In this document: positions 1 to 64,000 of the stretch, piece by piece
Layout of the letters: every line of letters begins with the position of its first letter
Position numbering within the stretch: the first letter of the stretch is position 1
From: Euglena gracilis
Taxonomy: Eukaryota
Length of the DNA stretch: 64,000 nucleotides
Direction: 5' to 3'
Assembly: GCA_039621445.1 (NCBI GenBank)
Contig: CP154954.1
Span: 15,209,805-15,273,804, forward strand
Made by a program: the position numbers and the translations under genes
Notes under the pieces: model-generated
Told to the model about the DNA's origin: nothing
Seen by the model: only the letters and a program-made list of their open reading frames with translations
The model's database searches: none

Positions 1-1508
1 TGGGCGCAATTTCGCAAAAAAAACAATTCTTTTTGTGGGCGCACTTGCGCAAATAAAACGTACACCGATGATGTTAAAATGATATGTTTGTGGGCGCAAA
101 TGCGCCTATAAACAGTTTTTTTGGTGCGCGCATTTGTGCAAATGAGCGCACCAACAGGTTAATGTTTATTTGCGCAAATGCGCCCACCAACATGTATTTT
201 TACTTTCCATGTTAAAACACACCAATGAGGACCACGACCACACCAGGTTTTAAAACGTGATGGGGGTGTTGGTGTGCGCAATTGCGCAAATAAACACACT
301 TACGTTTGTGCGCGCATTTGCACAAATGCGCGCGCAAACATTTAATACACCGCTTCAAAATGATGTGTTTGTAGGAGCCTTAGAGCACACAAACAAAGTT
401 GCTTTTATTTGCGCAAATGCTCGCATTAACACACATCAGTTGTGCTATACCATCTCCTCCTTCGTGACAGCTGACGAACGCAATTCCTCACGTCAACCAT
501 TGATTTGCACCACGATTATGTGGAGACGAAATTTGTGGTGAGAGGAAGTGTGGAGTGTTCACTGGAACACGGCATAAGACTAGCCACAATTTGCCTGCCT
601 TACGTGTGTACATTTGTACTGTTGTTACCCGGCCTGAACGGCCTGTTGTTTTGGCGTCATCCGTTTCGCAGTTAAACGTCATGAATTGATGACGTGCAAA
701 CGACCTGTGACTGCTGGACACCTTTTCTGCAACAGGACTGTGTTACAAGAAGACAATATTTCGCACCTGAAATGCCAGGATGTGTCCGGCCGTAGTCCGT
801 TTTCTAGTTTTTCTCCATCATTTTTCCCTTGAAATATGTAAAAAAAACACCAATTTTTGTGCATAATTTGGGGATAGCCATGCACTGGCACCACGTTGTC
901 CCCCCAGTCTCACACCCCGGTTGCGGGGAATAAAGTGGCCGCTAAAGCTGGGTGTCGTTGCACTGGGAAGGTCGATGCCGGCCTGCTGGGTGCTGAAGCA
1001 TCAGCAGCTGATGTGGCTGCAACAGCGGAGCCGAGGCTGCAGGCCAGCGGCAGGGCCGTTGGGACCCAAAAATTGGTGCTGGTGGACGTGCACTGTTACT
1101 GGGTGGCTGTGAACCCACCTTCAAGAGATGCTATGGCTCCATATTTTGTGGGACCTGTCAACGGTCCAAAAACGGCACAATAACACCATATGCCGGAGGA
1201 GACGGTGTGGTCATTTGGGTTGAACCAATTCAAAAGCCACTAAGGGTGGCTGTAGGAGGGCCAAATGAAATTTTACTTCTCCATTGTTTGTTTTTTTGCG
1301 CATTTGCGCGCATCACGTTGTTTTGTGGGCGCAAATGCACAAAAAAACATAATAAATTATACAGTTCCTTCATGTGGTTTATTTGCACATTTGCGCCCAC
1401 AAACAACGTGATGCGCGCAAATGCGCAAATAAACCACATCTGCTCTCGGCGTTTGACGGTTGTGTTTCCGTCACACAGTTCTTCTTTGTATTTATTTGCG
1501 CAAATGCG
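1..1508. repeat. Host repeat rich in GCGCA(T/A)TTGCGCAAAT palindromic motifs (continues at 13358-13772 and 28363-~28868)
   Basis: Many TTTGCGCAAA/TGCGC motifs in AT-rich blocks, alternating with GC-rich exon-like blocks. The same motif resumes on the far side of each LTR element. Confidence 0.65.
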
Positions 1509-2358
1509 TGTCGGCCGCCGGCTTTTGCCGGCAGCCAAAAATTGCCCGAAAGCGCAAATTTCAAAGTCGCTGGTAACAGCCAATCAGTTAAAAAAAACCC
1601 GCGATAGAAATTGGAAGCGGGTCAAATTCGTTTGCATCTTCAAATTCTGTTTTTTTGCAGAGCTTGAGGGGTTTTCCCCATTATTTGGCAAAGAAGGGAT
1701 ACCATTGTATTGAATTTGGCATTTACATTCTTGGTGAGAATTCGAAGTGTGGATCACATTGGCGGTGGACTTTGAATTGCAATTCATATTGGCTATTGAA
1801 GTCAATTTGGAATTGAAATCAAGAAGGTGACCCTACAACACCGCCACCCTCACCGCCGCTCCTATTCCCTATACCCCTCTTCCTTGCCCCAGGTTTGCAC
1901 ATTTTCACACATTCACATTTCACAGTTCGTTTTCAATTCTTCACATTCAGCTACTTTCAGTTTTTCACTCTCAAAGATTTAAGTTTCAGTGGGTTGGGTT
2001 GTGGGTTGGTTTTGCCTTCAAGGTGTGCAAGAGAGTGTGAGAGTAAGAGAGAAAGAGAGAGGAGAACAGTGAGATTTCATTACAAATGGCAGATTTTTCG
2101 ATTTTCACCAAATTTTCGGAAAACATTAAAAAAACGATTCTACGCGCCGGCTGGGGTAGGGGGAAACACCTGGGTGAAAAAATGAGAGTTGGCCTGAGCC
2201 CACCCCAAGAAAAAGCGCAGGCCCCGCCCCGGAAACACCCACCCCCCGGCTGTCGGTGGTTTTCCACGACGGCGAGGACCCCCCCGGGCCCTCGGCCCAC
2301 CGGGACTCGCCGGTCGCGGGGGCGACCGGCGGCGCCCAGGGGGTGGGGCCGGCGAACA
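1509..2358 (+). repeat. 5' LTR of element A
   Basis: Starts TGTCGGCCGCCGGC and ends GGCCGGCGAACA. Colinear with 12502-13357 apart from scattered substitutions and small indels. Confidence 0.95.
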
Positions 2359-4770
2359 TGGTAAGCAGAGGCAGTTTCACTGACTCTGTCAGTGAATATT
2401 TTTCAGAGACGGTCAACACAGTCACAGAGGATTGTTCTGTTGGCTGCGTCAGCTGAATGGTACACGAGGGCAGTTTCACCAACGCAGTTGTCTGTGAATT
2501 TTCAGAAGAATCTGCAGAAATCTGCTGGTTTTCAGGTCAATCTGTCCGAGTGTCAGATTGTGCTGAAAATTTTCTGAGTTCTGTGGCAGAAATCTATTTT
2601 CAGAACGAAAAGGAAACTGAGTTTTCTGCAGCCCAGTTTTCAGAACCTGTGGCATCATTGCAAATCGTGACGGAATCTGTGGCAGAAAACAGTTTTCAGG
2701 CTGCAGAAACTTTATCGGCTTCAGGATTTTCAGAAACGACACAGGAATCAGAATCTCACTCTGATTCGTGGAGGGGGTCATTTACATGCATTAGGCCCAT
2801 CACGGTGGCAGGGCCAGAAAATTTACAAGCTGGTTCCACTGCAGCAGTGACGATGACGAATCAGACCCCCCAGCTTACGAAAGCGAATCAGAGGAAGAAA
2901 AACAGGCTGAAAACGCCATAATTCAGGAAATGGTTATTCAAATAATGAAAGCTGCTTGCATGTGGCCAGTAAATTTTTCAGGTTTTCAGCAAATTTCTGT
3001 GTCGTCACGAGACAGCAGCCCAGGGCCAGAACAAAAAATTTTGTGTTTAACAGCCCAGCCAGAACCATTGCTGTTAACACAGAGTTCAGAATCGCAGTCA
3101 GCACAGCCAGCTGCAGCCCAGCTGCAGGTTTTTCAGCCAGCCCAGCCGTTTTCGGCTGAGATATCTGTCTCAGCCCAGATGCCTGGGCAGGTTTTTCAAC
3201 CAGCTCAGCAGTTTTCGGCTGAGTCATCTGTCCCAGCAATCATGGGGCCAGCCCAGATGACTTCGCAGATTTTTCAGCCAGCCCAGCAGTTTTCGGCTGA
3301 GTCTTCTGTCCCAGCAATCATGGGGCCAGCCCAGATGACTTCACAGATTTTTCAGCCAGCCCAGCCGTTTTCGGCTGAGTCATCTGTCCCAGCAATCATG
3401 GGGCCAGCCCAGATGACTTCACAGGTTTTTCAGCCAGCGTTAACAGTGTCTTCAAACACAGGCCCAGCCCAGGTTTTTCGGCCAAATCAGCCAGATTTTA
3501 CACAGACCCAGCCAAAAAAATTGCAGCCAAACACCAGTTTTTCTGCAGAAACTGGGTCCGAAAACCCTGAAAATCAGCATGATGTGGAAATGGAATCGGG
3601 CTATGGCCAATCTGATGATGATTGGAACAACTGGGGTGAAGAAATCAGTTGCAAAATTGAATGTTTACATGGCAGACTTTTGGTGCAGGAAGGAAAACAC
3701 CCTGAAAAAACGGCTGAAAATCTGGTGGGGGAGGCAGAAAACAGGCTAAATCAGGCGTTGGCCATGTCACAGGGGCAGACATTGAATCTGGTCAATGAGG
3801 CATTGGGCATGCATGATCAGCAAATGGCGGATCACATTGCCATGGTGAAACGTGAAATTCAGGCTGAACTGAGTGCAACCATAAACGACTTGCTTTTGCA
3901 GTTTCAGCAAAATGGTTAAACGGTGCAAAACTTGGCCCAATGCCAAAGGTATTTGTTGAGTGTGGAAATGGAACGGCAGTTTGCTGAGAAAGTGAAGAAA
4001 GTGGAGGATGGAGTAAACACGTTTTTTGAGGCCCAGGTTGAGGGGTTGAAAAAAAAAATGAGAGGGATTTTTCTCAGAAGCTGTCGATTTTGGAAAAATC
4101 TGTGGGGGAGATGCACGTGGTGGTGCAACAAGTGGGGGAGAAGGAAAAACAGCAGGAAATTGCTGTTAATCAGGTCAAATCTGCAGTCGGTGAGCTAAGC
4201 TCTGGTCTGGTGGGACGCTTTGGGATCATTTTTCAGCAATGCAAAGGTTTGGGGGAGACTGAGTGTGCCAAATTTCAGGTGCAGGCTGAGAAATTGAAGG
4301 AATTTTCACAGTCCCTGGAGCGCTAGAGCAAAGCTCTGAATGATCGTTTGGGGAGGTTGGAGAATTTTCTGGGTCGGAAAGATTTTCCCATTGAGAAAGT
4401 CTGTGACCTGATCAACAAGAGTGAGGAAACCATTCGGTTGGAGGTGCAAAGGGAGTTGGGGCTGCAAACGAGAAAGAATTTGGAGGTAATTATCAGTGAA
4501 ATGTTGCAGGAAAGGTTGAGGCTGAGTGAAAGTGAGGGGCGGTTTGAAAAAGTTCGAGCCGAAATGGAAAATTCGATGAAACAGCAGGTTGGAGTTTTAC
4601 TGCAACAGCAGTCCAGTGAACTTTTTAAAGAACAACAGGCGCGGAAAAAACTACAGCAAAAGCTGGATTCGTTTCAGGCTGAGTTTTTGGTGATGAAAAA
4701 TCAGCAAGCTGAATCTGCCAAATCTGCGGCAGTGGATCTGACAAAGGAAACAAGAGAAAAATCAGCTTGA
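2358..4770 (+). pseudogene. Disrupted ORF0 / Gag N-terminal extension of element A (Ser/Glu-rich, 26-aa PAQ repeats, coiled coil)
   Basis: ORF fragments 2457-2921, 2930-3919, 3923-4326 and 4348-4770. About three copies of a ~78-bp repeat (FQPAQQFSAESSVPAIMGPAQMTSQ), followed by E/Q/K-rich helical sequence. Same layout as the corresponding ORF of element B. Confidence 0.7.
2359..2371 (+). promoter_or_regulatory. Primer-binding site (initiator tRNA-Met-like) of element A
   Basis: TGGTAAGCAGAGG abuts the 5' LTR and resembles TGGTAGCAGAGG (complement of a eukaryotic tRNAiMet 3' end) with one extra base. Confidence 0.7.
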
Positions 4771-4898
4771 AATTCAGAAATCGAGGAGTTTGATCTTTTT
4801 GGTTACAACGATTTACCTGTGATCGAGAAAAATACGGTTGAAATTGAAGGCTATGAATACGCTGAACCAGGGTCACATGCGACACATGTCAGGCAGGT

Positions 4899-5653
4899 TT
4901 GCGCACGACCTGTGGGGGCAGTGCCTGCAGGTGCAGGGCTGGTTTCATCAAATGCAGTGGCAACGCATCAATTGATGAAACTCTGGTAGCTCCAAATTTT
5001 TCTGGACAGCCAAAACACTGGTCGTCCTTTGTGCGTGATTGGGAGCAATATTTCATGACATTGGTTATTTTACAAAATGGAAATGTGTCTGATCCACTCA
5101 AACTTCGGCTTTTTTCAATGACGCTGGATGACACAAATCAAAAGGAATTGCAATTCCGGATGGAATTGAACGGGAAAACACCTTTCGAGGATGAATTTGA
5201 TAGGATTGACGGGAAATATGCCGGAACTCAGTCCGACTGTGCCAGAAAAAAATGGTGTGATGTCAACCTCGTGAACCAAGGGAAAATTACCGTAACGGAA
5301 TGGCGAGATTTTGTCATAAATTTCAAAATGGCCTGGAAACAGGTGAAAAGCGCCACTGACGATGAGGCAGAAAGACTGGTCAAAGGAAAACTGCCAAATT
5401 TCATTTTGCATTGGGTCGCCGATGAGGAGGAAAGGAAATCAACGTGTGGACCGAAAGTCAAAATGTACCCTGCAGTGCCTGCAACTGAGGAAAACACTAT
5501 TTGTGCCGTGGAACGTGTCACTGTGGAAAAGCCCTGCAAGGTTTCGAAAGTTTCACCGCTGGAGTTTGAAGTCTTTTTGCCCAATACTACGATTTGCGAC
5601 AAACTGAAAGAGGTCAGTGGGAAACCAATCACAGGCCCAACACGGATTAAAAT
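4899..5653 (+). pseudogene. gag: Gag capsid-like region of element A (C-terminus continues on the minus strand in the inverted segment)
   Basis: APNFSGQPKHWSSFVRDW...RKKWCDVNL aligns by eye with element B RPRFSGLAKDFAKFEGEW...RQSWESVRL. Confidence 0.8.
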
Positions 5654-6957
5654 ACTCCACCAGCTGTGAGCATCCTCCATTTTTTCTGTGACAAGTCATT
5701 CCATATCAACTTTTCACGGTGACTCCTCCAGAGAATCAAATTCGGGCAGGTCTGGCCATCACAAAGGTAGCTTGCAGATCGCTCCCCAAGGGGGGGTATC
5801 CCCAATCTGAAAAATGTAAATAATCAACATCGACAAAAGTCAGATTTTGAACACAGGGTCCGAAGCAACCCATGACGGGGAAATCCACCACAACCTTGGT
5901 GCAAAATCCAGTGCCAGTGGTTTGATCACAGTCATTGCCCCCCCCCCAATTTCTGACTCAATTTGGCAACCTATATTCTGTACAGGGCACCCCCCAATTT
6001 TCAGGGAAATCAGTGGGGGTACGTCCAATCTCCACTCCAAAATATTTCACAGTGGGTGGGGTTAAATCTGGGGTTTATGTCCACTGAGATCACCTTAAAT
6101 GCTCTCTTAGGCAATCCCCAACCGAGCTCAAAGGCAAAAAAGGCTAATGCTAAGAAGGCTGTGCACAACCCTCTTAGGAGGTCTGGTGGACCGTTGGGAC
6201 GAGTCCCAGATTTGCACGTCACGCAGGCACACACCCGACACACTGGACACACCTTGTACAGAGATCTCCTGGGTGGCAGATTTTTCATCGTGTTTTCACT
6301 CGCACAAGATTTTCTTGCCACCTGGGATTTGCGTATGTCTTTGTGTGCTGGGTATGCAAGCCTGGGGCGGCTGCCAACGGTCCACCGCGGCTATCCTAGC
6401 AACGGTTTCCTTTCCCCCTTCCTTTGCCTTTGCCTTTTCCACCATCCTGGCCCTTTCCCCTAGACCAGTCATTTCCATTGCCAATAATTGTTTCCTTTGC
6501 CCTTTCCTTTGCCTTTGCCACCAGCCTGTACAAAATTCTTGAGTGCCACCACTGATTTGCAAAATTGGCATTGGCATTGTAATTCCACCCCAATCGTATT
6601 TTCACCATATTTGCCAAATTGAGATTGCTGGGGGGGTGGCAATGACTGTGATCGAACCACTGGCACTGGATTTTGCACTGGGGGGTTCGCGTTTGCATTG
6701 GTCACTGGAGCTTCCACCTGTGAAGAATCTGATTTTTCAACAGGTTTCGCCACCGTTTCACCCCCCTTTGCTGTCCGTGAGGGGAGGGCGTCCTGGACCC
6801 CTTGGCCCGATCTGCCTTTGCAGACCTGGCCCTTCGGTTTCCAAACCCATTTGGCTCTCTGGAAGTGTGTAGCATATCTTGATTATCCCTTGATGACAAT
6901 TTTCGCTCAACAGAACGGAAAATTTCTTCAGCTCCCATTTTTGGCTGTTCCTCCACA
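5654..6957 (-). pseudogene. Inverted segment of element A: Gag C-terminus plus degenerate C5-cytosine methyltransferase
   Basis: The minus strand from 6956 reads VEEQPKMGAEEIFRSVERKLSS (compare B: HEYELSSDDIFEFVAARLRT), then a GKGKG tract. It continues with FKVISVDINPRFNPTH, VPCTEY, FAPRLWWI, TFVDVDYLHFSDWGY, CDGQTCPNLI and QLVEY, colinear with the element B C5-MTase. Flanked by the 10-bp inverted repeat GGATTAAAAT (5644-5653) / ATTTTAATCC (6958-6967). Confidence 0.75.
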
Positions 6958-6979
6958 ATTTTAATCCTTTTATCTGTGA

Positions 6980-7380
6980 TATCGTAGGGAGGATTATGCT
7001 GTTAGGAAAGTTTGTATGGAGGAAATTGAGAAGGAATTTCGGGTGAAGGCGGAACGGGATTGTTTTGCAACCAACCAAAATACCAGGTGTGAAAAGTTTT
7101 ATGGAGAGGATGATGATGCCATGAAAAAGGATTGGGGGACAGAGGAAACGTTGTGGATGAACCCCCCCTGGACTTTGTGGCCTGAGGTGGCTGAAAAATT
7201 GCGGAAATCCAATTGTCGGGCAATTTGCATTTGCCCAGACTGGAATAGGAAGTGGGTGAAAAATCTGGTGGCTATGGCTGTCAAAAAGATTTATTTTCCC
7301 AAGGTGACAAAGTTGTTTGAGGCTGATGGGAGGATTTTGAGGGGTGCCCGTTGGGGTGTGTGGGCCTTGTTGATTGATAG
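6980..7380 (+). CDS. N6-adenine-type (amino) DNA methyltransferase domain of element A pol
   Basis: EDYAV...RDCFA...DDAMKKDW...LWMNPPW (NPPW at 7160-7171)...AICICPDW...RWGVWALL. Colinear with the NPPF domain of element B. Confidence 0.85.
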
Positions 7381-7499
7381 AAGGCAACCCTCCCAGGGGG
7401 GGGAGAAGCCCCAGGGAAGAAAAATTTGTGCGGCTGAAAAAAAGAATGTTGAGGGGGACGAAAACTCGGGGAGGAGCAAAGAAACTCGGGGAGGACAGA

Positions 7500-7900
7500 C
7501 AACTTCTGTTAAAAACCCAGATTAAGTTGGCAAATGGGGAGGAAAAAACGTCCAAAATCTTGTTTGACACGGGGACTGAGGCAAACCTCATTCGACAAGG
7601 GTTGATAGGGGAACACCTAATGTATCCTGTTAAGGACCCGTTAAGGTTTGAAACTGCCAATGGGCAAACTTTGGCGGGGGGGAGCAGATGTGCTAAGGTA
7701 AAAATGATCCTTCAACAAAATTGGAATGAGGAAAGGGAAATTGAGTGTGTGTAGAATACGAGGTTGAATTTTACGAGGCAAATATCAACGTTGACGCAAT
7801 TATTTCTTATCCATGGTTGGCAGAAGCAAAACTGGTAATTTTTCCACACCACAAGGCGTTGGTGAAAGACAGCCCCGACCTGTTTTTTTTGCGGGGTGTT
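7500..7900 (+). pseudogene. Aspartic protease of element A (in-frame stop at ~7752)
   Basis: KILFDTGTEANLIRQGLI (DTG at 7566), LRFETANGQTLAGG and DAIISYPWL. Confidence 0.85.
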
Positions 7901-7987
7901 GACAGACGGAGGGGTCCGCAAAAATTCAGGGATGACATAAATTTTTCGGTGGGCAATGTGACTGTGGCGGACGGGTCTTAGTTTGGG

Positions 7988-9660
7988 TTGCAAAAACTTG
8001 GTCTTTGTTTGCCATTGGAGGGGTTGGACCAGGAAGTGCAATTTTTGAGCGATGAGGACCTAAGGGAGGTTGCGACAAATTTGGAGGGAAGTGACCCCCC
8101 AGTGCAAGTTATCAACCGAATGATAATTGCAAGGGATGGGGAGGACAAAAAAGAGGAGGAACAGGTAGTCAAGTTGAGGGAACAAGTTTTGGAAGATTAC
8201 CGGGGGACGGTATTTCGGTCATCGCCATTTCCAGACCCCCCCGAAAAAGGGCAATATGGTTATGCATACATACCGTTGAAGGAGGGGGCAAAGCCAACCA
8301 GACAGAAGCCTTTTTTCATGCACGGTGAGCGGAAAGAGGCACTTGAAAAAATCACCCAAGACTGGCTCGACAAAAAATACATTGAGCCAGCTACAGCCAA
8401 AAATTCCGAATGGCTGTCCCAGACTTTTCCAGTTCCAAAAAAATCCAACGATTTTCCTTGGAGGGGGGTGGTGGACCTCAGGGGGCCAAACAGCCAAACA
8501 AGGCGATGCAACTACCCCCTACCCAAAATTGAAGACATTTTGGTCAAACATGGTGCAAACCAAATGTTTTCGATTACTGATTTGAAGCAAGCTTTTCACC
8601 AACACCCTTACACCCAGAAAGTCGACCCATAACGTGTTGTTTTACCCCAAATGCATTTTTCAGTGGAGGGTGAACGTAATGGGTTTGCCCCCCAACAATT
8701 TCAGTAAATGATCGATGACCGTTTGACACCAGTAAGGGATATCGCCACAGGGTACATATACGATATAGTGGTGGGGACAACGGTCGGGGAAGGGGAGGAT
8801 CTAGTGGGGGCACACGAAAAAGTTTTGAGGAGGGTGTTGGAGGTGCTCAAAACAGAACTTTTGGTGGCTGATGAATTCAAAGCCAAACTTTTTGTGGAGG
8901 AGGTTGAATTTTGTGGACAAATTTTAGGAAACGGGACTAGGAGGCCAGCACCGGGTAAGCTACGAGCGATCGAAAAGTGGGAGGTTCCAAAAAACAATTA
9001 CGGCTTTGAGAGCCTTTTTGGGATTCACAAATTATTACAATGCATACATTCACATGTATGCGGAAGTAGCAGCCCGGTTGCCAAGACAAATTGAAAGTCC
9101 CCAGGGAGGTGGGAAAGAAAGGAAGTCGAAAACCTGTGGAGAGATTTAAAAGCTTTTTAGGAGCTGAAAAAAAGGTTGTGTTCGGGCCTAATGTTGCAAC
9201 GGGTAGACCCAGATAAACCCTTTGTGCTAAGGGTTGATGCCAGTGGGTACGCCGTGGGGGCAACGTTAGAGCAAATAAAGGAGGGGGGAGGAAGACCCAC
9301 AGCCCAGGATGTGATTGAGAAAAAAACTGTGCCAGTGGCTTTTATGCCTCGAAAATTGACCGAGGGGCAAAGAAAATGGATCCCCAGGGAGTTGGAGACG
9401 TATGCCATAATTTTGGCACTACAAAAATGGGAGAGTTGGATTGGATTGCAACCCGTTGTGGTTTTAACCGACCATCCAAAGTTTGGAGTCTTGGACAAGG
9501 GAAGTCCTAGACACCCCCAGTGGTCCGGTTAGGAGGAGGGCGAGATGGCACCAAATTTTCTCCAAGTATGATTTGACGGTTGGATATATCCCGGGTAAAG
9601 AAAACACCATAGCCGATATCCTTAGTTGGTGGGCATACCCAGCTTCACAAGCCCTAAGGG
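7988..9660 (+). pseudogene. Reverse transcriptase and RNase H of element A (frameshifted; YIDD mutated to YIYD)
   Basis: FPVPKK...WRGVVDLRGPN, YPLPKIEDIL, DLKQAFHQ, GYIYDIVV, VEFCGQIL. RNase H motifs VDASGYAVGATLEQ, ELETYAII, TDH and IADILS. Confidence 0.92.
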
Positions 9661-10079
9661 ACATAAGTAAGCACGGGTCAGCCGAAGACAAGGATGAAAT
9701 GGAAAATTTTATACGGGAGGAAAAAGAAGAGGAAAAACAGTGTTTGGAGATAAGAATCAAAAACCAGCCCAATTTACGTAATGCCTGGATTCGGGGGGTG
9801 ACAACCCGTAGCGGCAAAAACGTAACACCTGAGGAGGAAAACGGAGAGTGCACAAGGAGGGGAACCGAGGGTGGGGTAGACCCAGGAGGAAAAGACACCC
9901 CTGTGGACACCCACTCACAAGGGCCCAGGAAAGAAAAGAAACGAGTTCATTTTTGGGATGAGAAAGTGGAGGGGGAGACGACCCCTGTCCCGGAGACGGC
10001 TGAAAGTTCGAGGGGGGACACTCGTATGGAAGTGGGGGACGCCCTGCCAAGTACGACCCCTAAGGATATTAAGCCCGTA

Positions 10080-11558
10080 TGGGAGCGTGATTGGGTGGAA
10101 GCATATTTCCAATGCCCCACATGGAAAGAAAAATGGGTAGCTACCAAAGGCGATTCAATTTGGCCAAAGGGCTTCAAAGTGCTAAATGGCCAAATGTTTT
10201 GTGAAGAAACGTTGTGTGTGCCCGAAAGTTTTCAACACTTGGTGATTCAAGAAAATCACGAATTTTTGGGGCACGTTGGCCCTGAAAAAGTTTGGAAACA
10301 CATGGCAATCCGTTTTGTTTGGGCTGATGAAAAGGCTACAAAACAACTCAACCAAAGTTGCAGCAAAAATTATTACACATGCCAAGCGAGTGTGAGGGGG
10401 GAGAGTTTAAAAGGACCGATCGAGTCCACACCCATACCCCCTGCACTAATGACAAGTGTTGCCATCGATTTGTTTCGAATGCCAAGGGTTTTACACGATG
10501 GGGGGGAGTATGACACCCTAGCCTTGTGTGTGGATAGGCATTCGGGATGGATTGTGGAGGTTGCATGCAAGGACAAGGGACTAACCGGTGCCAAGTTGGC
10601 TAAGGAAATGGTGAAAAATCAGTGGAGGCCTTTTGGGGTTCCCTCGGTCATCTCAAGTGACCAAGGGAGCCATTTCACAAGCACTTGGTGGAAAAACATG
10701 TGTGCACTTTTGGGGATTAGGCAAGCATATTCCCAAGCATACCACCACCAAGCAAACGGGAGGGTTGAGAGAGCCGGATAACAGGTAATGGAGGTGTTGA
10801 GAAAATTCTATGTGGAGGAAAAAATTAATTGGGTTGAAGCTTTACCCCAAGTTTTGGACCGAATTCATGACGTAAATGGGGAAAGCGGATTGAGCCCATT
10901 TGAAATTTTGCATGGAAGGGAACGACCATTGGCAGGGGTACCCTACCAACCACCCAAAGAACGTGAGGATTCGGTGGAGTTTTTCCGTAGGATGCAAGAC
11001 ATTGATGGGAGGGTGGCTAGGATACTCAACAAAAAGCATGAGGAGGAGGTGGCAAGGATAAATAAGGGGAGGAAAGAAATGGAACCCCTAAAGGTGGGGA
11101 CGACGGTTTGGTATAGGAGACCCGAAGGGTCGGGTGAGAAGCTTGACTCTAGGTGGGTGGGACCTGGGGTCGTGAAGGGTAGAGAAGGGGAACGAAGTTA
11201 TGTAATCGAAATGAAACCTGGGGTGGAGACAAAAGCTCATAGGAATTTTTTGAAGGAGTATCGTGAACCCCAAGTGGAAGGTAAGGGGGTGCCTCTTTTT
11301 TACTATAAACGGACCGAAAAAGAAGAAGAGGCATTACCTGATGAGTGGGAGGTGAAAAAAATTCTAAGGCATCGGAAAGGAAAAGATGGAAAGTGGGAGT
11401 TTTTGACCAAGTGGGTCGGATATGAGGATGGGGAGGAAACCTGGGAACCGGCTGGAAATTTCATTCACAGATTCAGTGGGGAGTTTGTAAGATATTGCCG
11501 TGAGAAAAAAGTGGAAATGGACATCATGTCCGAACTTAAAATTGACAGTTGGCCATAG
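10080..11558 (+). pseudogene. Integrase with C-terminal chromodomain of element A (in-frame TAA at 10779-10781)
   Basis: NHEFLGHVG...YYTCQ (degenerate HHCC), AIDLF, SDQGSHF, NGRVER and WVGPG. Chromodomain EWEVKKILRHR...WEFLTKWVGYEDGEETWEPAGNF. Confidence 0.93.
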
Positions 11559-11989
11559 GCTCTAAGGTGAGCCATAAGGCCCTGTCCAAGGCTCTACGGT
11601 GAGCCTAATGGGAAGGCAAAGTGCTGTTTTCAAAATTCAAAAACCCGATTTGCACGCCCGTGTGGGTGTGAGTGCACGCACACACGCATGAGCGTGTAAA
11701 TGAGCGAATGTACAAATGCAAGAATTTGCCAAAAAGAATGGAGAAAGGTAGAAAAAGTCCCCACAAGGGGGCCGGGGCACCGCAGTATATGCACTGCCCG
11801 TTTGCTATATTTGCTGTCCGCTGTCCTTCTTCCCTTCCCTCCCTCTACCTTACCCCGCGTTGCCGTCACGTCTCCCTCGCATACACACATAGCGGTGTTG
11901 TTAGGGTTTGGAGAAGGATTCTTTTTTCAGATTGATTCCTTGAGATGATGGATTACATTATGGTTGGGAGTCCTTGGTCACATTATGAG

Positions 11990-12200
11990 CCCCCCTTCGG
12001 TTTGACAAAAATCCCCCCGGCCCGAGGAGGGGGGGGGTTGATTTTTTGACCAAAATCCCCCCGGCCCGAGGAGGGGGGGGGGGGGCGCTTGATTTTTTTG
12101 ACAAAAACCCCCGGCCCGAGGAGGGGGGGGGGGCTTGACAAATTTGAACCATAAATCCCCCCGACCCGAGGGGGGGGGGCGCCAACCGAATTTTTACCCA
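11990..12200 (+). repeat. ~45-bp GC-rich tandem repeat in the 3' region of element A
   Basis: About four copies of GAC(A/C)AAAATCCCCCCGGCCCGAGGAGGGGGGGG..TTGATTTTTT. Confidence 0.8.
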
Positions 12201-12490
12201 AAATTCCCCGACCCGTTGGAAAGGGGGAGGCAGATCTTGGTGAAGACCCTCATACCACCCGTGAGAAGCGGGGGGGGGGCAGCCAAATATTCATTGGTTG
12301 GTGAACCGAGTCTTTCCCAAAGGTTTGAAGGCACTTGAAAGCCATAGTCCCTGAATTTTGTTTCCCGTTTGGTTGGTTCAAGGGAGCATGTGTGGGACAT
12401 AGGCTTTGGGTGAAGGAGTGTCGATTGGAGGTGTTCCCCCGTCTTTGTTGAGGAAAAGGGGGGGGGGTTTTGGTGTCCGACTAAGGTCGC

Positions 12491-12501
12491 AAGGGAGGGG
12501 G
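12491..12501 (+). promoter_or_regulatory. Polypurine tract of element A
   Basis: AAGGGAGGGGG immediately 5' of the 3' LTR. Confidence 0.85.
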
Positions 12502-13357
12502 TGTTGGCCGCCGGCTTTCGCCGGCAGCCAAAAATTGCCAGAAAGCGCAAATTTCAAATTCGCGGGTAACAGCCAATCAGTTAAAAAAAACCCGTGATAG
12601 AAATTGGAAGCGGGTCAAATTAGTTTGCATCTTCAAAGTCTGTTTTTTTGCAGAACTTGAGGGGCTTTCCCCATTATTTGGCAAATAAGGGATACCATTG
12701 CATTGAATTTGGCATTTACATTCTTGGTGAGAATTCGAAGTGTGGATCACATTGTTGGTGGACTTTGAATTGCAATTCATATTGGTTATTGAAGTCAATT
12801 TGGAATTGAAATAAAGAAGGAGACCCTACAATACCGCCACCCTCACCGCCGCTCCTATTCCCTATACCCCTCTTCCTTGCCCCAGGTTTGCACATTTTCA
12901 CACATTCACATTTCACAGTACGTTTTCAATTCTTCACATTCAGCTACTTTCAGTTTTTCACTCTCAAAGTTTCAAGTTTCAGTGGGTTGGGTTGTGGGTT
13001 GGTTTTACCTTCAAGGTGTGCAAGAGAGAGTCTGAGAGTGAGAGAGAAAGAGAGAGGAGAAAAGTGAGATTTCATTACAAATGGCAGATTTTTCGATTTT
13101 CACCAAATTTTCGGAAAAAATTAAAAAAACGATCCTACGCGCCGGCTGGGGTAGGGGGAACCACCTGGGTGAAAAAATGGGAGTTGGCCTGAGCCCACCA
13201 ACCCCCAGAAAAAGCGCAGGCCCCGCCCCGGAAACACCCACCCCCCGGCTGTCGGTGGTTTTCCGCGACGGCGAGGACCCCCCCGGGCCCTCGGCCCACC
13301 GGGACTCGCCGGTCGCGGGGGCGACCGGCGGCGCACAGGGGGTGGGGCCGGCGAACA
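12502..13357 (+). repeat. 3' LTR of element A
   Basis: Starts TGTTGGCCGCCGGC immediately after a purine tract and ends GGCCGGCGAACA, followed by the TSD TGCG. Confidence 0.95.
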
Positions 13358-13772
13358 TGCGGAAATAAACAGAGAACATTTTTGTTTGCGCATTTGCGCA
13401 AATGCGCGCATAAAACATTTTTTTTGTGTGCGCATTTGCGCCCATAAGCTTGCGCGTTGACAAACAGTGTGACAAACCCACCAACTGGACGGCCCTCTTG
13501 TCTGCGCACTCACGACTCCTTTGTCACGCGGTTTATCAACAGCGTCAGTTCATGGGTACCAAAGCCCAATCCCTGAAGGACACGTTTATGTCCACACACA
13601 TAAACATGTTGGTGCGCGCATTTGCGCAAATAAACACAAACATGTCCTTCCAGTGTTGGGCTTCTTCCGCTGGGTTCTTTGCCACACAATTGTTTGTTCG
13701 TATCCCGGGTATAAGCCAGGTGGGAGACACCCGTCCCCCTCATTCCCTGTGGGCCCTATTTCTTCCCCCTTG

Positions 13773-15093
13773 TGTTGGGGGGTCCGGGAAACCCACATGC
13801 GCCCGGAGTGCGGCCCCATTGATGGGGAAAGATACTCGCCGGCGACGCTTTGCGTACTGTGGTATGTTTTTGTTGTTGTTCTTCCCCTGGACAGCTTGAC
13901 CTGTTGGGTTGTATGCCAAGGGAAGGTTTGCCTGGCGTGAATGTGGGTTGGATCATCAGGAGTTGTTCCCGTCGAGCGCCTGGGAAGGGCGTCCGGGGGG
14001 GGGGGGCATGGGTGGAGTCCATGAAGGCCTGGGAGGAGGCCCTTGTTGCCCCCAAGCCCAAATGGCGTGAAGTGTGTGGGATTATCCCTTGGGTGAGGAT
14101 GAGGGAGGCAGATGTCATGTTGTTGCCCATAGTATATGTGGATGGATTCATTGAGTTCGTAGGGGATGGAAGAGAGCGTGGGGGGTGGTGGGGGGAAGGT
14201 TGGGAAGGGAGAAGGCCCTAGGGGATGCGAAGCGCGTCTGGATGGGCTCCTTTCCTAACCAGTGGGGTATCCTTAATTTTGACTTCCAATTCCAAGGTCC
14301 AAATGTAGGAAGGTGAAGGAATGCATTTGGAGAGGGGGGAGAGTGGCAGAAGTGCATTGGGCATCTCCCCATGGATTGGAAGGCGGTTGGAGAAAAAAAG
14401 GATTTTTTCCCCCCATTGTTGGCAAGTGGTGTTCCTTTGATTTCTTTCCCACAGTGGGTTTCCCATTTACCATTGTTTTTGTTTATCTATTTGGCTGAGT
14501 TTGATTCACCATTGGCTGAGTTTGATTCATTATTGGCTGCGAGTTTGATTCATTGTCATTGGTCAAAGTCATTGTCATTGGTCAAGACAAGACAATCGAC
14601 AAAGCGGAAGTTGAAGTTTGCCTAAGGGGAAGACCGAACACCACCTCGAACCTTGAACCTTTCGTCCGTCCCCTCCCCCAAGGTATTGTGCCTAATTTTT
14701 TACAAAGGAAAAAAGGGGATATAGAATTTGGAAAGCGCAAGGATTTTCAGTCAATTTTACTGAAAATTTTACTGAAAATGTCCTCTTTTTCAGATGTGGA
14801 GAGGCAAGGGTTGGAGCCGGGGAAGGGGGGGGTATGGGGCCCCGCCCCCTTACGTTGCACAAGCAAGGGAGTGGCAAGCGGCCCAAGACCGAGAAAGGGC
14901 GAGGGTGCAAAGGATAGTGACCCAGGTATGTTTGGGGATATGCAAGGGGGGGTATGCATGAAGCCCGAAGGGAATCGTGTTTCTGTTGGATCCCCTGAAA
15001 CTGCGGAGGGAAATAAAGATCCTACGCCGCCGGAGGCCCATCCCGGGGTCCCCCTCGCGGGGGCGGACACGGGGTGGGCGTCCCGCGTTAACA
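13773..15093 (+). repeat. 5' LTR of element B
   Basis: Starts TGTTGGGGGGTCCGGGAAAC and ends CCCGCGTTAACA. Confidence 0.95.
14490..14586. promoter_or_regulatory. Tandem ATTGG (reverse CCAAT) enhancer-like repeats in LTR B (also at ~27760-27855)
   Basis: TTGGCTG(C)GAGTTTGATTCA x3 followed by TTGTCATTGGTCAA x2. Confidence 0.5.
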
Positions 15094-18032
15094 TGGTCGC
15101 AGAGGTTTGTGCTGCGGTTGCTGTTTGGTGTTTTTCAGCTGTTTCAAATTCCATGTTTCCCAGCGTAAACATGGTAATCAGAGGGGCGAAAGCTGCAATC
15201 AGTTTTCAGGTTGGATTGTCAGTGAGTGATTTTGTCTGTATTTGTTTTGCCCTGAGTTTCGCAAAGACAAATTTTCAGACACCAACAATTCTGGAACCGG
15301 TTGCGGTGATGGGTTGGATTTTTTTGGTGACGATTGTCATCACGGGTTTGAAGACAGCAGCTGGGTGGTGTTGGTTTGTAATGTCGCCGACATTGCAATT
15401 CAGGGAGATCCAAGGGGGTTCCTGGACGGAACCCCAGATTTGTTTTGCTGATCACAACATTCTGGGTCACCATGAAAGTTTTCTGTTGCCCCCCAACCAA
15501 TCTGAAAAGAATTCTAGTTTTTTGCAGGCGTCTATACCTCAGGTGCTGCGAGAGGGCCTCGAGGACCGAAGCCCTGGCCTGGAGGCCACAAGTTCAATTG
15601 GCAGCGGACCGAAATATTATCAATTGAACGAGGAAGGCCGACGGGACCAGAAGCCCAGCAAGCAAGACGACGAAGTGGCAAGGTGTGACGCTGGTGTTCA
15701 ACAATTTTCAGTCCCAGGGGGTCTGGAAATTAGGGGGGCTGAGTCGCAATTTATGAGTGGAATTGCACAGCCCAGCCCAACGCCAGCTCAGTGCCAGCCA
15801 CAGCCAGCAGAAATGAGTCAGCAAGTTTTTTCCCACGAGAGTTTGGGAGTTGAAGCCCGTTTGCAATTTCAATTGGGAATTGCATTGCTAAACGCAGGGC
15901 CAGCCCAGCCACAGCCAGCCGTCGAGGGGGCAGCCCAGCCCCAGCCAGCAGTCGGGGGGCCAGCCCAGCACCAGCCAAACGCAGGACCAGCCCAGTCAAC
16001 CGGCCAGCAGCTTTTGGGTCAGAGAAGCCCAGAAATTGCAGTGCCCCAGCCAATTACGCACGGGCCAGCCCAGCCCATCATGCAGGGGCCGACCCAGTCA
16101 ATTGGCCAGCAGTTTTTGGGTCAGAGGAGCCCAGAAATTGCAGTGTCCCAGCCAATCATGTACGGGCCAGCCCAGCCCATCATGCAGGAGCCGGCCCAGT
16201 CAACCAGCCAGCAGTTTTTGGGTCAGAGGAGCCCAGAAATTGCAGTGCCAGGGCCAGCCCAGCCAGCCCAGCCCATCATGGAGCCAGCCCAGTCAATGAT
16301 GCAAGAGCCAGCCCAGCCCGTGATGCAAGAGCCAGCCGAGCCAGCCCAGCACATCATGCAGCCAGCCCAGCTCATGATGCAAGAACCAGCCCAGCCCATG
16401 ATGCAAGAGCCAGCCCAGCCCATCATGGGGCCAGCCCAGCCCATGATGCGAGAGCCAGCCCAGCCCATCATGGGGCCAGCCCAGCCCATGATGCAAGACC
16501 CAGCCCAGGCCATCATGGGGCCAGCCCAGCCCATGATGCGAGAGCCAGCCCAGGCCATCATGGGGCCAGCCCAGCCCATGATGCGAGAGCCAGCCCAGCC
16601 CATCATGGAGTCAGCCCAGCCCATGATGCAAGACCCAGCCCAGCCCATCATGGGGCCAGCCCAGCCCATGATGCAAGAGTCAGCCCAGCCCATCATGGAG
16701 TCAGTCCAGCCCGTCATGCAAGAGCCAACCCAGCCCATTATGGAGCCAGCCCAGCCCATGATGCAAGAGCCAGCCCAGCCCATCATGGAGTCAGCCCAGC
16801 CCATGTTGCAAGAGCCGGCCCAGCCCATCATGGGGCCAGCCCAGCCCATGATGCAAGAGCCAGCCCAGCCCATCACGGAGCCAGCCCAGCCCATGATGCA
16901 AGAGCCAGCCCAGCCCATGATGCAACAGCCAGCCCAGTCAACCAGCCAGCAGTTTTTGGGTCAGAGGAGCCCAGAAATTGCCGTGATGAATGCCCATGGT
17001 TATGATGATGACTGGGAGCCAGATCCCGCTGAATTGGCAGTGATCCGGCTGCAATTTCTCTACGGAATTGATGACGAGCCAGCAGTCCCAGTCAGTTTTT
17101 TTGGTTGGAACCCGGTGAAAAGCATAGGTATGATCACTGCCAGCAGGGGGGACCCAGTGGATGTCGATGAGGAGACCCAACCCCCCCCTGGTGGTGTGTT
17201 GGTTGTGCCCAGTAATTCAGTGTCAGTGGCCCAGTCCTGTGGACCCATGGGGGGTTTGGGAAACCCACGAGATCCCCCCGAGTGGGACGGGTCTTGGACA
17301 TCGGGCATTGAATGGATCACCCATGCAGCAGCAGCCAGAGCTGCTGTGATGGTGGCGAGGGGGGCGGTGCAAATCATTGGCCCCAGGATTTTGCAATTGG
17401 AGCAAAATTATGGGACTATGCAAGATCAGGTGGGGGCCATGATGCCATTCTTGCATATGTTGGGGCAGTCCGTGGAGGCTTTATGGCAACAGGCAGAGGC
17501 GCAAGCCAGCCACTCCCTGGAGGTGTCTCAGGGATTGTCGGCGATGCAGGCAGTGGAGGGGCAAACGGGGCAGGGGCTGCAATTTTTACGTGCGGCCAGC
17601 GAGGGGTTGGGCAACCAGATTCACAATTTGCGAAACGACGTTATTTCAGAAATTGCTAGGATTCACAGTGAAATTGATGGCAAACTACAGGGGGTGGGCA
17701 GCCAGCGCGCCGATTTCACGCAGCAATTGGCCAGCGTATGCGCACGACATCAGGCAGAATTGGCAGCGAGTGAGGCTGGGCACGAGAGGAAAATCGCTGC
17801 CATTTTGGAGGGGCACCGTTTGGCCGAAGGCCAAATGCGGGCAGAATTTGAGGCAGAAAAGGAAGCCATGTTTGCCAGATTTTCCGCACAATTTCAACAG
17901 GTCAGTTCGATTTGTGCTGAGTTAAGGGAGGCCCAGAGCGGACTCAGCAACGCAGTGGAAAAGCGAGTGCAGGCTTTGGAAGAGTGGGTTCGGTCTCGGC
18001 CAAGGGGGGGGGGGGAGGACCAAGGGGGTTGA
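14553..18032 (+). CDS. ORF0 / extended Gag N-terminus of element B (hydrophobic segments, Pro-Ala-Gln-Met repeats, coiled coil)
   Basis: 1159-aa open frame that opens inside the LTR; a plausible start is the ATG at 15093. Hydrophobic stretches at ~15100-15385, PAQPMMQE/PAQPIMG repeats at ~15895-16985 and a coiled-coil-like region at ~17380-17990. Ends just after a poly-G run. Confidence 0.75.
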   Translation: MSLVKVIVIGQDKTIDKAEVEVCLRGRPNTTSNLEPFVRPLPQGIVPNFLQRKKGDIEFGKRKDFQSILLKILLKMSSFSDVERQGLEPGKGGVWGPAPLRCTSKGVASGPRPRKGEGAKDSDPGMFGDMQGGVCMKPEGNRVSVGSPETAEGNKDPTPPEAHPGVPLAGADTGWASRVNMVAEVCAAVAVWCFSAVSNSMFPSVNMVIRGAKAAISFQVGLSVSDFVCICFALSFAKTNFQTPTILEPVAVMGWIFLVTIVITGLKTAAGWCWFVMSPTLQFREIQGGSWTEPQICFADHNILGHHESFLLPPNQSEKNSSFLQASIPQVLREGLEDRSPGLEATSSIGSGPKYYQLNEEGRRDQKPSKQDDEVARCDAGVQQFSVPGGLEIRGAESQFMSGIAQPSPTPAQCQPQPAEMSQQVFSHESLGVEARLQFQLGIALLNAGPAQPQPAVEGAAQPQPAVGGPAQHQPNAGPAQSTGQQLLGQRSPEIAVPQPITHGPAQPIMQGPTQSIGQQFLGQRSPEIAVSQPIMYGPAQPIMQEPAQSTSQQFLGQRSPEIAVPGPAQPAQPIMEPAQSMMQEPAQPVMQEPAEPAQHIMQPAQLMMQEPAQPMMQEPAQPIMGPAQPMMREPAQPIMGPAQPMMQDPAQAIMGPAQPMMREPAQAIMGPAQPMMREPAQPIMESAQPMMQDPAQPIMGPAQPMMQESAQPIMESVQPVMQEPTQPIMEPAQPMMQEPAQPIMESAQPMLQEPAQPIMGPAQPMMQEPAQPITEPAQPMMQEPAQPMMQQPAQSTSQQFLGQRSPEIAVMNAHGYDDDWEPDPAELAVIRLQFLYGIDDEPAVPVSFFGWNPVKSIGMITASRGDPVDVDEETQPPPGGVLVVPSNSVSVAQSCGPMGGLGNPRDPPEWDGSWTSGIEWITHAAAARAAVMVARGAVQIIGPRILQLEQNYGTMQDQVGAMMPFLHMLGQSVEALWQQAEAQASHSLEVSQGLSAMQAVEGQTGQGLQFLRAASEGLGNQIHNLRNDVISEIARIHSEIDGKLQGVGSQRADFTQQLASVCARHQAELAASEAGHERKIAAILEGHRLAEGQMRAEFEAEKEAMFARFSAQFQQVSSICAELREAQSGLSNAVEKRVQALEEWVRSRPRGGGEDQGG
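15094..15105 (+). promoter_or_regulatory. Primer-binding site (tRNAiMet-like) of element B
   Basis: TGGTCGCAGAGG abuts the LTR and matches TGGTAGCAGAGG at 11 of 12 positions. Confidence 0.7.
15895..16985 (+). repeat. Coding minisatellite (21- and 24-bp units)
   Basis: Alternating CAGCCCAGCCCATCATGGGGC and CAGCCCAGCCCATGATGCAAGAGC units. Confidence 0.9.
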
Positions 18033-18543
18033 CCCCAGCATTGGCCGAAATCAGATCCGAGGTTCAGCAGCTGCAGGGGTGGGTGCACGCACAGCCAGCA
18101 GCAGATGGGCAGAGAGAAATTCTGCAAAATCTGCTTGCCGTGGAGAGTGGGCAGATCCGGGAGCGAGTGGAAGGGTGGTTACGGGATGTGCATGCCCAAG
18201 TCGATGCGCATCTGCAAAGCCGCCTTCCCTCAGTCCCTGTCGCAGGAGCTGGGAGGTGCGGAAACGTGGGCGGAATGATGACAATTGGGGAGACGAGGAC
18301 CCCCGTCACCGCCCAGCCCAACCTGCAGGCTCAAGCGAGCGGTGTGCCTGCGATTCGTCAGCCGCCCCCAGTGATGCAGCCAGTGGGGTTTGGGGGGGGG
18401 GGAGCCCCCACTCGGGGCCCAAAGGGGATTTGCCCAGCCAAGTCCAATGGGGAGGCTCGTTGAATCGATCTCCCCAGTGAGGGAGGGAACCGACTCCCCT
18501 GAGGGATGGGGAGGGGGATCATGGGGAGGCAGCTTGCCAGGCT

Positions 18544-20193
18544 GTGGACCTGCGGACGCAGGGCTATGTGGATGAAATGGCCCAGAGATTCCGACAGGAA
18601 AGGGAGGTTGCTTTGGGGCAGGCAGCGTCTGTGGGGATTCTGCGCAGGGATCTGCCAACCGTGAATTCTGTCCCCCCAGTGGGCCAGGAGTTTCCGCGAG
18701 GGGGTAGGAGGTTGTTGCCCCCTCCCTCTGTGATTGGCAGCCATGCTTCGGACGGAGAGAGTGAGATCGCCCGACCCAAACTCATTCTGCCAGGTGCTGG
18801 GGGTCGAGGATTGTGTGGTTGGCCTGGTGGTGCACCCCCTGGGAATTACGCTGAAAATTCCAGTTTTGTGGGGTCCCATGCAAATCAATGCAGCCAGCAT
18901 GATGACCCTGGGCGTACGGCACGGGTGGGTGTGACGGGGGCAGCCCCTGCGAGCCAATTCCCGTTTTTTCAGACCCATCCCATCAATTCAGACGTGTGGC
19001 GGCGGATGCCGCGTCCGCGGTTTTCAGGGTTGGCCAAAGATTTTGCCAAGTTTGAGGGGGAATGGGAGGAGCTCGAGCGGGTTTGTTCCGAGACTTCTCC
19101 ACTTCCCCCATCAGATTTCGTGTTGTTGCAGGAGTTCAAAAGTTGCCTCGATGAGGCAACTCAGGCAAAGTTGAGATTGCGCATGAAGCAGGATGCGGGT
19201 CTCACGTTGGCGGGTTTCCGCCAAGAGCTCCGGAGGGAATTTGGAATTGATTCCTTGAAGCAGCACAGGCAGAGTTGGGAGAGCGTGAGGTTGAGCCGTA
19301 CAGGACCCAATGGGGGGGCGACCTTACAAGATTTGCGCAGGTACGGGGAGGAATTCAAATTATCAAGGGAGCAAGTTCCGGAACGTAGCGCCGGTGAGGA
19401 GCGAAAAATGTTGTTCACACAAATGTCGCCTTCGCTCCAGGAAGATCTCATGCGGGAGACCGCAAGACGGCGGGTCAGCCGTCCGTGGATCAGGGTCACG
19501 TTTCCAACGAGGGTGAACGGGCCAGCTGTTTTGGCAGAAATTCAAGCCCACCTTGGGGAATCACTGCCACCGGTGCACGAATGTTCGTCAGGATACGTGA
19601 TCGAGACTCCCACTGAGGCTTGGCGGGAAAAGCTCTTGGCGTGGCACGGGGCAACCATGGCTGGGGCCAGGGTGAACTTCACTCGACACGAGTATGAATT
19701 GTCGAGTGATGACATTTTTGAATTTGTGGCTGCCCGTCTTCGGACAGACGAGGAGCTGGAAATCACCCGCCGGGCATTTGGTTTGGAGACCCATCCGGGG
19801 GACGCAAGGGCGAACCCCAAACCGTTGGAGACCAAAGCAGTCGTGGTGCAGGCACCTTCGGAACGGAGACCCGAGAGCAAATCCCCCACCAAAAGGAAGG
19901 GCAAGGGATTTGGAAAGAAATCCCCATCCCCGAGGAGATCAGACCAAGGGGGGGATTCTGGACCTGGTGGGTGCCCCACATGTCGGAAAGGGAATTGGAG
20001 GAGTGACCATGACCCAAAAACTTGCTACTGGAATCGGCAATCAGAGTGTTTCACGTGCAGAACGGCCGGACGGGAGTTTGTACACGACTATCGCCAGTGC
20101 GAGTGGGTCAGGAAAGCCAGAGAGGAAAGCCAGAAGAGGTCTGCCAAGGAGCCAGCCCCAAAGGGGGGGGTCCCCCCCCAAAGGCCTGAGTAG
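18544..20193 (+). CDS. gag: Gag (capsid-like domain plus two CCHC zinc knuckles) of element B
   Basis: PRFSG...FEGEW capsid-like motif. Knuckles CPTCRKGNWRSDHDPKTC and CFTCRTAGREFVHDYRQC. Ends at TAG 20191-20193. Confidence 0.85.
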   Translation: MDLRTQGYVDEMAQRFRQEREVALGQAASVGILRRDLPTVNSVPPVGQEFPRGGRRLLPPPSVIGSHASDGESEIARPKLILPGAGGRGLCGWPGGAPPGNYAENSSFVGSHANQCSQHDDPGRTARVGVTGAAPASQFPFFQTHPINSDVWRRMPRPRFSGLAKDFAKFEGEWEELERVCSETSPLPPSDFVLLQEFKSCLDEATQAKLRLRMKQDAGLTLAGFRQELRREFGIDSLKQHRQSWESVRLSRTGPNGGATLQDLRRYGEEFKLSREQVPERSAGEERKMLFTQMSPSLQEDLMRETARRRVSRPWIRVTFPTRVNGPAVLAEIQAHLGESLPPVHECSSGYVIETPTEAWREKLLAWHGATMAGARVNFTRHEYELSSDDIFEFVAARLRTDEELEITRRAFGLETHPGDARANPKPLETKAVVVQAPSERRPESKSPTKRKGKGFGKKSPSPRRSDQGGDSGPGGCPTCRKGNWRSDHDPKTCYWNRQSECFTCRTAGREFVHDYRQCEWVRKAREESQKRSAKEPAPKGGVPPQRPE

Positions 20194-20256
20194 GGGGGTC
20201 ACAGCCCCGAGAGGGCAGGCTGTGTAAACCCGAGTCCCTCAGAGAGTGCGAGCGAG

Positions 20257-20790
20257 GTGCAGCTTGGGGGACGGAGTTTTTTAGCCGTGACTCCCAGTGG
20301 GGCGGGGGGGGGGGGCACACTGTTGGGGGCTTCCAGTTTGTCCGGCACGCGAGTCATCCGGGCCCCCGGGATGAAGGACGAACATTTGCACCTACGGGCG
20401 GTGGGACGCGTAGCGGAAGGGGTTCAGCCGTCGGTCATGGTGTTGATCGACACCGGTGCGCAAGTGAGCCTGGTTCGAAAAGGGTTGATTCCTGAGGAGC
20501 ATTTGACGGCGGCGGCGGAAACACCTCTTCGGTTGATGGCCGCAAACCAAAAGCCGATGCAAGGCGGATCCCGGGAGGTGAGCATGGAGCTCACCTTCGA
20601 GGGTTTTTGTGTGGACACGGGACGGGCTGTGAAGGTGATTGCCCCAACCAGGTTGTGTGAGGCGGACATCGCCGAGGATGTGATTGTGTCATACACCTGG
20701 TTGGGAGAACGAAATTTTCAGGTGGACCCAAAACGACATGGGTTGCGGGGTCAAGTGGGGGGAATGCTGCTTTGGATACCTGGGAGTCCC
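20257..20790 (+). CDS. Aspartic protease of element B
   Basis: VLIDTGAQVSLVRKGLI (DTG at 20449), LRLMAANQKPMQGG and DVIVSYTWL. In frame with gag. Confidence 0.9.
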
Positions 20791-20865
20791 ACCGTGGAGA
20801 TAAGGGCAACGGGTGGGGGGTGTCCAGAGCCCCGCGTCTGCGTTGAGAAAGCAGATCTGGGGCCC

Positions 20866-21480
20866 AAGAGGATGGCTTTGGATTTGTTTTCGGGCACGGG
20901 CAGCGCCACGAGGGTGCTCCAAGCCCACGGGTTTTGCGTGGTCTCCGTGGACAGTGATCCCAAACGTGGGGCGACACACACGGTTGATGTGTTGACGTGG
21001 GATTATGCGAATGCATATCCCCAGGGATTCTTCGAGGTCATTGTCGCATGTCCACCTTGCACTGAGTACAGCCGGGCCAAGACCGTTGGTGTCAGGGACC
21101 TGGCACATGCGGACCAGGTAGTTCGAAAGACCCTTGGAAATTGTGGAGTTCTACCAGCCGGCACGGTGGTGGGTTGAAACGCCGGCGACCGGATTGCTGG
21201 CGACAAGCAGCCTGATGGAGGGGTTCCCGTTTGTGGATTGTGATCAGTGCCAGTTTTCGGATTTTGGGTATCGGAAACCGACACGTTTTTTTGGGAGTGA
21301 TCACATCCGTGATTTGCAATCGGTGGTTTGCGATCAGAGGACGTGCCCAAACCTTGTGCAGGATCCTGGGAATCCGACGGGGATTCGGAGACACAAGAAC
21401 GCACAGGGGGGGAACACGGGGTCGGTGAAGCGCGAATTGGCTTACCGTTTACCCCCAAGTTTGGTTGAGTACGTGACGGG
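20866..21480 (+). CDS. C5-cytosine DNA methyltransferase domain (1-nt frameshift at ~21132)
   Basis: Motif I ALDLFSGTGS (D at 20881), II VSVD, III VDVLTWDY, IV IVACPPCTEYS (catalytic PC at 21055-21060), VI WWVETP (21173), VIII GYRKPTRF and C-terminal AYRLPPSLVEY. Confidence 0.9.
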
Positions 21481-21730
21481 TTTGGGGAGTTCCACACCTG
21501 TGTTGGGTGCATGCACGGACGTGCGAAGTGCAGATTCCCATGGGGAAGAAAACGGCTCATTTGGGCCTTGTGTTCGGGGGGGAGGTCCTCCGGACATCGT
21601 GCATGTCCCACAGCCCATGCTCGGGAGTCGTGATGTGTCAACGTCAAGCCGTCTCGGAGGGGGGGGCATCTCACAGGGGGAGCGTGTGGGAGTGCCCACC
21701 CATCGAGGATCGCCCGGTGGCAGATGGCGC

Positions 21731-22140
21731 CAGAATTCTTACGCAGTGCAATGGTCAGTGGTTCAAAGCGTTATGCAGGAGTTGGGAATCCAGCCCACCG
21801 TGGATGCCTTCAGTGAGGAGTCCACGGCTCGATTTTGCCGTTGGTGGGGACCTGGGAGTTCCGAGTCGGAGGATGCTTTTTTGCAGCCGTGGGGTTCGGA
21901 GGTTCTGTGGTTGAATCCTCCTTTTGACTTGTTCAACCAAGTGTTGGACAAGGTTGAAAAAGATCATGCACATGCCGTGTTGGTGATGCCTGAGTGGGAG
22001 GACAAGGATTATTTCGTGCGAGCACGGAAAATGGCGGTGAAATCGATGCACTATCCCTGGGGATCCAGCGTTTTTGAGTTGCGGAGCAAGCCATTGCAAC
22101 ATACCCGGTGGCCTGTGTGGTTCATGTTGCTTTGTGGTGA
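21731..22140 (+). CDS. N6-adenine-type (amino) DNA methyltransferase domain (phage Dam / DIRS-MT-like)
   Basis: NSYAV...TVDAFS...EDAFLQPW...LWLNPPF (NPPF at 21914-21925)...VLDKV...AVLVMPEW...RWPVWFMLL. Confidence 0.88.
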
Positions 22141-22479
22141 CCGGGGGCGATGTCCCGTTCATGGAAATTTCGTGGAGGGGGAGGCCCCCCCACCTGTGTC
22201 GGAGCCGGATCCGGCGTTGTTTCGTGCCATGGAAGAGGTCCGGTGTATGAGACTTGTGGCTGAGCCCCGAGTTTCTTTCAAGGTGGCATGGGGGGGGAAG
22301 GGCGAGAGGGTGAGGCAAGACAGTCCTGGGGAGGATTCGGAATCGGATGGTGCGGGTGATGAGGAAACCGAGTGGGAAGTGGCCAAACGTCTATGTGCCG
22401 CACAAGCGCACTCCACACGGTGAAAGGGGCTGTTGAACCGACCGACCCCGCGGAGGGGGTTGAGATCGAGCGGTTTAAA

Positions 22480-23430
22480 AAAGGAGTTATTTGCAGAATT
22501 TGCAGAAACTTCTTTGTCGGGGGTGTGTCCTGTGAATCCCCCCATTCGAGGCCCGTTTGGGGAGGCTGAAATTTGGCTGAGATCGGATGCCCGACCTGTG
22601 AGTGTGCCACCTTTCCGTTTGGCTGGGGAGCGTCGGGAGGCACATGCGAAATTGATTGATGATGTGGTGAAGAGTGGGAAGGTCGAACCTGGACGGGGGG
22701 CGTGGAATACCCCCTCATTCCCTGTGCCCAAGAAACGACCAGGGGAATATCGGTTGGTTCAGGACCTGAGACCACAAAATGCAGCCACATTGAAGGACGG
22801 CCATCCTTTGCCCCTGATTGGTGCCATTTTGGAGCGGCAGGGCAAATTCAAGATGTGGTCGGTTCTCGACCTCACAGATGGATATCACCAAATGCCCATG
22901 AAGCCGGAACACCGGCACATCACGTGCATGTCGACCCCCCGTGGGACCATGCAATGGAAAGTGCAGGTCATGGGTTTGAAAAATGCGGGGGCGCAGTTTC
23001 AGCGCATGATGGAGTGGGTCCTGCGGGACCTGGAGTTCGCCGACCCTTACATAGATGATATTATTGTGGGGTCCACCGGGGATTCGGTGAGCGAACTTCT
23101 GCGGAACCATGCCCGAGATGTCCGGCAGGTTCTGGAGACGCTCCATCAAAACAACCTGGTATGCAGCCCGAAAAAGTCACATTTTTTTATGCGCCAAGTG
23201 GAGTTTTGTGGGCACATACTCCGTGAGGGGACCCGAAGCCCGGCTCCGGGCAAGTTGCTACCCATCCAAGAGTGGCAATTGCCAAAAACCATCACGGAGA
23301 TGCGTGGGTTCCTTGGGCTGTGTAATTATTTCAGTGAATACGTGGATCACTACGCGGAATATGCAGCCCCCCTCATGGAAAAGCTCAAAGTCGGACGGGT
23401 GGAAGGAAAAAAGGGGTCACGGGTTCGGAT
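22480..23430 (+). CDS. Reverse transcriptase of element B
   Basis: FPVPKK..EYRLVQDLRPQN, LDLTDGYHQ, MGLKNAGAQFQRMM, YIDD (23048-23059), VEFCGH and RGFLGLCNYF. Confidence 0.96.
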
Positions 23431-23449
23431 CGAGCGGGCACTCCTCAGA

Positions 23450-23940
23450 CATCCAGGCGTTTGAAAATTTGAAACGGCAGTTGGCAAAGGAGCTCGAACT
23501 CTACCAACTTGACCCGGATAAACCTTTTGTCATGCGGTGTGATGCCAGCGATTTCGCCATTGGTGCGGTCTTGGAACAGGTGCATCCCGAGGAAGATCGC
23601 ACCTCTCGCATTGACATCGGCAAGACCCGTTTGGTGCCTGTGAGTTTCTTTTCACGCAAGTTGACAGGAAGTCAACTGAATTGGACTCCGCGCGAAAAAG
23701 AAACGTACGCGATCGTGGCTGCCTTACGGAAATGGGCAGGCCACATCGGTTTCCAACCCGTGATCGTGGTCACGGATCATCGGTCACTCCAAAATTGGGT
23801 CACGGAGCACGTAGACACACCTTCCGGGCCGAGGGGCCGGAGGGCGCGTTGGCATGAGACCCTGTCCCAGTTTGACTTGGAAATTGTGTATATGCCGGGA
23901 CCCACAAATGTGGTGGCCGATGCGCTGTCCCGGTATGCCT
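23450..23940 (+). CDS. RNase H of element B (frameshifted relative to RT)
   Basis: CDASDFAIGAVLEQ, FFSRKL, EKETYAIV, TDHRSL and NVVADALSR. Confidence 0.95.
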
Positions 23941-24015
23941 ACCCAGCCACATCCGCACGGGAGGATGTGAGTTTTCATGGAAGCGAAACGGCCCGGGAGG
24001 AGGTGAAAAAAATGA

Positions 24016-26214
24016 TTGGGGGGCAGTCCCGGCTGTTTGGTGGTGAGTGGTCCTGGACAAGTTGCCCGTCCTTTGGCTGGACATGTGCATGTAATCACCC
24101 GTTCGGGCCGTGAAGTGGCGCCGAAGGGGGATGAAAGCACAAAGATCCCTGCGGGTGAACCACCTCTGTTGCCTGTGTTGGAGGACCAATGTGCATCCGA
24201 AGTTGGTCTTCCCCGTGGTGGTGTGGTGGGGTCAGATGGGGATCCTGTGATATTGGGTGCATCACAACCGGAGGGTGGGCCTGAGTTGGTTGGTCCGGAT
24301 GGCGAATCTGATTTGGTGCTTGGGCCTGAGTTTTGTGTGAATCCTGACCCGGTGATCGATGCTTCCTGCCCATCGGTGTCGGGGCCTGAGGTAGGCCCGG
24401 CCCCCATGCCGTGGAGTCGGCGTTTTGTGTTCGCCAAGTCGCCTTCACGTGGGGAAAGGGTTGTGGCACGAAAGTCACCCCAGGGGGATTCCCGAGGGCA
24501 TCCCCCACCGGGACCTTCGGCCGATGAGCCGGGATCGCCGGAGGGGGGGGAGGGTGCCGAAGAGGGGTTTGTGATGAAGGATACGGATCCTGGTTGGTGT
24601 GACGACCAGGGGGGGGGATCCGATGAGGATGTGGGACCGTTTCCCTCCGGGGGGAGAGCTTCCCGAGAGAGCACCCCTGATTCGGCAAGGGTGATGGAGG
24701 CCAAGTGGGGGGAAGCGTATGCGGAGTCCCTGTGTTGGGGGGCGGACTGGGAGCTTGCAAATGCCCCCGGACCTGATTGGCCGAAGGGGATCAAAATTTT
24801 TGGGGATAAAATGTATCGAGAGGAGAAGCTGTGTGTCCCTGAAAAATTTGCGCTCCATGTTGTGCGGGCACATCATGAGGCCACGGCCCATGCATCGGGG
24901 AGGCGGTTCACGGCTGAGTTGGCCCGACGGTACGTTTTTCCGCCAGTGGTTGATTTTTGGTCGGTGGCTGATCGGGTCCACCGACAATGTTTGGTTTGCC
25001 AAGCTTGTGAACCACCGACGTTTCCCCTGAAGGATGAAATCCACCTAACACCGGTCCCAGACAGATTTTTTTCAAGTGTCTGTTTGGATGTTTTTTCGAT
25101 GCCGAGTGTCAAGTGGTTGGGACAGCCATACGATTGTTATCTTTTGTGCGTGGATCGGTTGACGGGGTGGATGGTGGCACGGCCCACGACAAAGCTAGGC
25201 CTGACTGGGGAGAGGGCGGCCCACTTGTTGATGGACACAAGTTGGGGAGAGGTGGGGGTGCCCGATGTGATCACAAGTGACCAAGGCCCACAATTCGTGA
25301 GCCAATGGTTTGTCACTTTGTGTGCCCGGTTGGGGGTTCGTGTGGCATACTCCCAGGCTCATCGGCCACAAGCAAATGGAAGGGCCGAAGTGTGCGGTCG
25401 CATTTTGCAACTCGCATTGCGCAAAATGCATTGTGCGGAGGGGATAAATTGGGTCGAGGCCCTCCCACGGGCCTTGAGGTGGCAGCATGACGCGGTGGGG
25501 GATTTCGGTGTCACCCCCTACGAGTTGGTTTTTGGTCGGGAGAGGAGCCTGGCGGGGATCCCTTGGCAACCGGTGCGGGAGTGTGAGGAGGTGGGTAATT
25601 TTTTGGGTCGCATGGAGGCCGTCGATCGGAAGGTGGCGGGTGCCCTGCATGAAGCACACCAAAAAATTCAGGATCGGGTCAACAACAAGAGGAAACCGAA
25701 GGCCCTATTCGAGGATGGGTCTTGGGTTTGGTTGTTGTATCCCAAGAAGGTGGGAGGACGAAAAATTGAGAGGTGGTGGAGGGGCCCTTTCCAGGTGGTG
25801 CAACGGGTGGGGGCGGCGAGTTATCAGGTCCGTACGGAACAAAGCGTGTTGTATGATGTTCATAGGGACCAACTCAAGCCTTGCCTGTGGGACATGGATT
25901 TAGGAGAGTCATACCCGCTTGTGTTCCGTGGTTCCAATCCTGTCGACCAACGGCCGGTGGTGCCCGTGGTCGATCGGGTGTTGTTAGACCATCGCCCTCA
26001 CCCGGTCCACGGGTTTGAGTTTTTGACTCGGTGGACAACCGGGGGGCAAGTTTTTGAGGCATGGGAGCCATCGGACAGTTTTCTGCGTGGCTGTCCCGAC
26101 CCCTGGCTCGCGTATTGCCAAGAGAAGGGACTGGTTTTGGACATCCCCCAAGTGTTCGAATCAGTTGCCCGAACCCATGATTTCCCGTCCAATTCCCCCG
26201 AGGTGGAGGAGTGA
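24016..26214 (+). CDS. Tether, integrase and degenerate chromodomain of element B
   Basis: VITRSG tether. HHEATAH...CLVCQAC, CLDVF, SDQGPQF, NGRAE and WRGPFQV. C-terminal VDRVL.DHR...FEFLTRW...EAWEP. Confidence 0.93.
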   Translation: MGGSPGCLVVSGPGQVARPLAGHVHVITRSGREVAPKGDESTKIPAGEPPLLPVLEDQCASEVGLPRGGVVGSDGDPVILGASQPEGGPELVGPDGESDLVLGPEFCVNPDPVIDASCPSVSGPEVGPAPMPWSRRFVFAKSPSRGERVVARKSPQGDSRGHPPPGPSADEPGSPEGGEGAEEGFVMKDTDPGWCDDQGGGSDEDVGPFPSGGRASRESTPDSARVMEAKWGEAYAESLCWGADWELANAPGPDWPKGIKIFGDKMYREEKLCVPEKFALHVVRAHHEATAHASGRRFTAELARRYVFPPVVDFWSVADRVHRQCLVCQACEPPTFPLKDEIHLTPVPDRFFSSVCLDVFSMPSVKWLGQPYDCYLLCVDRLTGWMVARPTTKLGLTGERAAHLLMDTSWGEVGVPDVITSDQGPQFVSQWFVTLCARLGVRVAYSQAHRPQANGRAEVCGRILQLALRKMHCAEGINWVEALPRALRWQHDAVGDFGVTPYELVFGRERSLAGIPWQPVRECEEVGNFLGRMEAVDRKVAGALHEAHQKIQDRVNNKRKPKALFEDGSWVWLLYPKKVGGRKIERWWRGPFQVVQRVGAASYQVRTEQSVLYDVHRDQLKPCLWDMDLGESYPLVFRGSNPVDQRPVVPVVDRVLLDHRPHPVHGFEFLTRWTTGGQVFEAWEPSDSFLRGCPDPWLAYCQEKGLVLDIPQVFESVARTHDFPSNSPEVEE

Positions 26215-26600
26215 TCCCCCGGGGGGGGGGGAGTCATGATCATTTGCCCCCTAAAAAAAAAAAAAAAAAACTCCGGAGCCCCCTGTAGGATTTTCGCCCC
26301 TTGGGAGAGCATGCCCCTGCGCCCCCTGATGGGGGGGGGCAGGCGATTTGTCTCCGGGGGGAAATGTGCCCCGGGGGGGGGGGGCAGGATTTTTGTCTCC
26401 GGGGGGAAATGTGCCCCCGGGGGGGGGGGCAGGATTTTCGCCCCTTGGGGGGGAGTTTGCCCCCGTGCCCCCGAGGAGGGGGGGGGGGCAGGATTTTCAC
26501 CCCTGGGGGGAACACATTTTTCACCTCCGGGGAAGGGGGGGGCACGGTGTATGCCCCTGAGTGCCCCGGGGGGGGGGGCGTTTCCTCGATGGGGAAATGC
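26215..26600 (+). repeat. GC-rich ~45-bp degenerate tandem repeat in the 3' region of element B
   Basis: Repeated GGGGGGGCAGGATTTT(C/T)G(C/T)C(C/T)CC..GGGGGG...TGTGCCCCC units. Confidence 0.75.
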
Positions 26601-27020
26601 GCCCCGAGCCCCGGCAAATCCATCCTTGCCGTGTTGGTGGCAGGTGTATAACCTGGATCGTGTGCAAGCGGTGCCACCTGTTGGTGGAGGAGGTGGACCG
26701 GCCGGCCGCCGTGGACCGAGCCGCGGCCGTAGACCGAGCGGCCGCCGCGGACCGGGCTGCTGCTGCTGACCGGATACTTGAAGAGTACCCTGGTTTTCGC
26801 CCGGGCTTCGTTGGGTGAGGCCGAGGCGAACGGGTGACCTGGGTGAAGGGTGGCAAGGGTTTGGAGTGTTGGCCGACGGGTGAGGCCGGTCAAAAAAAAA
26901 AAAATTTTTTTTTCCCCTTTTGCCGGTTGGTGAGGGAGTGAGGAGTATCGATGGTATGGGTTTCCGGACCCCGCCTCCCTTTGGTCGGTGAAGGGTTGAA
27001 GTTTCTGGGAGAAACTTTTT

Positions 27021-27030
27021 GAGTAGGGGG
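27021..27030 (+). promoter_or_regulatory. Polypurine tract of element B
   Basis: GAGTAGGGGG directly before the 3' LTR, preceded by a T run. Confidence 0.75.
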
Positions 27031-28362
27031 TGTGGGGGGGTCCGGGAAACCCACATGCGCCCGGAGTGCGGCCCCATTGATGGGGAAAGATACTCGCCGG
27101 CGACGCTTTGCGTACTGTGGTATGTTTTTGTTGTTGTTCTTCCCCTGGACAGCTTGACCTGTTGGGTTGTATGCCAAGGGAAGGTTTGCCTGGCGTGAAT
27201 GTGGGTTGGATCACCAGGAGTTGTTCCCGTCGAGCGCCTGAGGGAAGGGCGTCCGGGGGGGGGGGGGGCACGGGTGGAGTCCATGAAGGCCTGGGAGGAG
27301 GCCCTTGTTGCCCCCAAGCCCTAATGGCGTGAAGTGTGTGGGATTATCCCTTGGGTGAGGATGAGGGAGGCAGATGTCATGTTGTTGCCCATAGTATATG
27401 TGGATGGATTCATTGAGTTCGTAGGGGATGGAAGAGAGCGTGGAGCGTGGGGGGTGGTGGGGGGAAGGTTGGGAAGGGAGAAGGCCCTAGGGGATGCGAA
27501 GCGCGTCTGGATGGGCTCCTTTCCTAACCAGTGGGGTATCCTTAATTTTGACTTCCAATTCCAAGGTCCAAATGTAGGAAGGTGAAGGAATGCATTTGGA
27601 GAGGGGGGAGAGTGGCAGAAGTGCATTGGGCATCTCCCCATGGATTGGAAGGCGGTTGGAGAAAAAAAGGATTTTTTCCCCCCATTGTTGGCAAGTGGTG
27701 TTCCTTTGATTTCTTTCCCACAGTGGGTTTCCCATTTACCATTGTTTTTGTTTATCTATTTGGCTGAGTTTGATTCACCATTGGCTGAGTTTGATTCATT
27801 ATTGGCTGCGAGTTTGATTCATTGTCATTGGTCAAAGTCATTGTCATTGGTCAAGACAAGACAATCGACAAAGCGGAAGTTGAAGTTTGCCTAAGGGGAA
27901 GACCGAACACCACCTCGAACCTTGAACCTTTCGTCCGTCCCCTCCCCCAAGGTATTGTGCCTAATTTTTTACAAAGGAAAAAAGGGGATATAGAATTTGG
28001 AAAGCGCAAGGATTTTCAGTCAATTTTACTGAAAATTTTACTGAAAATGTCCTCTTTTTCAGATGTGGAGAGGCAAGGGTTGGAGCCGGGGAAGGGGGGG
28101 GTATGGGGCCCCGCCCCCTTACGTTGCACAAGCAAGGGAGTGGCAAGCGGCCCAAGACCGAGAAAGGGCGAGGGTGCAAAGGATAGTGACCCAGGTATGT
28201 TTGGGGATATGCAAGGGGGGGTATGCATGAAGCCCGAAGGGAATCGTGTTTCTGTTGGATCCCCTGAAACTGCGGAGGGAAATAAAGATCCTACGCCGCC
28301 GGAGGCCCATCCCGGGGTCCCCCTCGCGGGGGCGGACACGGGGTGGGCGTCCCGCGTTAACA
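27031..28362 (+). repeat. 3' LTR of element B
   Basis: Starts TGTGGGGGGGTCCGGGAAAC and ends CCCGCGTTAACA. Only a handful of differences from the 5' LTR. Confidence 0.95.
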
Positions 28363-31300
28363 CTTGCACGTCCCTTGCCCAACACCCCACACTTACCTTC
28401 CTCTCACTGCGGCCCTCCCGCCGGCTTGGTCACACCAGACCCACACCCCCCGGCACCTCCTCCCCGCACTTTAACAAACAGCCCACAAACATCACACCAG
28501 GGCGCCGCAAGCAAAGCAGTCCGGCAAACACCCAGGACGCACACCGCCGGCAGCTCGGATACATCCGGGGACACAGCCGAAAGGAGCAACAGGGTCAGTA
28601 AAGGTCCCGTTCCTATGGTGCTTTTTTGCGTTTTTTTCAGTGTGAGCCGGCAGGGTCCCGGGGGTTTGGGCCCACAAAAACCTTTCCGACACACCCCCAA
28701 AATCACTGTTTTTGGCCAAAATCCCGGGGGTCACACCGCCAAAACCAAAAAATCCCTGCGTTTTTGCCCTTGCTTGTCTACATGTTTTTAAACCCCCGGA
28801 CCTTCGCCGCCGGAATCAAAAAACTCGGGGGTTTGCGCAAATGCGCAAATCAAACGAAAAAGCTTAAGTGCGAATTAGGCCGTCTAAGTCATTCACGCAT
28901 GGAGATACTCCCTGGGGCCTGATTAACAGAGGCACACCGTGCCCCAAGCACGCAAGATGCACACCAGCGCTTAAAGTATGATCATTGTGACACTCCGAGA
29001 AAATGCTTTCCCTCCCGTTTCTCCGCGCAAGGTTACTGCCTAACCTCAGAATATGGCTGAGATCTATCCAACCAATCACCCTCTCCAGAGTATCCAGGGC
29101 TGAAGAAAAAAAACTCTGGCACCAAACCTGGGGGCTGCAAGCAAGAGACGGGTGCAATGATTTGTGTGTTGCCACGGCAGCCAGTGATGGGGGGGCATGG
29201 GTCAGTATGCCACACGATGCGCAGGGCTCATGCTGGGACAACAACGAGGATGGGGAACGGGAAGCCGGGCTGGGTGAGAGCTGTGAGGGAGGTCATGGGG
29301 GAAAGGCGGCGCTCCATCAACGGAACAGAACAAACGGTCGACAGGAGCGCAGGGCTGTATGGGTCTGTGGATCAATACAGGTCGGTGGCTGAGTGATGGC
29401 CATGCGCCTTTAGACAACTCCAGTTACCCCACATTTCCACCCAACCCACCGTCCTCCCCTCCCCCGGATCAGTGGGCCACGTTGGTCCCCACAGGCCAGG
29501 GAACCAACGTCAGGAGGGCCACGTTGACTACAACAGCGCGGGGGGGGGGGGGGACGCGTGCTGCCAAGCCAAATGGCTTAAAAAGAGGGGCATCTCGGGG
29601 GGGGGGCAGAGCGTCACTTAGCGACCCCCCAAGGGGGGGGTCCAGCTGAAAGGCGTATCTGCATGTTTTTTTTCTTTCTTTGCAAATAATTGTGTTGCTT
29701 GGGTCTCCCCATTTCCTAGTTTTTCCTGTTCAATACCCCCCCCGGCTCATTGCCCCCCCCCTCCCAGCTGTTGGAGTGAACTTGCCCCCCCCCCGCCCCA
29801 GATGGCTCCCAGCCAGGGCGTCGCTTTAGCTGAAGGGGGTGTCCAGCCAGCCAGCCAGCAGCCTTTTCCAGTTCCGGAACCCACACCATCGACAAGTGGT
29901 ATTGAACGGATTTTTTGGCTTTTGGGGACGCAAAAAAATGGGTCGAAAATGGGCCAAATGGGTTGGAAAATGGCTGACGAGGCAGATTTTGGCTCGACAA
30001 TTGATTTGTTGCGGTATTGCCAGTCTTTTAATTTTTTTTGAATGGCAGTGCCGATCTTTTTGATACCCAGTTCGACCTGTGGTCGGCCTGGTTCCAGCCG
30101 GGGGTCAGCCAGCAGCCTGTTTCTCAAGTCAACCCAAATGAACCAAAAACCCAAATGAACGCAAGACGCTCAGAATTGCAAACTCAATGTAATGCGCCCA
30201 GGAGGGAAAAAAATGAGGCAAAAAAATTGTGGTCTTGGGTGCATTCTGAATAATGCGCATTCTTTGGTTTTCAGAATTTCAGAACGGCCAAAAAACTGGC
30301 AAAAAAATGAATGAAGCCTCGGGAAACAATTTTTGAGCCAAGTGCAAGAATGACAAATGCCGGGGGTCTGTGGACAATACACAGCCCTGGGGATCGGGGT
30401 ACAGGGAGGGGCCACAGGGGTCAAGCCGGCGACGACAAGGTCGATGCAGCAGCACCAGCAGGGGCAGAGGCACGGGGTGGTGGGTGGTGAGACTAGGGGT
30501 GGCGGGGCAGGGCGGAAGGCAGCAGAGGAGGTTGGGATCCAGCCCCCCCCCATCCACCCCCCCCCAGGGCGTCCCTCAACGGCAGGGACAAAATGAAAAA
30601 AACACGCACACGTTGTTTTGTAGGCTTTGGAACATTCTGAACAATGTGCATTTTTGGTCAAAAATTTCAGGATGCCCAAAAAACTGGCAAAAATGGCAAT
30701 AATCCAAATAATTAATAATTAATTAAATTATTAATTATTCGAAAAAATAATTTATAATTAGAATTCGGAAGTCAGAATAGTTAGAGTTCGGGAAAATGGC
30801 ATCCCGGACACCACCATCCCTGTGGCTTCTCGCCTACCTACCCCCCCCCAAAACCATCAAACTCTCCAAACGGGCATTATCCCCCAACTGTCACCGACAG
30901 GTCAACCTCTCCTGGAGGGGGGGGAGGGGTAGTGGAACTCCCCTCCACCTCCCCTTGGAAGGGCTGGCCTGCACTGGACCCAAATAACATGATGGTTTTG
31001 CATGGTTCGGGGGGGGGGGGGGTGGCTGCACTGCAAGAGGGATATCAGCATCTGTGGAGCGGTTTTCAAAGGACGGGTCCAAACCAAAATGTCATAAGAA
31101 TTCCATCCAAATGAGGCGGCGGCTGCCCAGTAAAACCAACGGAGTGAACGTGTGGCCTGTGTGGTGGTTCCGCTCCGGCTGGGGTTATCCCAGCCCGGTC
31201 GTGGACCACTGCACACCACAGAGGCGGTCTGCACAACACCGCCGATGCCACAGGCAACGTTTGAAAAAAACCAAAACACCCAAAAGCTCACAGCAGGACA

Positions 31301-31549
31301 CATGAATCATAGCAAACACAGCAGACACAGCACAGGCAGGCACAGACAAAGAATAAGCGAGGTTTAAAAGGACCAAAAAGGGTTGGGATTTTTGGCGGAT
31401 GTGGGATTTGTTTTCCTTTTCCAAGGTCGATTGAAATAGAAATGTGTCCTTTGCTTGCTTCCCAAGCCTTCAGCCTTGTGGCCAATTCAATAGATTGATG
31501 TTGGACCATTTTCTCAAATATCTAGGAACTTGGTCAAAAAAAATTCACC

Positions 31550-31949
31550 TAACCCCCCCCCGGCAAATACAACCCCTCCCCCCTCAATTTCAAGTCACTG
31601 GGGGTCTTGAAATTCTGCCCAAATATAACCCCCCCCACCCAGCCAAACGCTGACAGCACGCGTGAGGGGCGCGAGACAGGAAAAATGCCAACAATTTGAT
31701 CATCTCGTGGCAGATTTAGGTCATGATTCTGACACTTTTTGTCAAAAAAATGGTCATGGGCTGGAATTTTGCCTAAAAGTTGTGAAATTTGGCCAAAATT
31801 TGGGCAAAATTGTAAATACGCTTTTTGGTTACGGAAGGTTGCTTTTCCCTCCCAAATATAAAAAACCCAAATATACCCCCCCTCATGGTCTTGAAATTTC
31901 CGCCCAAATTAAACGTCGGGGGCGTTTTGCATTTTAGGGGGGGGGGTTA
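31550..31949. mobile_element. MITE-like element
   Basis: Ends TAACCCCCCCC / GGGGGGGGGTTA, with internal repeats of AAATATA(A)CCCCCCC and GGTCTTGAAATT. Confidence 0.45.
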
Positions 31950-34900
31950 CGGGTCAAGCGGGGTTTTTCTGTAGAGGTAATCTTCGCTCTTGCCCGTGAT
32001 ACAATAAGAATCCATGAAAGGATAAGAGCACAGCGATCCCCTTCTGATGTTGTATTTTTCAGTTCTCTTAATATTCCTCAGTAAAGAATACTTAGGACTA
32101 TTCACAATCTCAATTCTTTGAAAATTGTCCACATAAAGGCGCATCAAACAGGAAAGGAAAATCACCAGAAAAATTCCATCACAGTAAGCCAGTATAACAG
32201 TCAGAAACGAGCAAACATTGTGTGCAAGACCCACAGAAATTAACCCAGGGACCTATGTCTTGTGGTTAGTTGTTGACTTCGAAGACATTGCTCCAAAATA
32301 CCCCCCCCCCCGCAGTGGTTAATCCCCAGCCTCCGACGTCTTTTCTAAATTTGTTGACTGTTGGCAAAAATGAGACCTAAGCTGTGACAACGTAGGGCTC
32401 GTTACCAATCTGTCAAAAACTGCCAGTTTGGTGCGCAGTGTGCGGCACTCTTGATGATGCGAGTATGGCGCTGTACAGTTCGACGGTCAGGGGGGTCGTG
32501 TGGAACAGGAGCCCAGGGCGATTCCTGTGCAGGCCGGTAGAGTGGCGGTGTGCTGATGGGGCGCAATGCAGAGGAAGCAGCCAATGCAGTGCGGGAGGAG
32601 TGGGATTTTTGCCGAAATCCATTTCTGGATTTCGATCCTATCAAAAAGGGGCCTCAAGTCTGACTACCTGTGCCCCCCATTGTCGAAGAAACGGAAAAGA
32701 TGGGTGAGAGAGCCAGGGCTGGTGGTACTTACAAACAAGGGGGAGCAATCTGGCCGAAACCTTTAAATTTTTTCCAGGTTCTCAAAGAAATACCCTTGTC
32801 TAATTAGCTTCTTTGCCTTCTTTGCCCACATTTTGGCAAATATGAACCATTTTCCGAATTTTTGTGGTGTTTTTCGTCATGGGTTTTTGGCATTCGAGAC
32901 CAATTGTGACATGAGTGCTCTACGCTAGGATACAGCAGTCATTTCTTGTCGAATTTCGCCACCCATAAAGGTCGTCATCATCTTCCTGCCTGGAAAGTTC
33001 TGGCCCAAACTCATTGTTGAAGACTGTCTCAACTGGGTTCAACTGTCCCAATTTTTCCCGAAGTTGGTCAGCGAAATGTTTAGTTCATTTTGGGTCTGTC
33101 CCAGGCTTTCTTTCAGATGAATTTCCAACCAAAGCATTTAAAGCACTTGAACTCTTTCTGCTTTGGTAAATAAAAAAAATGAAAACAGCTCTTTTAGGTA
33201 GGCTTTGAGGATGCCCAGTGCTTCCCTGAGAAAATGCTGGAAAGGGAGGAACAGTACTTAGGCAGTGGCCTCCTTTACCCCCCCCCTGTCGAAGCACGTT
33301 GATGGTCATCTTCCTGGGAAGTGTGTTTTCCTCAATGTGGGGAGGAACCTGACTGGGAAAAAAATTCTGGCTCTTGGGCTCTGTGAAAAGGAAAATATTA
33401 CCTTACTTTTCACTGGGCACCCGTAGAAAATGAAGGAATGCTGATCTCCTTGAAGGGTGTTTTGGTGGAAACGCCATCAATGTTTCACCAACCCAAGTCC
33501 CAAAGTTTCTTCACGCAACTATTCCCCTTGACTTTGGCATTCAGGCTTGGGGAGTAACGAAGGGGATGGCACCCTGTTAAGTCGGCCAGGCGTGCTCTCA
33601 CTTGACTTATGCACCGCTATTCTGAGCACTGAGCTTGCCTTAGCACACACCAGGTTTTCCCCAACGTTTGAAAAGTTGTTTTTATGGGAAGTGTTTTTCC
33701 TTGTGGATTTTTTGATATATTTGTCACAAATTTCGAAATCAAACATCACAAGGAAGACCTCAGAGTAACAATAAAAAAACAATAAAAATGAGCATGTGCC
33801 CCGTGAAGCAGGAGGTTTTCAGGCGTATTGGCTGCCTTCTGGGATAGTCTGAACCTCTCAGAAGCCCTAAGGGCCCCTTTGAAGAAAGCACAAATTCTAT
33901 GAAGAGGAAAACATGGTCGATGCTGGGAGAGGGATGCGGTGACAACCACCACCAAAATGAAACGTTGGCCCAGTCCCATTTTCTGTCATTAACTCCACCC
34001 CCCTGTGCCAACCGATTCGACACATCCATGCTGGTTTTAAGCTGATTAACAGAGCCCTCAGGAGACTGTCTCTGGCAAGTTAGCGAGTACAGAGGTAGAA
34101 GAAAGCTTCCAGAGTGGTTCAGGGGAAATTGATTTTACCCCCAGCCAATAGAAAATTCAAAGCAGCACTTTTTTCACATATTTGTGATGGAAAAGCCTGA
34201 AAAGAATATTCGCATTGTTTTCAGCATCGGAAATGTGCATTTTTCAACCAAAAATGGGAATAATCGCAAAAGAAAAATCTAAAGGAGTCAGGTCATCAGG
34301 TTAAAGCGTAGGAGAGAGGTCCCTATGAGGACAGGTTTGCAAGTGCAGAGGGTTTTGGACAGCTGTATCAACGGAAAATTAATGATGGCTTTCTCACCCC
34401 CTGAGCTTCACAATGGCGTGGGGAGGTAAACTTGGGAGGAGGGCCTTAAACAGCACGTTATGCCGAGGGAGAGGGACTACCACTGTCATGATTTTCCAAC
34501 CCATAACTCAGCCTTCATTTCAAAAATTATCACCTCTGAGCAGGGGCCAGTATTAGACGGGGGGGGGGGTCGCTGAGCTCTTATCTCTTTAGAGTAAGAG
34601 CAAAGCTTACCACCAGGGAAAAGGGGGGGGCCCACCCCCCCCCACCCCCCCCTCTGGGTAGACCGTGAAAACCGCGGATTATCACCATGACCCCGGCCCG
34701 GTTCCCAGAAATTTTTTTTAGTTGCGAGCGACTGGATTTCTAGTTTCCGAATCATCTGGGTTTGGCCCCCAACTCCCAATCAGGCCGGAGTTATTCACGC
34801 GCGAAGGGGTCCAAACTGGGTAGGATCGGCCCGCCCCCCCTGGATAAGCCCCCCCCCCTTGGACTCTGCCATTTCGGCCAAAAAAATGTCAATGTCAAAA

Positions 34901-35007
34901 AAGTCAAAATGTCAAAAAAAATTCAAAATATCTCCAAAATGAAGCCAAGCCAAAGGAAATGTGCAGAGACCTAATTTGAAGCCCTTGGAATGCCCCAGCT
35001 ACGGGTG

Positions 35008-35490
35008 CCATCATGGCCCATGATGCCCATCATGACCCATGATGGCCATCATGACCCATAATGCTCGTTATGACCCATGATGGCCATCATGACCGATAAT
35101 GCTCATTATGACCCGTGATGCGCATCATGACCCATGATGGCCATCATGACCCATGATGGCCATCATGACCCATGATGCCCATCATGACCCATGATGGCCA
35201 TTATGACCCATGCTGGCCATCATGACCCATGATGGCCACCATGACCCATGATGCCCACCATGACCCATATGATGGCCATCATGACCCAGGATGCCCATCA
35301 TGACCCATGATGGCCATCATGACCCATAATGTGCATCATGACCCATGATGGCCACCATGACCCATGATGCCCACCATGACCCATGATGCCCACCATGACC
35401 CCTGATGTCCATCATGACCCCTGATGCCCATGACCCATAATGGCCATCATGACCCATGATGCCCATCATGACCCATGATGCCCATCATGA
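35008..35490. repeat. 19-bp minisatellite, about 25 copies
   Basis: Unit CCATCATGACCCATGATG(G/C). Confidence 0.92.
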
Positions 35491-36575
35491 ATTTTTTTTG
35501 CCTGAAACGATGTTTTTTGGCCTCCCGGACCCGGAAAAACTGTTTTTAAGCCGAAAATGAGCGTTTTCCGACCCGCCAGCGCCCCGTTTTGGGCTGCCAA
35601 CCCATTGACTTTGGGCATTTTTAGGTCAAATAAGTCGAAAAAAAATCGAAAAAAAATTTTGCCCGAAACGATGTTTTTTGGCCTCCCGGACCCAGAAAAG
35701 GTGTTTTTTGAGCCAAAAATGAGTGTTTTTCCACCCACCGGCACCCCGTTTTCGGCACAAAACCTTTGCATTTCAGTCAAAAGAGCTGCATGGAGTGGGC
35801 CGGTTTATATGGGGGGGGGGGGTTCAATGAAGGGGTGGGTGAGCGCTTATTAAGAGCTCAGCACTATTCAAAACCTGGTTCCAGCAGCTAATGGGAGGGG
35901 AGCTGGAAAAGATGCCTGAACAATGCCTCGCGGCCCTCAGAAGCTTGAAGCTACATGGGGCAGCCCTCAGGGGCCGGCAGGGGGGGGAAGTCGGCAAGTA
36001 CTTTTGCCTGAAACGGAAGAGCGGTTAACGGGATGGGGTCCGAGGCAAAGCTGTGAGGCAGGAGTCCAGTCCGTCAAAATCAGGGCAATGGATGGGCCGC
36101 GACCGGCTGCCGCCCAAAACTCAGATAAGCCTAACCCGAACCCTCACCCTAACCCTAACCATAAGCCCAAATGAAACTGTAACCCTATTCCTTTCATTAA
36201 CAGCATCACTCCTTTTATCCATCACCTCCATTTGGGTGCATCCAATTCTGGTCGGGCCCTGGCCGTTAATGAAAGGGACTGGGTTTGGTCAACATACACA
36301 CAAAAAGCTAGCACACAAACAGGGGTTGTTGAACAGGGGCAGGGATACCTCAAGTGATAAAAATTGCATTGGTTGGGCCACAGCCCAATCAAAAATTGAT
36401 TTTGGTTGGGCTGCGGCCGACCACGGCCAGCCGCGACACCTACCTCCCACGAACCTGCCTCCCAGGTATCACCACCAGGGTGTCTTCTGAGCTAAAAAAA
36501 AAAAAGGAAGCCTGCCCCCTGTCTTAGGCACTGGCCATTTCTAAGACCCCCTGGTTTTATCTCGGGGGGCGGCGC

Positions 36576-39500
36576 ATATATATATGTATATTATTAGAGA
36601 GAGAGAGAGGATAGGAGAGGAGAGGAGAGGAGAGGAGAGGAGAGTGAGAGGAGATGAGGAGAGGAGAGGAGAGGAGAGGAGAGGAGAGGAGAGGAGAGGA
36701 GAGGTAGGAGAGGAGAGGAGAGGAGGGAGGGGAGAGAGGGGAGGGGAGGAGAGGAGAGGAGAGGAGAGGAGAGGAGAGGAGAGGAGAGGAGAGGAGAGGA
36801 GAGCAGAGGAGAGGGATAGAGGAGAGGAGAGGATGAGAGGAGAGGAGAGGAGAAGAGAGGAGAGGAGAGGAGAGGAGAGGAGAGAGAGGAGAGAGAGGAG
36901 AGTAGGAGAGGACAGGAGAGGAGAGGGAGAGGAGGAGGAGAGGACAGGAGAGGAGAGGAGAGGAGAGGATAGGAGGGAGAGAGAGGCGAGGAGAGGAGAG
37001 GAGAGAGGAGGAGAGGAGAGGAGAGGAGAGGAGAGGAGAGAGCGAGAGAGGAGAGGAGAGGAGAGAGGAGGAGAGGAGAGGAGAGGAGAGGAGAGGAGAG
37101 GAGAGAGAGGAGAGGAGAGGAGGAGAGGAGAGGAGAGGATGAGGAGAGGAGAGGAGGAGAGAGGAGAGGAGAGGAGAGGAGGAGAGGAGAGGAGAGGATA
37201 TATATTATATTATATTATTATTATATTATATTATATTATATTATATTATATTCTATAGGATATATATATATTATATTATATTATATATTATATTATATAT
37301 GATATGACATATGATATATGATATGATATATGATATATGATATGATATGATATATGATATATGATATGATATATGATATATGATATGATATGATATGATA
37401 TGATATGATATGATATGATATGATATGATATGATATGATATGATATGATGTGATATGATATGATATGATATGATATGATATTATGATATGATATGATATG
37501 ATATGATATGATAGGATATGATATGATAGATATGAGATTGATATGATGTATGTTGATATGATATGTGATATGAGATGATGTGATATGATTGAGATATGAG
37601 GATATGATATGATGATAGGAGATGATATGATATGATATGAGATGATGATGATAGATATCATATGATATCATATATGATATGATATGAGATAAATGAGATG
37701 AGCAGAAGATATGATATGAGAAGAGGATATTGATTATGAAGACGAGAGATATATGATAGAGATGATATGAGGATAGGGAGATGATGATAGAGGAGAGGAT
37801 ACGGGAGGATATGATATGATATGATATGGATATATATATTATGATTATATGATGATATAGATGATTTATGTATATGATAGGAGATGAGATATATGATATG
37901 ATATGAGATATGATATATGTAGAGGATATGAGATATATGATATATTATGATATGTATGATATGATATATATATTATATATATTCTATTATGATATGATAT
38001 GATATGATATGATATGAGATGATGATATATGAGATGATGAGATATTATGATATATGATATTATATATTATATGATATTATATTTTATATATTATATTATG
38101 ATTGATATTATATTATATTAGATTGATATTATCTTATATGATTGATATATATGATGATATGATATGATATGATATGATATTAAATGATATGCTAGGATAT
38201 AATATGATATTATGTGATATGATATGATATGATAGGATATGATATGGTATGATATAATATGATAAGATATGATATTATATGATATGATATGTGATGTGAT
38301 ATGATATGATGATATATGATATGATATGAGAGGATATGATATGATATGATATGATATGATATGATATGATATGATATGATTGAGATATGAGATATGATAT
38401 GTGATTGATATGATATGATGTGATATGATATGATGATATGATGATATGATATGATATGATATGATATGATATGAGATGAGATGATATGATATGATATGAT
38501 ATGATATGATGATATGAGATGATATGATATGAGATGATATGATATGATATGATATGATATGATATGATATGATAGAGATGATAGGATATGATATGATAGA
38601 TGATATGATATGATTATGATATGATATAATATATGATATATGATATATTGATATATATATGATAGATATATGAGGATACGAGATATATGATATATATTAT
38701 GATATGATATGATTAGATATATGATATGATATATATATGATTATAGAGATATATATATGATATAATATTATATATATGATGATATAGATATGATATGATA
38801 TGATAGATATGATAATATTATATGATATTTTATATGATTAGAGGATATGATATGAGATATTATGATATGATATGATATGATATGATATGATGATATTTAT
38901 GATTTATGATATATATGATTATATGATATGATTTGATATGATATTATATGATTATATTATATTGATATGATTATATATGATATGATTATGATATGATATA
39001 ATTAGATATGATATGATATTAGATTATATATATTATATTATATATATGATTATGATATTGATATGATATGATATATATGATATGATATGGATTATGATAT
39101 GATTATGTATGATTATGATATATTGATATTATATTGATATGATATGATTATGATCTGATATGATATGATATGATATGATATGATATGATATGATATGATA
39201 TGATATGATATGATTTATGATATGATATGATATGATATGATATGATATGATATGATATGATATGATATGATATGATATGATATGATGATGTGATATGATA
39301 TGATGAGATGATATGATGTGATATGATATGATATGATATGATATGATATGATGTGATTGATATATGATATGATATGATATGATTATGATATGATATGATG
39401 TTGATATGATATGATATGATATGAGATGATAGATGATATGATATGATATGATATGATATGATATGATATGATATGATATGATATGATATGATATGATATG

Positions 39501-41620
39501 AGAGGAGATATGATATGATATGATATGATATGATATGAGATGATATGATATGATATGATATGATATGATATGAGATGATATGATATGATATGATATGATA
39601 GGATATATGATATGATATGATGTTGATGATTTTATGATATGTGATATGATATGAGATATAATATATGATATGATATGAGATAGATATATGATTATGATAT
39701 GATTATTATAGATATGATTAGATTATGATATATATATGATATGATTATGATATTAGATATGTATATGATATGGTATGATGATAATATGATAGATGATATG
39801 AATGATTGATATATATGATATGATATTATATTATATATGATATATATTATATGATATGAGAGATGATATGATATGATATATATTATATAGAGATTATATT
39901 ATGATATTATATGATTTATGATATTATTTTATATTATATATAGTATATGATATTATATTATGATCTATTATATATGATATGATATGATATGATATGATAT
40001 GATATGATATGATATGATATGATATGATATGATATGATATGATATGATATGATATGATATGATATGATATATGATATGATATGATATATGATATGATATG
40101 ATATATGATATGATATGATATATGATATGATATGATATATGATATGATATGATATGATTATGAGATGATATGAGAGACGATGAGAGGAGATGAGGATATG
40201 ATATGATATGAGATGAGATGATAGGATATGAGGGAGATGAGACGATGAGAGGGAGATGATATGAGAGGATATGAGATGATAGAGGAGGAGAATATGATAT
40301 GATAGGAGAGAGTGAGAGATAGAGATATGAGCAGATATGAGAGGATATGAGATAGGGAGATACGATATGAGATATGAGGATAGAGATATGAGAGGATTGA
40401 TATGATAGATTATGATATAGGATATGATAGATGGATATGAGAGAGATAATATGATATGATATGATTATATTATGATATATATTATTATATTAATATATAG
40501 ATATGATTATGATTATAGATAGGATATGATATGATATGATATGATATGATATGATATGTTATATGATATGATATGATATGATATATTATGATTATATTAT
40601 ATATATGATAGATATGATAATATATTATATGATATATTATATTATATATTATATTATGATATGTTATGATATGATATTATATGATATGATATTATATTAT
40701 ATGATATGATATTATATTATATGATATGTTATTTTATGATATGATATGATATGATATGATATGATATGATATGATATGATATGATATGATATGATATGAT
40801 ATGATATGATATGATATGATATGATATGATATGATATGATATGATATGATATGATATGATATGTCTGATATGATATGATATGAGGAGAGGATGAGATGAG
40901 ATGAGGAGGGAGGGAGAGGAGGGATATGAGGATGAGAGGGGGATGTAGGAGAGATAGAGAGAGAGGAGAGGAGAGATAGGAGATGAGAGGAGAGGAGAGG
41001 AGAGGAGAGGAGAGGAGAGGAGAGGAAGAGAGGAGAGGATAGGAGAGGAGAGGAGAGGAGAGAGGAGAGAAGGAGAGGAGAGGAGGAGGGGAGAGAGGAG
41101 AGGAGAGAGAGGAGAGGAGACAGAGCAGAGCAGAGAGACAGGCATAGCAGATCAGAGCAGCAGAGCAGACAGAGGATAGGAGAGGAGAGGGGAGGAGAGG
41201 ATATTAGGAGACGAGAGGAGAGAGCGGAGAGAGGAGAGAGGGAGGGAGGGAGGAGAGGAGAGGAGGAGAGGAGAGGAGGAGGAGGAGAGGGAGTAGAGGA
41301 GAGGAGAGGAGAGAGAGAGGAGAGGAGAGGAGGAGAGAGGAGATTAGAGGAGATATTATAGGGAGAGAGAGAGAGAGAGGAGATAGGATAGATAGAGAGA
41401 GGAGAGATTATATAAGATATTAGGAGAGAGATTATATATAGGAGATATATATATTATATAGATATTATATATATATTAGAGTATAGATATATAGTATTAT
41501 ATTATAGATATTATATTATAGTATTATATTCTATTAATTAGATTATATATATTATATTATATTATTATTATATTATATTATAGTATATTATATTATAGTA
41601 TATTATATTACATCATATTA
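36576..41620. repeat. ~5-kb compound pentamer satellite (GGAGA / ATATT / GATAT)
   Basis: GGAGA ~36598-37197, ATATT ~37200-37297, GATAT ~37298-40880, GGAGA ~40880-41400 and AT-rich ATATT to ~41620. Noisy consensus. Confidence 0.95.
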
Positions 41621-42594
41621 TACTATATTCGGCATTCTGGGATTCCAGTGTCCAGGCCAGGTCTTATTATCCAACCACATTGCCAGGGGAGGGATGGCAC
41701 GCGAGGTGGCAGATGGGGGAGGCGGTGCCGCGGCCAGTCGTGAGCAACCAGAGAATGAGACGTGGGACTTGCAGTTGCAATGCATGCGCCGTTTGTGTGA
41801 TAAATTGGCCCAACAGCGTACCAGCGAACCCAAATGCCACCCAACGAGAGGTGATGCATGGAAGGGGATCCAAGCGAGGCACCAAAGGTCGCCCAATTTA
41901 CTTATGATAGCCCACCCACCAAATAATAACCCCAACGAACCCCCTGCTGTGGCTGTGAGTAACGTACTAATCTCACTTCTGTGCAAAGCATATGGAGCTC
42001 AAAATCATGCGAATTCTTTCAAACCAGAAGAGCGCAGAAATGTGTGATGGTTTATTTAACTTCAATAAGGCATCTTTTAATTCCATTGGGAACCTGTTTC
42101 TGACACTGATCTGAACGCCTACCCCCTTGTCCAGCGACTGCTAATCTTCATCTCTGACCGGGGGTTACGAAAACAGCCCCGGTTGTCGCCGACCAGGGTG
42201 AGGTGGTCGTTAGACTGGGGGGGGGGGGGACCCATGGGGCAGACCCCAGGTCGGCTAAAAATAGAGCCTGTGGGGTTTATAGCCATTTTTGGCTGTTTCT
42301 GGTGGGTTTTGGCCGTTTTCTTTAGGCCGTTTGGCAACTTTTTTTGGCCACTCTTGGCGATTTTGGTCACTTTGGGCCATTTTGGCCAATTTTAGTTATT
42401 TATATTATTTTTCACCATTTTTAGCCATGTTTGGGCAACATTTAGCAAGTTTCTGCCGTTTGTCGCAATCTTGAACAATGAAATCAAATCATTTTACGTA
42501 ATTTCTAACCAATAATAGCTGCACCGACCCACCCACCCATCCACCCACACCCACACCCACACCCACACACACGCACACACGCACACACACCATA

Positions 42595-42948
42595 CAATTG
42601 CTTACCGACCCCCGGGGGGGGGGGGAGGGGGGGTCACTCCACTTTTTTAAAAACCAGTCAGTCACTCATTTTCAAAAAACCAGCCATTCACTAACCCCCC
42701 CAGGGGGGGTGGGGGTCGGCCACTCAGAAAAACGGCCACTTTCCAGTCACTTTAGGCCATTTTAGGCCCAAAAAAATTTTCCGGCGCCTTCGGCGCCGGG
42801 GTCACTCAAGCCACTTTTGCCCACTCCTGGCCGACCCCCCCGGGGGGGGGGGGGGGGGGGGGCCGGGCCAAAAACCAGTCAGTCACTCTGAAAAAAACCA
42901 GTCACCCACCCCCTGGGGGGGGGGGGTCGGTCAGTGCTTAAGCAATTG
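42595..42948. mobile_element. MITE-like element
   Basis: CAATTGCTTA-CCGACCCCC at the left end and GGGGGTCGG...TAAGCAATTG at the right end. Internal AAAAACCAGTCAGTCACT repeats and a CCGGCGCC-TTC-GGCGCCGG hairpin. Confidence 0.55.
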
Positions 42949-42952
42949 CCTG

Positions 42953-43121
<169 letters not shown>

Positions 43122-45494
43122 AACGCGGTTTCCGGGACTCCCATTGAATCCGAACGTTGTGCAGCACAAGAAGGAAGGAGGCTGCGCCGGACACCTGACC
43201 AGAGATGGGTTGGGGATGGTTTGGCTGTGCACTTGAAGGATTGCAGGAGGGGCTGGGCGGGCGTGAAGGTATGGGCCGAGTCGTCTTCCAGGGTGAAGGG
43301 GGGGGGCGGTTCAGGCGCAGGATGGGCGGCTTGCTGTGAAGTTCTGGCAGCCTCAATGTTGAGGGAAGACACCCTGGGTCTTACCCAAATTCTGTCCCTC
43401 ACCGGGTTCTGACCCACTTTGGGCAAGGGATTCGATCGAGGAGTGGTCAATGATCAGGAGCCCCCCCCAAATGGAAATCGCAGAGAAGTACATGGAATTC
43501 GCTGTCAACAGCTTGGGGGTGGTCACCCTACCTCCGAGTGCTGCTTTGGACCAGACCACCTCACACACCAGGCCAGGTATTAGACGAAGGGGGTGAGTGC
43601 CAGGCATGAGACCAAGAAAAGACCCTTCCCCCCTCCATGTCCAACGATCGGTAACCTCTGTCGACATAGGGTTATGACCAAGAAGGTGTCCTCCGACTGC
43701 GGGGGGGGGGGGCAGTTGGACAAGGGGTCAACAAAAAAGTTTGCGGGTGCGGGGGACCCTACCCCCCCCCAAAAAAGGCCAAGTTGCTTTCCCTCTTTCG
43801 CTTAGCGCCGTAAATTTTGGGCCATTTTGACAAATCCTTGCTCAAAAAGTGCCAAAAATGGCAATTTGACCAATTTTGGGCTGATTTTGGGCACAAACGT
43901 TTTCGGGCTGGCGCTTTGCGCCAGGACCAAAATTTGGTAAAAATTTTGGAGGTTTTGGCCATACCACCGAAAAGGTGTCCTCTGACTGGGGGGTGGTTGT
44001 TGGACACAGGGGAGTCGTTGGACGTAGGGGGAGGGGTAAGCTGAGAAAAGAAGACAAAATTGATGTGGCCATGAAAATAATTTTTGCCGAACTTCAAATT
44101 ATAAAAATCTAATATGTAAAAAAATTCACCATTTTGGCAATGTCTCATATGAAACTCTTGTGACGCAACATCGCTGTTGCGGTTCAGGAAGTACAGGTGG
44201 GCTGAAGCTGAATCGACCCAACCCTTTTTTGCCCATACAACATGTGTGAGCTGGGCAACGCCACGCATCAAGGCAGGGGCAAGGGCAACGTGCAAAAGGA
44301 CGGTGTCTCGTTGGTGCTGTCACGGGGGCGGGGTTTGAAGCCGCGTCGCCGGCATGGGACACAAGGCGGAGACGCGGTCAGCAGCGGCGTTCCACAGGGA
44401 CGTTCGGGGAGCCCTGGTCGTCGGCCGGGTTAATGCCATAGATTGACTTAGGGACCCCTCAAGGGCCCCACTTTCCTCTGGGCCCAAACCCACCCACTCA
44501 CTCTTTTTTTTGGAAACACCCCCACGATCAACGGGGGGGGGGTTCGAACAAACCCCCACCCACCCTCTCCGCAATATATCAAAGTCCGCCGAAAAGCCTG
44601 GATTTTCCCATCCCAGCCTGCTGCTGGGCCATCTGCCTCTGACATTGGTGTAACCACCCCGGGGGGCCCGGTGAGGAAGGGTTACGGAAGGAGGAGGCTC
44701 CATAGGAGGAGGCTCCATAGGAAGAGGCTCCTGGAACCACCTGAAACATATTTTTAACTATGAAACTGAAACAAAAAAACACTTATTTTCAACTAATTTC
44801 AACTCCGTTTTGTTGCCGATGCCCTTTTGTATGCAATGTTCTCAGGGCCCTAAAAAATAAGGCTCGAGAGCCACCTCGAATGTTGTTCGAGGTGGTTCGA
44901 GGAGGCTGGTTCGAAAATAAGCCCTCCTTAAGCTCCATAGGCTTAAAGCGTTCAAGCTCCAGCCTGCTCCCACGATAACCCCCCTGTCCGGTGGTCCAAA
45001 CCTGCCCATCCACCCCCCCCCCCCGTGGGGGGGCGCACCAGGGGGAAGGGAACCTATGGGTGGAGCGCAGCGTCGCCATCATGGTGGCGTGCCAGTCTGT
45101 GACACAGTTCTCCAGCTGTCGCAGCAGAGGTGGCGACGGGAGGGCGATGGGAGAGCCATCCACATAGAAGGCCAACATCGCGTCGTCAACGTGTGCACAA
45201 CCATGCACAGACGTTCACACGCACGCAGGCACGAACGCACGCATGCGCCAACACACACACACACACACACACACGCGCGCACACACACACCACACACACA
45301 TACTGCTTTTGGAGAATTGCTGGAAAGAGAAGTCAGAAATCCCCCCCAAAAAAACGTCCCGACAACGGTCTCCAACAACACATACACAAATCGAACCATT
45401 TTTCGTTTTCCTTCCCCGTCATTTGTTGCAATAGGACCCTTGGATGTCGACTCCCGCTCTCCAAAGCAAGAAATGGACATCAGCCAGACAAAAA

Positions 45495-45706
45495 ATGGTT
45501 GGTGTGCTGACACCAGGAAGGGTCAACGCCTCAGCAGGCTTCTTTTACCCCGCCCTGCCTGCACATAGCACCCACCCCCTCTTTGCACTTCCCTACGTAG
45601 ATGGTTGGTGTGCTGACAACCAGGAAGGGGTCAACGCCTCAGCAGGCTTCTTTTACCCCGCCCTGCCTGCACATAGCACCCACCCCCTCTTGCACACTTC
45701 CCTACT
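45495..45706. repeat. ~106-bp tandem duplication
   Basis: ATGGTTGGTGTGCTGACA...CACTTCCCTAC starts at both 45495 and 45601. Confidence 0.9.
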
Positions 45707-46022
45707 AGAAGCCTCCACCTCAGAGGGTGGCCACAACGGGCGTTGGGTTTTTCCAGTTCACCTCCACATCCCCCATCTCCACCGCCGTCCCGGGCGAGGC
45801 ATCCATCCGGGCGGGGGAGCCCATCATTTGGCGGCGCAGCATGGAGCCCTTCCGCATGAACGGCGGGATGAGCTTCTCCCGCCACTCCGCGTCCTTCTCC
45901 AGGTCTGCCGCAGGGCTCTGGCGCGCCACCCGAAAAAATTTGACATTCAGTTCATGCACACCATTGGCCCCGGGAAAATAGCCCATCATTCCAAAATCAG
46001 AAGAGAGAAGGCGGTGCGCTAC

Positions 46023-46070
<48 letters not shown>

Positions 46071-46147
46071 CCATGCATACGCATCACACACGCACGAGCG
46101 CGCACAAATACAAGCACTCCTGTATGTGCCGACACACACACACACAT

Positions 46148-46197
<50 letters not shown>

Positions 46198-46221
46198 GCA
46201 CCCCCCCCCCTAAACACTTAA

Positions 46222-46620
46222 ACCCCCCCCACTTATAAACCCCCCCCCACTTACTACCCCCCCCCCCACTTACTGACCCCCCCCCTCGGGCCGACCAACC
46301 AAACCGGGACTTATAAACCTCCCCCTTCGGGGAAGAAAAATGAAAGCCGCCGGGGACGATTTTTTCGGCCGCAAACCACCCAAAAACTGATTTTTGGCCC
46401 TTTTTTGAGATCGACCATCATCAAAAATGCCATTTTTGACCAAATTTTCCAAAAAATTGCCATTTTGGGGGGTTTCGGGGTCATTTTGGGGGTTCGGATT
46501 TTCACCAACAATTCCGGGACTTATAAACCCCCCCCCCCACTTACTAACCCCCCCCCTTCGGCCGACCAACCAAACCGGATCCTACTAACCCCGGGGGGTT
46601 TATAAGTGGGGGGGGGGGGG
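46222..46620. mobile_element. MITE-like element
   Basis: CCCCCCCCACTTATAAAC at the left end and GTTTATAAGTGGGGGGGG at the right end, with internal repeats of the same motif. Confidence 0.55.
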
Positions 46621-47074
46621 TTACCCCCATGCGCACATGCCCCCCACATGCACGCACACATACACACACCTACGCACACACACACACACATATACACACA
46701 GAGAGAGGAGAGAGAGAGACACGCCCGTACACGCACGCACACGTGTGCGCATACTGGCGCGCGCGCACACACACAGGCATACACCACATACACATAACAT
46801 ATCTTGGGCAGTGCTGAATCAGGGCAGAAGCCTGGCCCTGTGGCTCTCCAGTGGCGCGGCGGTGGCGGGGGTTGCTGGGGCTGCAGGCAGCCGCTTGCTC
46901 GGCAAACGAAAGGAGCAAACCGACGATCGGAATTGGTTGGGGATAATGTTTTTTGGGGTACCCACCCACCTGGAGGTCCAATACAGCCCTCCCCCAACTG
47001 CTGGGCAGGCACTGGTAAAGCAGCCCTTTGCCGAACCCGTGACAGAGCCTGTTGGGCTGCGAAGAAAGGACCGG

Positions 47075-47360
47075 AAAAGATCAGTAAGAATCGGGGGGGG
47101 GGGGTGCTAAATTATCCAAATATGGGTTAGAAACGGGTGGGGGTGTTGAGACAAGAGGAAAAGTTTAAATGCTACAAAACCTGGCGTTTCGCGCCAACGA
47201 GGAAAAATTCCCCTCATTTTGGAGGTCAATTGCTGGGCGTGCAGAGATGTTCAGAAGTCTCCAAATTTTCAAAATTTCGAGAACTTTCGCTCAAAAATGC
47301 ACACAAAATAAGCGTCTCGGAGAAGATGACGTTTAAAAAGATGTGTAAGAACCGGATGGC
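47075..47360 (+). repeat. Dispersed repeat, related copy at ~50630-51002
   Basis: Shared GTAAGAA(T/C)CGGGGGGG..GTGCT, GGAAAATTCCCT.(C/T)ATTTTGGAGGTC and AAAAATGCACACAAAATAA...TTAAAAAGATG(T/G)GTAAGAACCG. Confidence 0.75.
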
Positions 47361-48144
47361 GGTGCTCGGACAAGGATGGTTGGACGAAGTGGGGGGAGGG
47401 GAGGAAGGGTCTGGTCTGGTCCACCTCCCCCCACCTCTGGGTTGCACTCGGCCCAAGATAGAGGTAGAGGTGGATGTGGAGGTCACCCGCCCACCACCCA
47501 CCCACATCTTTAATTAAGAAAAACTTTGGTTGAGAACACGGGGGTATTCCGTGCTGTTTGTCATTTTGGGGGGTGAGTTACCGCATGAGGAGCTTCACAC
47601 ACCCCCTGTCCAAGCACCAGAAAATACAGAAGTTCAGGGGTGACAAAATCCTCTGTGAGCAATTTGTGGCAATTGGCCACAAAAAAAAACCAATAAAAAT
47701 GACAAAAAAAATGACGAAAAACTTCGCTTGAGGGGGAAATGGTCGAAAATGCAGGATTTTTTAGAAGTCGAAAGTATTTCCCCCACAAAAAAATTTTTTC
47801 ACGGGGAAAAAATGGGGAAAATACAGAAATATGTTGATCTCGGGAAACGAAAACAGACCACAAAAGCATGCCAGCGATGGTACCAACTCCCATACATGGC
47901 TCATAACCTCGGGGGAAGGGGGGCGAAGTGCACAATGCGGCACAGCGAGGGGTTGACGCTCGGGGCTGGGCGGGGTGCTGGGACGGGGGTTTGGGGCTGA
48001 GGACGGGGGACCGCTTCAGAGGGGAGGGGGAGAACGGGGGCAGGGCGGCGGGCGGGCGGGTGGAGAAGGAAGCTGGAGGGAGCTATTCCCGAGAAGCGAC
48101 TCAAGGAGCCGGCGGAAGGGCCGCGCCACAAAAGCTGCTGCTTG

Positions 48145-48253
48145 GCAGCAACAACAACAACAACAGCAGCAGCAGCAGCAACAACGACGACGACGACGAC
48201 GACGACAACAACAACAGCAACAGCAACAGCAGCAGCAGCAGTAGCAGCAGCAG
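48145..48253. repeat. Compound trinucleotide repeat (CAG/CAA/GAC)
   Basis: Read directly from the sequence. Confidence 0.9.
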
Positions 48254-48295
48254 AAACATTGCACACATGGCAGCGCAACAACACTTGTATATGCA

Positions 48296-48478
48296 TAACC
48301 CCCCCAAAAAATAAGACCCCCCCCAAAATAAGACTCCCCCCCAAAAAATAAGACCCCCCCTGGGCCGACCGAGCAAAAATCCAAAAATAAGACCCCCCAA
48401 AAAATGACACCCCCCCCTGGAGGTTTCCAGCAACGGACCCAAAAATAAGACCCGGGTCTTATTTTTTTGGGGGGGTAC
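48296..48478. mobile_element. Small MITE-like element
   Basis: Tandem CCCCCCAAAAAATAAGAC units ending in the inverted copy GTCTTATTTTTTTGGGGGGGTA. Confidence 0.5.
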
Positions 48479-51039
48479 ATTTAAATAAACTCACCCTCAC
48501 TGAACCACCCGGGGGGTCATGGCGTCCTGTTTGGCGGTCGTTTTGGTGGCCAGGGAGGATGTAAGTTGAGGTTTAGTGTGTAACCAAAAATGCCCCTTAT
48601 TTTGCATCATGGGTGTGAAAGATGGTATTTTGCGCAGGTTAACGGTTTTTTACCAAAAATCTTAGAGGTTGGCAGGCCCACCACACCTGTTTTTTCGACA
48701 CACCGTGCAATTTTTGGTGCATTTTGTCTCTTTTTTCTTCATCATTTTCTTCCCTCTAGGGGTATGCCACAGCTTGGTGGTTGGCCCCAAGGTTATAAGT
48801 GGGGGGCGGGGGGGCGGGTTTGCACAGTATGTAGTATGTAGTATGTAGTATGTATGCATTTACACATGCATGGACATAACATACCTACATATATATACAT
48901 ACATATGCATACATGTATGCATACTACACACAGACACATATTCATACAATGTATATACGTGCACACACACACGTACATGTATATATCAATATACCCAGGT
49001 AAATTATGCGACCCGCGGGTCGTGCAGTTGTACCAGGAAGAGGGGGTAGTGTGGTGGGACCCGGGTCCGACCTTCAGAAAAAGTTGGGGTCATTGATTGG
49101 GATGAGGTTAGGGTTACAACTGGCTTCCTGTGGGGTCCAATTTTTAGGAATTTAGGCAGAAGTTGGGCCGAATTTCAAACCAAGTTAGGGAGAATTTAGG
49201 CCAAATTCGAGGCAAATGGGTGGCCTGAAAATCTTCCCAAAATGGGACCTAACCTGACCTTTCCCTAAATATGGCCAATTTTCGGCACGCCAATCCCAAC
49301 TCTGACCCTCTGCTTAAAGTTAAGTGTGAACTCTTTCCGAATCCGCCAACAATTGCCTGAAAACTGCGTCTTTCCCCGGCGCCGCCGGACCGAAAAGTCG
49401 AATAATGGACCCGGGTCCCACCTGCCGGTCGCATAGTTGTACAACTTCGTTATGCTATAGTCAGCATAACTTCAGCAGGTCCAATCTTTGAACCTTTTTC
49501 TAAATAAACTTATTGCATTGTGTACCGCCGCTCTGCCGCCCTGGACGACTGGGTCAGGGGCATGCGCGGCTTCATGCGGGGGCTGGCGCTGTTGCAAGCG
49601 GGCTCCGGGGTGTGGCAAGGCCAGGGCCGGGCGGGGATGCGAGGGGACAACTGGCGCGGAACACACGGCGCGTGTGGTGGCCACGGGGACAACTCCATTC
49701 GTCGGCGTCCGCCACCCACAAAAAAACAAACACGTTGGCAGCACTGCCTGCGGCAATGTGGGAACTGACCCAACCCCCCCCCCCCGGGAAAGTTGGGCGG
49801 CCTGTTGTGGTTGGGGTCAGGAAACACAAAATTACCTTTGAAAACGGCAATTTTTCAGGCCGCCGGCAAACACCCCAAAAACCAACCCCTCGCTTGCCTG
49901 CGGACAGAACACAACCCCCGCGGGTGCGCCCTGGGGTCAAAAGTGCCCCCCCCCCCGCTGCTTGCCCAAAACACGGGACAGGGGTTTGGGCCATCTTCAA
50001 AAAAATATATTTAAAGAAGAAAAGATAATAATAAGAAATAAATATAAATAAGAAAAAATAAATAAATAAATAAACAAGTAATAAAAATATAAAAATAAGA
50101 AAAAGAAAAAATATTATAAAAAAGAAGCCTGGCCAGCGCACCAGCCGGTGGGTATGATGCAAAATTAATCTGGACAATTAAATAAATTGGAAAAAATGCA
50201 ACTTGCCTACCTACCCCTCTTTTAAGGACCAGCACAATTATGTCTTAAGTCACTGGCACTGAATCACTCCGCCGCCTTTTCCCCGGGGTGGGGGGCGACC
50301 CTCCCCGGGGGGTTGAACGCACCTCGACGTCCACACCAACACCCCGCTCTCATTTCAACCCAGCTGGGGCAAGACCGCACTCTGGGCTCTGCCCCCAGCC
50401 CTGGGTGGGGCTCCCCCGGCGGTCGCTCACGGCCCCGCCGCTCCACCTCCTTCTCCTTCTCCTTCTCTCGCACCCGCGTTGACATGACGATCTCGCTGCG
50501 CTCCCGCTCCAACTCCTCCTCCCTCTCTGCCCGCGCGTCCACCGACGTGGGGGACAGCGTCAGCATCGGGACGACCGCTGGGCCCAGCCCCGACTGGGGC
50601 TGTGTCAAACGTACCTCCCCCCCCCCTGTCTAAGCACCGGAAAAGATGGGTAAGAACCGGGGGGGTGGTGCTTATTTTGCCAAAATATGGGTAAGAACCA
50701 GGGGGGTGGTGCTTAGACAAGGGGGAAATTTTGACTGGGAAAAAAAAATCCGGCGCTTCGCGCCGAAAAGGGAAAATTCCCTTTATTTTGGAGGTCCACT
50801 GTTGAACTTACACACATTTGGATGCAGAAATCAACAATATCTCACCAAATCAGGTCTCAGAAATTGCAAAGATTTCTAAATTTTTGAGAAATTTCCCTTA
50901 AAAATGCACACAAAATAAACCTCCCCGTGACGATGACCTTTAAAAAAGATGGGTAAGAACCGGGGGGGTGGTGCTTAGACAAGGGTGATGCTTAGACAAG
51001 GGGGGGGGGTACGTGTGAGTGGGTGGGTGGGTGGGTAGG

Positions 51040-51810
<771 letters not shown>

Positions 51811-54800
51811 TTGCTGTGCAGGAGGATTGCGGTTTATGTTGGAGTCCTTCGGAGAAGTGGGGAAGTTCAGGAAAATTGCAGAAATTGCGGGGGAAAAAAT
51901 GCAGAAAAATTGCAGAAAAATTGCGGGAAAATTGCGGAAATTGCACTTTCCGGAATGAGTACACTTCTGCTGGGGGGGGACTTTGAAAAGCTTTGCAAAT
52001 TTGGTCATTTTGCAATGCAATGTCAGTTTTTGAGCCGTAATTGACATTCCCAACAAAAACGTCCAAAACACAATTCTTGTCATTTGAGGAACATGCTGAT
52101 CCTGGAAACATGGAATTTAGTTGGTGAGTAATCCAAAAATGGCAAAAAAAAATAATACAAAAACTTTGGCCTCGGGTGAAATCTGGTCCAGGACGCAGAG
52201 TTTCAAGTCGAAATAATTATTTATTTTTCCACAATTTCCGCATTTTTTCCGCATGCACCTGAAATAGAACACGCAATGAGTTCTGGCCATTCCTTGAACG
52301 TTTCACAAGGGAAACCAGGTGCTTTTTCTGTTTTTTTTGTTGCAAATTTGCCAAAATGTGTTTTGCCCAATTTTAGAAATTTGACAAAATTTGGCAATTT
52401 CTGGGCCTTTTGCTAAATCCTCACTCAGGTCCCCCCATGTTTTCAATCCTAGTTGGGCAGCACTTTGGGTTCGTCGTGTACCTATAGAGGCCAATGTAAT
52501 GACGTCGAGTAGGAAAGGTTCAACTGTGTGCATGAAAATCTCAACCCTGACCCAAATTCTTCAAATTTGGCAACTTTTGCCCACTTTTGACCACTTGAGG
52601 CTGTGTTTTCCAACTTTTGGTGACTTTTGGTCACTTTTGGTTACTTCCTTCTTCTTCTCCTCTTGGCTTGCATCTTCCTTGCGCCTTCGGAAGAGGAGAA
52701 AACGGGCAAAAGTGGGCAAAAAGTGGCCAAAGGTGGGCAAAGGTGACAAACAAACAAACAAATTATAAACACACAATATCCAAACCAAATGTTGCAGTTA
52801 CATTTTATTAAATTAAAAAGAAAGACAGCTGAAATATTTCAGTTGCAACCAGACTTGAACAGAAAGGTTGTGAAATGTGATAATTATGTGTACTATGTGC
52901 CTGTGTAAATGTGTAATTATGTGCCTGTGCACTACCCTGTGCGCAGGCACCTTTTGCCAACCAGGGCCGGCCAGAAAGGCCAACCAGGTGCGACCAGGGC
53001 CGACTATGGTTTTCAGGACCCCCGTAGGTGGGGGTTTCGACCAGGCCGACCAGGGCCAAGCAGGGCCAAATTTGCCTTTGTCAGCCAATTACGCCCATGG
53101 CAAATGATGGACAAGGCCTTCCCTAACCTGCGTTTTTTTCGGCCATTCTTGCCACCAGTGCCCATTTTCCCCCACGGTTGCCCACTGTTGTATTCTCCCG
53201 CATGTTGCCCAACCCTCGGGCTTCCAATGTCACCGGCCAGTGACACACACGGGGCCGGCCCAGGGCTTGGCCACGGTCCCGCAACTTCGACGGGGAGAAG
53301 AGGTTCCGCGCTGTCGCCGCGCGGCGGCTCGGGGACAACATGCGGGGGGACGGGGCCAGGCTGCCCGTTTGGGTGGAAGCTCGATCAGCAGAAAGATTTG
53401 TGCGGCAGCGTTGGCACAGTGGGGGAAATGCAACATGACCCTCGAAAATGCGAGGAAAGAAGCAGACAAAAAAAACCACAAAGTTTTTGACCTAAATTCA
53501 AAACTCAAAAAAGCGAAATATAATATTAATGTATATTAAAATACATATATAACATAATTAATTATATGCTATTAAAAAAAATGAATAAACATGTCTGTAT
53601 CTTCTCAGTGCGCGTTGAGATGTTCGCCACGTGTGGGAAAAAAAACAGAAATGGAAAGGGAAACAAAAGTGCTGTGATACACGTGGTTTAGAGGAAATCC
53701 AAACAAAGCAAACACTGCGGTGCACGCGATGGCTCAACTTTTGCATGCGCGGCGCGCGAACTGGCAGCCTGGGCATGAACTTGCGGTTCCGGTTCTTCGG
53801 GGATGCCGGGGCACCCCCAAAAACACCGCTCCGCGCCGCTCGGAAGGTGGCAGGGGACGGTTGCTGGGGGGTAGGGGGCTGGGGGGGGGGGAGTCTGGAG
53901 CAAAGGCACCACAACAGTGGCTGCAACGTTTAGGGACGCTGGGAAGATAGGCAGCTTTCCGCAGGGGAGGAACAGAGGAAGGGTGCAACACATTGGAATG
54001 CAATCAACCTTCAGTCACAAGCCAGCGTCATGGCCAATTAAAATCACAAAAAAAGACTACCAGAAATGAATTTTGAACATTTATCCAAAATTTTGGTTGC
54101 TTTGTTGCCCGAAAAATCCTTCTTGGTTAAAAAAAACAATCCAACCATCGAAGGATCCCTCGGGAAAATGACCATTAGGCGATCAGCAACACAGTTGCGC
54201 AATACCAAATCACCCCTTTAAATACCCAACTAATCAAAAGAGAAAAGGGGAACTTCGATCACAGGATGGTTCAGACAGGCAGGGTCAAGCAATTTCGCTG
54301 TGGGAAAACGATGTCGAAGCTTTAGCAGGGCTTCACAGGAAAACAAGCGCAATATCTCAAACGACAAACTATGGGGTGGGCAGCCGGGAGGTTTGTTGGC
54401 CGACTCCATCTTGCGGTCTGGGGAGTTGGAGACGCACCCCTGGACGCTGGCACCGCGAGAGGCTTGGCGCCGGAGAGATGGGGCGCGTGAGAGGCTCTGC
54501 AGCGACGGAAACGACGGCTCCCGGCAAGGGAGGCCCGGCATTGAAGTTGTGGAGCTCGCGGAGCCCCCCCCCCCACCTCAAGTGAAGAACTGGCATGACC
54601 AGGAACCTGTCATGATTAAGAATCTGACAGGACCCACAAGGCAACTGTCAGGTGCCTGGTACTTACAGTTTCTTGGAGAGGGGAAAATAGCAGGGGTAAA
54701 CCAACACCAACCCCGCTGCTTGTCAAAGCACCACCCTCCTTCTGTTTAAAAGCCATCTTCCAGGAACCACTTATTCTCGGGCATTGAGTTGGAAAAAAAA

Positions 54801-55492
54801 AACACTGTCTCTCTCGATGCTCACATCACGCAGGCACCCCCCAGGCAGTCGCCAATCACCACAAAACAAATTGGCCAAAAGGGGGGCGGCGGACAACTTC
54901 AACCGATTTCCGGCCCGCAGAGGGCGGGGTGAGAAACGCCTCAGCGGACAGGCAGGGGGTCTGGAGGCAAGCCGGAACCGCCGGACGCCGTCGGGCGCGG
55001 CCAGTGCGCCGGAAGAGTCCTCCAGGGAGGGCCGCTGTGGGCCGTGGGGGCCCCGCAGCATGACCCCCGAGTCGAGCAGCGGGGCGCCGCTGCCCCAGTC
55101 CCCCGCGGAGGTCGGCAGCAGCCCCGCGATGGTGGGCGCGGCCGGCGCCGCGCGGGTCGCGCGAACAAACGCCCCTGTTCTGCATCCAAGGCATGGTGGT
55201 TTCCAAAAAGTCACAAATTCCAGGAAGTGTCGAAAACGAGGCAAAAGTAAAGAACGTATCTGGCACTTTATGAAGTGCATGGCCATATCCTATCCTGATC
55301 CATATCCAGATATCCGACGATACGTTGATTACCCCAGAACCCCACAGATAGCCCGAGATATAGCCAAAAAAATGCCCCAGAAAAATGTGTTCTGTGTGTT
55401 CCATGTTCAAGGAATGTGCTGCTGATGGGGGGATGTCCACGACACAACATGTCAACAAGCCCCTGTCGTGTAACTTCGGTGCTGTGGTCCAC

Positions 55493-55782
55493 ATACCTCC
55501 CCCACCCCCCAGGAAACTGTCACCAGGCTGGCCAGTGCTGGGAAGCCTGAAAAATTCCGATCATGACAGGTTGCTGGTACCAAAGACCCTGACAGTTTCC
55601 TGGGCGGGACCCTGACAGTTGCTCGGGGAGGGCATTTCAAGGGGAAATCAATGAAAAATGACCCTGACAGGTTGGCCAGTGCCGGGGACCCTGACAGTTT
55701 CGGGGGGCACCCTCACAGGTTCTCGGGCATGACAGATTCCCAAGGGGGGGAGGCATCCTGACAGTTCCCGGGGGGTAGGTAT
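55493..55782. mobile_element. MITE-like element
   Basis: ATACCTCCCCC...GGAAACTGTCA at the left end and TGACAGTTCCC..GGGGGTAGGTAT at the right end. Several internal CCCTGACAG(T/G)TT repeats. Confidence 0.55.
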
Positions 55783-56386
55783 TTGGGCAAATCATCAAAT
55801 TTCAGAGAAAGGGCTGAGTGAAATGGTTTCTGACGAAACAAAGTCAAACAATTTTGTTACCACAAGGCAATACACAGGGGTTTGGCAGACCTTTTTCAGA
55901 AAATAACAATGTCGAGACCGGGGAGATTAATTTCCCCCATGCTCGCTCTGTAAAAGCCCTAGCGGGTGATTTTGGGGGAATGCGCTTTTTTAAGACGCTG
56001 GGGCTGTACAGGAAGGCCTGGTGAGGGGGGGATCGACCCCCACACTACGGCACCGTGCAAGGACTAATTTCTTGGCACCAGAAGGCACCGAAGGAAAATT
56101 TGATCTTCAATAGGCGCCCCAGGAAAAAATGGAAGGGTGTTTGGGGGGTCGGACCCCACCCCCGGTGGGATGGAGGCGGTGGTAGACCCTCCCCACCACA
56201 GGATTTCCGGGAACCTCGTTCCTCGTGACCCGAGAATCGAACCTTCAATCTTCATACAATGGATCAACCTTCATCACTTCAGCCTTCCTTTTCGTGGATC
56301 ATTGATGCTGCCTCCTGGCTACCTCCAAAGCGGCATGCATACTTCCCCCGTGACCCCCCCCCTCCGTGACCCGCACCACCCCCTGA

Positions 56387-59000
56387 CTTAGGCGGCGCGA
56401 ATTGCCCAACCGATTTTTGCGTTTTTTGACGTTTTTTGACGTTTTTTGGCTGTTTTGAAATCCCCCTAAAAGGGCACAAAATTTTAGGTTGAGAGGGGTG
56501 TGTTGCAGCTTTGGGCAAAATTTTTATGAAAGTGGTTTTGCGCGGTATTCCGCTTAAACGATTTACGATGGTGTGTGAATTGTGTGATTTGGGTGTACTA
56601 GAAACGTTTGAAATGGGTTGAAAAACACGGACTTTGAATGGGTGTGACATGGGGCTGTGTCTCCATGGTTTATGATATTAACAGCATCTGAGAAACAAAT
56701 GAACATTGCAAGCGTGCGCGGATAACCGTGCAAAACGAAACAAGAGGTGACAGACAACGGAGTTAAATGTTTAGGCGGTTATCCGCACAGAAGGAACTTG
56801 TACGCAGATTACTGCCTAAACGTGAAAACAAAGCATAGTACACGGATTACCGCCCACAATAACACAAACCGTTGATGATTGGTAGAAGGTATGGGGGGGG
56901 GCATACCAGCTGTGAGGTCAGAGAAGTCAGGCGGGAAACCACCTGACCGGGTTAAGGGTGGGCAGAAAAAGCAAAGAATTAGTGGACGATGGGGTGGGGT
57001 GGGGTGGAGATGAAAACCACCCTGGAAACGAACTCTGCCGGTTTGCTGGCAAAGTTTTGCAACCCTACTTGTGACACCAGGCACAGGGGTGAACCTTTGC
57101 AGAGGACACCGACGACAGACTTTGTTGCCAGGTCGCCAGGCAGTTTGCAACTGAATGGTGTCTGGTGTGTTGTGGTGAGTTTGAGGGGTGGAGGTTTATG
57201 GAAACCAGGGAGAGGAGATTGCACCAGCAGGGTTTGACCGAACGAGGAGAGACGGGCAGCCTTTAAACCTGGGTACTCAGAGCAGGGGTGGTTTCCAAAA
57301 AGGACCGGACACACTTGTGTTGAGAGTCGTAACATGGATGGAAGCCAGATGCACCGGGTCAAACATCGACCCGGCGTTGGTTGAGAACGACCGCCTTCTG
57401 GTTTACCCCCCTCCCACACGGCTTCTGACTGTGGAGACCACCGTTGCCTCCTCCGGAGGCATGTTGCCGACCCCGAAGGAGGAAGAGTCAGAAAAAAAGA
57501 GGTGGTTTGGGCATTATGTCTGAATTTCAGCAAAAACTGCGGCTTTTCAAAGGAAAAATGCTGTAAAACTCTTTCAAAACACAATTGAAAAGGCCTTGAA
57601 TTTTTCAGAACTTGGAGGACTCCTTCCCAAAACCCTACAAAATTGTTCGATTGCTGCCACCAGCTGCTGAAACAGGCGTTTCTCCGTCCGTATCTTGAAT
57701 CACTTCTTCGTCAGCCTTCCCCAAACCCTGATTTTGGACCACAAACACCGTTGGGTTCCGGAGGAGGGCCCTGGGAGGTGCTTTTGTTCCTCCTGAGAAA
57801 TCAATCTCAGGTTTTTGGCTATTTTTCGGGACAATAACAAAATATCTTCTCTACCGCAGCTCACCTGGCAACTGACACGTGCGTTCCACTGCTGTCCCTG
57901 CGGCCACCCCTTCACCACTAGCCAGGGGGAACATTACTGCTTCCTCATTGGAGAGGAGGTTGTCCACTTCCTGCTCAAATGCCAGGCGGGTTTCCGCCTG
58001 CTCAGGTACTTGCTGTCCCGCCGCAGCAGCCACAGCTCCCTTTCAACCTGTCCCACCCAACTATCAAAAACGATGTCGCCACACGTCACCACCGACACCG
58101 ACAATACTGGGACACCGAAATATCACAAACACAACCCATCAGAACAGCAACAAGCTCCACGCGGGTTTCCGCCCAAACCTCATCTGTGCGGAAACCCGCG
58201 CAAAGCAAAAGCGAAGTACGCGGATAACCGCGCACTGCTACCATTCACCAACGTCTCAAAATCACCTCCCTCTCCCCCAAAACTTGTTCATTAACAACTT
58301 CCCGTGATGACCGACTTCTGGAGGTTTCAGCGCGTTCCCAATTCCTGCTCCCACGTGTCATCCCATCCACAAACACGAACTGTTCTCATTCTCCAACCCT
58401 TCTGCGCGGGTTTCCGCCTGAGGAATCATCACCGCTTTACGCGGTAAACCGCCTAACCTCATTTTTACCTTTATTCCCAGCCCAGTCCCCTCCGTAAGGC
58501 CAGCATCTCCTCATCACAAAAGTCAATTTTGCGCGGTTTACCGCCTAAAACATCCTTTCCAGAAATTATAGCATCTTTTGGGCAGTGTTGTCCGATCACC
58601 TCCCCCATCACTGGACCTCGGGACTCACGAGATGTTCAAAAATGCGCGGGTTGCTTAAGCGGTTGCCTCTTCTTCACCTGCCACACCGTGTCACCCCCCC
58701 TCCAGAGGGGGGGTCCGGCAGCATCGCCAAACAACCGGGGCTTCAGTGGCCAGGTGCTCTCCCACTGTTTTCTGTTCCAGGGGGGTGTTTTCCAAAACCC
58801 CCCCTAAAACAACCATAAAATTTCAAAATCGTCATTTTGTGGAAATGCTTAAAATGGACCCTAATCGACCCAAAATTTTGTGCTGGTGCCACCCTCTCAA
58901 AATTCTGGGCACAAAACGGTGGGGTATGGTACACGGAAACCCGCGCACCCCAAACGCTGAAAAAAATCGCAAAAAAATTGGGCAATGCGCGCCGCCTAAG
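56387..59000. mobile_element. 2.6-kb TIR DNA transposon (non-autonomous or decayed), superfamily unassigned
   Basis: 23-bp TIR CTTAGGCGGCGCG(A/C)ATTGCCCAA with one mismatch. 5-bp TSD CCTGA at 56382-56386 and 59001-59005. Many internal GCGG-N4-CCGC palindromes. Confidence 0.8.
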
Positions 59001-62000
59001 CCTGAGGGAGAGAGTGTTGCCAGGCAGGGCAGCAGGCTTGGCGGCGCGGGCCGGCCGGGGGTGGAGAGGCTGGTGGGGAGCGGGTCGAGCGGCGCGGATG
59101 CGTCCAACCGGCCGCCCTCCGCAGAGTCGGCGGGGCCGGCGTCGACGATGGCCGGCATGGAGGGCAGGGCGGACAGGAAGTCCTGGACGTTGGAGGCGCT
59201 CGTGTCGTCGCTGCCGGTGGTGTGGTCGTTGGCGTTGGGGGGGTGGATGACCGCGGGTTGGGAACGCGCGAGCACTTCTGAATTTCGGCCTTTTTTCGAG
59301 AAAAAAGTGAAAAAAGTGAGTTGGGGGGGGGGGGCGACCTTCGGGTCGAGACGGCGTTTTTTGAAGGAAATTTTCGGGGAGTCAAAATTTGTGTGGTCCA
59401 GGGGGGTGGAATGTCAAACCTGGAACACAGGAATGGGTGTGGGGCCGCTCCTGAGCGAAGGAAGCAAGTGAATTGGAGTTGAACCGTCCGCAATGGGACA
59501 CCAGCCCCGGCACCAAAGATGACAGTAACAGCGACGACAACGTCAAGCACCGTATGATTTTTTGAAATATGCCTTCACACAATGCCGTCAGTCAGGGCTG
59601 GCTTTGAACCATGGTGGGGGGTCATGGAGGAGCGCCTGCAGGCAGGCACTACCCCCTCCCGGGGGGGGGGGGGCATCCGGTTGTGGCCCCTGATAGCCAT
59701 TGTCTGCGCCAGTGGCAGCCTCGGCACCAGAAGGACTGGGCTGTGTGCCCAAGCACTTTTGGCCAGTGCCCTGCCCCCGGGGGGTGCCAGCCAGGCTTCT
59801 GTTTAAATTCGCACCCCCCCCCTGGCAGGAACAGTGGGCAGGCAAGGGGGTATGGCACTTCGACCCCCGTGGGAGGACCGTGGGGAGGGGGTTTGGGGGG
59901 GAGTGCCAAAGCACACCCAGGGGAAGGCGCTGGGGTCCCGAAAATGGCATTTTTCAAGGGAAATTTGCCTGGATCGCAGGCACCGCGATTCAAAACAGAC
60001 CACCCCGGGGGGGGGGTGGGGCAGGCACCCCATAGCACAAGGCACCCCCTTCCCCCACTGCCGGGTTGCAACCTCCCTCCCCAAGCCCAACAAACACTAC
60101 AGTGACACCCGAGACAGACACGGGACATTGACTGATTTATTGGGCATGGGCATTTCTTTTGCGGTAAAAGATGACAAACGACACGGCCCTTACAGCCCCT
60201 GTTCATTGGGCAAGGGGGTCAGGGCGTTTGGGGTGGGGGGCGGCTGGTTGAAAAAATGCTGGCTGACACCCCCCCCTAGGGGGACCCGGGGTCGAACCAG
60301 GTTCCAGAAAATCGAAACTGCAAAAATGTCCAAAAAACTGCCACTTATGCAAGAAAAAAATAACAATTCTTTGACCCCAAATTTGTCTTGGCCTGCCCAT
60401 TTCTGACCCATTTTTGTCCATTTCCAGCCACATTGCACCACCGAAAGCAAAAAAAAATCGGTACCGTCCAGCAACCCAAAGGGTGGCTGGAAATATAAAT
60501 AATACTCGTTGATGGGGGGGAGGGGGTCTGGGCTGGAAAAAGGCTGCTGGCTGGCTGGACCCCCACCGGGGGGTGGGGTCAAATTTTCTTTGCCCCGGGG
60601 GGTTCAGTAGACATGGGGGGCAGGCAAACAAAAGCCTCTAGCTGGCCCAGCAAGGCTCCCCCCTTACCGGGTGGGAACGGCCACGGCGTTTTAGTTCATT
60701 CCAGCCCCACCGGCACTTCGGAAACCGCAATTGTCAGAGCCCGCCGGCATGCGCCGGCCTTCGGAAGCGCTCGCGCGGCTCCAGGGGCTCCGTCCCGGCG
60801 GTCCCCTCCCCTCTCTCCAGGTCCTCCAGCCTCAGCTGCTCCGGCATCTCTGGCCGGGGGGCCGGGTGGGTGTCCAGTGCAGGGCATTGCCTGGGGGACA
60901 CCAGGGGGAGGGTCAGCCGGGCGCTGGTAAAGGGTTCTTGACCCCCAAGACCAACATAAGGGCTGGGGGGGGTCCCGTCCAGGAGACAACTGGGTGGGGG
61001 GCCCACTAAAACAGTGGCGCGGGAGTCCTCATGACAGATTGTTAGCCTGGCGCGAAGCTTCGGGCCAATGGTTCTTGCCTGCCTGGATCGACCAAAAAAA
61101 AAATCCATTGGCATTTTGAGTGAAAAATTTTCAAAAATTCCAAAATAAAAAAAAAACGCACAAAGCGGAGGAAAATTTCGACCTTTGGGGTAATTCCAAA
61201 GTTCAGCAGGTTGGAGGTACAGACCCTCGGACACCCTCCCTCCTTTACACCATATACCCTCCTCACCTCGAACCCTGCTGTGATGGGGTGTGGACCAGGG
61301 TTCCTCCACCCAGGGGGGGAGAGAGCATCCCCCACCTACACGGCACATCCGAGTTGATGGATTTTCATTTAAAAAATGCATAAAGTACACTGTATGCTTA
61401 TGTTTTAAAATATACGTCAAGTATGAATGGGCAAGAGCATAAGCATCATTCGGTAGCACTAATTAGCCCTCGCACCTCTCCCCTTGCTCACACTTGACAT
61501 CTGCAAACGGGATCCTGAGGACCTGATCATTTTTTTTCTGACAGCACGGTATAGAAATACTCTGACCATCATTGAGAATGGTGACCTACCTCCATGAGTG
61601 AGGGGGGTGTTGTGGCAGGTTCCGGGGGGGCACACTCGGCCAGGGGGGGGGGGGCTGCGTTTGGGGTTAGCAAAGCCATGGCACACTCGTCTGGCGCCAA
61701 ATGCCCCTTGGGCCAAGAAATATCCATTTTTGTGTTGCCGGGATTGGAACCAGGCTTCTTTTTTTAGACCCCCAAGGGGGGAGGGAGGGGTCTCCACCCA
61801 CCCAGCCAAGCGCCGGGCTGAAAGCCTTACCCGTAAAATGCAATTTGGGGTAAAATCCGGGTAAAATTTTGTCCAAAAAAAGGGGGTTCGATCAAAGGTG
61901 GGTTGGTGGGCAACGGGTTCGATCAAAAGGTGTCCTCGAGTGGGGGCGGGGGGTCGTTAAATATAGGAGAGCATTGGACATATGGGGGAAAGAAATCCCC

Positions 62001-62295
62001 TGGTTTGGTGTCGCCGCCTTGTCTGCCATGTCGCGCCGGCGGGTGCCCAACGGGGGCAGCTCCGGGATCCACGACAGCTGGTGCAGGTCCTGAAGGGGGT
62101 GCACCTGCGACGACGGGGCATTGAGGAGGGTTTTACTTGTGCCAAAGGTCTGTTGAAGACTGCTGCCATGGCAGTCCCCTCAGCAAGAATCCTTCCTTGC
62201 TTCACGGATGCAGGAGCTGGCCTGAACAGCCAATGCAAATCAACTCTTTGGGGGGATCAGTGTGCTAGTGTGCTATGGGCTGCCTTGCTGTCGCC

Positions 62296-62796
62296 ACCAA
62301 GCACCTCTGGTCAGCCATGCCCTTGGGCCCAGCATCGCCCAGCATCGCCCAGCATCGCCCAGCATCGCCCAGCATCGCCTTTGGAGCCCTTGAAGGTGTA
62401 CCTATAATGCCTGCTGCTTTTGCTCTAGCCCACTTTTGGCTACTTTTGGTCACCTTTGGTTGCTTTTTGCCCACTTTGACCACTTTTGACTGCTTTTTGA
62501 CCACGTTTGCCCACGTTTGCTGCCTTTTGACCAATTTTGACTGCTTCTTGACCACTTTTGCTGCTTTTTGCCCACTTTTGCCCATTTACAACCACCTTGC
62601 ATCTTTTTGATCACTTTTGCTGCTTTTTGACCCATAATGGCCAAAATGGATGTAAAACTGGAGCTTTGTGGGAAAATTATCCCAAAAGTGGTTCAATTCT
62701 CCAAAATATATGCAAAAAAATGCCAGCATCGCCCAGCATCGCCCAGCATCGCCCTGCATCGCCCAGCATCGCCCAGCATCATCAGAGGTGCTTGGT
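62296..62796. mobile_element. MITE-like element with 10-bp CCCAGCATCG arrays
   Basis: ACCAAGCACCTCTG / CAGAGGTGCTTGGT inverted repeat. CCCAGCATCG arrays at ~62328-62378 and ~62723-62780. Confidence 0.5.
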
Positions 62797-64000
62797 TGCC
62801 ACGACCCTTGTTTGGGGAGGGGATGTAGTTTGGGTTCATTTTTCAAAAAAAAATCTAAAATTTTCCCCAGCCAGCATCCCCATTCTCCCAGAATTGGTGG
62901 CAATGCTGTGGGGGCGAGTCGACCCACCTCCCCCCCCCCACCTCCCGGGTGGGGTCGACCCCCTCTCAAGAGGCTTTCCCGTTCTGCCCTGGGGGGGGGG
63001 GGGGGGAACCTGGTGGGGCCCTTGCCCCGGTGTCCCGATAACTTTGGGGGCAAGAAGAGAGAAAGACAGTTCCTACCCTAGCACCCCCAAGGCAAAACCT
63101 CGAAAGTTGTGCCCCAATAACCTGGCAGGGGGCAAGGTGAAAAGAATGATTCCATAATTGAGCACCACGCCACATTATTTATTATTTGTCAGAAGACCCC
63201 CCCCCCCGGGAGGGTGAGTGGTGGGTCGACCCTCCAGGCCGGAGGCCCGGGTTTGGGTTTCGGCGCAAAGCGCCGACAATTTTTTGGGTGGCCCGATTTT
63301 GGGTGGTCCCCCCCAGGGGGATCTGGAAACCACGTTTTCCCCCCCAAAAAAACTCAAAAAATTCAGGTTTAAAAATTGGTAGTTTTTAGGAGGGGGGTGA
63401 AAAAAACGAAAGTCAAAAACATTGGACCAAATTTTGGCACAGTCAAATTTTTCTGACATTTTTTTCCTGGGAATTTTTTGGATTTTCAATGGCATTTTTT
63501 TTGCTTCAAAAACCTCTCGAAATCAAAATTTTGAGAAAATGTTGAAATGGAAGCTGTAGAAAAATGGGGTTCTGGGGTACCTCCTATATGGTCCCAAAAT
63601 GGATCAAAAAATGCTGAAATGGGTCAAAAAAAAACACCCGGCGCCAAAGGCACCGGGAAAAATTGTGGGGGTACAAAAATTGGTGCTCCCGGAAATACGG
63701 GAAGAGGTGATAGGGGGGGGGGTCGACCCCCCCACCCACCACCCTGGCTGTTTGGCCGCTTCCCGTTCTGCCCTGCCCCCCCCCCTCCTGAAGGTATGCT
63801 TAGAGTCCGGGCTGGTTCCAATCAGACTTCTTTCATACCCCCCTGGCCGGGGATTTTGGCTGCCCAAATAATATACCCCCCCCACCACACCCCAGAGAGG
63901 GAAATCGAGAAAGGCAGAAAATGCTCAATTTCTGTCCAAAAACATTTTGGCAAGAATGACCGGAACCAAAAATTTATGGCAACACCGATGTCAAAAATGA

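What the first reader, a model, noticed from the sequence alone, without database searches (positions are those of the whole stretch)
5654..7600. A second, divergent family has the same C5-MT + N6-MT cassette, but on the other side of the protease
Seen: re-inverting 5654-6957 gives element A the order gag-C5MT-N6MT(NPPW)-PR-RT-RH-IN-chromo, whereas B is gag-PR-C5MT-N6MT-RT. The LTRs are unrelated and base composition differs, yet the motif strings are colinear: SVDINPR/SVDSDPK, PCTEY/PCTEY, FVDVDY.HFSDWGY/FVDCDQ.QFSDFGY, CDGQTCPNL/CDQRTCPNL and LVEY/LVEY. Inference: the dual-MTase module is an old, selected unit of a retrotransposon clade, and it was either shuffled within pol or captured twice.
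Basis: partly seen in the sequence, partly recalled or inferred. Interest (0 to 1): 0.85.

Follow-up and report, generated by a model that had tools for sequence, protein, structure and literature searches.

The report
Two methylase-carrying retrotransposons, domains reordered
Two neighbouring, distantly related LTR retrotransposons each carry an adenine and a cytosine DNA methyltransferase, placed before the protease in one and after it in the other; elements of this kind were described in a 2026 preprint, so only the variable domain order is new.

Summary
Element A (1508-13359) and element B (13772-28362) are complete Ty3/gypsy-type LTR retrotransposons. Their LTRs are unrelated and their GC content differs.

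- **Adenine methylase:** both carry a Dam-like N6-MTase, with NPPW in A and NPPF in B. It lies upstream of the protease (PR) in A and downstream in B.
- **Cytosine methylase in A:** it exists only as a frameshifted relic on the minus strand (about 6150 to 5652). Its colinear profile score is 32.3 bits, against a maximum of 7.2 in 300 shuffles.
- **Inversion:** contigs of three DNA runs of the same organism join 5635 to 6978 and 5636 to 6977 on opposite strands. Other copies therefore carry 5636-6977 the other way round, and the inversion is not the family's usual form. With the segment turned back, the relic runs in frame into the N6-MTase.
- **Domain orders:** A reads X-C5MT-N6MT-PR-RT-RH-IN-chromo. 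B reads X-PR-C5MT-N6MT-RT-RH-IN.

The two methylases are not a fixed cassette. Database relatives show PR-C5-N6, PR-N6-C5, C5-PR-N6, N6-PR-C5 and N6-C5-PR. Dual-methylase chromodomain LTR elements ("EpiLTRs") are already in a 2026 preprint, so this is a new variant of a known kind.

The parts
1508..13359 (+). Element A, a complete LTR retrotransposon
   Evidence: LTRs 1508-2360 and 12501-13359 are 95.6% identical. The ends are TG..CA, the target-site duplication is 4-5 bp, and a TGGTAAGCAGAGG primer-binding-like site follows the 5' LTR.
4866..5635 (+). A: upstream ORF 'X' (no Pfam family), ending at the left inversion breakpoint
   Evidence: Matches B 18481-20190 at E 1.4e-6. No Pfam hit at E 0.01 or better.
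5636..6977 (-). A: 1342-bp block, inverted in this copy
   Evidence: 'Opposite strands' joints 5635|6978 and 5636|6977 occur in contigs of 3 of 3 DNA runs laid, plus one RNA read each. GC skew reverses over about 5550-6950. A 5-nt inverted microhomology, CACAG / CTGTG, sits at the two breakpoints.
5652..6150 (-). A: C5 cytosine methyltransferase relic
   Evidence: Colinear profile hits; chain score 32.3 bits against a maximum of 7.2 in 300 shuffles. The three-frame trace shows at least 5 frame changes, stops, an altered motif I and motif VI, PC of motif IV kept, and two short deletions.
5899..5948 (.). Left arm of a 50-nt inverted repeat, inside the relic
   Evidence: 96% complementary to 6629-6678.
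6629..6678 (.). Right arm of the 50-nt inverted repeat
   Evidence: It encodes the same peptide stretch as the left arm, on the other strand.
6980..7522 (+). A: Dam-like N6-adenine methyltransferase, NPPW at 7160-7171
   Evidence: Pfam PF05869 E 1.7e-11. Matches B's N6MT at E 3.7e-21. 877 database relatives at E 1e-3 or better.
7374..7978 (+). A: aspartic protease, FDTGTEA at 7563-7583. It lies in another frame than the N6MT, with a further frame change at about 7745.
   Evidence: Matches B's PR at E 6.5e-11 and 7.8e-4. Both pieces hit my own PR profile.
7982..11558 (+). A: RT, RNase H, integrase and chromodomain
   Evidence: Colinear with B's RT, RH and IN. Pfam rve 1.3e-10, Integrase_H2C2 1.5e-5, Chromo 2.8e-9.
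13772..28362 (+). Element B, a complete LTR retrotransposon
   Evidence: LTRs 13772-15093 and 27030-28362 are 98.9% identical. Target-site duplication CTTG; TGGTCGCAGAGG follows the 5' LTR.
20371..20733 (+). B: aspartic protease, IDTGAQ at 20446-20463
   Evidence: My own PR profile 7.2e-52. Pfam Asp_protease_2 is weak at 0.0092.
20869..21490 (+). B: C5 cytosine methyltransferase, split by one frameshift near 21122-21174. Motifs DLFSGTGS, PPCTEYS and WWVETP are present.
   Evidence: Profile hits 1e-57 and 2e-36. 59-70% identity to P0002-P0006. The modelled fold of relative P0007 matches DNMT3A, DIM2, DNMT1 and M.HaeIII.
21725..22153 (+). B: Dam-like N6-adenine methyltransferase, NPPF at 21914-21925
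   Evidence: My own N6 profile 1.3e-51. Aligns to A's N6MT. No Pfam hit at E 0.01 or better.
22424..26214 (+). B: RT, RNase H, integrase and a chromodomain-like tail
   Evidence: Pfam RVT_1 1.2e-23, RT_RNaseH 5e-26, rve 1.4e-8. The tail aligns to A's chromodomain region at 34% identity, E 2e-43, but has no Pfam Chromo hit.

Best explanation
A and B are two old, separately evolving lineages of one large group of Ty3/gypsy-type (chromovirus-like) LTR retrotransposons. Their polyproteins carry a Dam-like N6-adenine methyltransferase and a compact C5 cytosine methyltransferase, the kind of element a 2026 preprint calls DAM-LTR / EpiLTR.

The canonical order is X-C5MT-N6MT-PR-RT-RH-IN-chromodomain in family A and X-PR-C5MT-N6MT-RT-RH-IN in family B.

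The window's A copy is a dead insertion. A 1342-bp block (5636-6977) holding the C5MT was inverted, and the C5MT has decayed. B is a younger insertion but is also broken.

The stretch between the gag-like ORFs and RT tolerates rearrangement, and PR, C5MT and N6MT behave as separate modules. Across relatives they occur in many orders, so the difference between A and B most likely arose by reshuffling inside the polyprotein of elements that already had both methylases.

Function is inferred and not shown here. After release or as fusions, the enzymes would mark the element's own DNA with 6mA and 5mC to engage the host's epigenetic system.
For: **Shown: domain order.**
- Domain identities and order in A and B.
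- Other copies carry 5636-6977 in the other orientation at both junctions. The two main joints have 5+5 contigs in X1, 5+5 in X2 and 1+1 in X10. Two minor variants, 5636|6968 and 5636|6974, also occur. One RNA read supports each main joint.
- With the block turned back, the relic's last frame (ending in LVEY) is in phase with the N6MT ORF that starts at 6980 (my reading).
- Overlapping contigs of other copies tile 7057-7968 from N6MT into PR, so the N6-PR order is a family trait (table 8).

**Shown: relatives.** Of 161 database proteins annotated with my own profiles:
- 122 hold N6 only.
- 16 are PR-N6, 3 N6-PR, 5 C5-N6 and 4 N6-C5.
- 3 are PR-C5-N6 and 1 is PR-C5.
- 1 each is C5-PR-N6, PR-N6-C5, N6-C5-PR, N6-PR-C5 and N6-N6.
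- 2 hold C5 only.

**Shown: trees and co-divergence.**
- A's N6MT sits in a 13-row clade of a 159-row tree. The only multi-domain rows in it are C5-N6 (P0081, P0087, P0103) and N6-PR (P0012).
- A's C5 relic groups with P0081 and P0087 (82/88), and B groups with the PR-C5-N6 proteins (90/89).
- C5 and N6 pairwise identities co-vary: Mantel r 0.68, with 0 of 2000 permutations as high, over 16 rows and 107 pairs.

**Shown: fold.** The C5 domain of relative P0007 was modelled (pLDDT 74.8). Its top Foldseek matches are DNMT3A, DIM2, DNMT1, MET1 and M.HaeIII at E about 1e-8 to 1e-7.

**From the literature.**
- EpiLTRs with DAM, DNMT and chromodomain (bioRxiv 10.64898/2026.05.21.726589, Results sections read).
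- Two coexisting SymbioDIRS-Dnmt3 structures with different domain orders (PMC5890265, section 6 read).
Against: - The 13-row N6 clade around A has weak support (SH-aLRT 56).
- A's C5 row fills only 35% of the columns and has a long branch.
- The Mantel signal is driven largely by the tight B-like cluster, and related rows inflate it.
- The orders C5-PR-N6 and N6-C5-PR each rest on a single database ORF (P0001, P0109). Each has one member sequence or is a lone representative, and could be a rearranged dead copy.
- No full-length A-family copy with an intact C5MT was seen. A search with the relic ORF found nothing.
- Depth over the relic is 4-8 fold below its flanks, so many A copies may lack it or have diverged there.
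- The trees are unrooted, so gain versus loss and the number of captures are not resolved.
- N6MT and PR are in different frames in this copy, and I cannot tell a programmed frameshift from a mutation.
- Methylase activity is untested. The preprint reports no 6mA gain when eukaryotic DAMs were expressed in E. coli.
Confidence: 0.75

Rival explanations
1. Two captures. The A lineage and the B lineage each acquired a C5MT, or the C5MT-N6MT pair, independently, from another element or a virus-like donor. The insertions landed at different sites of the polyprotein.
For: - C5MT-bearing rows are scattered among rows without a detectable C5MT across the N6 tree.
- Close relatives of A's N6MT often have a zinc-knuckle-like upstream region and no C5MT (P0023, P0038, P0066).
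- P0016 has 138 residues after its N6MT with no C5MT.
- The preprint infers repeated transfer of DAM and a shared DNMT module between unrelated LTR backbones.
- A stand-alone homologue exists (P0011, 241 aa, 60 member sequences).
Against: - A's nearest relatives are the same proteins for both domains, and so are B's.
- All element-borne C5MTs form one family of the same compact 205-residue form.
- Most 'C5-less' rows are short fragments that cannot show absence.
Confidence: 0.2
2. The minus-strand C5MT block is not part of element A. It would be a fragment of another element nested in reverse, or the inversion would be an assembly error in the record behind the window.
For: - The block is much more decayed than the rest of A.
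- Depth over it is low.
- No contig shown bridges 5635/5636 or 6977/6978 in the window's own configuration.
- Other structural variants exist, for example a 5406-to-6677 joint in 2 of the 3 DNA runs.
Against: - Both ends of the block are joined to A's own flanks in the opposite orientation in 3 of 3 DNA runs, at the same two points to within one base.
- The turned-back junction is in frame with the N6MT.
- P0081, P0087 and P0103 show the same C5-N6 adjacency in A's clade.
- An assembly error would change only the status of the inversion, not the family's domain order.
Confidence: 0.05

Closest known systems
EpiLTRs / DAM-LTR retrotransposons (Fernandez-Moreno et al., bioRxiv 10.64898/2026.05.21.726589; Results and passages read)
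   Same: These are LTR retrotransposons of Ty3/gypsy or chromovirus type. They encode a Dam-like adenine methyltransferase (PF05869) with the Asn-Pro-Pro pocket, a cytosine DNMT and a chromodomain. They are reported in Euglena gracilis and Cymbomonas tetramitiformis.
   Different: - The main text places the Cymbomonas DNMT at the 3' end of pol and gives no position for the Euglena one. A search of the text found 0 occurrences of 'protease', 'domain order' or 'shuffl'.
- Here both methylases lie between the gag-like ORFs and RT, on opposite sides of PR in two families of one genome.
- I could not see the figures or supplements, which may show these architectures.
- Host identity (coded 'organism A') and the DNMT's clade ('sister to DNMT4') were not tested.
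SymbioDIRS-Dnmt3 and SymbioLINE-Dnmt of Symbiodinium (de Mendoza et al. 2018, PMC5890265; section 6 read)
   Same: Retrotransposons carry a C5 DNMT in their coding region. Two coexisting structures differ in domain order within Pol.
   Different: Those are DIRS and LINE backbones with Dnmt3-like or orphan DNMTs and no Dam domain. Here the backbone is an LTR element with integrase, and the DNMT is compact (about 205 aa) and paired with a Dam-like domain.
DIRS1-type elements with a Dam-like methyltransferase domain
   Same: The same Dam-like domain family. According to the preprint it is the source of the LTR-borne DAMs.
   Different: DIRS elements use a tyrosine recombinase and split or inverted repeats. 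A and B have DDE integrase (Pfam rve), direct LTRs and target-site duplications.

Membership tests
Ty3/gypsy (chromovirus-like) LTR retrotransposon | Direct LTRs with TG..CA ends and a short target-site duplication | tested here: met
   A LTRs are 95.6% identical and B LTRs 98.9%. Target-site duplications of 4-5 bp.
Ty3/gypsy (chromovirus-like) LTR retrotransposon | Order PR-RT-RNase H-integrase | tested here: met
   Pfam RVT_1, RT_RNaseH and rve in B; rve and Integrase_H2C2 in A. All are colinear between A and B.
Ty3/gypsy (chromovirus-like) LTR retrotransposon | Chromodomain at the integrase C-terminus | tested here: inconclusive
   A has Pfam Chromo at 2.8e-9. B has no Pfam hit, but its tail aligns to A's at 34% identity, E 2e-43, with some aromatic positions changed.
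Dam-like N6-adenine DNA methyltransferase (Pfam PF05869) | Profile match above the curated cut-off | tested here: met
   A scores 44.5 bits against 28.1. B has no hit at E 0.01 or better but is homologous to A at E 3.7e-21.
Dam-like N6-adenine DNA methyltransferase (Pfam PF05869) | Catalytic (D/N)PP(Y/F/W) motif | tested here: met
   NPPW at 7160-7171 and NPPF at 21914-21925.
Dam-like N6-adenine DNA methyltransferase (Pfam PF05869) | Adenine methylation activity | not testable with these tools
   The preprint's E. coli assays of eukaryotic DAMs gave no 6mA gain.
C5 cytosine DNA methyltransferase (Pfam PF00145 / DNMT fold) | Profile match | tested here: inconclusive
   - B's two ORF pieces have no hit at E 0.01 or better.
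- Relatives P0118, P0081 and P0024 score 29.1, 27.1 and 26.4 bits, above the 22-bit cut-off.
- P0007 and P0005 score 20.7 and 21.0 bits, just under it.
- Only profile positions 3-112 of 324 are matched.
C5 cytosine DNA methyltransferase (Pfam PF00145 / DNMT fold) | DNMT fold | tested here: met
   The AF2 model of relative P0007 (pLDDT 74.8, pTM 0.70) has DNMT3A, DIM2, DNMT3B, DNMT1, MET1 and M.HaeIII as top Foldseek matches, at probability 1.00 and E 1.9e-8 to 5e-7. The PDB sequence search found nothing significant.
C5 cytosine DNA methyltransferase (Pfam PF00145 / DNMT fold) | Motif I (FxGxG), motif IV (PC) and motif VI (ENV-like); motif names are recalled | tested here: met
   - B has DLFSGTGS, PPCTEYS and WWVETP.
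- A's relic keeps only the PC of motif IV. Motifs I and VI are altered and the frame is broken, so A's copy is not a working member.
EpiLTR (preprint definition: LTR element with DAM, DNMT and chromodomain) | All three domains in one LTR element | tested here: met
   A has the DNMT as a relic, plus Dam and Chromo. B has the DNMT, the Dam-like domain and a chromodomain-like tail.
EpiLTR (preprint definition: LTR element with DAM, DNMT and chromodomain) | DNMT in the clade sister to DNMT4; host Euglena or Cymbomonas | not tested
   I built no reference DNMT tree. The host is given only as coded 'organism A'.

The most novel reading that the evidence does not exclude
The stretch between gag and RT in this widespread group of LTR retrotransposons may be a free-recombining 'accessory bay'. 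In it PR, a C5 cytosine methylase and a Dam-like adenine methylase occur in all six possible linear orders. Five orders are seen in single database ORFs and in B; the sixth, C5-N6-PR, is family A. That would imply three things. Dual 5mC/6mA capacity is ancestral to the group and not a rare late assembly. Each module works independently of its neighbours. Order is reshuffled repeatedly while both enzymes are kept.
Probability: 0.35. Interest if true: 0.6.

Novelty: new variant of a known kind. Interest (0 to 1): 0.45.

Why it matters
Retrotransposons that bring their own DNA methylases are a recent discovery, and why an element would carry both a 6mA and a 5mC enzyme is an open question. If the two enzymes are kept through deep divergence while their position around the protease changes freely, both activities would be under long-term selection as independent modules. 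That would also give a natural series of permutations for testing how the polyprotein is processed and which module needs which neighbour. The practical lesson is that a domain order read from a single copy can mislead. The order became clear here only after a private inversion was recognised from other copies.

Tried and rejected
- **Own genome:** none is held, so intact A copies could not be fetched.
- **Protein search with the relic ORF 6013-6390(-):** 4 candidates, none at E 0.01 or better. This is no evidence that intact A-type C5MTs are absent.
- **ESM Atlas with P0004:** no usable hit.
- **PDB sequence search with P0007:** only a chance-level aldolase match, E 0.7.
- **Rfam on the whole window:** 0 matches.
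- **Pfam on ten other long ORFs at 30-63 kb:** 0 families, so no host gene identified the organism.
- **Earlier findings of this scan:** nothing.
- **Weak profile hits at 31950-32486(-):** they are not colinear with the C5MT profile and I took them as chance.
- **An NPPY word on the minus strand near 6990:** it straddles the breakpoint, scores E 4.0, and was rejected as chance.
- **Pfam on the gag-like ORFs and ORF X of A and B:** nothing at or above any cut-off.
Full report
**What is in the window**

Self-comparison finds two adjacent LTR retrotransposons.
- Element A spans 1508-13359. Its LTRs are 1508-2360 and 12501-13359, 95.6% identical.
- Element B spans 13772-28362. Its LTRs are 13772-15093 and 27030-28362, 98.9% identical.
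- Both have TG..CA ends and 4-5 bp target-site duplications. A similar TGGT..CAGAGG site follows the 5' LTR in each.
- The LTRs of A and B share no blastn match.
- A has 45-50% GC and B has 55-63%.
- Pfam finds RT, RNase H and integrase in B, and integrase, zinc-binding domain and chromodomain in A.
- B's tail aligns to A's chromodomain region (34% identity, E 2e-43) but does not reach Pfam Chromo.

**The adenine methylase and the protease**

- A 6980-7522(+) is a Dam-like domain: PF05869, E 1.7e-11, 44.5 bits against a cut-off of 28.1. Its NPPW motif is at 7160-7171.
- It aligns to B 21725-22153, which has NPPF at 21914-21925, with E 3.7e-21 and 31% identity.
- A's protease (7374-7978, FDTGTEA at 7563-7583) aligns to B's (20371-20733) with E 6.5e-11.
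- So the N6MT is upstream of PR in A and downstream of it in B. RT, RNase H, integrase and the tail are colinear, at 34-52% identity.

**The cytosine methylase**

In B it lies between PR and the N6MT (20869-21490) and is split by one frameshift. It carries DLFSGTGS, PPCTEYS and WWVETP.

In A nothing of it is on the plus strand.
- B's two pieces rank first (1e-57 and 2e-36).
- The best remaining hits are A's minus-strand fragments 6013-6390 (E 0.0019, profile positions 20-43) and 5739-5957 (E 0.0061, positions 107-135).
- Fragment 5650-5823 follows two ranks lower (E 0.81, positions 152-173). All three are in profile order.
- Their colinear chain scores 32.3 bits. None of 300 dinucleotide shuffles of the segment reached it, and the maximum was 7.2.

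A three-frame trace shows a relic.
- There are at least five frame changes, plus stops.
- Motif I is altered.
- The PC of motif IV is kept.
- The ENV-like motif reads WWISP.
- There are two short deletions, one over the motif VIII region and one before LVEY.

The family is a true DNMT. A model of the relative P0007 (pLDDT 74.8) has DNMT3A, DIM2, DNMT3B, DNMT1, MET1 and M.HaeIII as its best Foldseek matches, at E 1.9e-8 to 5e-7. Pfam PF00145 matches only its first third, and scores hover around the cut-off.

**The inversion**

GC skew changes sign between about 5550 and 6950. I laid contigs of three DNA runs and raw reads of one RNA run of the same (coded) organism on 4800-8000 at 85% likeness.
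- The result shows 'opposite strands' joints 5635|6978 and 5636|6977 in all three DNA runs. X1 has 5 and 5 contigs, X2 has 5 and 5, and X10 has 1 and 1. Two minor variants end at 6968 and 6974.
- One RNA read supports each main joint.
- These are the two junctions expected if other copies carry 5636-6977 in the other orientation.
- A 5-nt inverted microhomology, CACAG / CTGTG, sits at the breakpoints.

With the block turned back, three further points follow.
- By my own reading, the relic's last frame (ending in LVEY and five more codons) is in phase with the N6MT ORF that starts at 6980.
- Three RNA reads that run into 6978 carry loose letters. Their first part resembles the relic's end, followed by twelve extra letters, which is a multiple of three (table 7).
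- Overlapping contigs of other copies tile 7057-7968, so N6MT followed by PR is a family trait (table 8).

Four points count against a tidy picture.
- Depth over the relic (5656-6190) is 4-8 fold lower than over the flanks, and one bin (5870-5976) is nearly empty.
- Other structural variants exist, for example a 5406-to-6677 joint in 2 of the 3 DNA runs.
- A 50-nt inverted repeat (5899-5948 / 6629-6678, 96% complementary) lies inside the block.
- No contig shown bridges the window's own junctions, so I cannot exclude that the inversion is an assembly artefact.

None of these changes the family's order. Length differences against other copies occur inside the relic (table 4). I did not build any repaired or consensus form.

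**Relatives**

A search of 1.84 billion representatives with A's N6MT found 877 proteins at E 1e-3 or better: 247 at 1e-10 and 17 at 1e-30. The best hits are only 51-57% identical. I annotated the 161 database proteins in hand with my own C5, PR and N6 profiles.

| Architecture | Proteins |
|---|---|
| N6 only | 122 |
| PR-N6 | 16 |
| C5-N6 | 5 |
| N6-C5 | 4 |
| N6-PR | 3 |
| PR-C5-N6 | 3 |
| C5 only | 2 |
| PR-C5 | 1 |
| C5-PR-N6 (P0001) | 1 |
| PR-N6-C5 (P0017) | 1 |
| N6-C5-PR (P0109) | 1 |
| N6-PR-C5 (P0118) | 1 |
| N6-N6 | 1 |

Pfam supports these calls for ten of the proteins, although its PR hits are weak. So the two methylases are not a fixed cassette. PR can sit between them, and their order can be reversed. 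With family A, all six orders of the three modules are represented. Two of them rest on one ORF each.

**Old pair or two captures?**

- In the N6 tree (143 rows) A and B lie in different halves.
  - B sits in a starred 23-row clade with the PR-C5-N6 proteins.
  - The PR-N6-C5 and N6-C5 rows share a starred 18-row clade.
  - The N6-PR-C5 row and the N6-PR rows P0122 and P0158 share a starred 8-row clade.
- With shorter N6 pieces added (159 rows), A falls in a 13-row clade. Its only multi-domain members are C5-N6 (P0081, P0087, P0103) and N6-PR (P0012). Support is weak (SH-aLRT 56).
- In the C5 tree (19 rows) A's relic groups with P0081 and P0087 (82/88), and B groups with the PR-C5-N6 set (90/89). 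A's row is short and its branch is long.
- Pairwise identities of the two domains co-vary: Mantel r 0.68, with 0 of 2000 permutations as high, over 16 rows and 107 pairs. This is partly driven by the tight B-like cluster.

Together this favours elements that already had both enzymes and then reshuffled them. The trees are unrooted and most database rows are fragments, so independent capture keeps a real chance.

**Compared with what is known**

- A 2026 preprint (10.64898/2026.05.21.726589; Results and search passages read) describes DAM-LTRs. Within them it describes 'EpiLTRs' with DAM, DNMT and chromodomain in Euglena gracilis and Cymbomonas tetramitiformis.
- Its main text does not mention the protease or domain order. 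Searches for 'protease', 'domain order' and 'shuffl' gave 0 occurrences. Its figures and supplements were not visible to me.
- De Mendoza et al. 2018 (PMC5890265, section 6 read) already noted two coexisting DIRS-Dnmt3 structures with different domain orders.
- A literature search for LTR retrotransposons with both methylase types and a chromodomain listed the preprint first. Judged by title and abstract start alone, none of the other 11 papers listed (of 33 that matched) describes such elements.
- The finding is therefore a new variant of a known kind. It is real and carefully read by the first stage, and of moderate interest.

**Function**

Function is inferred only. The N6MT motifs are intact in both elements, B's C5MT motifs are intact but its frame is broken, and A's C5MT is dead. 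Both copies in the window are non-functional insertions.

Noticed in passing
database protein P0001 (aa 595-658), not in the window: A C5MT-PR-N6MT polyprotein fragment also carries a histone stem-loop-binding-protein RNA-binding domain between PR and the Dam domain (Pfam SLBP_RNA_bind, E 2.3e-19). P0109 gives a weak hit (0.039). Pfam scans of A's and B's ORFs did not report it.
   Followed up: partly
database proteins P0015, P0019, P0023, P0030, P0031, P0036, P0038, P0049, P0066: Many close relatives of A's N6MT end a few residues after the domain, with a basic RRRWRRK-like tail. In those lineages the methylase seems to be the C-terminus of an upstream, gag-side ORF. In the window's A copy the N6MT and PR frames overlap by about 150 nt in different frames.
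   Followed up: partly
window 36596-41353: A pentanucleotide satellite of about 3.7 kb (unit GATAT, 37197-40883; GC about 19%, GC skew near +1). It is flanked by (GAGAG)n at 36599-37198 and (GAGGA)n at 40882-41353.
   Followed up: no
window 42953-43120 and 51078-51767: An (AC)n run and a (GT)n run in inverted orientation about 8 kb apart.
   Followed up: no
window 3171-3514 (A) and 15991-16937 (B): The first, gag-like ORFs of both elements hold tandem repeats of related CCAGCCCAGCCCATCATG-type units (78 nt in A; 45, 90 and 102 nt in B). Neither ORF matches a Pfam family.
   Followed up: no
window 6405-6511: RNA reads pile up here (17.7 and 28 reads deep, against about 1 elsewhere), and more than 100 reads run on into unlike sequence at 6406 and 6440. 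This is a Lys/Gly-rich low-complexity stretch that probably attracts reads from other transcripts.
   Followed up: no
window 35008-35490: A 19-nt tandem array (25 copies, unit CCATCATGACCCATGATGC) that is also self-complementary.
   Followed up: no

Follow-up and report, generated by a model that had tools for sequence, protein, structure and literature searches.

A 64,000-nucleotide window of the Euglena gracilis genome (GenBank assembly GCA_039621445.1, contig CP154954.1, positions 15,209,805 to 15,273,804 of the forward strand) contains an element, here element B (13773-28362), whose pol region encodes two methyltransferase (MTase) modules between protease (PR) and reverse transcriptase (RT), a C5-cytosine MTase followed by a Dam-like amino-MTase. 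The explanation we consider probable as a whole is that element B is a degraded copy of a family of chromodomain-bearing Ty3/Gypsy LTR retrotransposons with many diverged copies, and that both modules were captured into pol in the order PR / C5 / Dam-like / RT. Judged from relatives and from a modelled fold, which also provide the family assignment, the window's own Pfam scores being sub-threshold, both modules are real MTase-type domains.

The features of element B are collected in Table 1. The two LTRs are 98.9% alike over 1333 nt in a self-BLAST comparison (13772-15093 vs 27030-28362), and the domains between them follow the order PR, C5-MTase, linker, Dam-like, RT, RNase H (RH), DDE integrase (INT) and, by transitive alignment, a divergent chromodomain. 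Direct LTRs with TG..CA ends, a target duplication and the PR-RT-RNase H-DDE order bear out the Ty3/Gypsy identity proposed in the first-pass annotation, which had also placed correctly the motifs DTG (20449), the C5 set, DAF/NPPF/MPEW and YIDD (23048). A DIRS identity was considered and is ruled out by the rve DDE integrase, the ordinary direct LTRs and the target duplication. The long upstream ORF includes 45-nt tandem repeats (16251-17057) encoding PAQP-rich repeats. The gag-like ORF, for which a Pfam search returned no family, ends at a TAG (20191-20193) whose frame is also that of the protease ORF. The protease aligns to that of a relative, P0001, and the protease part of a model of another relative, P0003, matches the retroviral-protease-like domain of Ddi1 (Z 8.6). 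The closest relatives of the integrase (ORF 24016-26214) are 71-81% identical and all lie in metagenome contigs; the nearest named ones are partial entries labelled 'Genlisea aurea', and fish and plant Gypsy integrases reach at most 34% identity. The chromodomain gave no Chromo match in its own Pfam search. Its region aligns to the Pfam-Chromo region of the relative P0159 (E 8e-15) and to the chromodomain of element A, a second element in the window (E 5e-11), which itself matches Pfam Chromo at E 2.8e-10. Scanning the window for Rfam families and tRNAs returned no match. CpG is moderately depleted all along the window (observed/expected 0.53-0.65).

Table 1 Coordinates of the features described, in positions of the window
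Feature	Position	Strand	Basis or remarks
5' target-site duplication, CTTG	13769-13772		4 bp, flank of 5' LTR
5' LTR	13773-15093	+	TG...CA ends; self-BLAST, ends and flanks inspected
Long upstream ORF	14526-18032	+	Start within LTR; no family match
PBS-like stretch	15094-15111	+	Begins TGG, abuts 5' LTR; putative function, from position
gag-like ORF	18481-20193	+	Translation; two Cys/His knuckle-like motifs near end
Aspartic protease	20383-20745	+	LIDTGA 20443-20460 (D at 20449); Pfam RVP/Asp_protease_2 weak, E 0.01
C5-cytosine MTase module	20872-21481	+	Compact, ~205 aa; motifs, relatives, P0003 fold
C5 motif I, FSGTG	20887-20901
C5 motif IV, PPCTEYS	21052-21072
C5 motif VI, WWVETP	21167-21184
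C5 motif GYRKPTRFFGS	21266-21298
C5 C-terminal motif, YRLPPSLVEYV	21443-21475
Linker between modules	21482-21724	+	~80 aa, not conserved
Dam-like amino-MTase module	21725-22165	+	PF05869 / DIRS-type; also WWGPGS, EDAF
Dam-like motif VDAF	21800-21811
Dam-like motif NPPF	21914-21925
Dam-like motif MPEW	21986-21997
In-frame TGA	22421-22423	+	Separates MTase ORF from RT ORF
Reverse transcriptase	22424-23464	+	YIDD at 23048; Pfam RVT_1 E 1.2e-23
RNase H	23448-23874	+	Ty3/Gypsy type; Pfam RT_RNaseH E 5e-26, RT_RNaseH_2 E 7.6e-23
Integrase	24835-25368	+	Zinc domain (H2C2) plus DDE core; Pfam matches to rve (E 1.4e-8) and Integrase_H2C2 (E 0.012)
Divergent chromodomain	25975-26145	+	Integrase C-terminus; transitive alignment only
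Purine-rich tract	27020-27030		Just upstream of 3' LTR
3' LTR	27031-28362	+	Self-BLAST, flanks inspected
3' target-site duplication, CTTG	28363-28366		4 bp, flank of 3' LTR
Element A Dam-like module	6980-7411	+	Upstream of element A protease; element A = 1508-13359

The C5 module of element B has FxGxG (motif I), Pro-Cys (IV), Glu (VI) and basic motif VIII. These residues are well conserved among 27 full family domains: F in 25 and G in 26 for motif I, P in 24 and C in 26 for motif IV, E and P in 26 each for motif VI, and the R of KPTR in all 27. A C...C-x4-C...H set is invariant, each of its residues being found in 27 of 27 domains. Motif VI reads ETP instead of ENP in the window and its closest kin (9 of 27 domains), and P0001 has TC in place of the PC of motif IV. 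Against Pfam DNA_methylase (PF00145), element B scores 15.1 bits, below the gathering cut-off of 22, while three relatives score above it (P0233, 28.3; P0009, 29.1; P0129, 27.2 bits) and 27 of 141 family members match at E<=0.01 (best 1.2e-8). Searches of PDB sequences by phmmer with the ORF and by hmmsearch with a family-alignment profile gave no match. The fold evidence comes from an AF2 model of the closest intact relative, P0003 (54% identity), and not from the window's own protein; this model has a mean pLDDT of 78.7 and values above 90 across most of both modules. Its residues 205-415 resemble DNMT3B (Z 13.6, 197 aligned), DNMT3A (13.3), M.HhaI (12.5) and the prophage Cp-933R MTase (12.2), generic Rossmann MTases covering only residues 206-353 at Z 8-10. 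In a Foldseek search of the PDB with the same model, DNA C5-MTases make up nearly all of the matches listed (best E 8.9e-8). We also considered an RNA m5C MTase and rejected it: NSUN/Trm4-type chains align to the Rossmann core only (Z ~9), in contrast to DNA C5-MTases, which align across the whole module at Z 11-13.6.

The Dam-like module follows after a linker close in length to the ~85 aa first estimated for it; in the closest relatives the two modules are joined within about 8 aa. Among 75 family domains, the D, F and N of the motifs and the aromatic residue (F/Y/W) after the prolines are each present in 75, the two prolines in 74 each, and the P and W of the last motif in 74 and 73, respectively. 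Thus the catalytic PC (24-26 of 27) and NPP[FYW] (74-75 of 75), whose conservation across the family had been put forward as a check, are retained. Element B scores 15 bits against Pfam Dam, below the cut-off of 28.1 and covering profile positions 16-94 of 169; the same profile (PF05869) matches 70 of 141 family members at E<=0.01 (best 8.5e-12). An AF2 model built from the single sequence of element B's Dam-like part had a pLDDT of 36 and could not be used. In the P0003 model, the Dam-like part (372-572) has its best match among solved structures in an enzyme that methylates RNA caps rather than DNA, the cap-specific adenosine N6-MTase 6irx_A (Z 10.1, 139 aligned). When the P0003 model was searched against BFVD, phage entries named 'DNA N-6-adenine-methyltransferase' ranked 6, 14, 16, 26 and 37 (E 1.2e-7 to 3.2e-5); these rows carry no model range, and their assignment to the Dam-like part therefore rests on names and aligned lengths. 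A tblastn search of phages with the Dam-like part of element B gave no match. Element A also has a Dam-like module, 30.8% identical to that of element B (E 2e-18), and no C5 module was found in it. Its module matches TIGR01712 at E 1.8e-10 (40.6 bits vs a cut-off of 97) and phrog_111 at E 2e-10, and by tblastn it finds 801 phage records that carry the annotation DNA (adenine) methyltransferase. The expected folds were thus recovered for both parts of the P0003 model, the C5 part resembling DNA C5-MTases and the Dam-like part an N6-adenosine MTase. As for the expected families, DNA_methylase, Dam and phage N6-adenine MTases were matched by relatives, but the window's own scores are sub-cut-off.

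The ORF at 21122-22423 matched 1743 cluster representatives by phmmer at E<=1e-3, of which 42 at E<=1e-30, with best E-values reaching 1e-111, well above what chance would give, and PHROG DNA-methyltransferase families match both modules. This dual-module family occurs very commonly in environmental assemblies. Both modules are present in 18 of 151 family proteins examined, C5 first in 10 and Dam first in 8. P0003 has PR-C5-Dam in a single ORF, the order of element B; other proteins with both modules are arranged C5-PR-Dam or Dam-PR-C5, and those where one module was seen read C5-RT or RT-RH-Dam-INT. Module order thus appears to be freely shuffled among relatives, which is possibly a new observation.

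Element B itself is a dead copy. The motifs FSGTG and PPC are read in frame 1 and VETP, RKPTR and RLPP in frame 2, so that the frame changes within the C5 module, at about 21134-21136. Two more breaks separate RT from RNase H (near 23441) and RNase H from INT, and there is a rearrangement near 24011-24020. Because of the C5 break, the TGA and the later breaks, none of which the first-pass annotation had noticed, the two modules share no single open pol frame here, and this copy can therefore produce neither enzyme within pol. The earlier claim that both MTases lie inside pol thus stands as to their position between PR and RT, but not as to one open frame. Contigs 90-100% alike on this stretch number 885 in run X1 and 293 in run X2, and contigs of other runs show one-letter length differences at three of element B's break sites. 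The depths of these differences are 93.3/93.3 (X2) and 506+361 of about 1146 (X1) at 21134/21136; 689/1269 at 22411 and 833/927 at 22475 (both X1); and 71/71 (X2) and 611/1171 (X1) at 23441/2. Between 22411 and 22475, on either side of the TGA, an alternative frame is open.

In intact copies, the in-frame TAG at the gag/pol border would be read through, and both modules would therefore be made within Gag-Pol. A hairpin after the gag TAG, considered as a read-through signal, was no better than shuffles (z -0.75). On balance, we favour a role for the C5 module in placing 5mC on the element's own DNA, either new cDNA or the integrated copy. The Dam-like module would methylate adenine at N6, in DNA or in a replication intermediate; that its product is 6mA in DNA can be proposed only tentatively, and we lean towards doubting it. 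The chromodomain would guide integration. RNA evidence is weak: it consists of 20 contigs from one leaf-litter metatranscriptome run (X20), which may include DNA. The X20 contigs and contigs of runs guessed as RNA lie on 19-22 of 30 bins, which does not show expression.

The substrate of the Dam-like module is where other readings carry most weight. The module may act on element RNA, on an RNA:DNA hybrid or on single-stranded cDNA while reverse transcription proceeds, or may only bind nucleic acid, with no 6mA in dsDNA, a reading we consider unlikely while giving it real weight. The match to the RNA cap-specific 6irx_A speaks for it. NPPF is also found in RNA and protein amino-MTases, which counts on the same side, and the early caution that this motif cannot by itself fix the target base was fair. 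The available text of a preprint (bioRxiv 10.64898/2026.05.21.726589, May 2026) adds that eukaryotic DAMs (from DIRS, DAM-LTR and adintovirus) did not raise 6mA in dam- E. coli; it raises the DNA-RNA hybrid as a substrate and describes the module as missing the N-terminal half of bacterial Dam, with its catalytic and recognition parts. Against action on RNA or hybrids stand the homology to phage DNA adenine MTases described above (PF05869, TIGR01712 and the 801 phage records) and the statement in the same text that 6mA-methylated insertions are commoner in DAM-LTRs than in other LTRs in three species. As for mere binding, the near-invariant D..F and NPP[FYW], as far as sequence conservation can indicate, argue for retained catalysis.

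The preferred reading, in which a degraded Ty3/Gypsy element carries both captured modules in pol, also has to be set against alternatives on where the modules act and whether their arrangement is genuine. We think it rather improbable that they act in trans after integration, on host chromatin or on all family copies (self-silencing or mimicry), and not on particle cDNA. The preprint, in the parts available, connects DAM-LTRs with 6mA-associated chromatin of the host and with the host's AMT1 enzyme, and the CpG ratio of the window is as expected of a CpG-methylating host; placement in pol between PR and RT, by analogy with retroviral biology, would on the contrary imply Gag-Pol synthesis and particle delivery. 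That the two-MTase arrangement is an artefact of nested insertion, chimeric assembly or chance motifs is scarcely credible. Element B does have a broken frame, an internal stop and rearranged sequence near 24011-24020, and the available preprint text cautions about nested insertions and assembly artefacts in Euglena DAM-LTRs. Against this, P0003 and P0153, which are independent metagenome proteins, have PR-C5-Dam in one uninterrupted ORF; both modules recur together in the 18 proteins counted above, with E-values to 1e-111; and a single pair of LTRs, flanked by the same 4-bp duplication, encloses everything in element B.

The C5 module has relatives outside retroelements. A putative cytosine MTase of Tetraselmis virus 1 matches P0003 at E 1.8e-17 with a TM of 0.81 over 218 aa; tblastn finds 89 phage records; and 210 relatives were found in IMG/VR, where none of the 80 loci examined carries RT, integrase or Dam next to the match. 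The nearest relatives found outside retroelements come from a giant algal virus and from viral contigs that are AT-rich, possibly a new observation. A more far-reaching scenario, improbable when all its parts are taken together, is that the C5 module is a captured compact MTase of giant-virus or phage type with its own putative four-residue (Cys3-His) metal site, and did not descend from a cellular DNMT; that it was later shuffled with a DIRS-type Dam-like module; and that the pair acts in the particle on RNA:DNA hybrid or single-stranded cDNA. Such action on replication intermediates would explain the apparent inactivity of Dam-like modules on E. coli dsDNA, and if the scenario were true, new copies would reach the genome pre-marked with both 5mC and 6mA.

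Retrotransposons with their own writers of both DNA marks and a chromatin reader would be elements that manipulate the host epigenome and do not merely suffer it. The preprint, as far as its available text goes, made this point in May 2026, and the window is therefore mainly an independent, tool-checked example. The novelty suggested by the first-pass annotation for a Gypsy element with two MTases has likewise been overtaken by the EpiLTRs described there. What the present analysis adds is the abundance of the family, the shuffled module order, a compact C5 type with free-standing viral kin, and the invariant Cys3-His set.

EpiLTRs are LTR elements with DAM, DNMT and chromodomain, reported from Euglena gracilis and Cymbomonas tetramitiformis in the available text of bioRxiv 10.64898/2026.05.21.726589. 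By sequence, element B is of the EpiLTR type: it has Dam-like, C5 and chromodomain parts within one LTR pair, the chromodomain being assigned by transitive alignment only, and it shares with EpiLTRs a Ty3/Gypsy-like LTR organisation and the Dam motif Asn-Pro-Pro-aromatic. In the Cymbomonas EpiLTR as described, DNMT is appended at the 3' end of pol, whereas both modules of element B lie between PR and RT. The EpiLTR DNMT is placed as sister to DNMT4, whereas the nearest non-retroelement kin of the element B C5 module are viral, a comparison made by description only. DAM domains in LTR elements other than DIRS (DAM-LTRs) have already been reported in the same text, and DAM-LTRs and DIRS elements share with element B the truncated PF05869-like module; element A corresponds to a plain DAM-LTR with a chromodomain. 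DIRS elements, in which a Dam-like MT domain occurs (Goodwin and Poulter 2001, cited in the available parts of PMC5890265 and PMC6338049), use a tyrosine recombinase and have inverted or split repeats, whereas in elements A and B the integrase is of DDE type (rve), the LTRs are ordinary and a target duplication is present. Phage T1-type Dam (PF05869, TIGR01712 phage_N6A_met) shares D-x-F ... NPP[FY] ... P-x-W with the Dam-like module, both window copies scoring below cut-off. Of the viral C5-MTases, A0A2P0VN45 of Tetraselmis virus 1 (218 aa) is like the C5 module in size and fold (28% identity to P0003), and mycobacteriophage 'DNA methyltransferase' genes are 28% identical over 74% of the relative P0007; these compact viral and phage enzymes are free-standing, without RT, integrase or Dam beside them, whereas that of element B sits in pol. 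Such placement of a C5-MTase within retrotransposon coding sequence is shared with KnitGypsy-Dnmt3, SymbioDIRS-Dnmt3 and SymbioLINE-Dnmt (de Mendoza et al. 2018, PMC5890265), for which the accessible part of that study reports de novo CG methylation by retrotransposon DNMTs and proposes self-methylation of retrotranscribed DNA. The modules described there are of Dnmt3 type or of a Symbiodinium-specific lineage and have no Dam-like partner; by comparison, the C5 module of element B is compact (~205 aa), has the invariant C...C-x4-C...H and is adjoined by a Dam-like module.

Element B, the Ty3/Gypsy LTR retrotransposon with a C5-MTase and a Dam-like module in pol, is bounded by a direct repeat pair that is 98.9% alike over 1333 nt in a self-comparison of the window, with CTTG on both flanks of the LTR pair. 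A stretch starting with TGG comes directly after the 5' LTR, and the 3' LTR has a purine tract just ahead of it. ORFs were called on the + strand with the standard code. Pfam matches were obtained for RVT_1 (1.2e-23), RT_RNaseH (5e-26) and rve (1.4e-8). Pfam Chromo gave no match at the C-terminus of element B; this region aligns with the Chromo region of P0159, a related protein (E 8e-15), and with that of element A (E 5e-11). Gag and pol share a frame and are parted only by the TAG. A G-run follows it, with a possible hairpin whose predicted fold is no better than that of shuffles (z -0.75). Both elements also contain upstream ORFs with Pro-Ala-Gln-rich tandem repeats, for which no family match was found.

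Features of elements A and B and of the remaining window. Depths at length-difference sites are those of contigs with the difference/all covering contigs in public sequencing runs X1 and X2.
Feature	Position	Strand	Remarks
Element A LTR-like repeats	1508-2360; 12501-13359		95.6% alike
Element A tandem repeats	2795-3919
Element A Dam-like module	6980-7411		upstream of its protease
Element B direct repeat pair	13772-15093; 27030-28362
Element B LTRs	13773-15093; 27031-28362		TG...CA ends, read at repeat ends
Repeat-bearing long ORF, B	14526-18032	+	45-nt tandem repeats
Element B tandem repeats	16251-17057		45-nt period
Gag-like ORF	18481-20193	+	ends in TAG
TAG, G-run and possible hairpin	20188-20270
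Protease and C5-MTase first half	20194-21177	+	frame of gag-like ORF
C5-MTase second half, linker, Dam-like module	21122-22423	+	next frame; ends in TGA
Cys3-His set	21242-21412		DxCQF, CDxxxC, H ahead of LGG
RT ORF	22424-23464	+	own frame, unlike RNase H and integrase
RNase H ORF	23091-24113	+	own frame, unlike RT and integrase
Integrase ORF	24016-26214	+	own frame, unlike RT and RNase H
One-letter length difference	21134 and 21136		X1 506 and 361/~1146; X2 93.3/93.3 (at 21134)
One-letter length difference	22411		X1 689/1269; X2 2.6/2.6
One-letter length difference	22475		X1 833/927; X2 73.7/73.7
One-letter length difference	23441/23442		X1 611/1171; X2 71/71
Long simple repeats	36500-41500; 51000-52100

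Pfam DNA_methylase matched the N-terminal half of the window C5 module weakly (E 0.016), while the PHROG DNA-methyltransferase families phrog_363 (1.2e-6) and phrog_757 (3.3e-6) were found on the C5 half. Scanned one by one, 27 of the 141 members of the family alignment A1 matched DNA_methylase (best 1.2e-8). We aligned 27 full-length C5 domains, each kept only if its BLAST match spanned both domain ends; the two halves from the window went in as fragments and do not enter the counts. Conserved residues are F (25/27) and G (26/27) of motif I, P (24/27) and C (26/27) of motif IV, E and P (26/27 each) of motif VI and R of KPTR (27/27). The stretch from motif VIII to the C-terminal helix contributes four further residues, three Cys and one His, each present in 27/27 domains; these may form a metal site in place of the usual target-recognition domain.

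For the window Dam-like part, Pfam Dam gave a weak match (E 0.02) and PHROG gave phrog_111 (8.9e-5); Pfam Dam was matched by 70/141 members of A1 in the same kind of scan (best 8.5e-12). In an alignment of 75 Dam-like domains (73 near-full-length ones from 98 matches, plus the two window copies), the D and F of 'vDaF' are invariant (75/75), NPP[FYW] is kept at 75, 74, 74 and 75 of 75, and 'P.W' has P in 74/75 and W in 73/75. The Dam-like modules of elements A and B are 30.8% identical (E 2e-18); that of element A matched 801 phage records with the annotation DNA (adenine) methyltransferase, and that of element B none.

Because the window C5 module is broken, we modelled P0003, the closest intact relative (54% identical), with alignment A1. 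The model has a mean pLDDT of 78.7, most of both modules exceeding 90. In an all-against-representatives structural search, predicted residues 205-415 matched DNMT3B (Z 13.6, 197 aligned, rmsd 4.9), DNMT3A (13.3), M.HhaI (12.5), the prophage Cp-933R MTase (12.2), MET1 (11.5) and DIM2 (11.3), while generic Rossmann methyltransferases cover only 206-353 (Z 8-10). Among the Foldseek matches listed against the PDB, nearly all are DNA C5-MTases (best 8.9e-8). Among viral predicted structures, the top match comes from Tetraselmis virus 1, a putative cytosine MTase of 218 aa (E 1.8e-17, TM 0.81, rmsd 2.0, 28% identity). The modelled Dam-like part (372-572) matched 6irx_A, a cap-specific adenosine N6-methyltransferase, at Z 10.1 with 139 positions aligned and an rmsd of 3.3. 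Phage 'DNA N-6-adenine-methyltransferase' predicted structures appear at ranks 6, 14, 16, 26 and 37 (E 1.2e-7 to 3.2e-5), in a table that carries no model ranges, and presumably belong to the Dam-like part. The first-pass annotation had read a C5-MTase and an amino-MTase here from named motifs. On re-reading the sequence all these motifs are in place, and the observation is real, correctly read and no artefact. The C5 catalytic residues and the near-invariant NPP[FYW], together with the two folds predicted on P0003, bear out both identities.

A HMMER search with ORF 21122-22423 against 1.84 billion cluster representatives returned 1743 matches at E<=1e-3, of which 477 have E<=1e-10 and 42 have E<=1e-30. 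Among 151 proteins (150 of these matches plus the related protein P0001), 18 contain both modules, C5 before Dam in 10 and Dam before C5 in 8. P0003 and P0153 encode protease (PR), C5 and Dam in a single ORF, in the order of the window; other relatives read C5-PR-SLBP_RNA_bind-Dam (P0001), Dam-PR-C5 (P0009), C5-RT-RH-INT (P0233), C5-RT-RH (P0129) and RT-RH-Dam-INT (P0220), RH and INT being RNase H and integrase. In P0001, residues 595-658, flanked by PR and the Dam-like module, match Pfam SLBP_RNA_bind (histone-mRNA stem-loop-binding protein; E 2.3e-19), another captured host-type domain. P0009 (EPS62093.1) and P0227, partial proteins named Genlisea aurea, are pol fragments of the element B family; since the other close relatives are all metagenomic, these entries look like contaminant or prey DNA in the assembly of that plant.

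The C5 module of P0007, a further relative, matched 89 phage records, most of them 'DNA methyltransferase' genes from mycobacteriophages (28% identity). In IMG/VR, 210 stretches encode C5-module relatives. The window C5 halves match 30 of 80 of these loci at E<=1e-5, and window gag, RT, RNase H, integrase and Dam-like part match 0/80. L001-L030 are AT-rich viral contigs with free-standing compact C5-MTase relatives, retroelement genes being absent alongside; nine checked loci have a G+C of 22-44%, and one is labelled a giant-virus MAG.

The copy of element B in the window is dead. Its C5 module is split by a frame break at ~21134-21136, the TGA ending the MTase ORF is an in-frame stop ahead of RT, and two further frame breaks are present. 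These breaks are not common to all copies. A 7.7-kb internal stretch is present in 20 rows from 15 studies among public runs, and comparison of four runs at a likeness of at least 90% gave 885 (X1), 293 (X2), 30 (X15) and 20 (X20) contigs; the family therefore consists of many diverged copies. At three of the breaks, contigs of other runs show a one-letter length difference; two such places, 22411 and 22475, flank the TGA, one on each side, and the alternative frame between them is stop-free in the window. Therefore, part to all of the covering contig depth represents a form that would read on. Joints and loose ends of contigs lie near 24011-24020. Contigs of one metatranscriptome run fall on 19/30 bins of the stretch, a weak sign of RNA. 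In one X15 contig, a TTAGGG-like repeat abuts the element at 21286; this may be a truncated copy beside telomere-like repeats.

Directly upstream lies element A, another Gypsy element with a chromodomain (Pfam Chromo 2.8e-10), in which no C5 module was found. Elsewhere, the simple repeats comprise a long CA/GT microsatellite together with GATAT-like and GA-rich arrays, in which G+C falls to 19% and GC skew approaches 1. CpG observed/expected is 0.53-0.65 over the window, a depletion that would fit a host that methylates CpG.

Read-through of the TAG that ends gag, which is likely by analogy, would yield a Gag-Pol with both modules, in which the C5 module would probably write 5mC on the element's DNA and the chromodomain would steer integration. 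The Dam-like module would methylate N6-adenine; its substrate is uncertain, DNA being a tentative choice and RNA, a hybrid or ssDNA a live rival. A full-text literature search for the combination led to one paper, a preprint (bioRxiv 10.64898/2026.05.21.726589, 22 May 2026), the text of which reports that dam- E. coli expressing eukaryotic DAMs gained no 6mA, and that 6mA-methylated insertions are commoner in 'DAM-LTRs', non-DIRS LTR elements with DAM domains, than in other LTRs. According to the same text, eukaryotic DAMs have lost the N-terminal parts of bacterial Dam and kept Asn-Pro-Pro.

Retroelement DNMTs have been described from Symbiodinium, in LINE and DIRS elements, and from Klebsormidium, in a Gypsy element (De Mendoza et al. 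2018, PMC5890265); as far as the consulted sections of that paper go, these DNMTs all lack a Dam-like partner, whereas element B has one. Its authors also pointed out that DIRS elements carry Dam-like domains. The first-pass annotation had taken the C5 and Dam-like pair in a Gypsy pol as possibly new, but the preprint already describes the kind: its 'EpiLTRs' combine DAM, DNMT and chromodomain in Cymbomonas tetramitiformis and Euglena gracilis, with a DNMT clade sister to DNMT4. The DNMT lies at the pol 3' end in Cymbomonas tetramitiformis, the text giving no order for Euglena gracilis. On these definitions element A is a plain DAM-LTR and element B fits the EpiLTR; element B is a further member, or possibly a copy, of an already described kind. 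What may be new is that the C5 module has a viral affinity and a Cys3-His signature, that the order of the modules is freely shuffled, and that the family is abundant in environmental assemblies.
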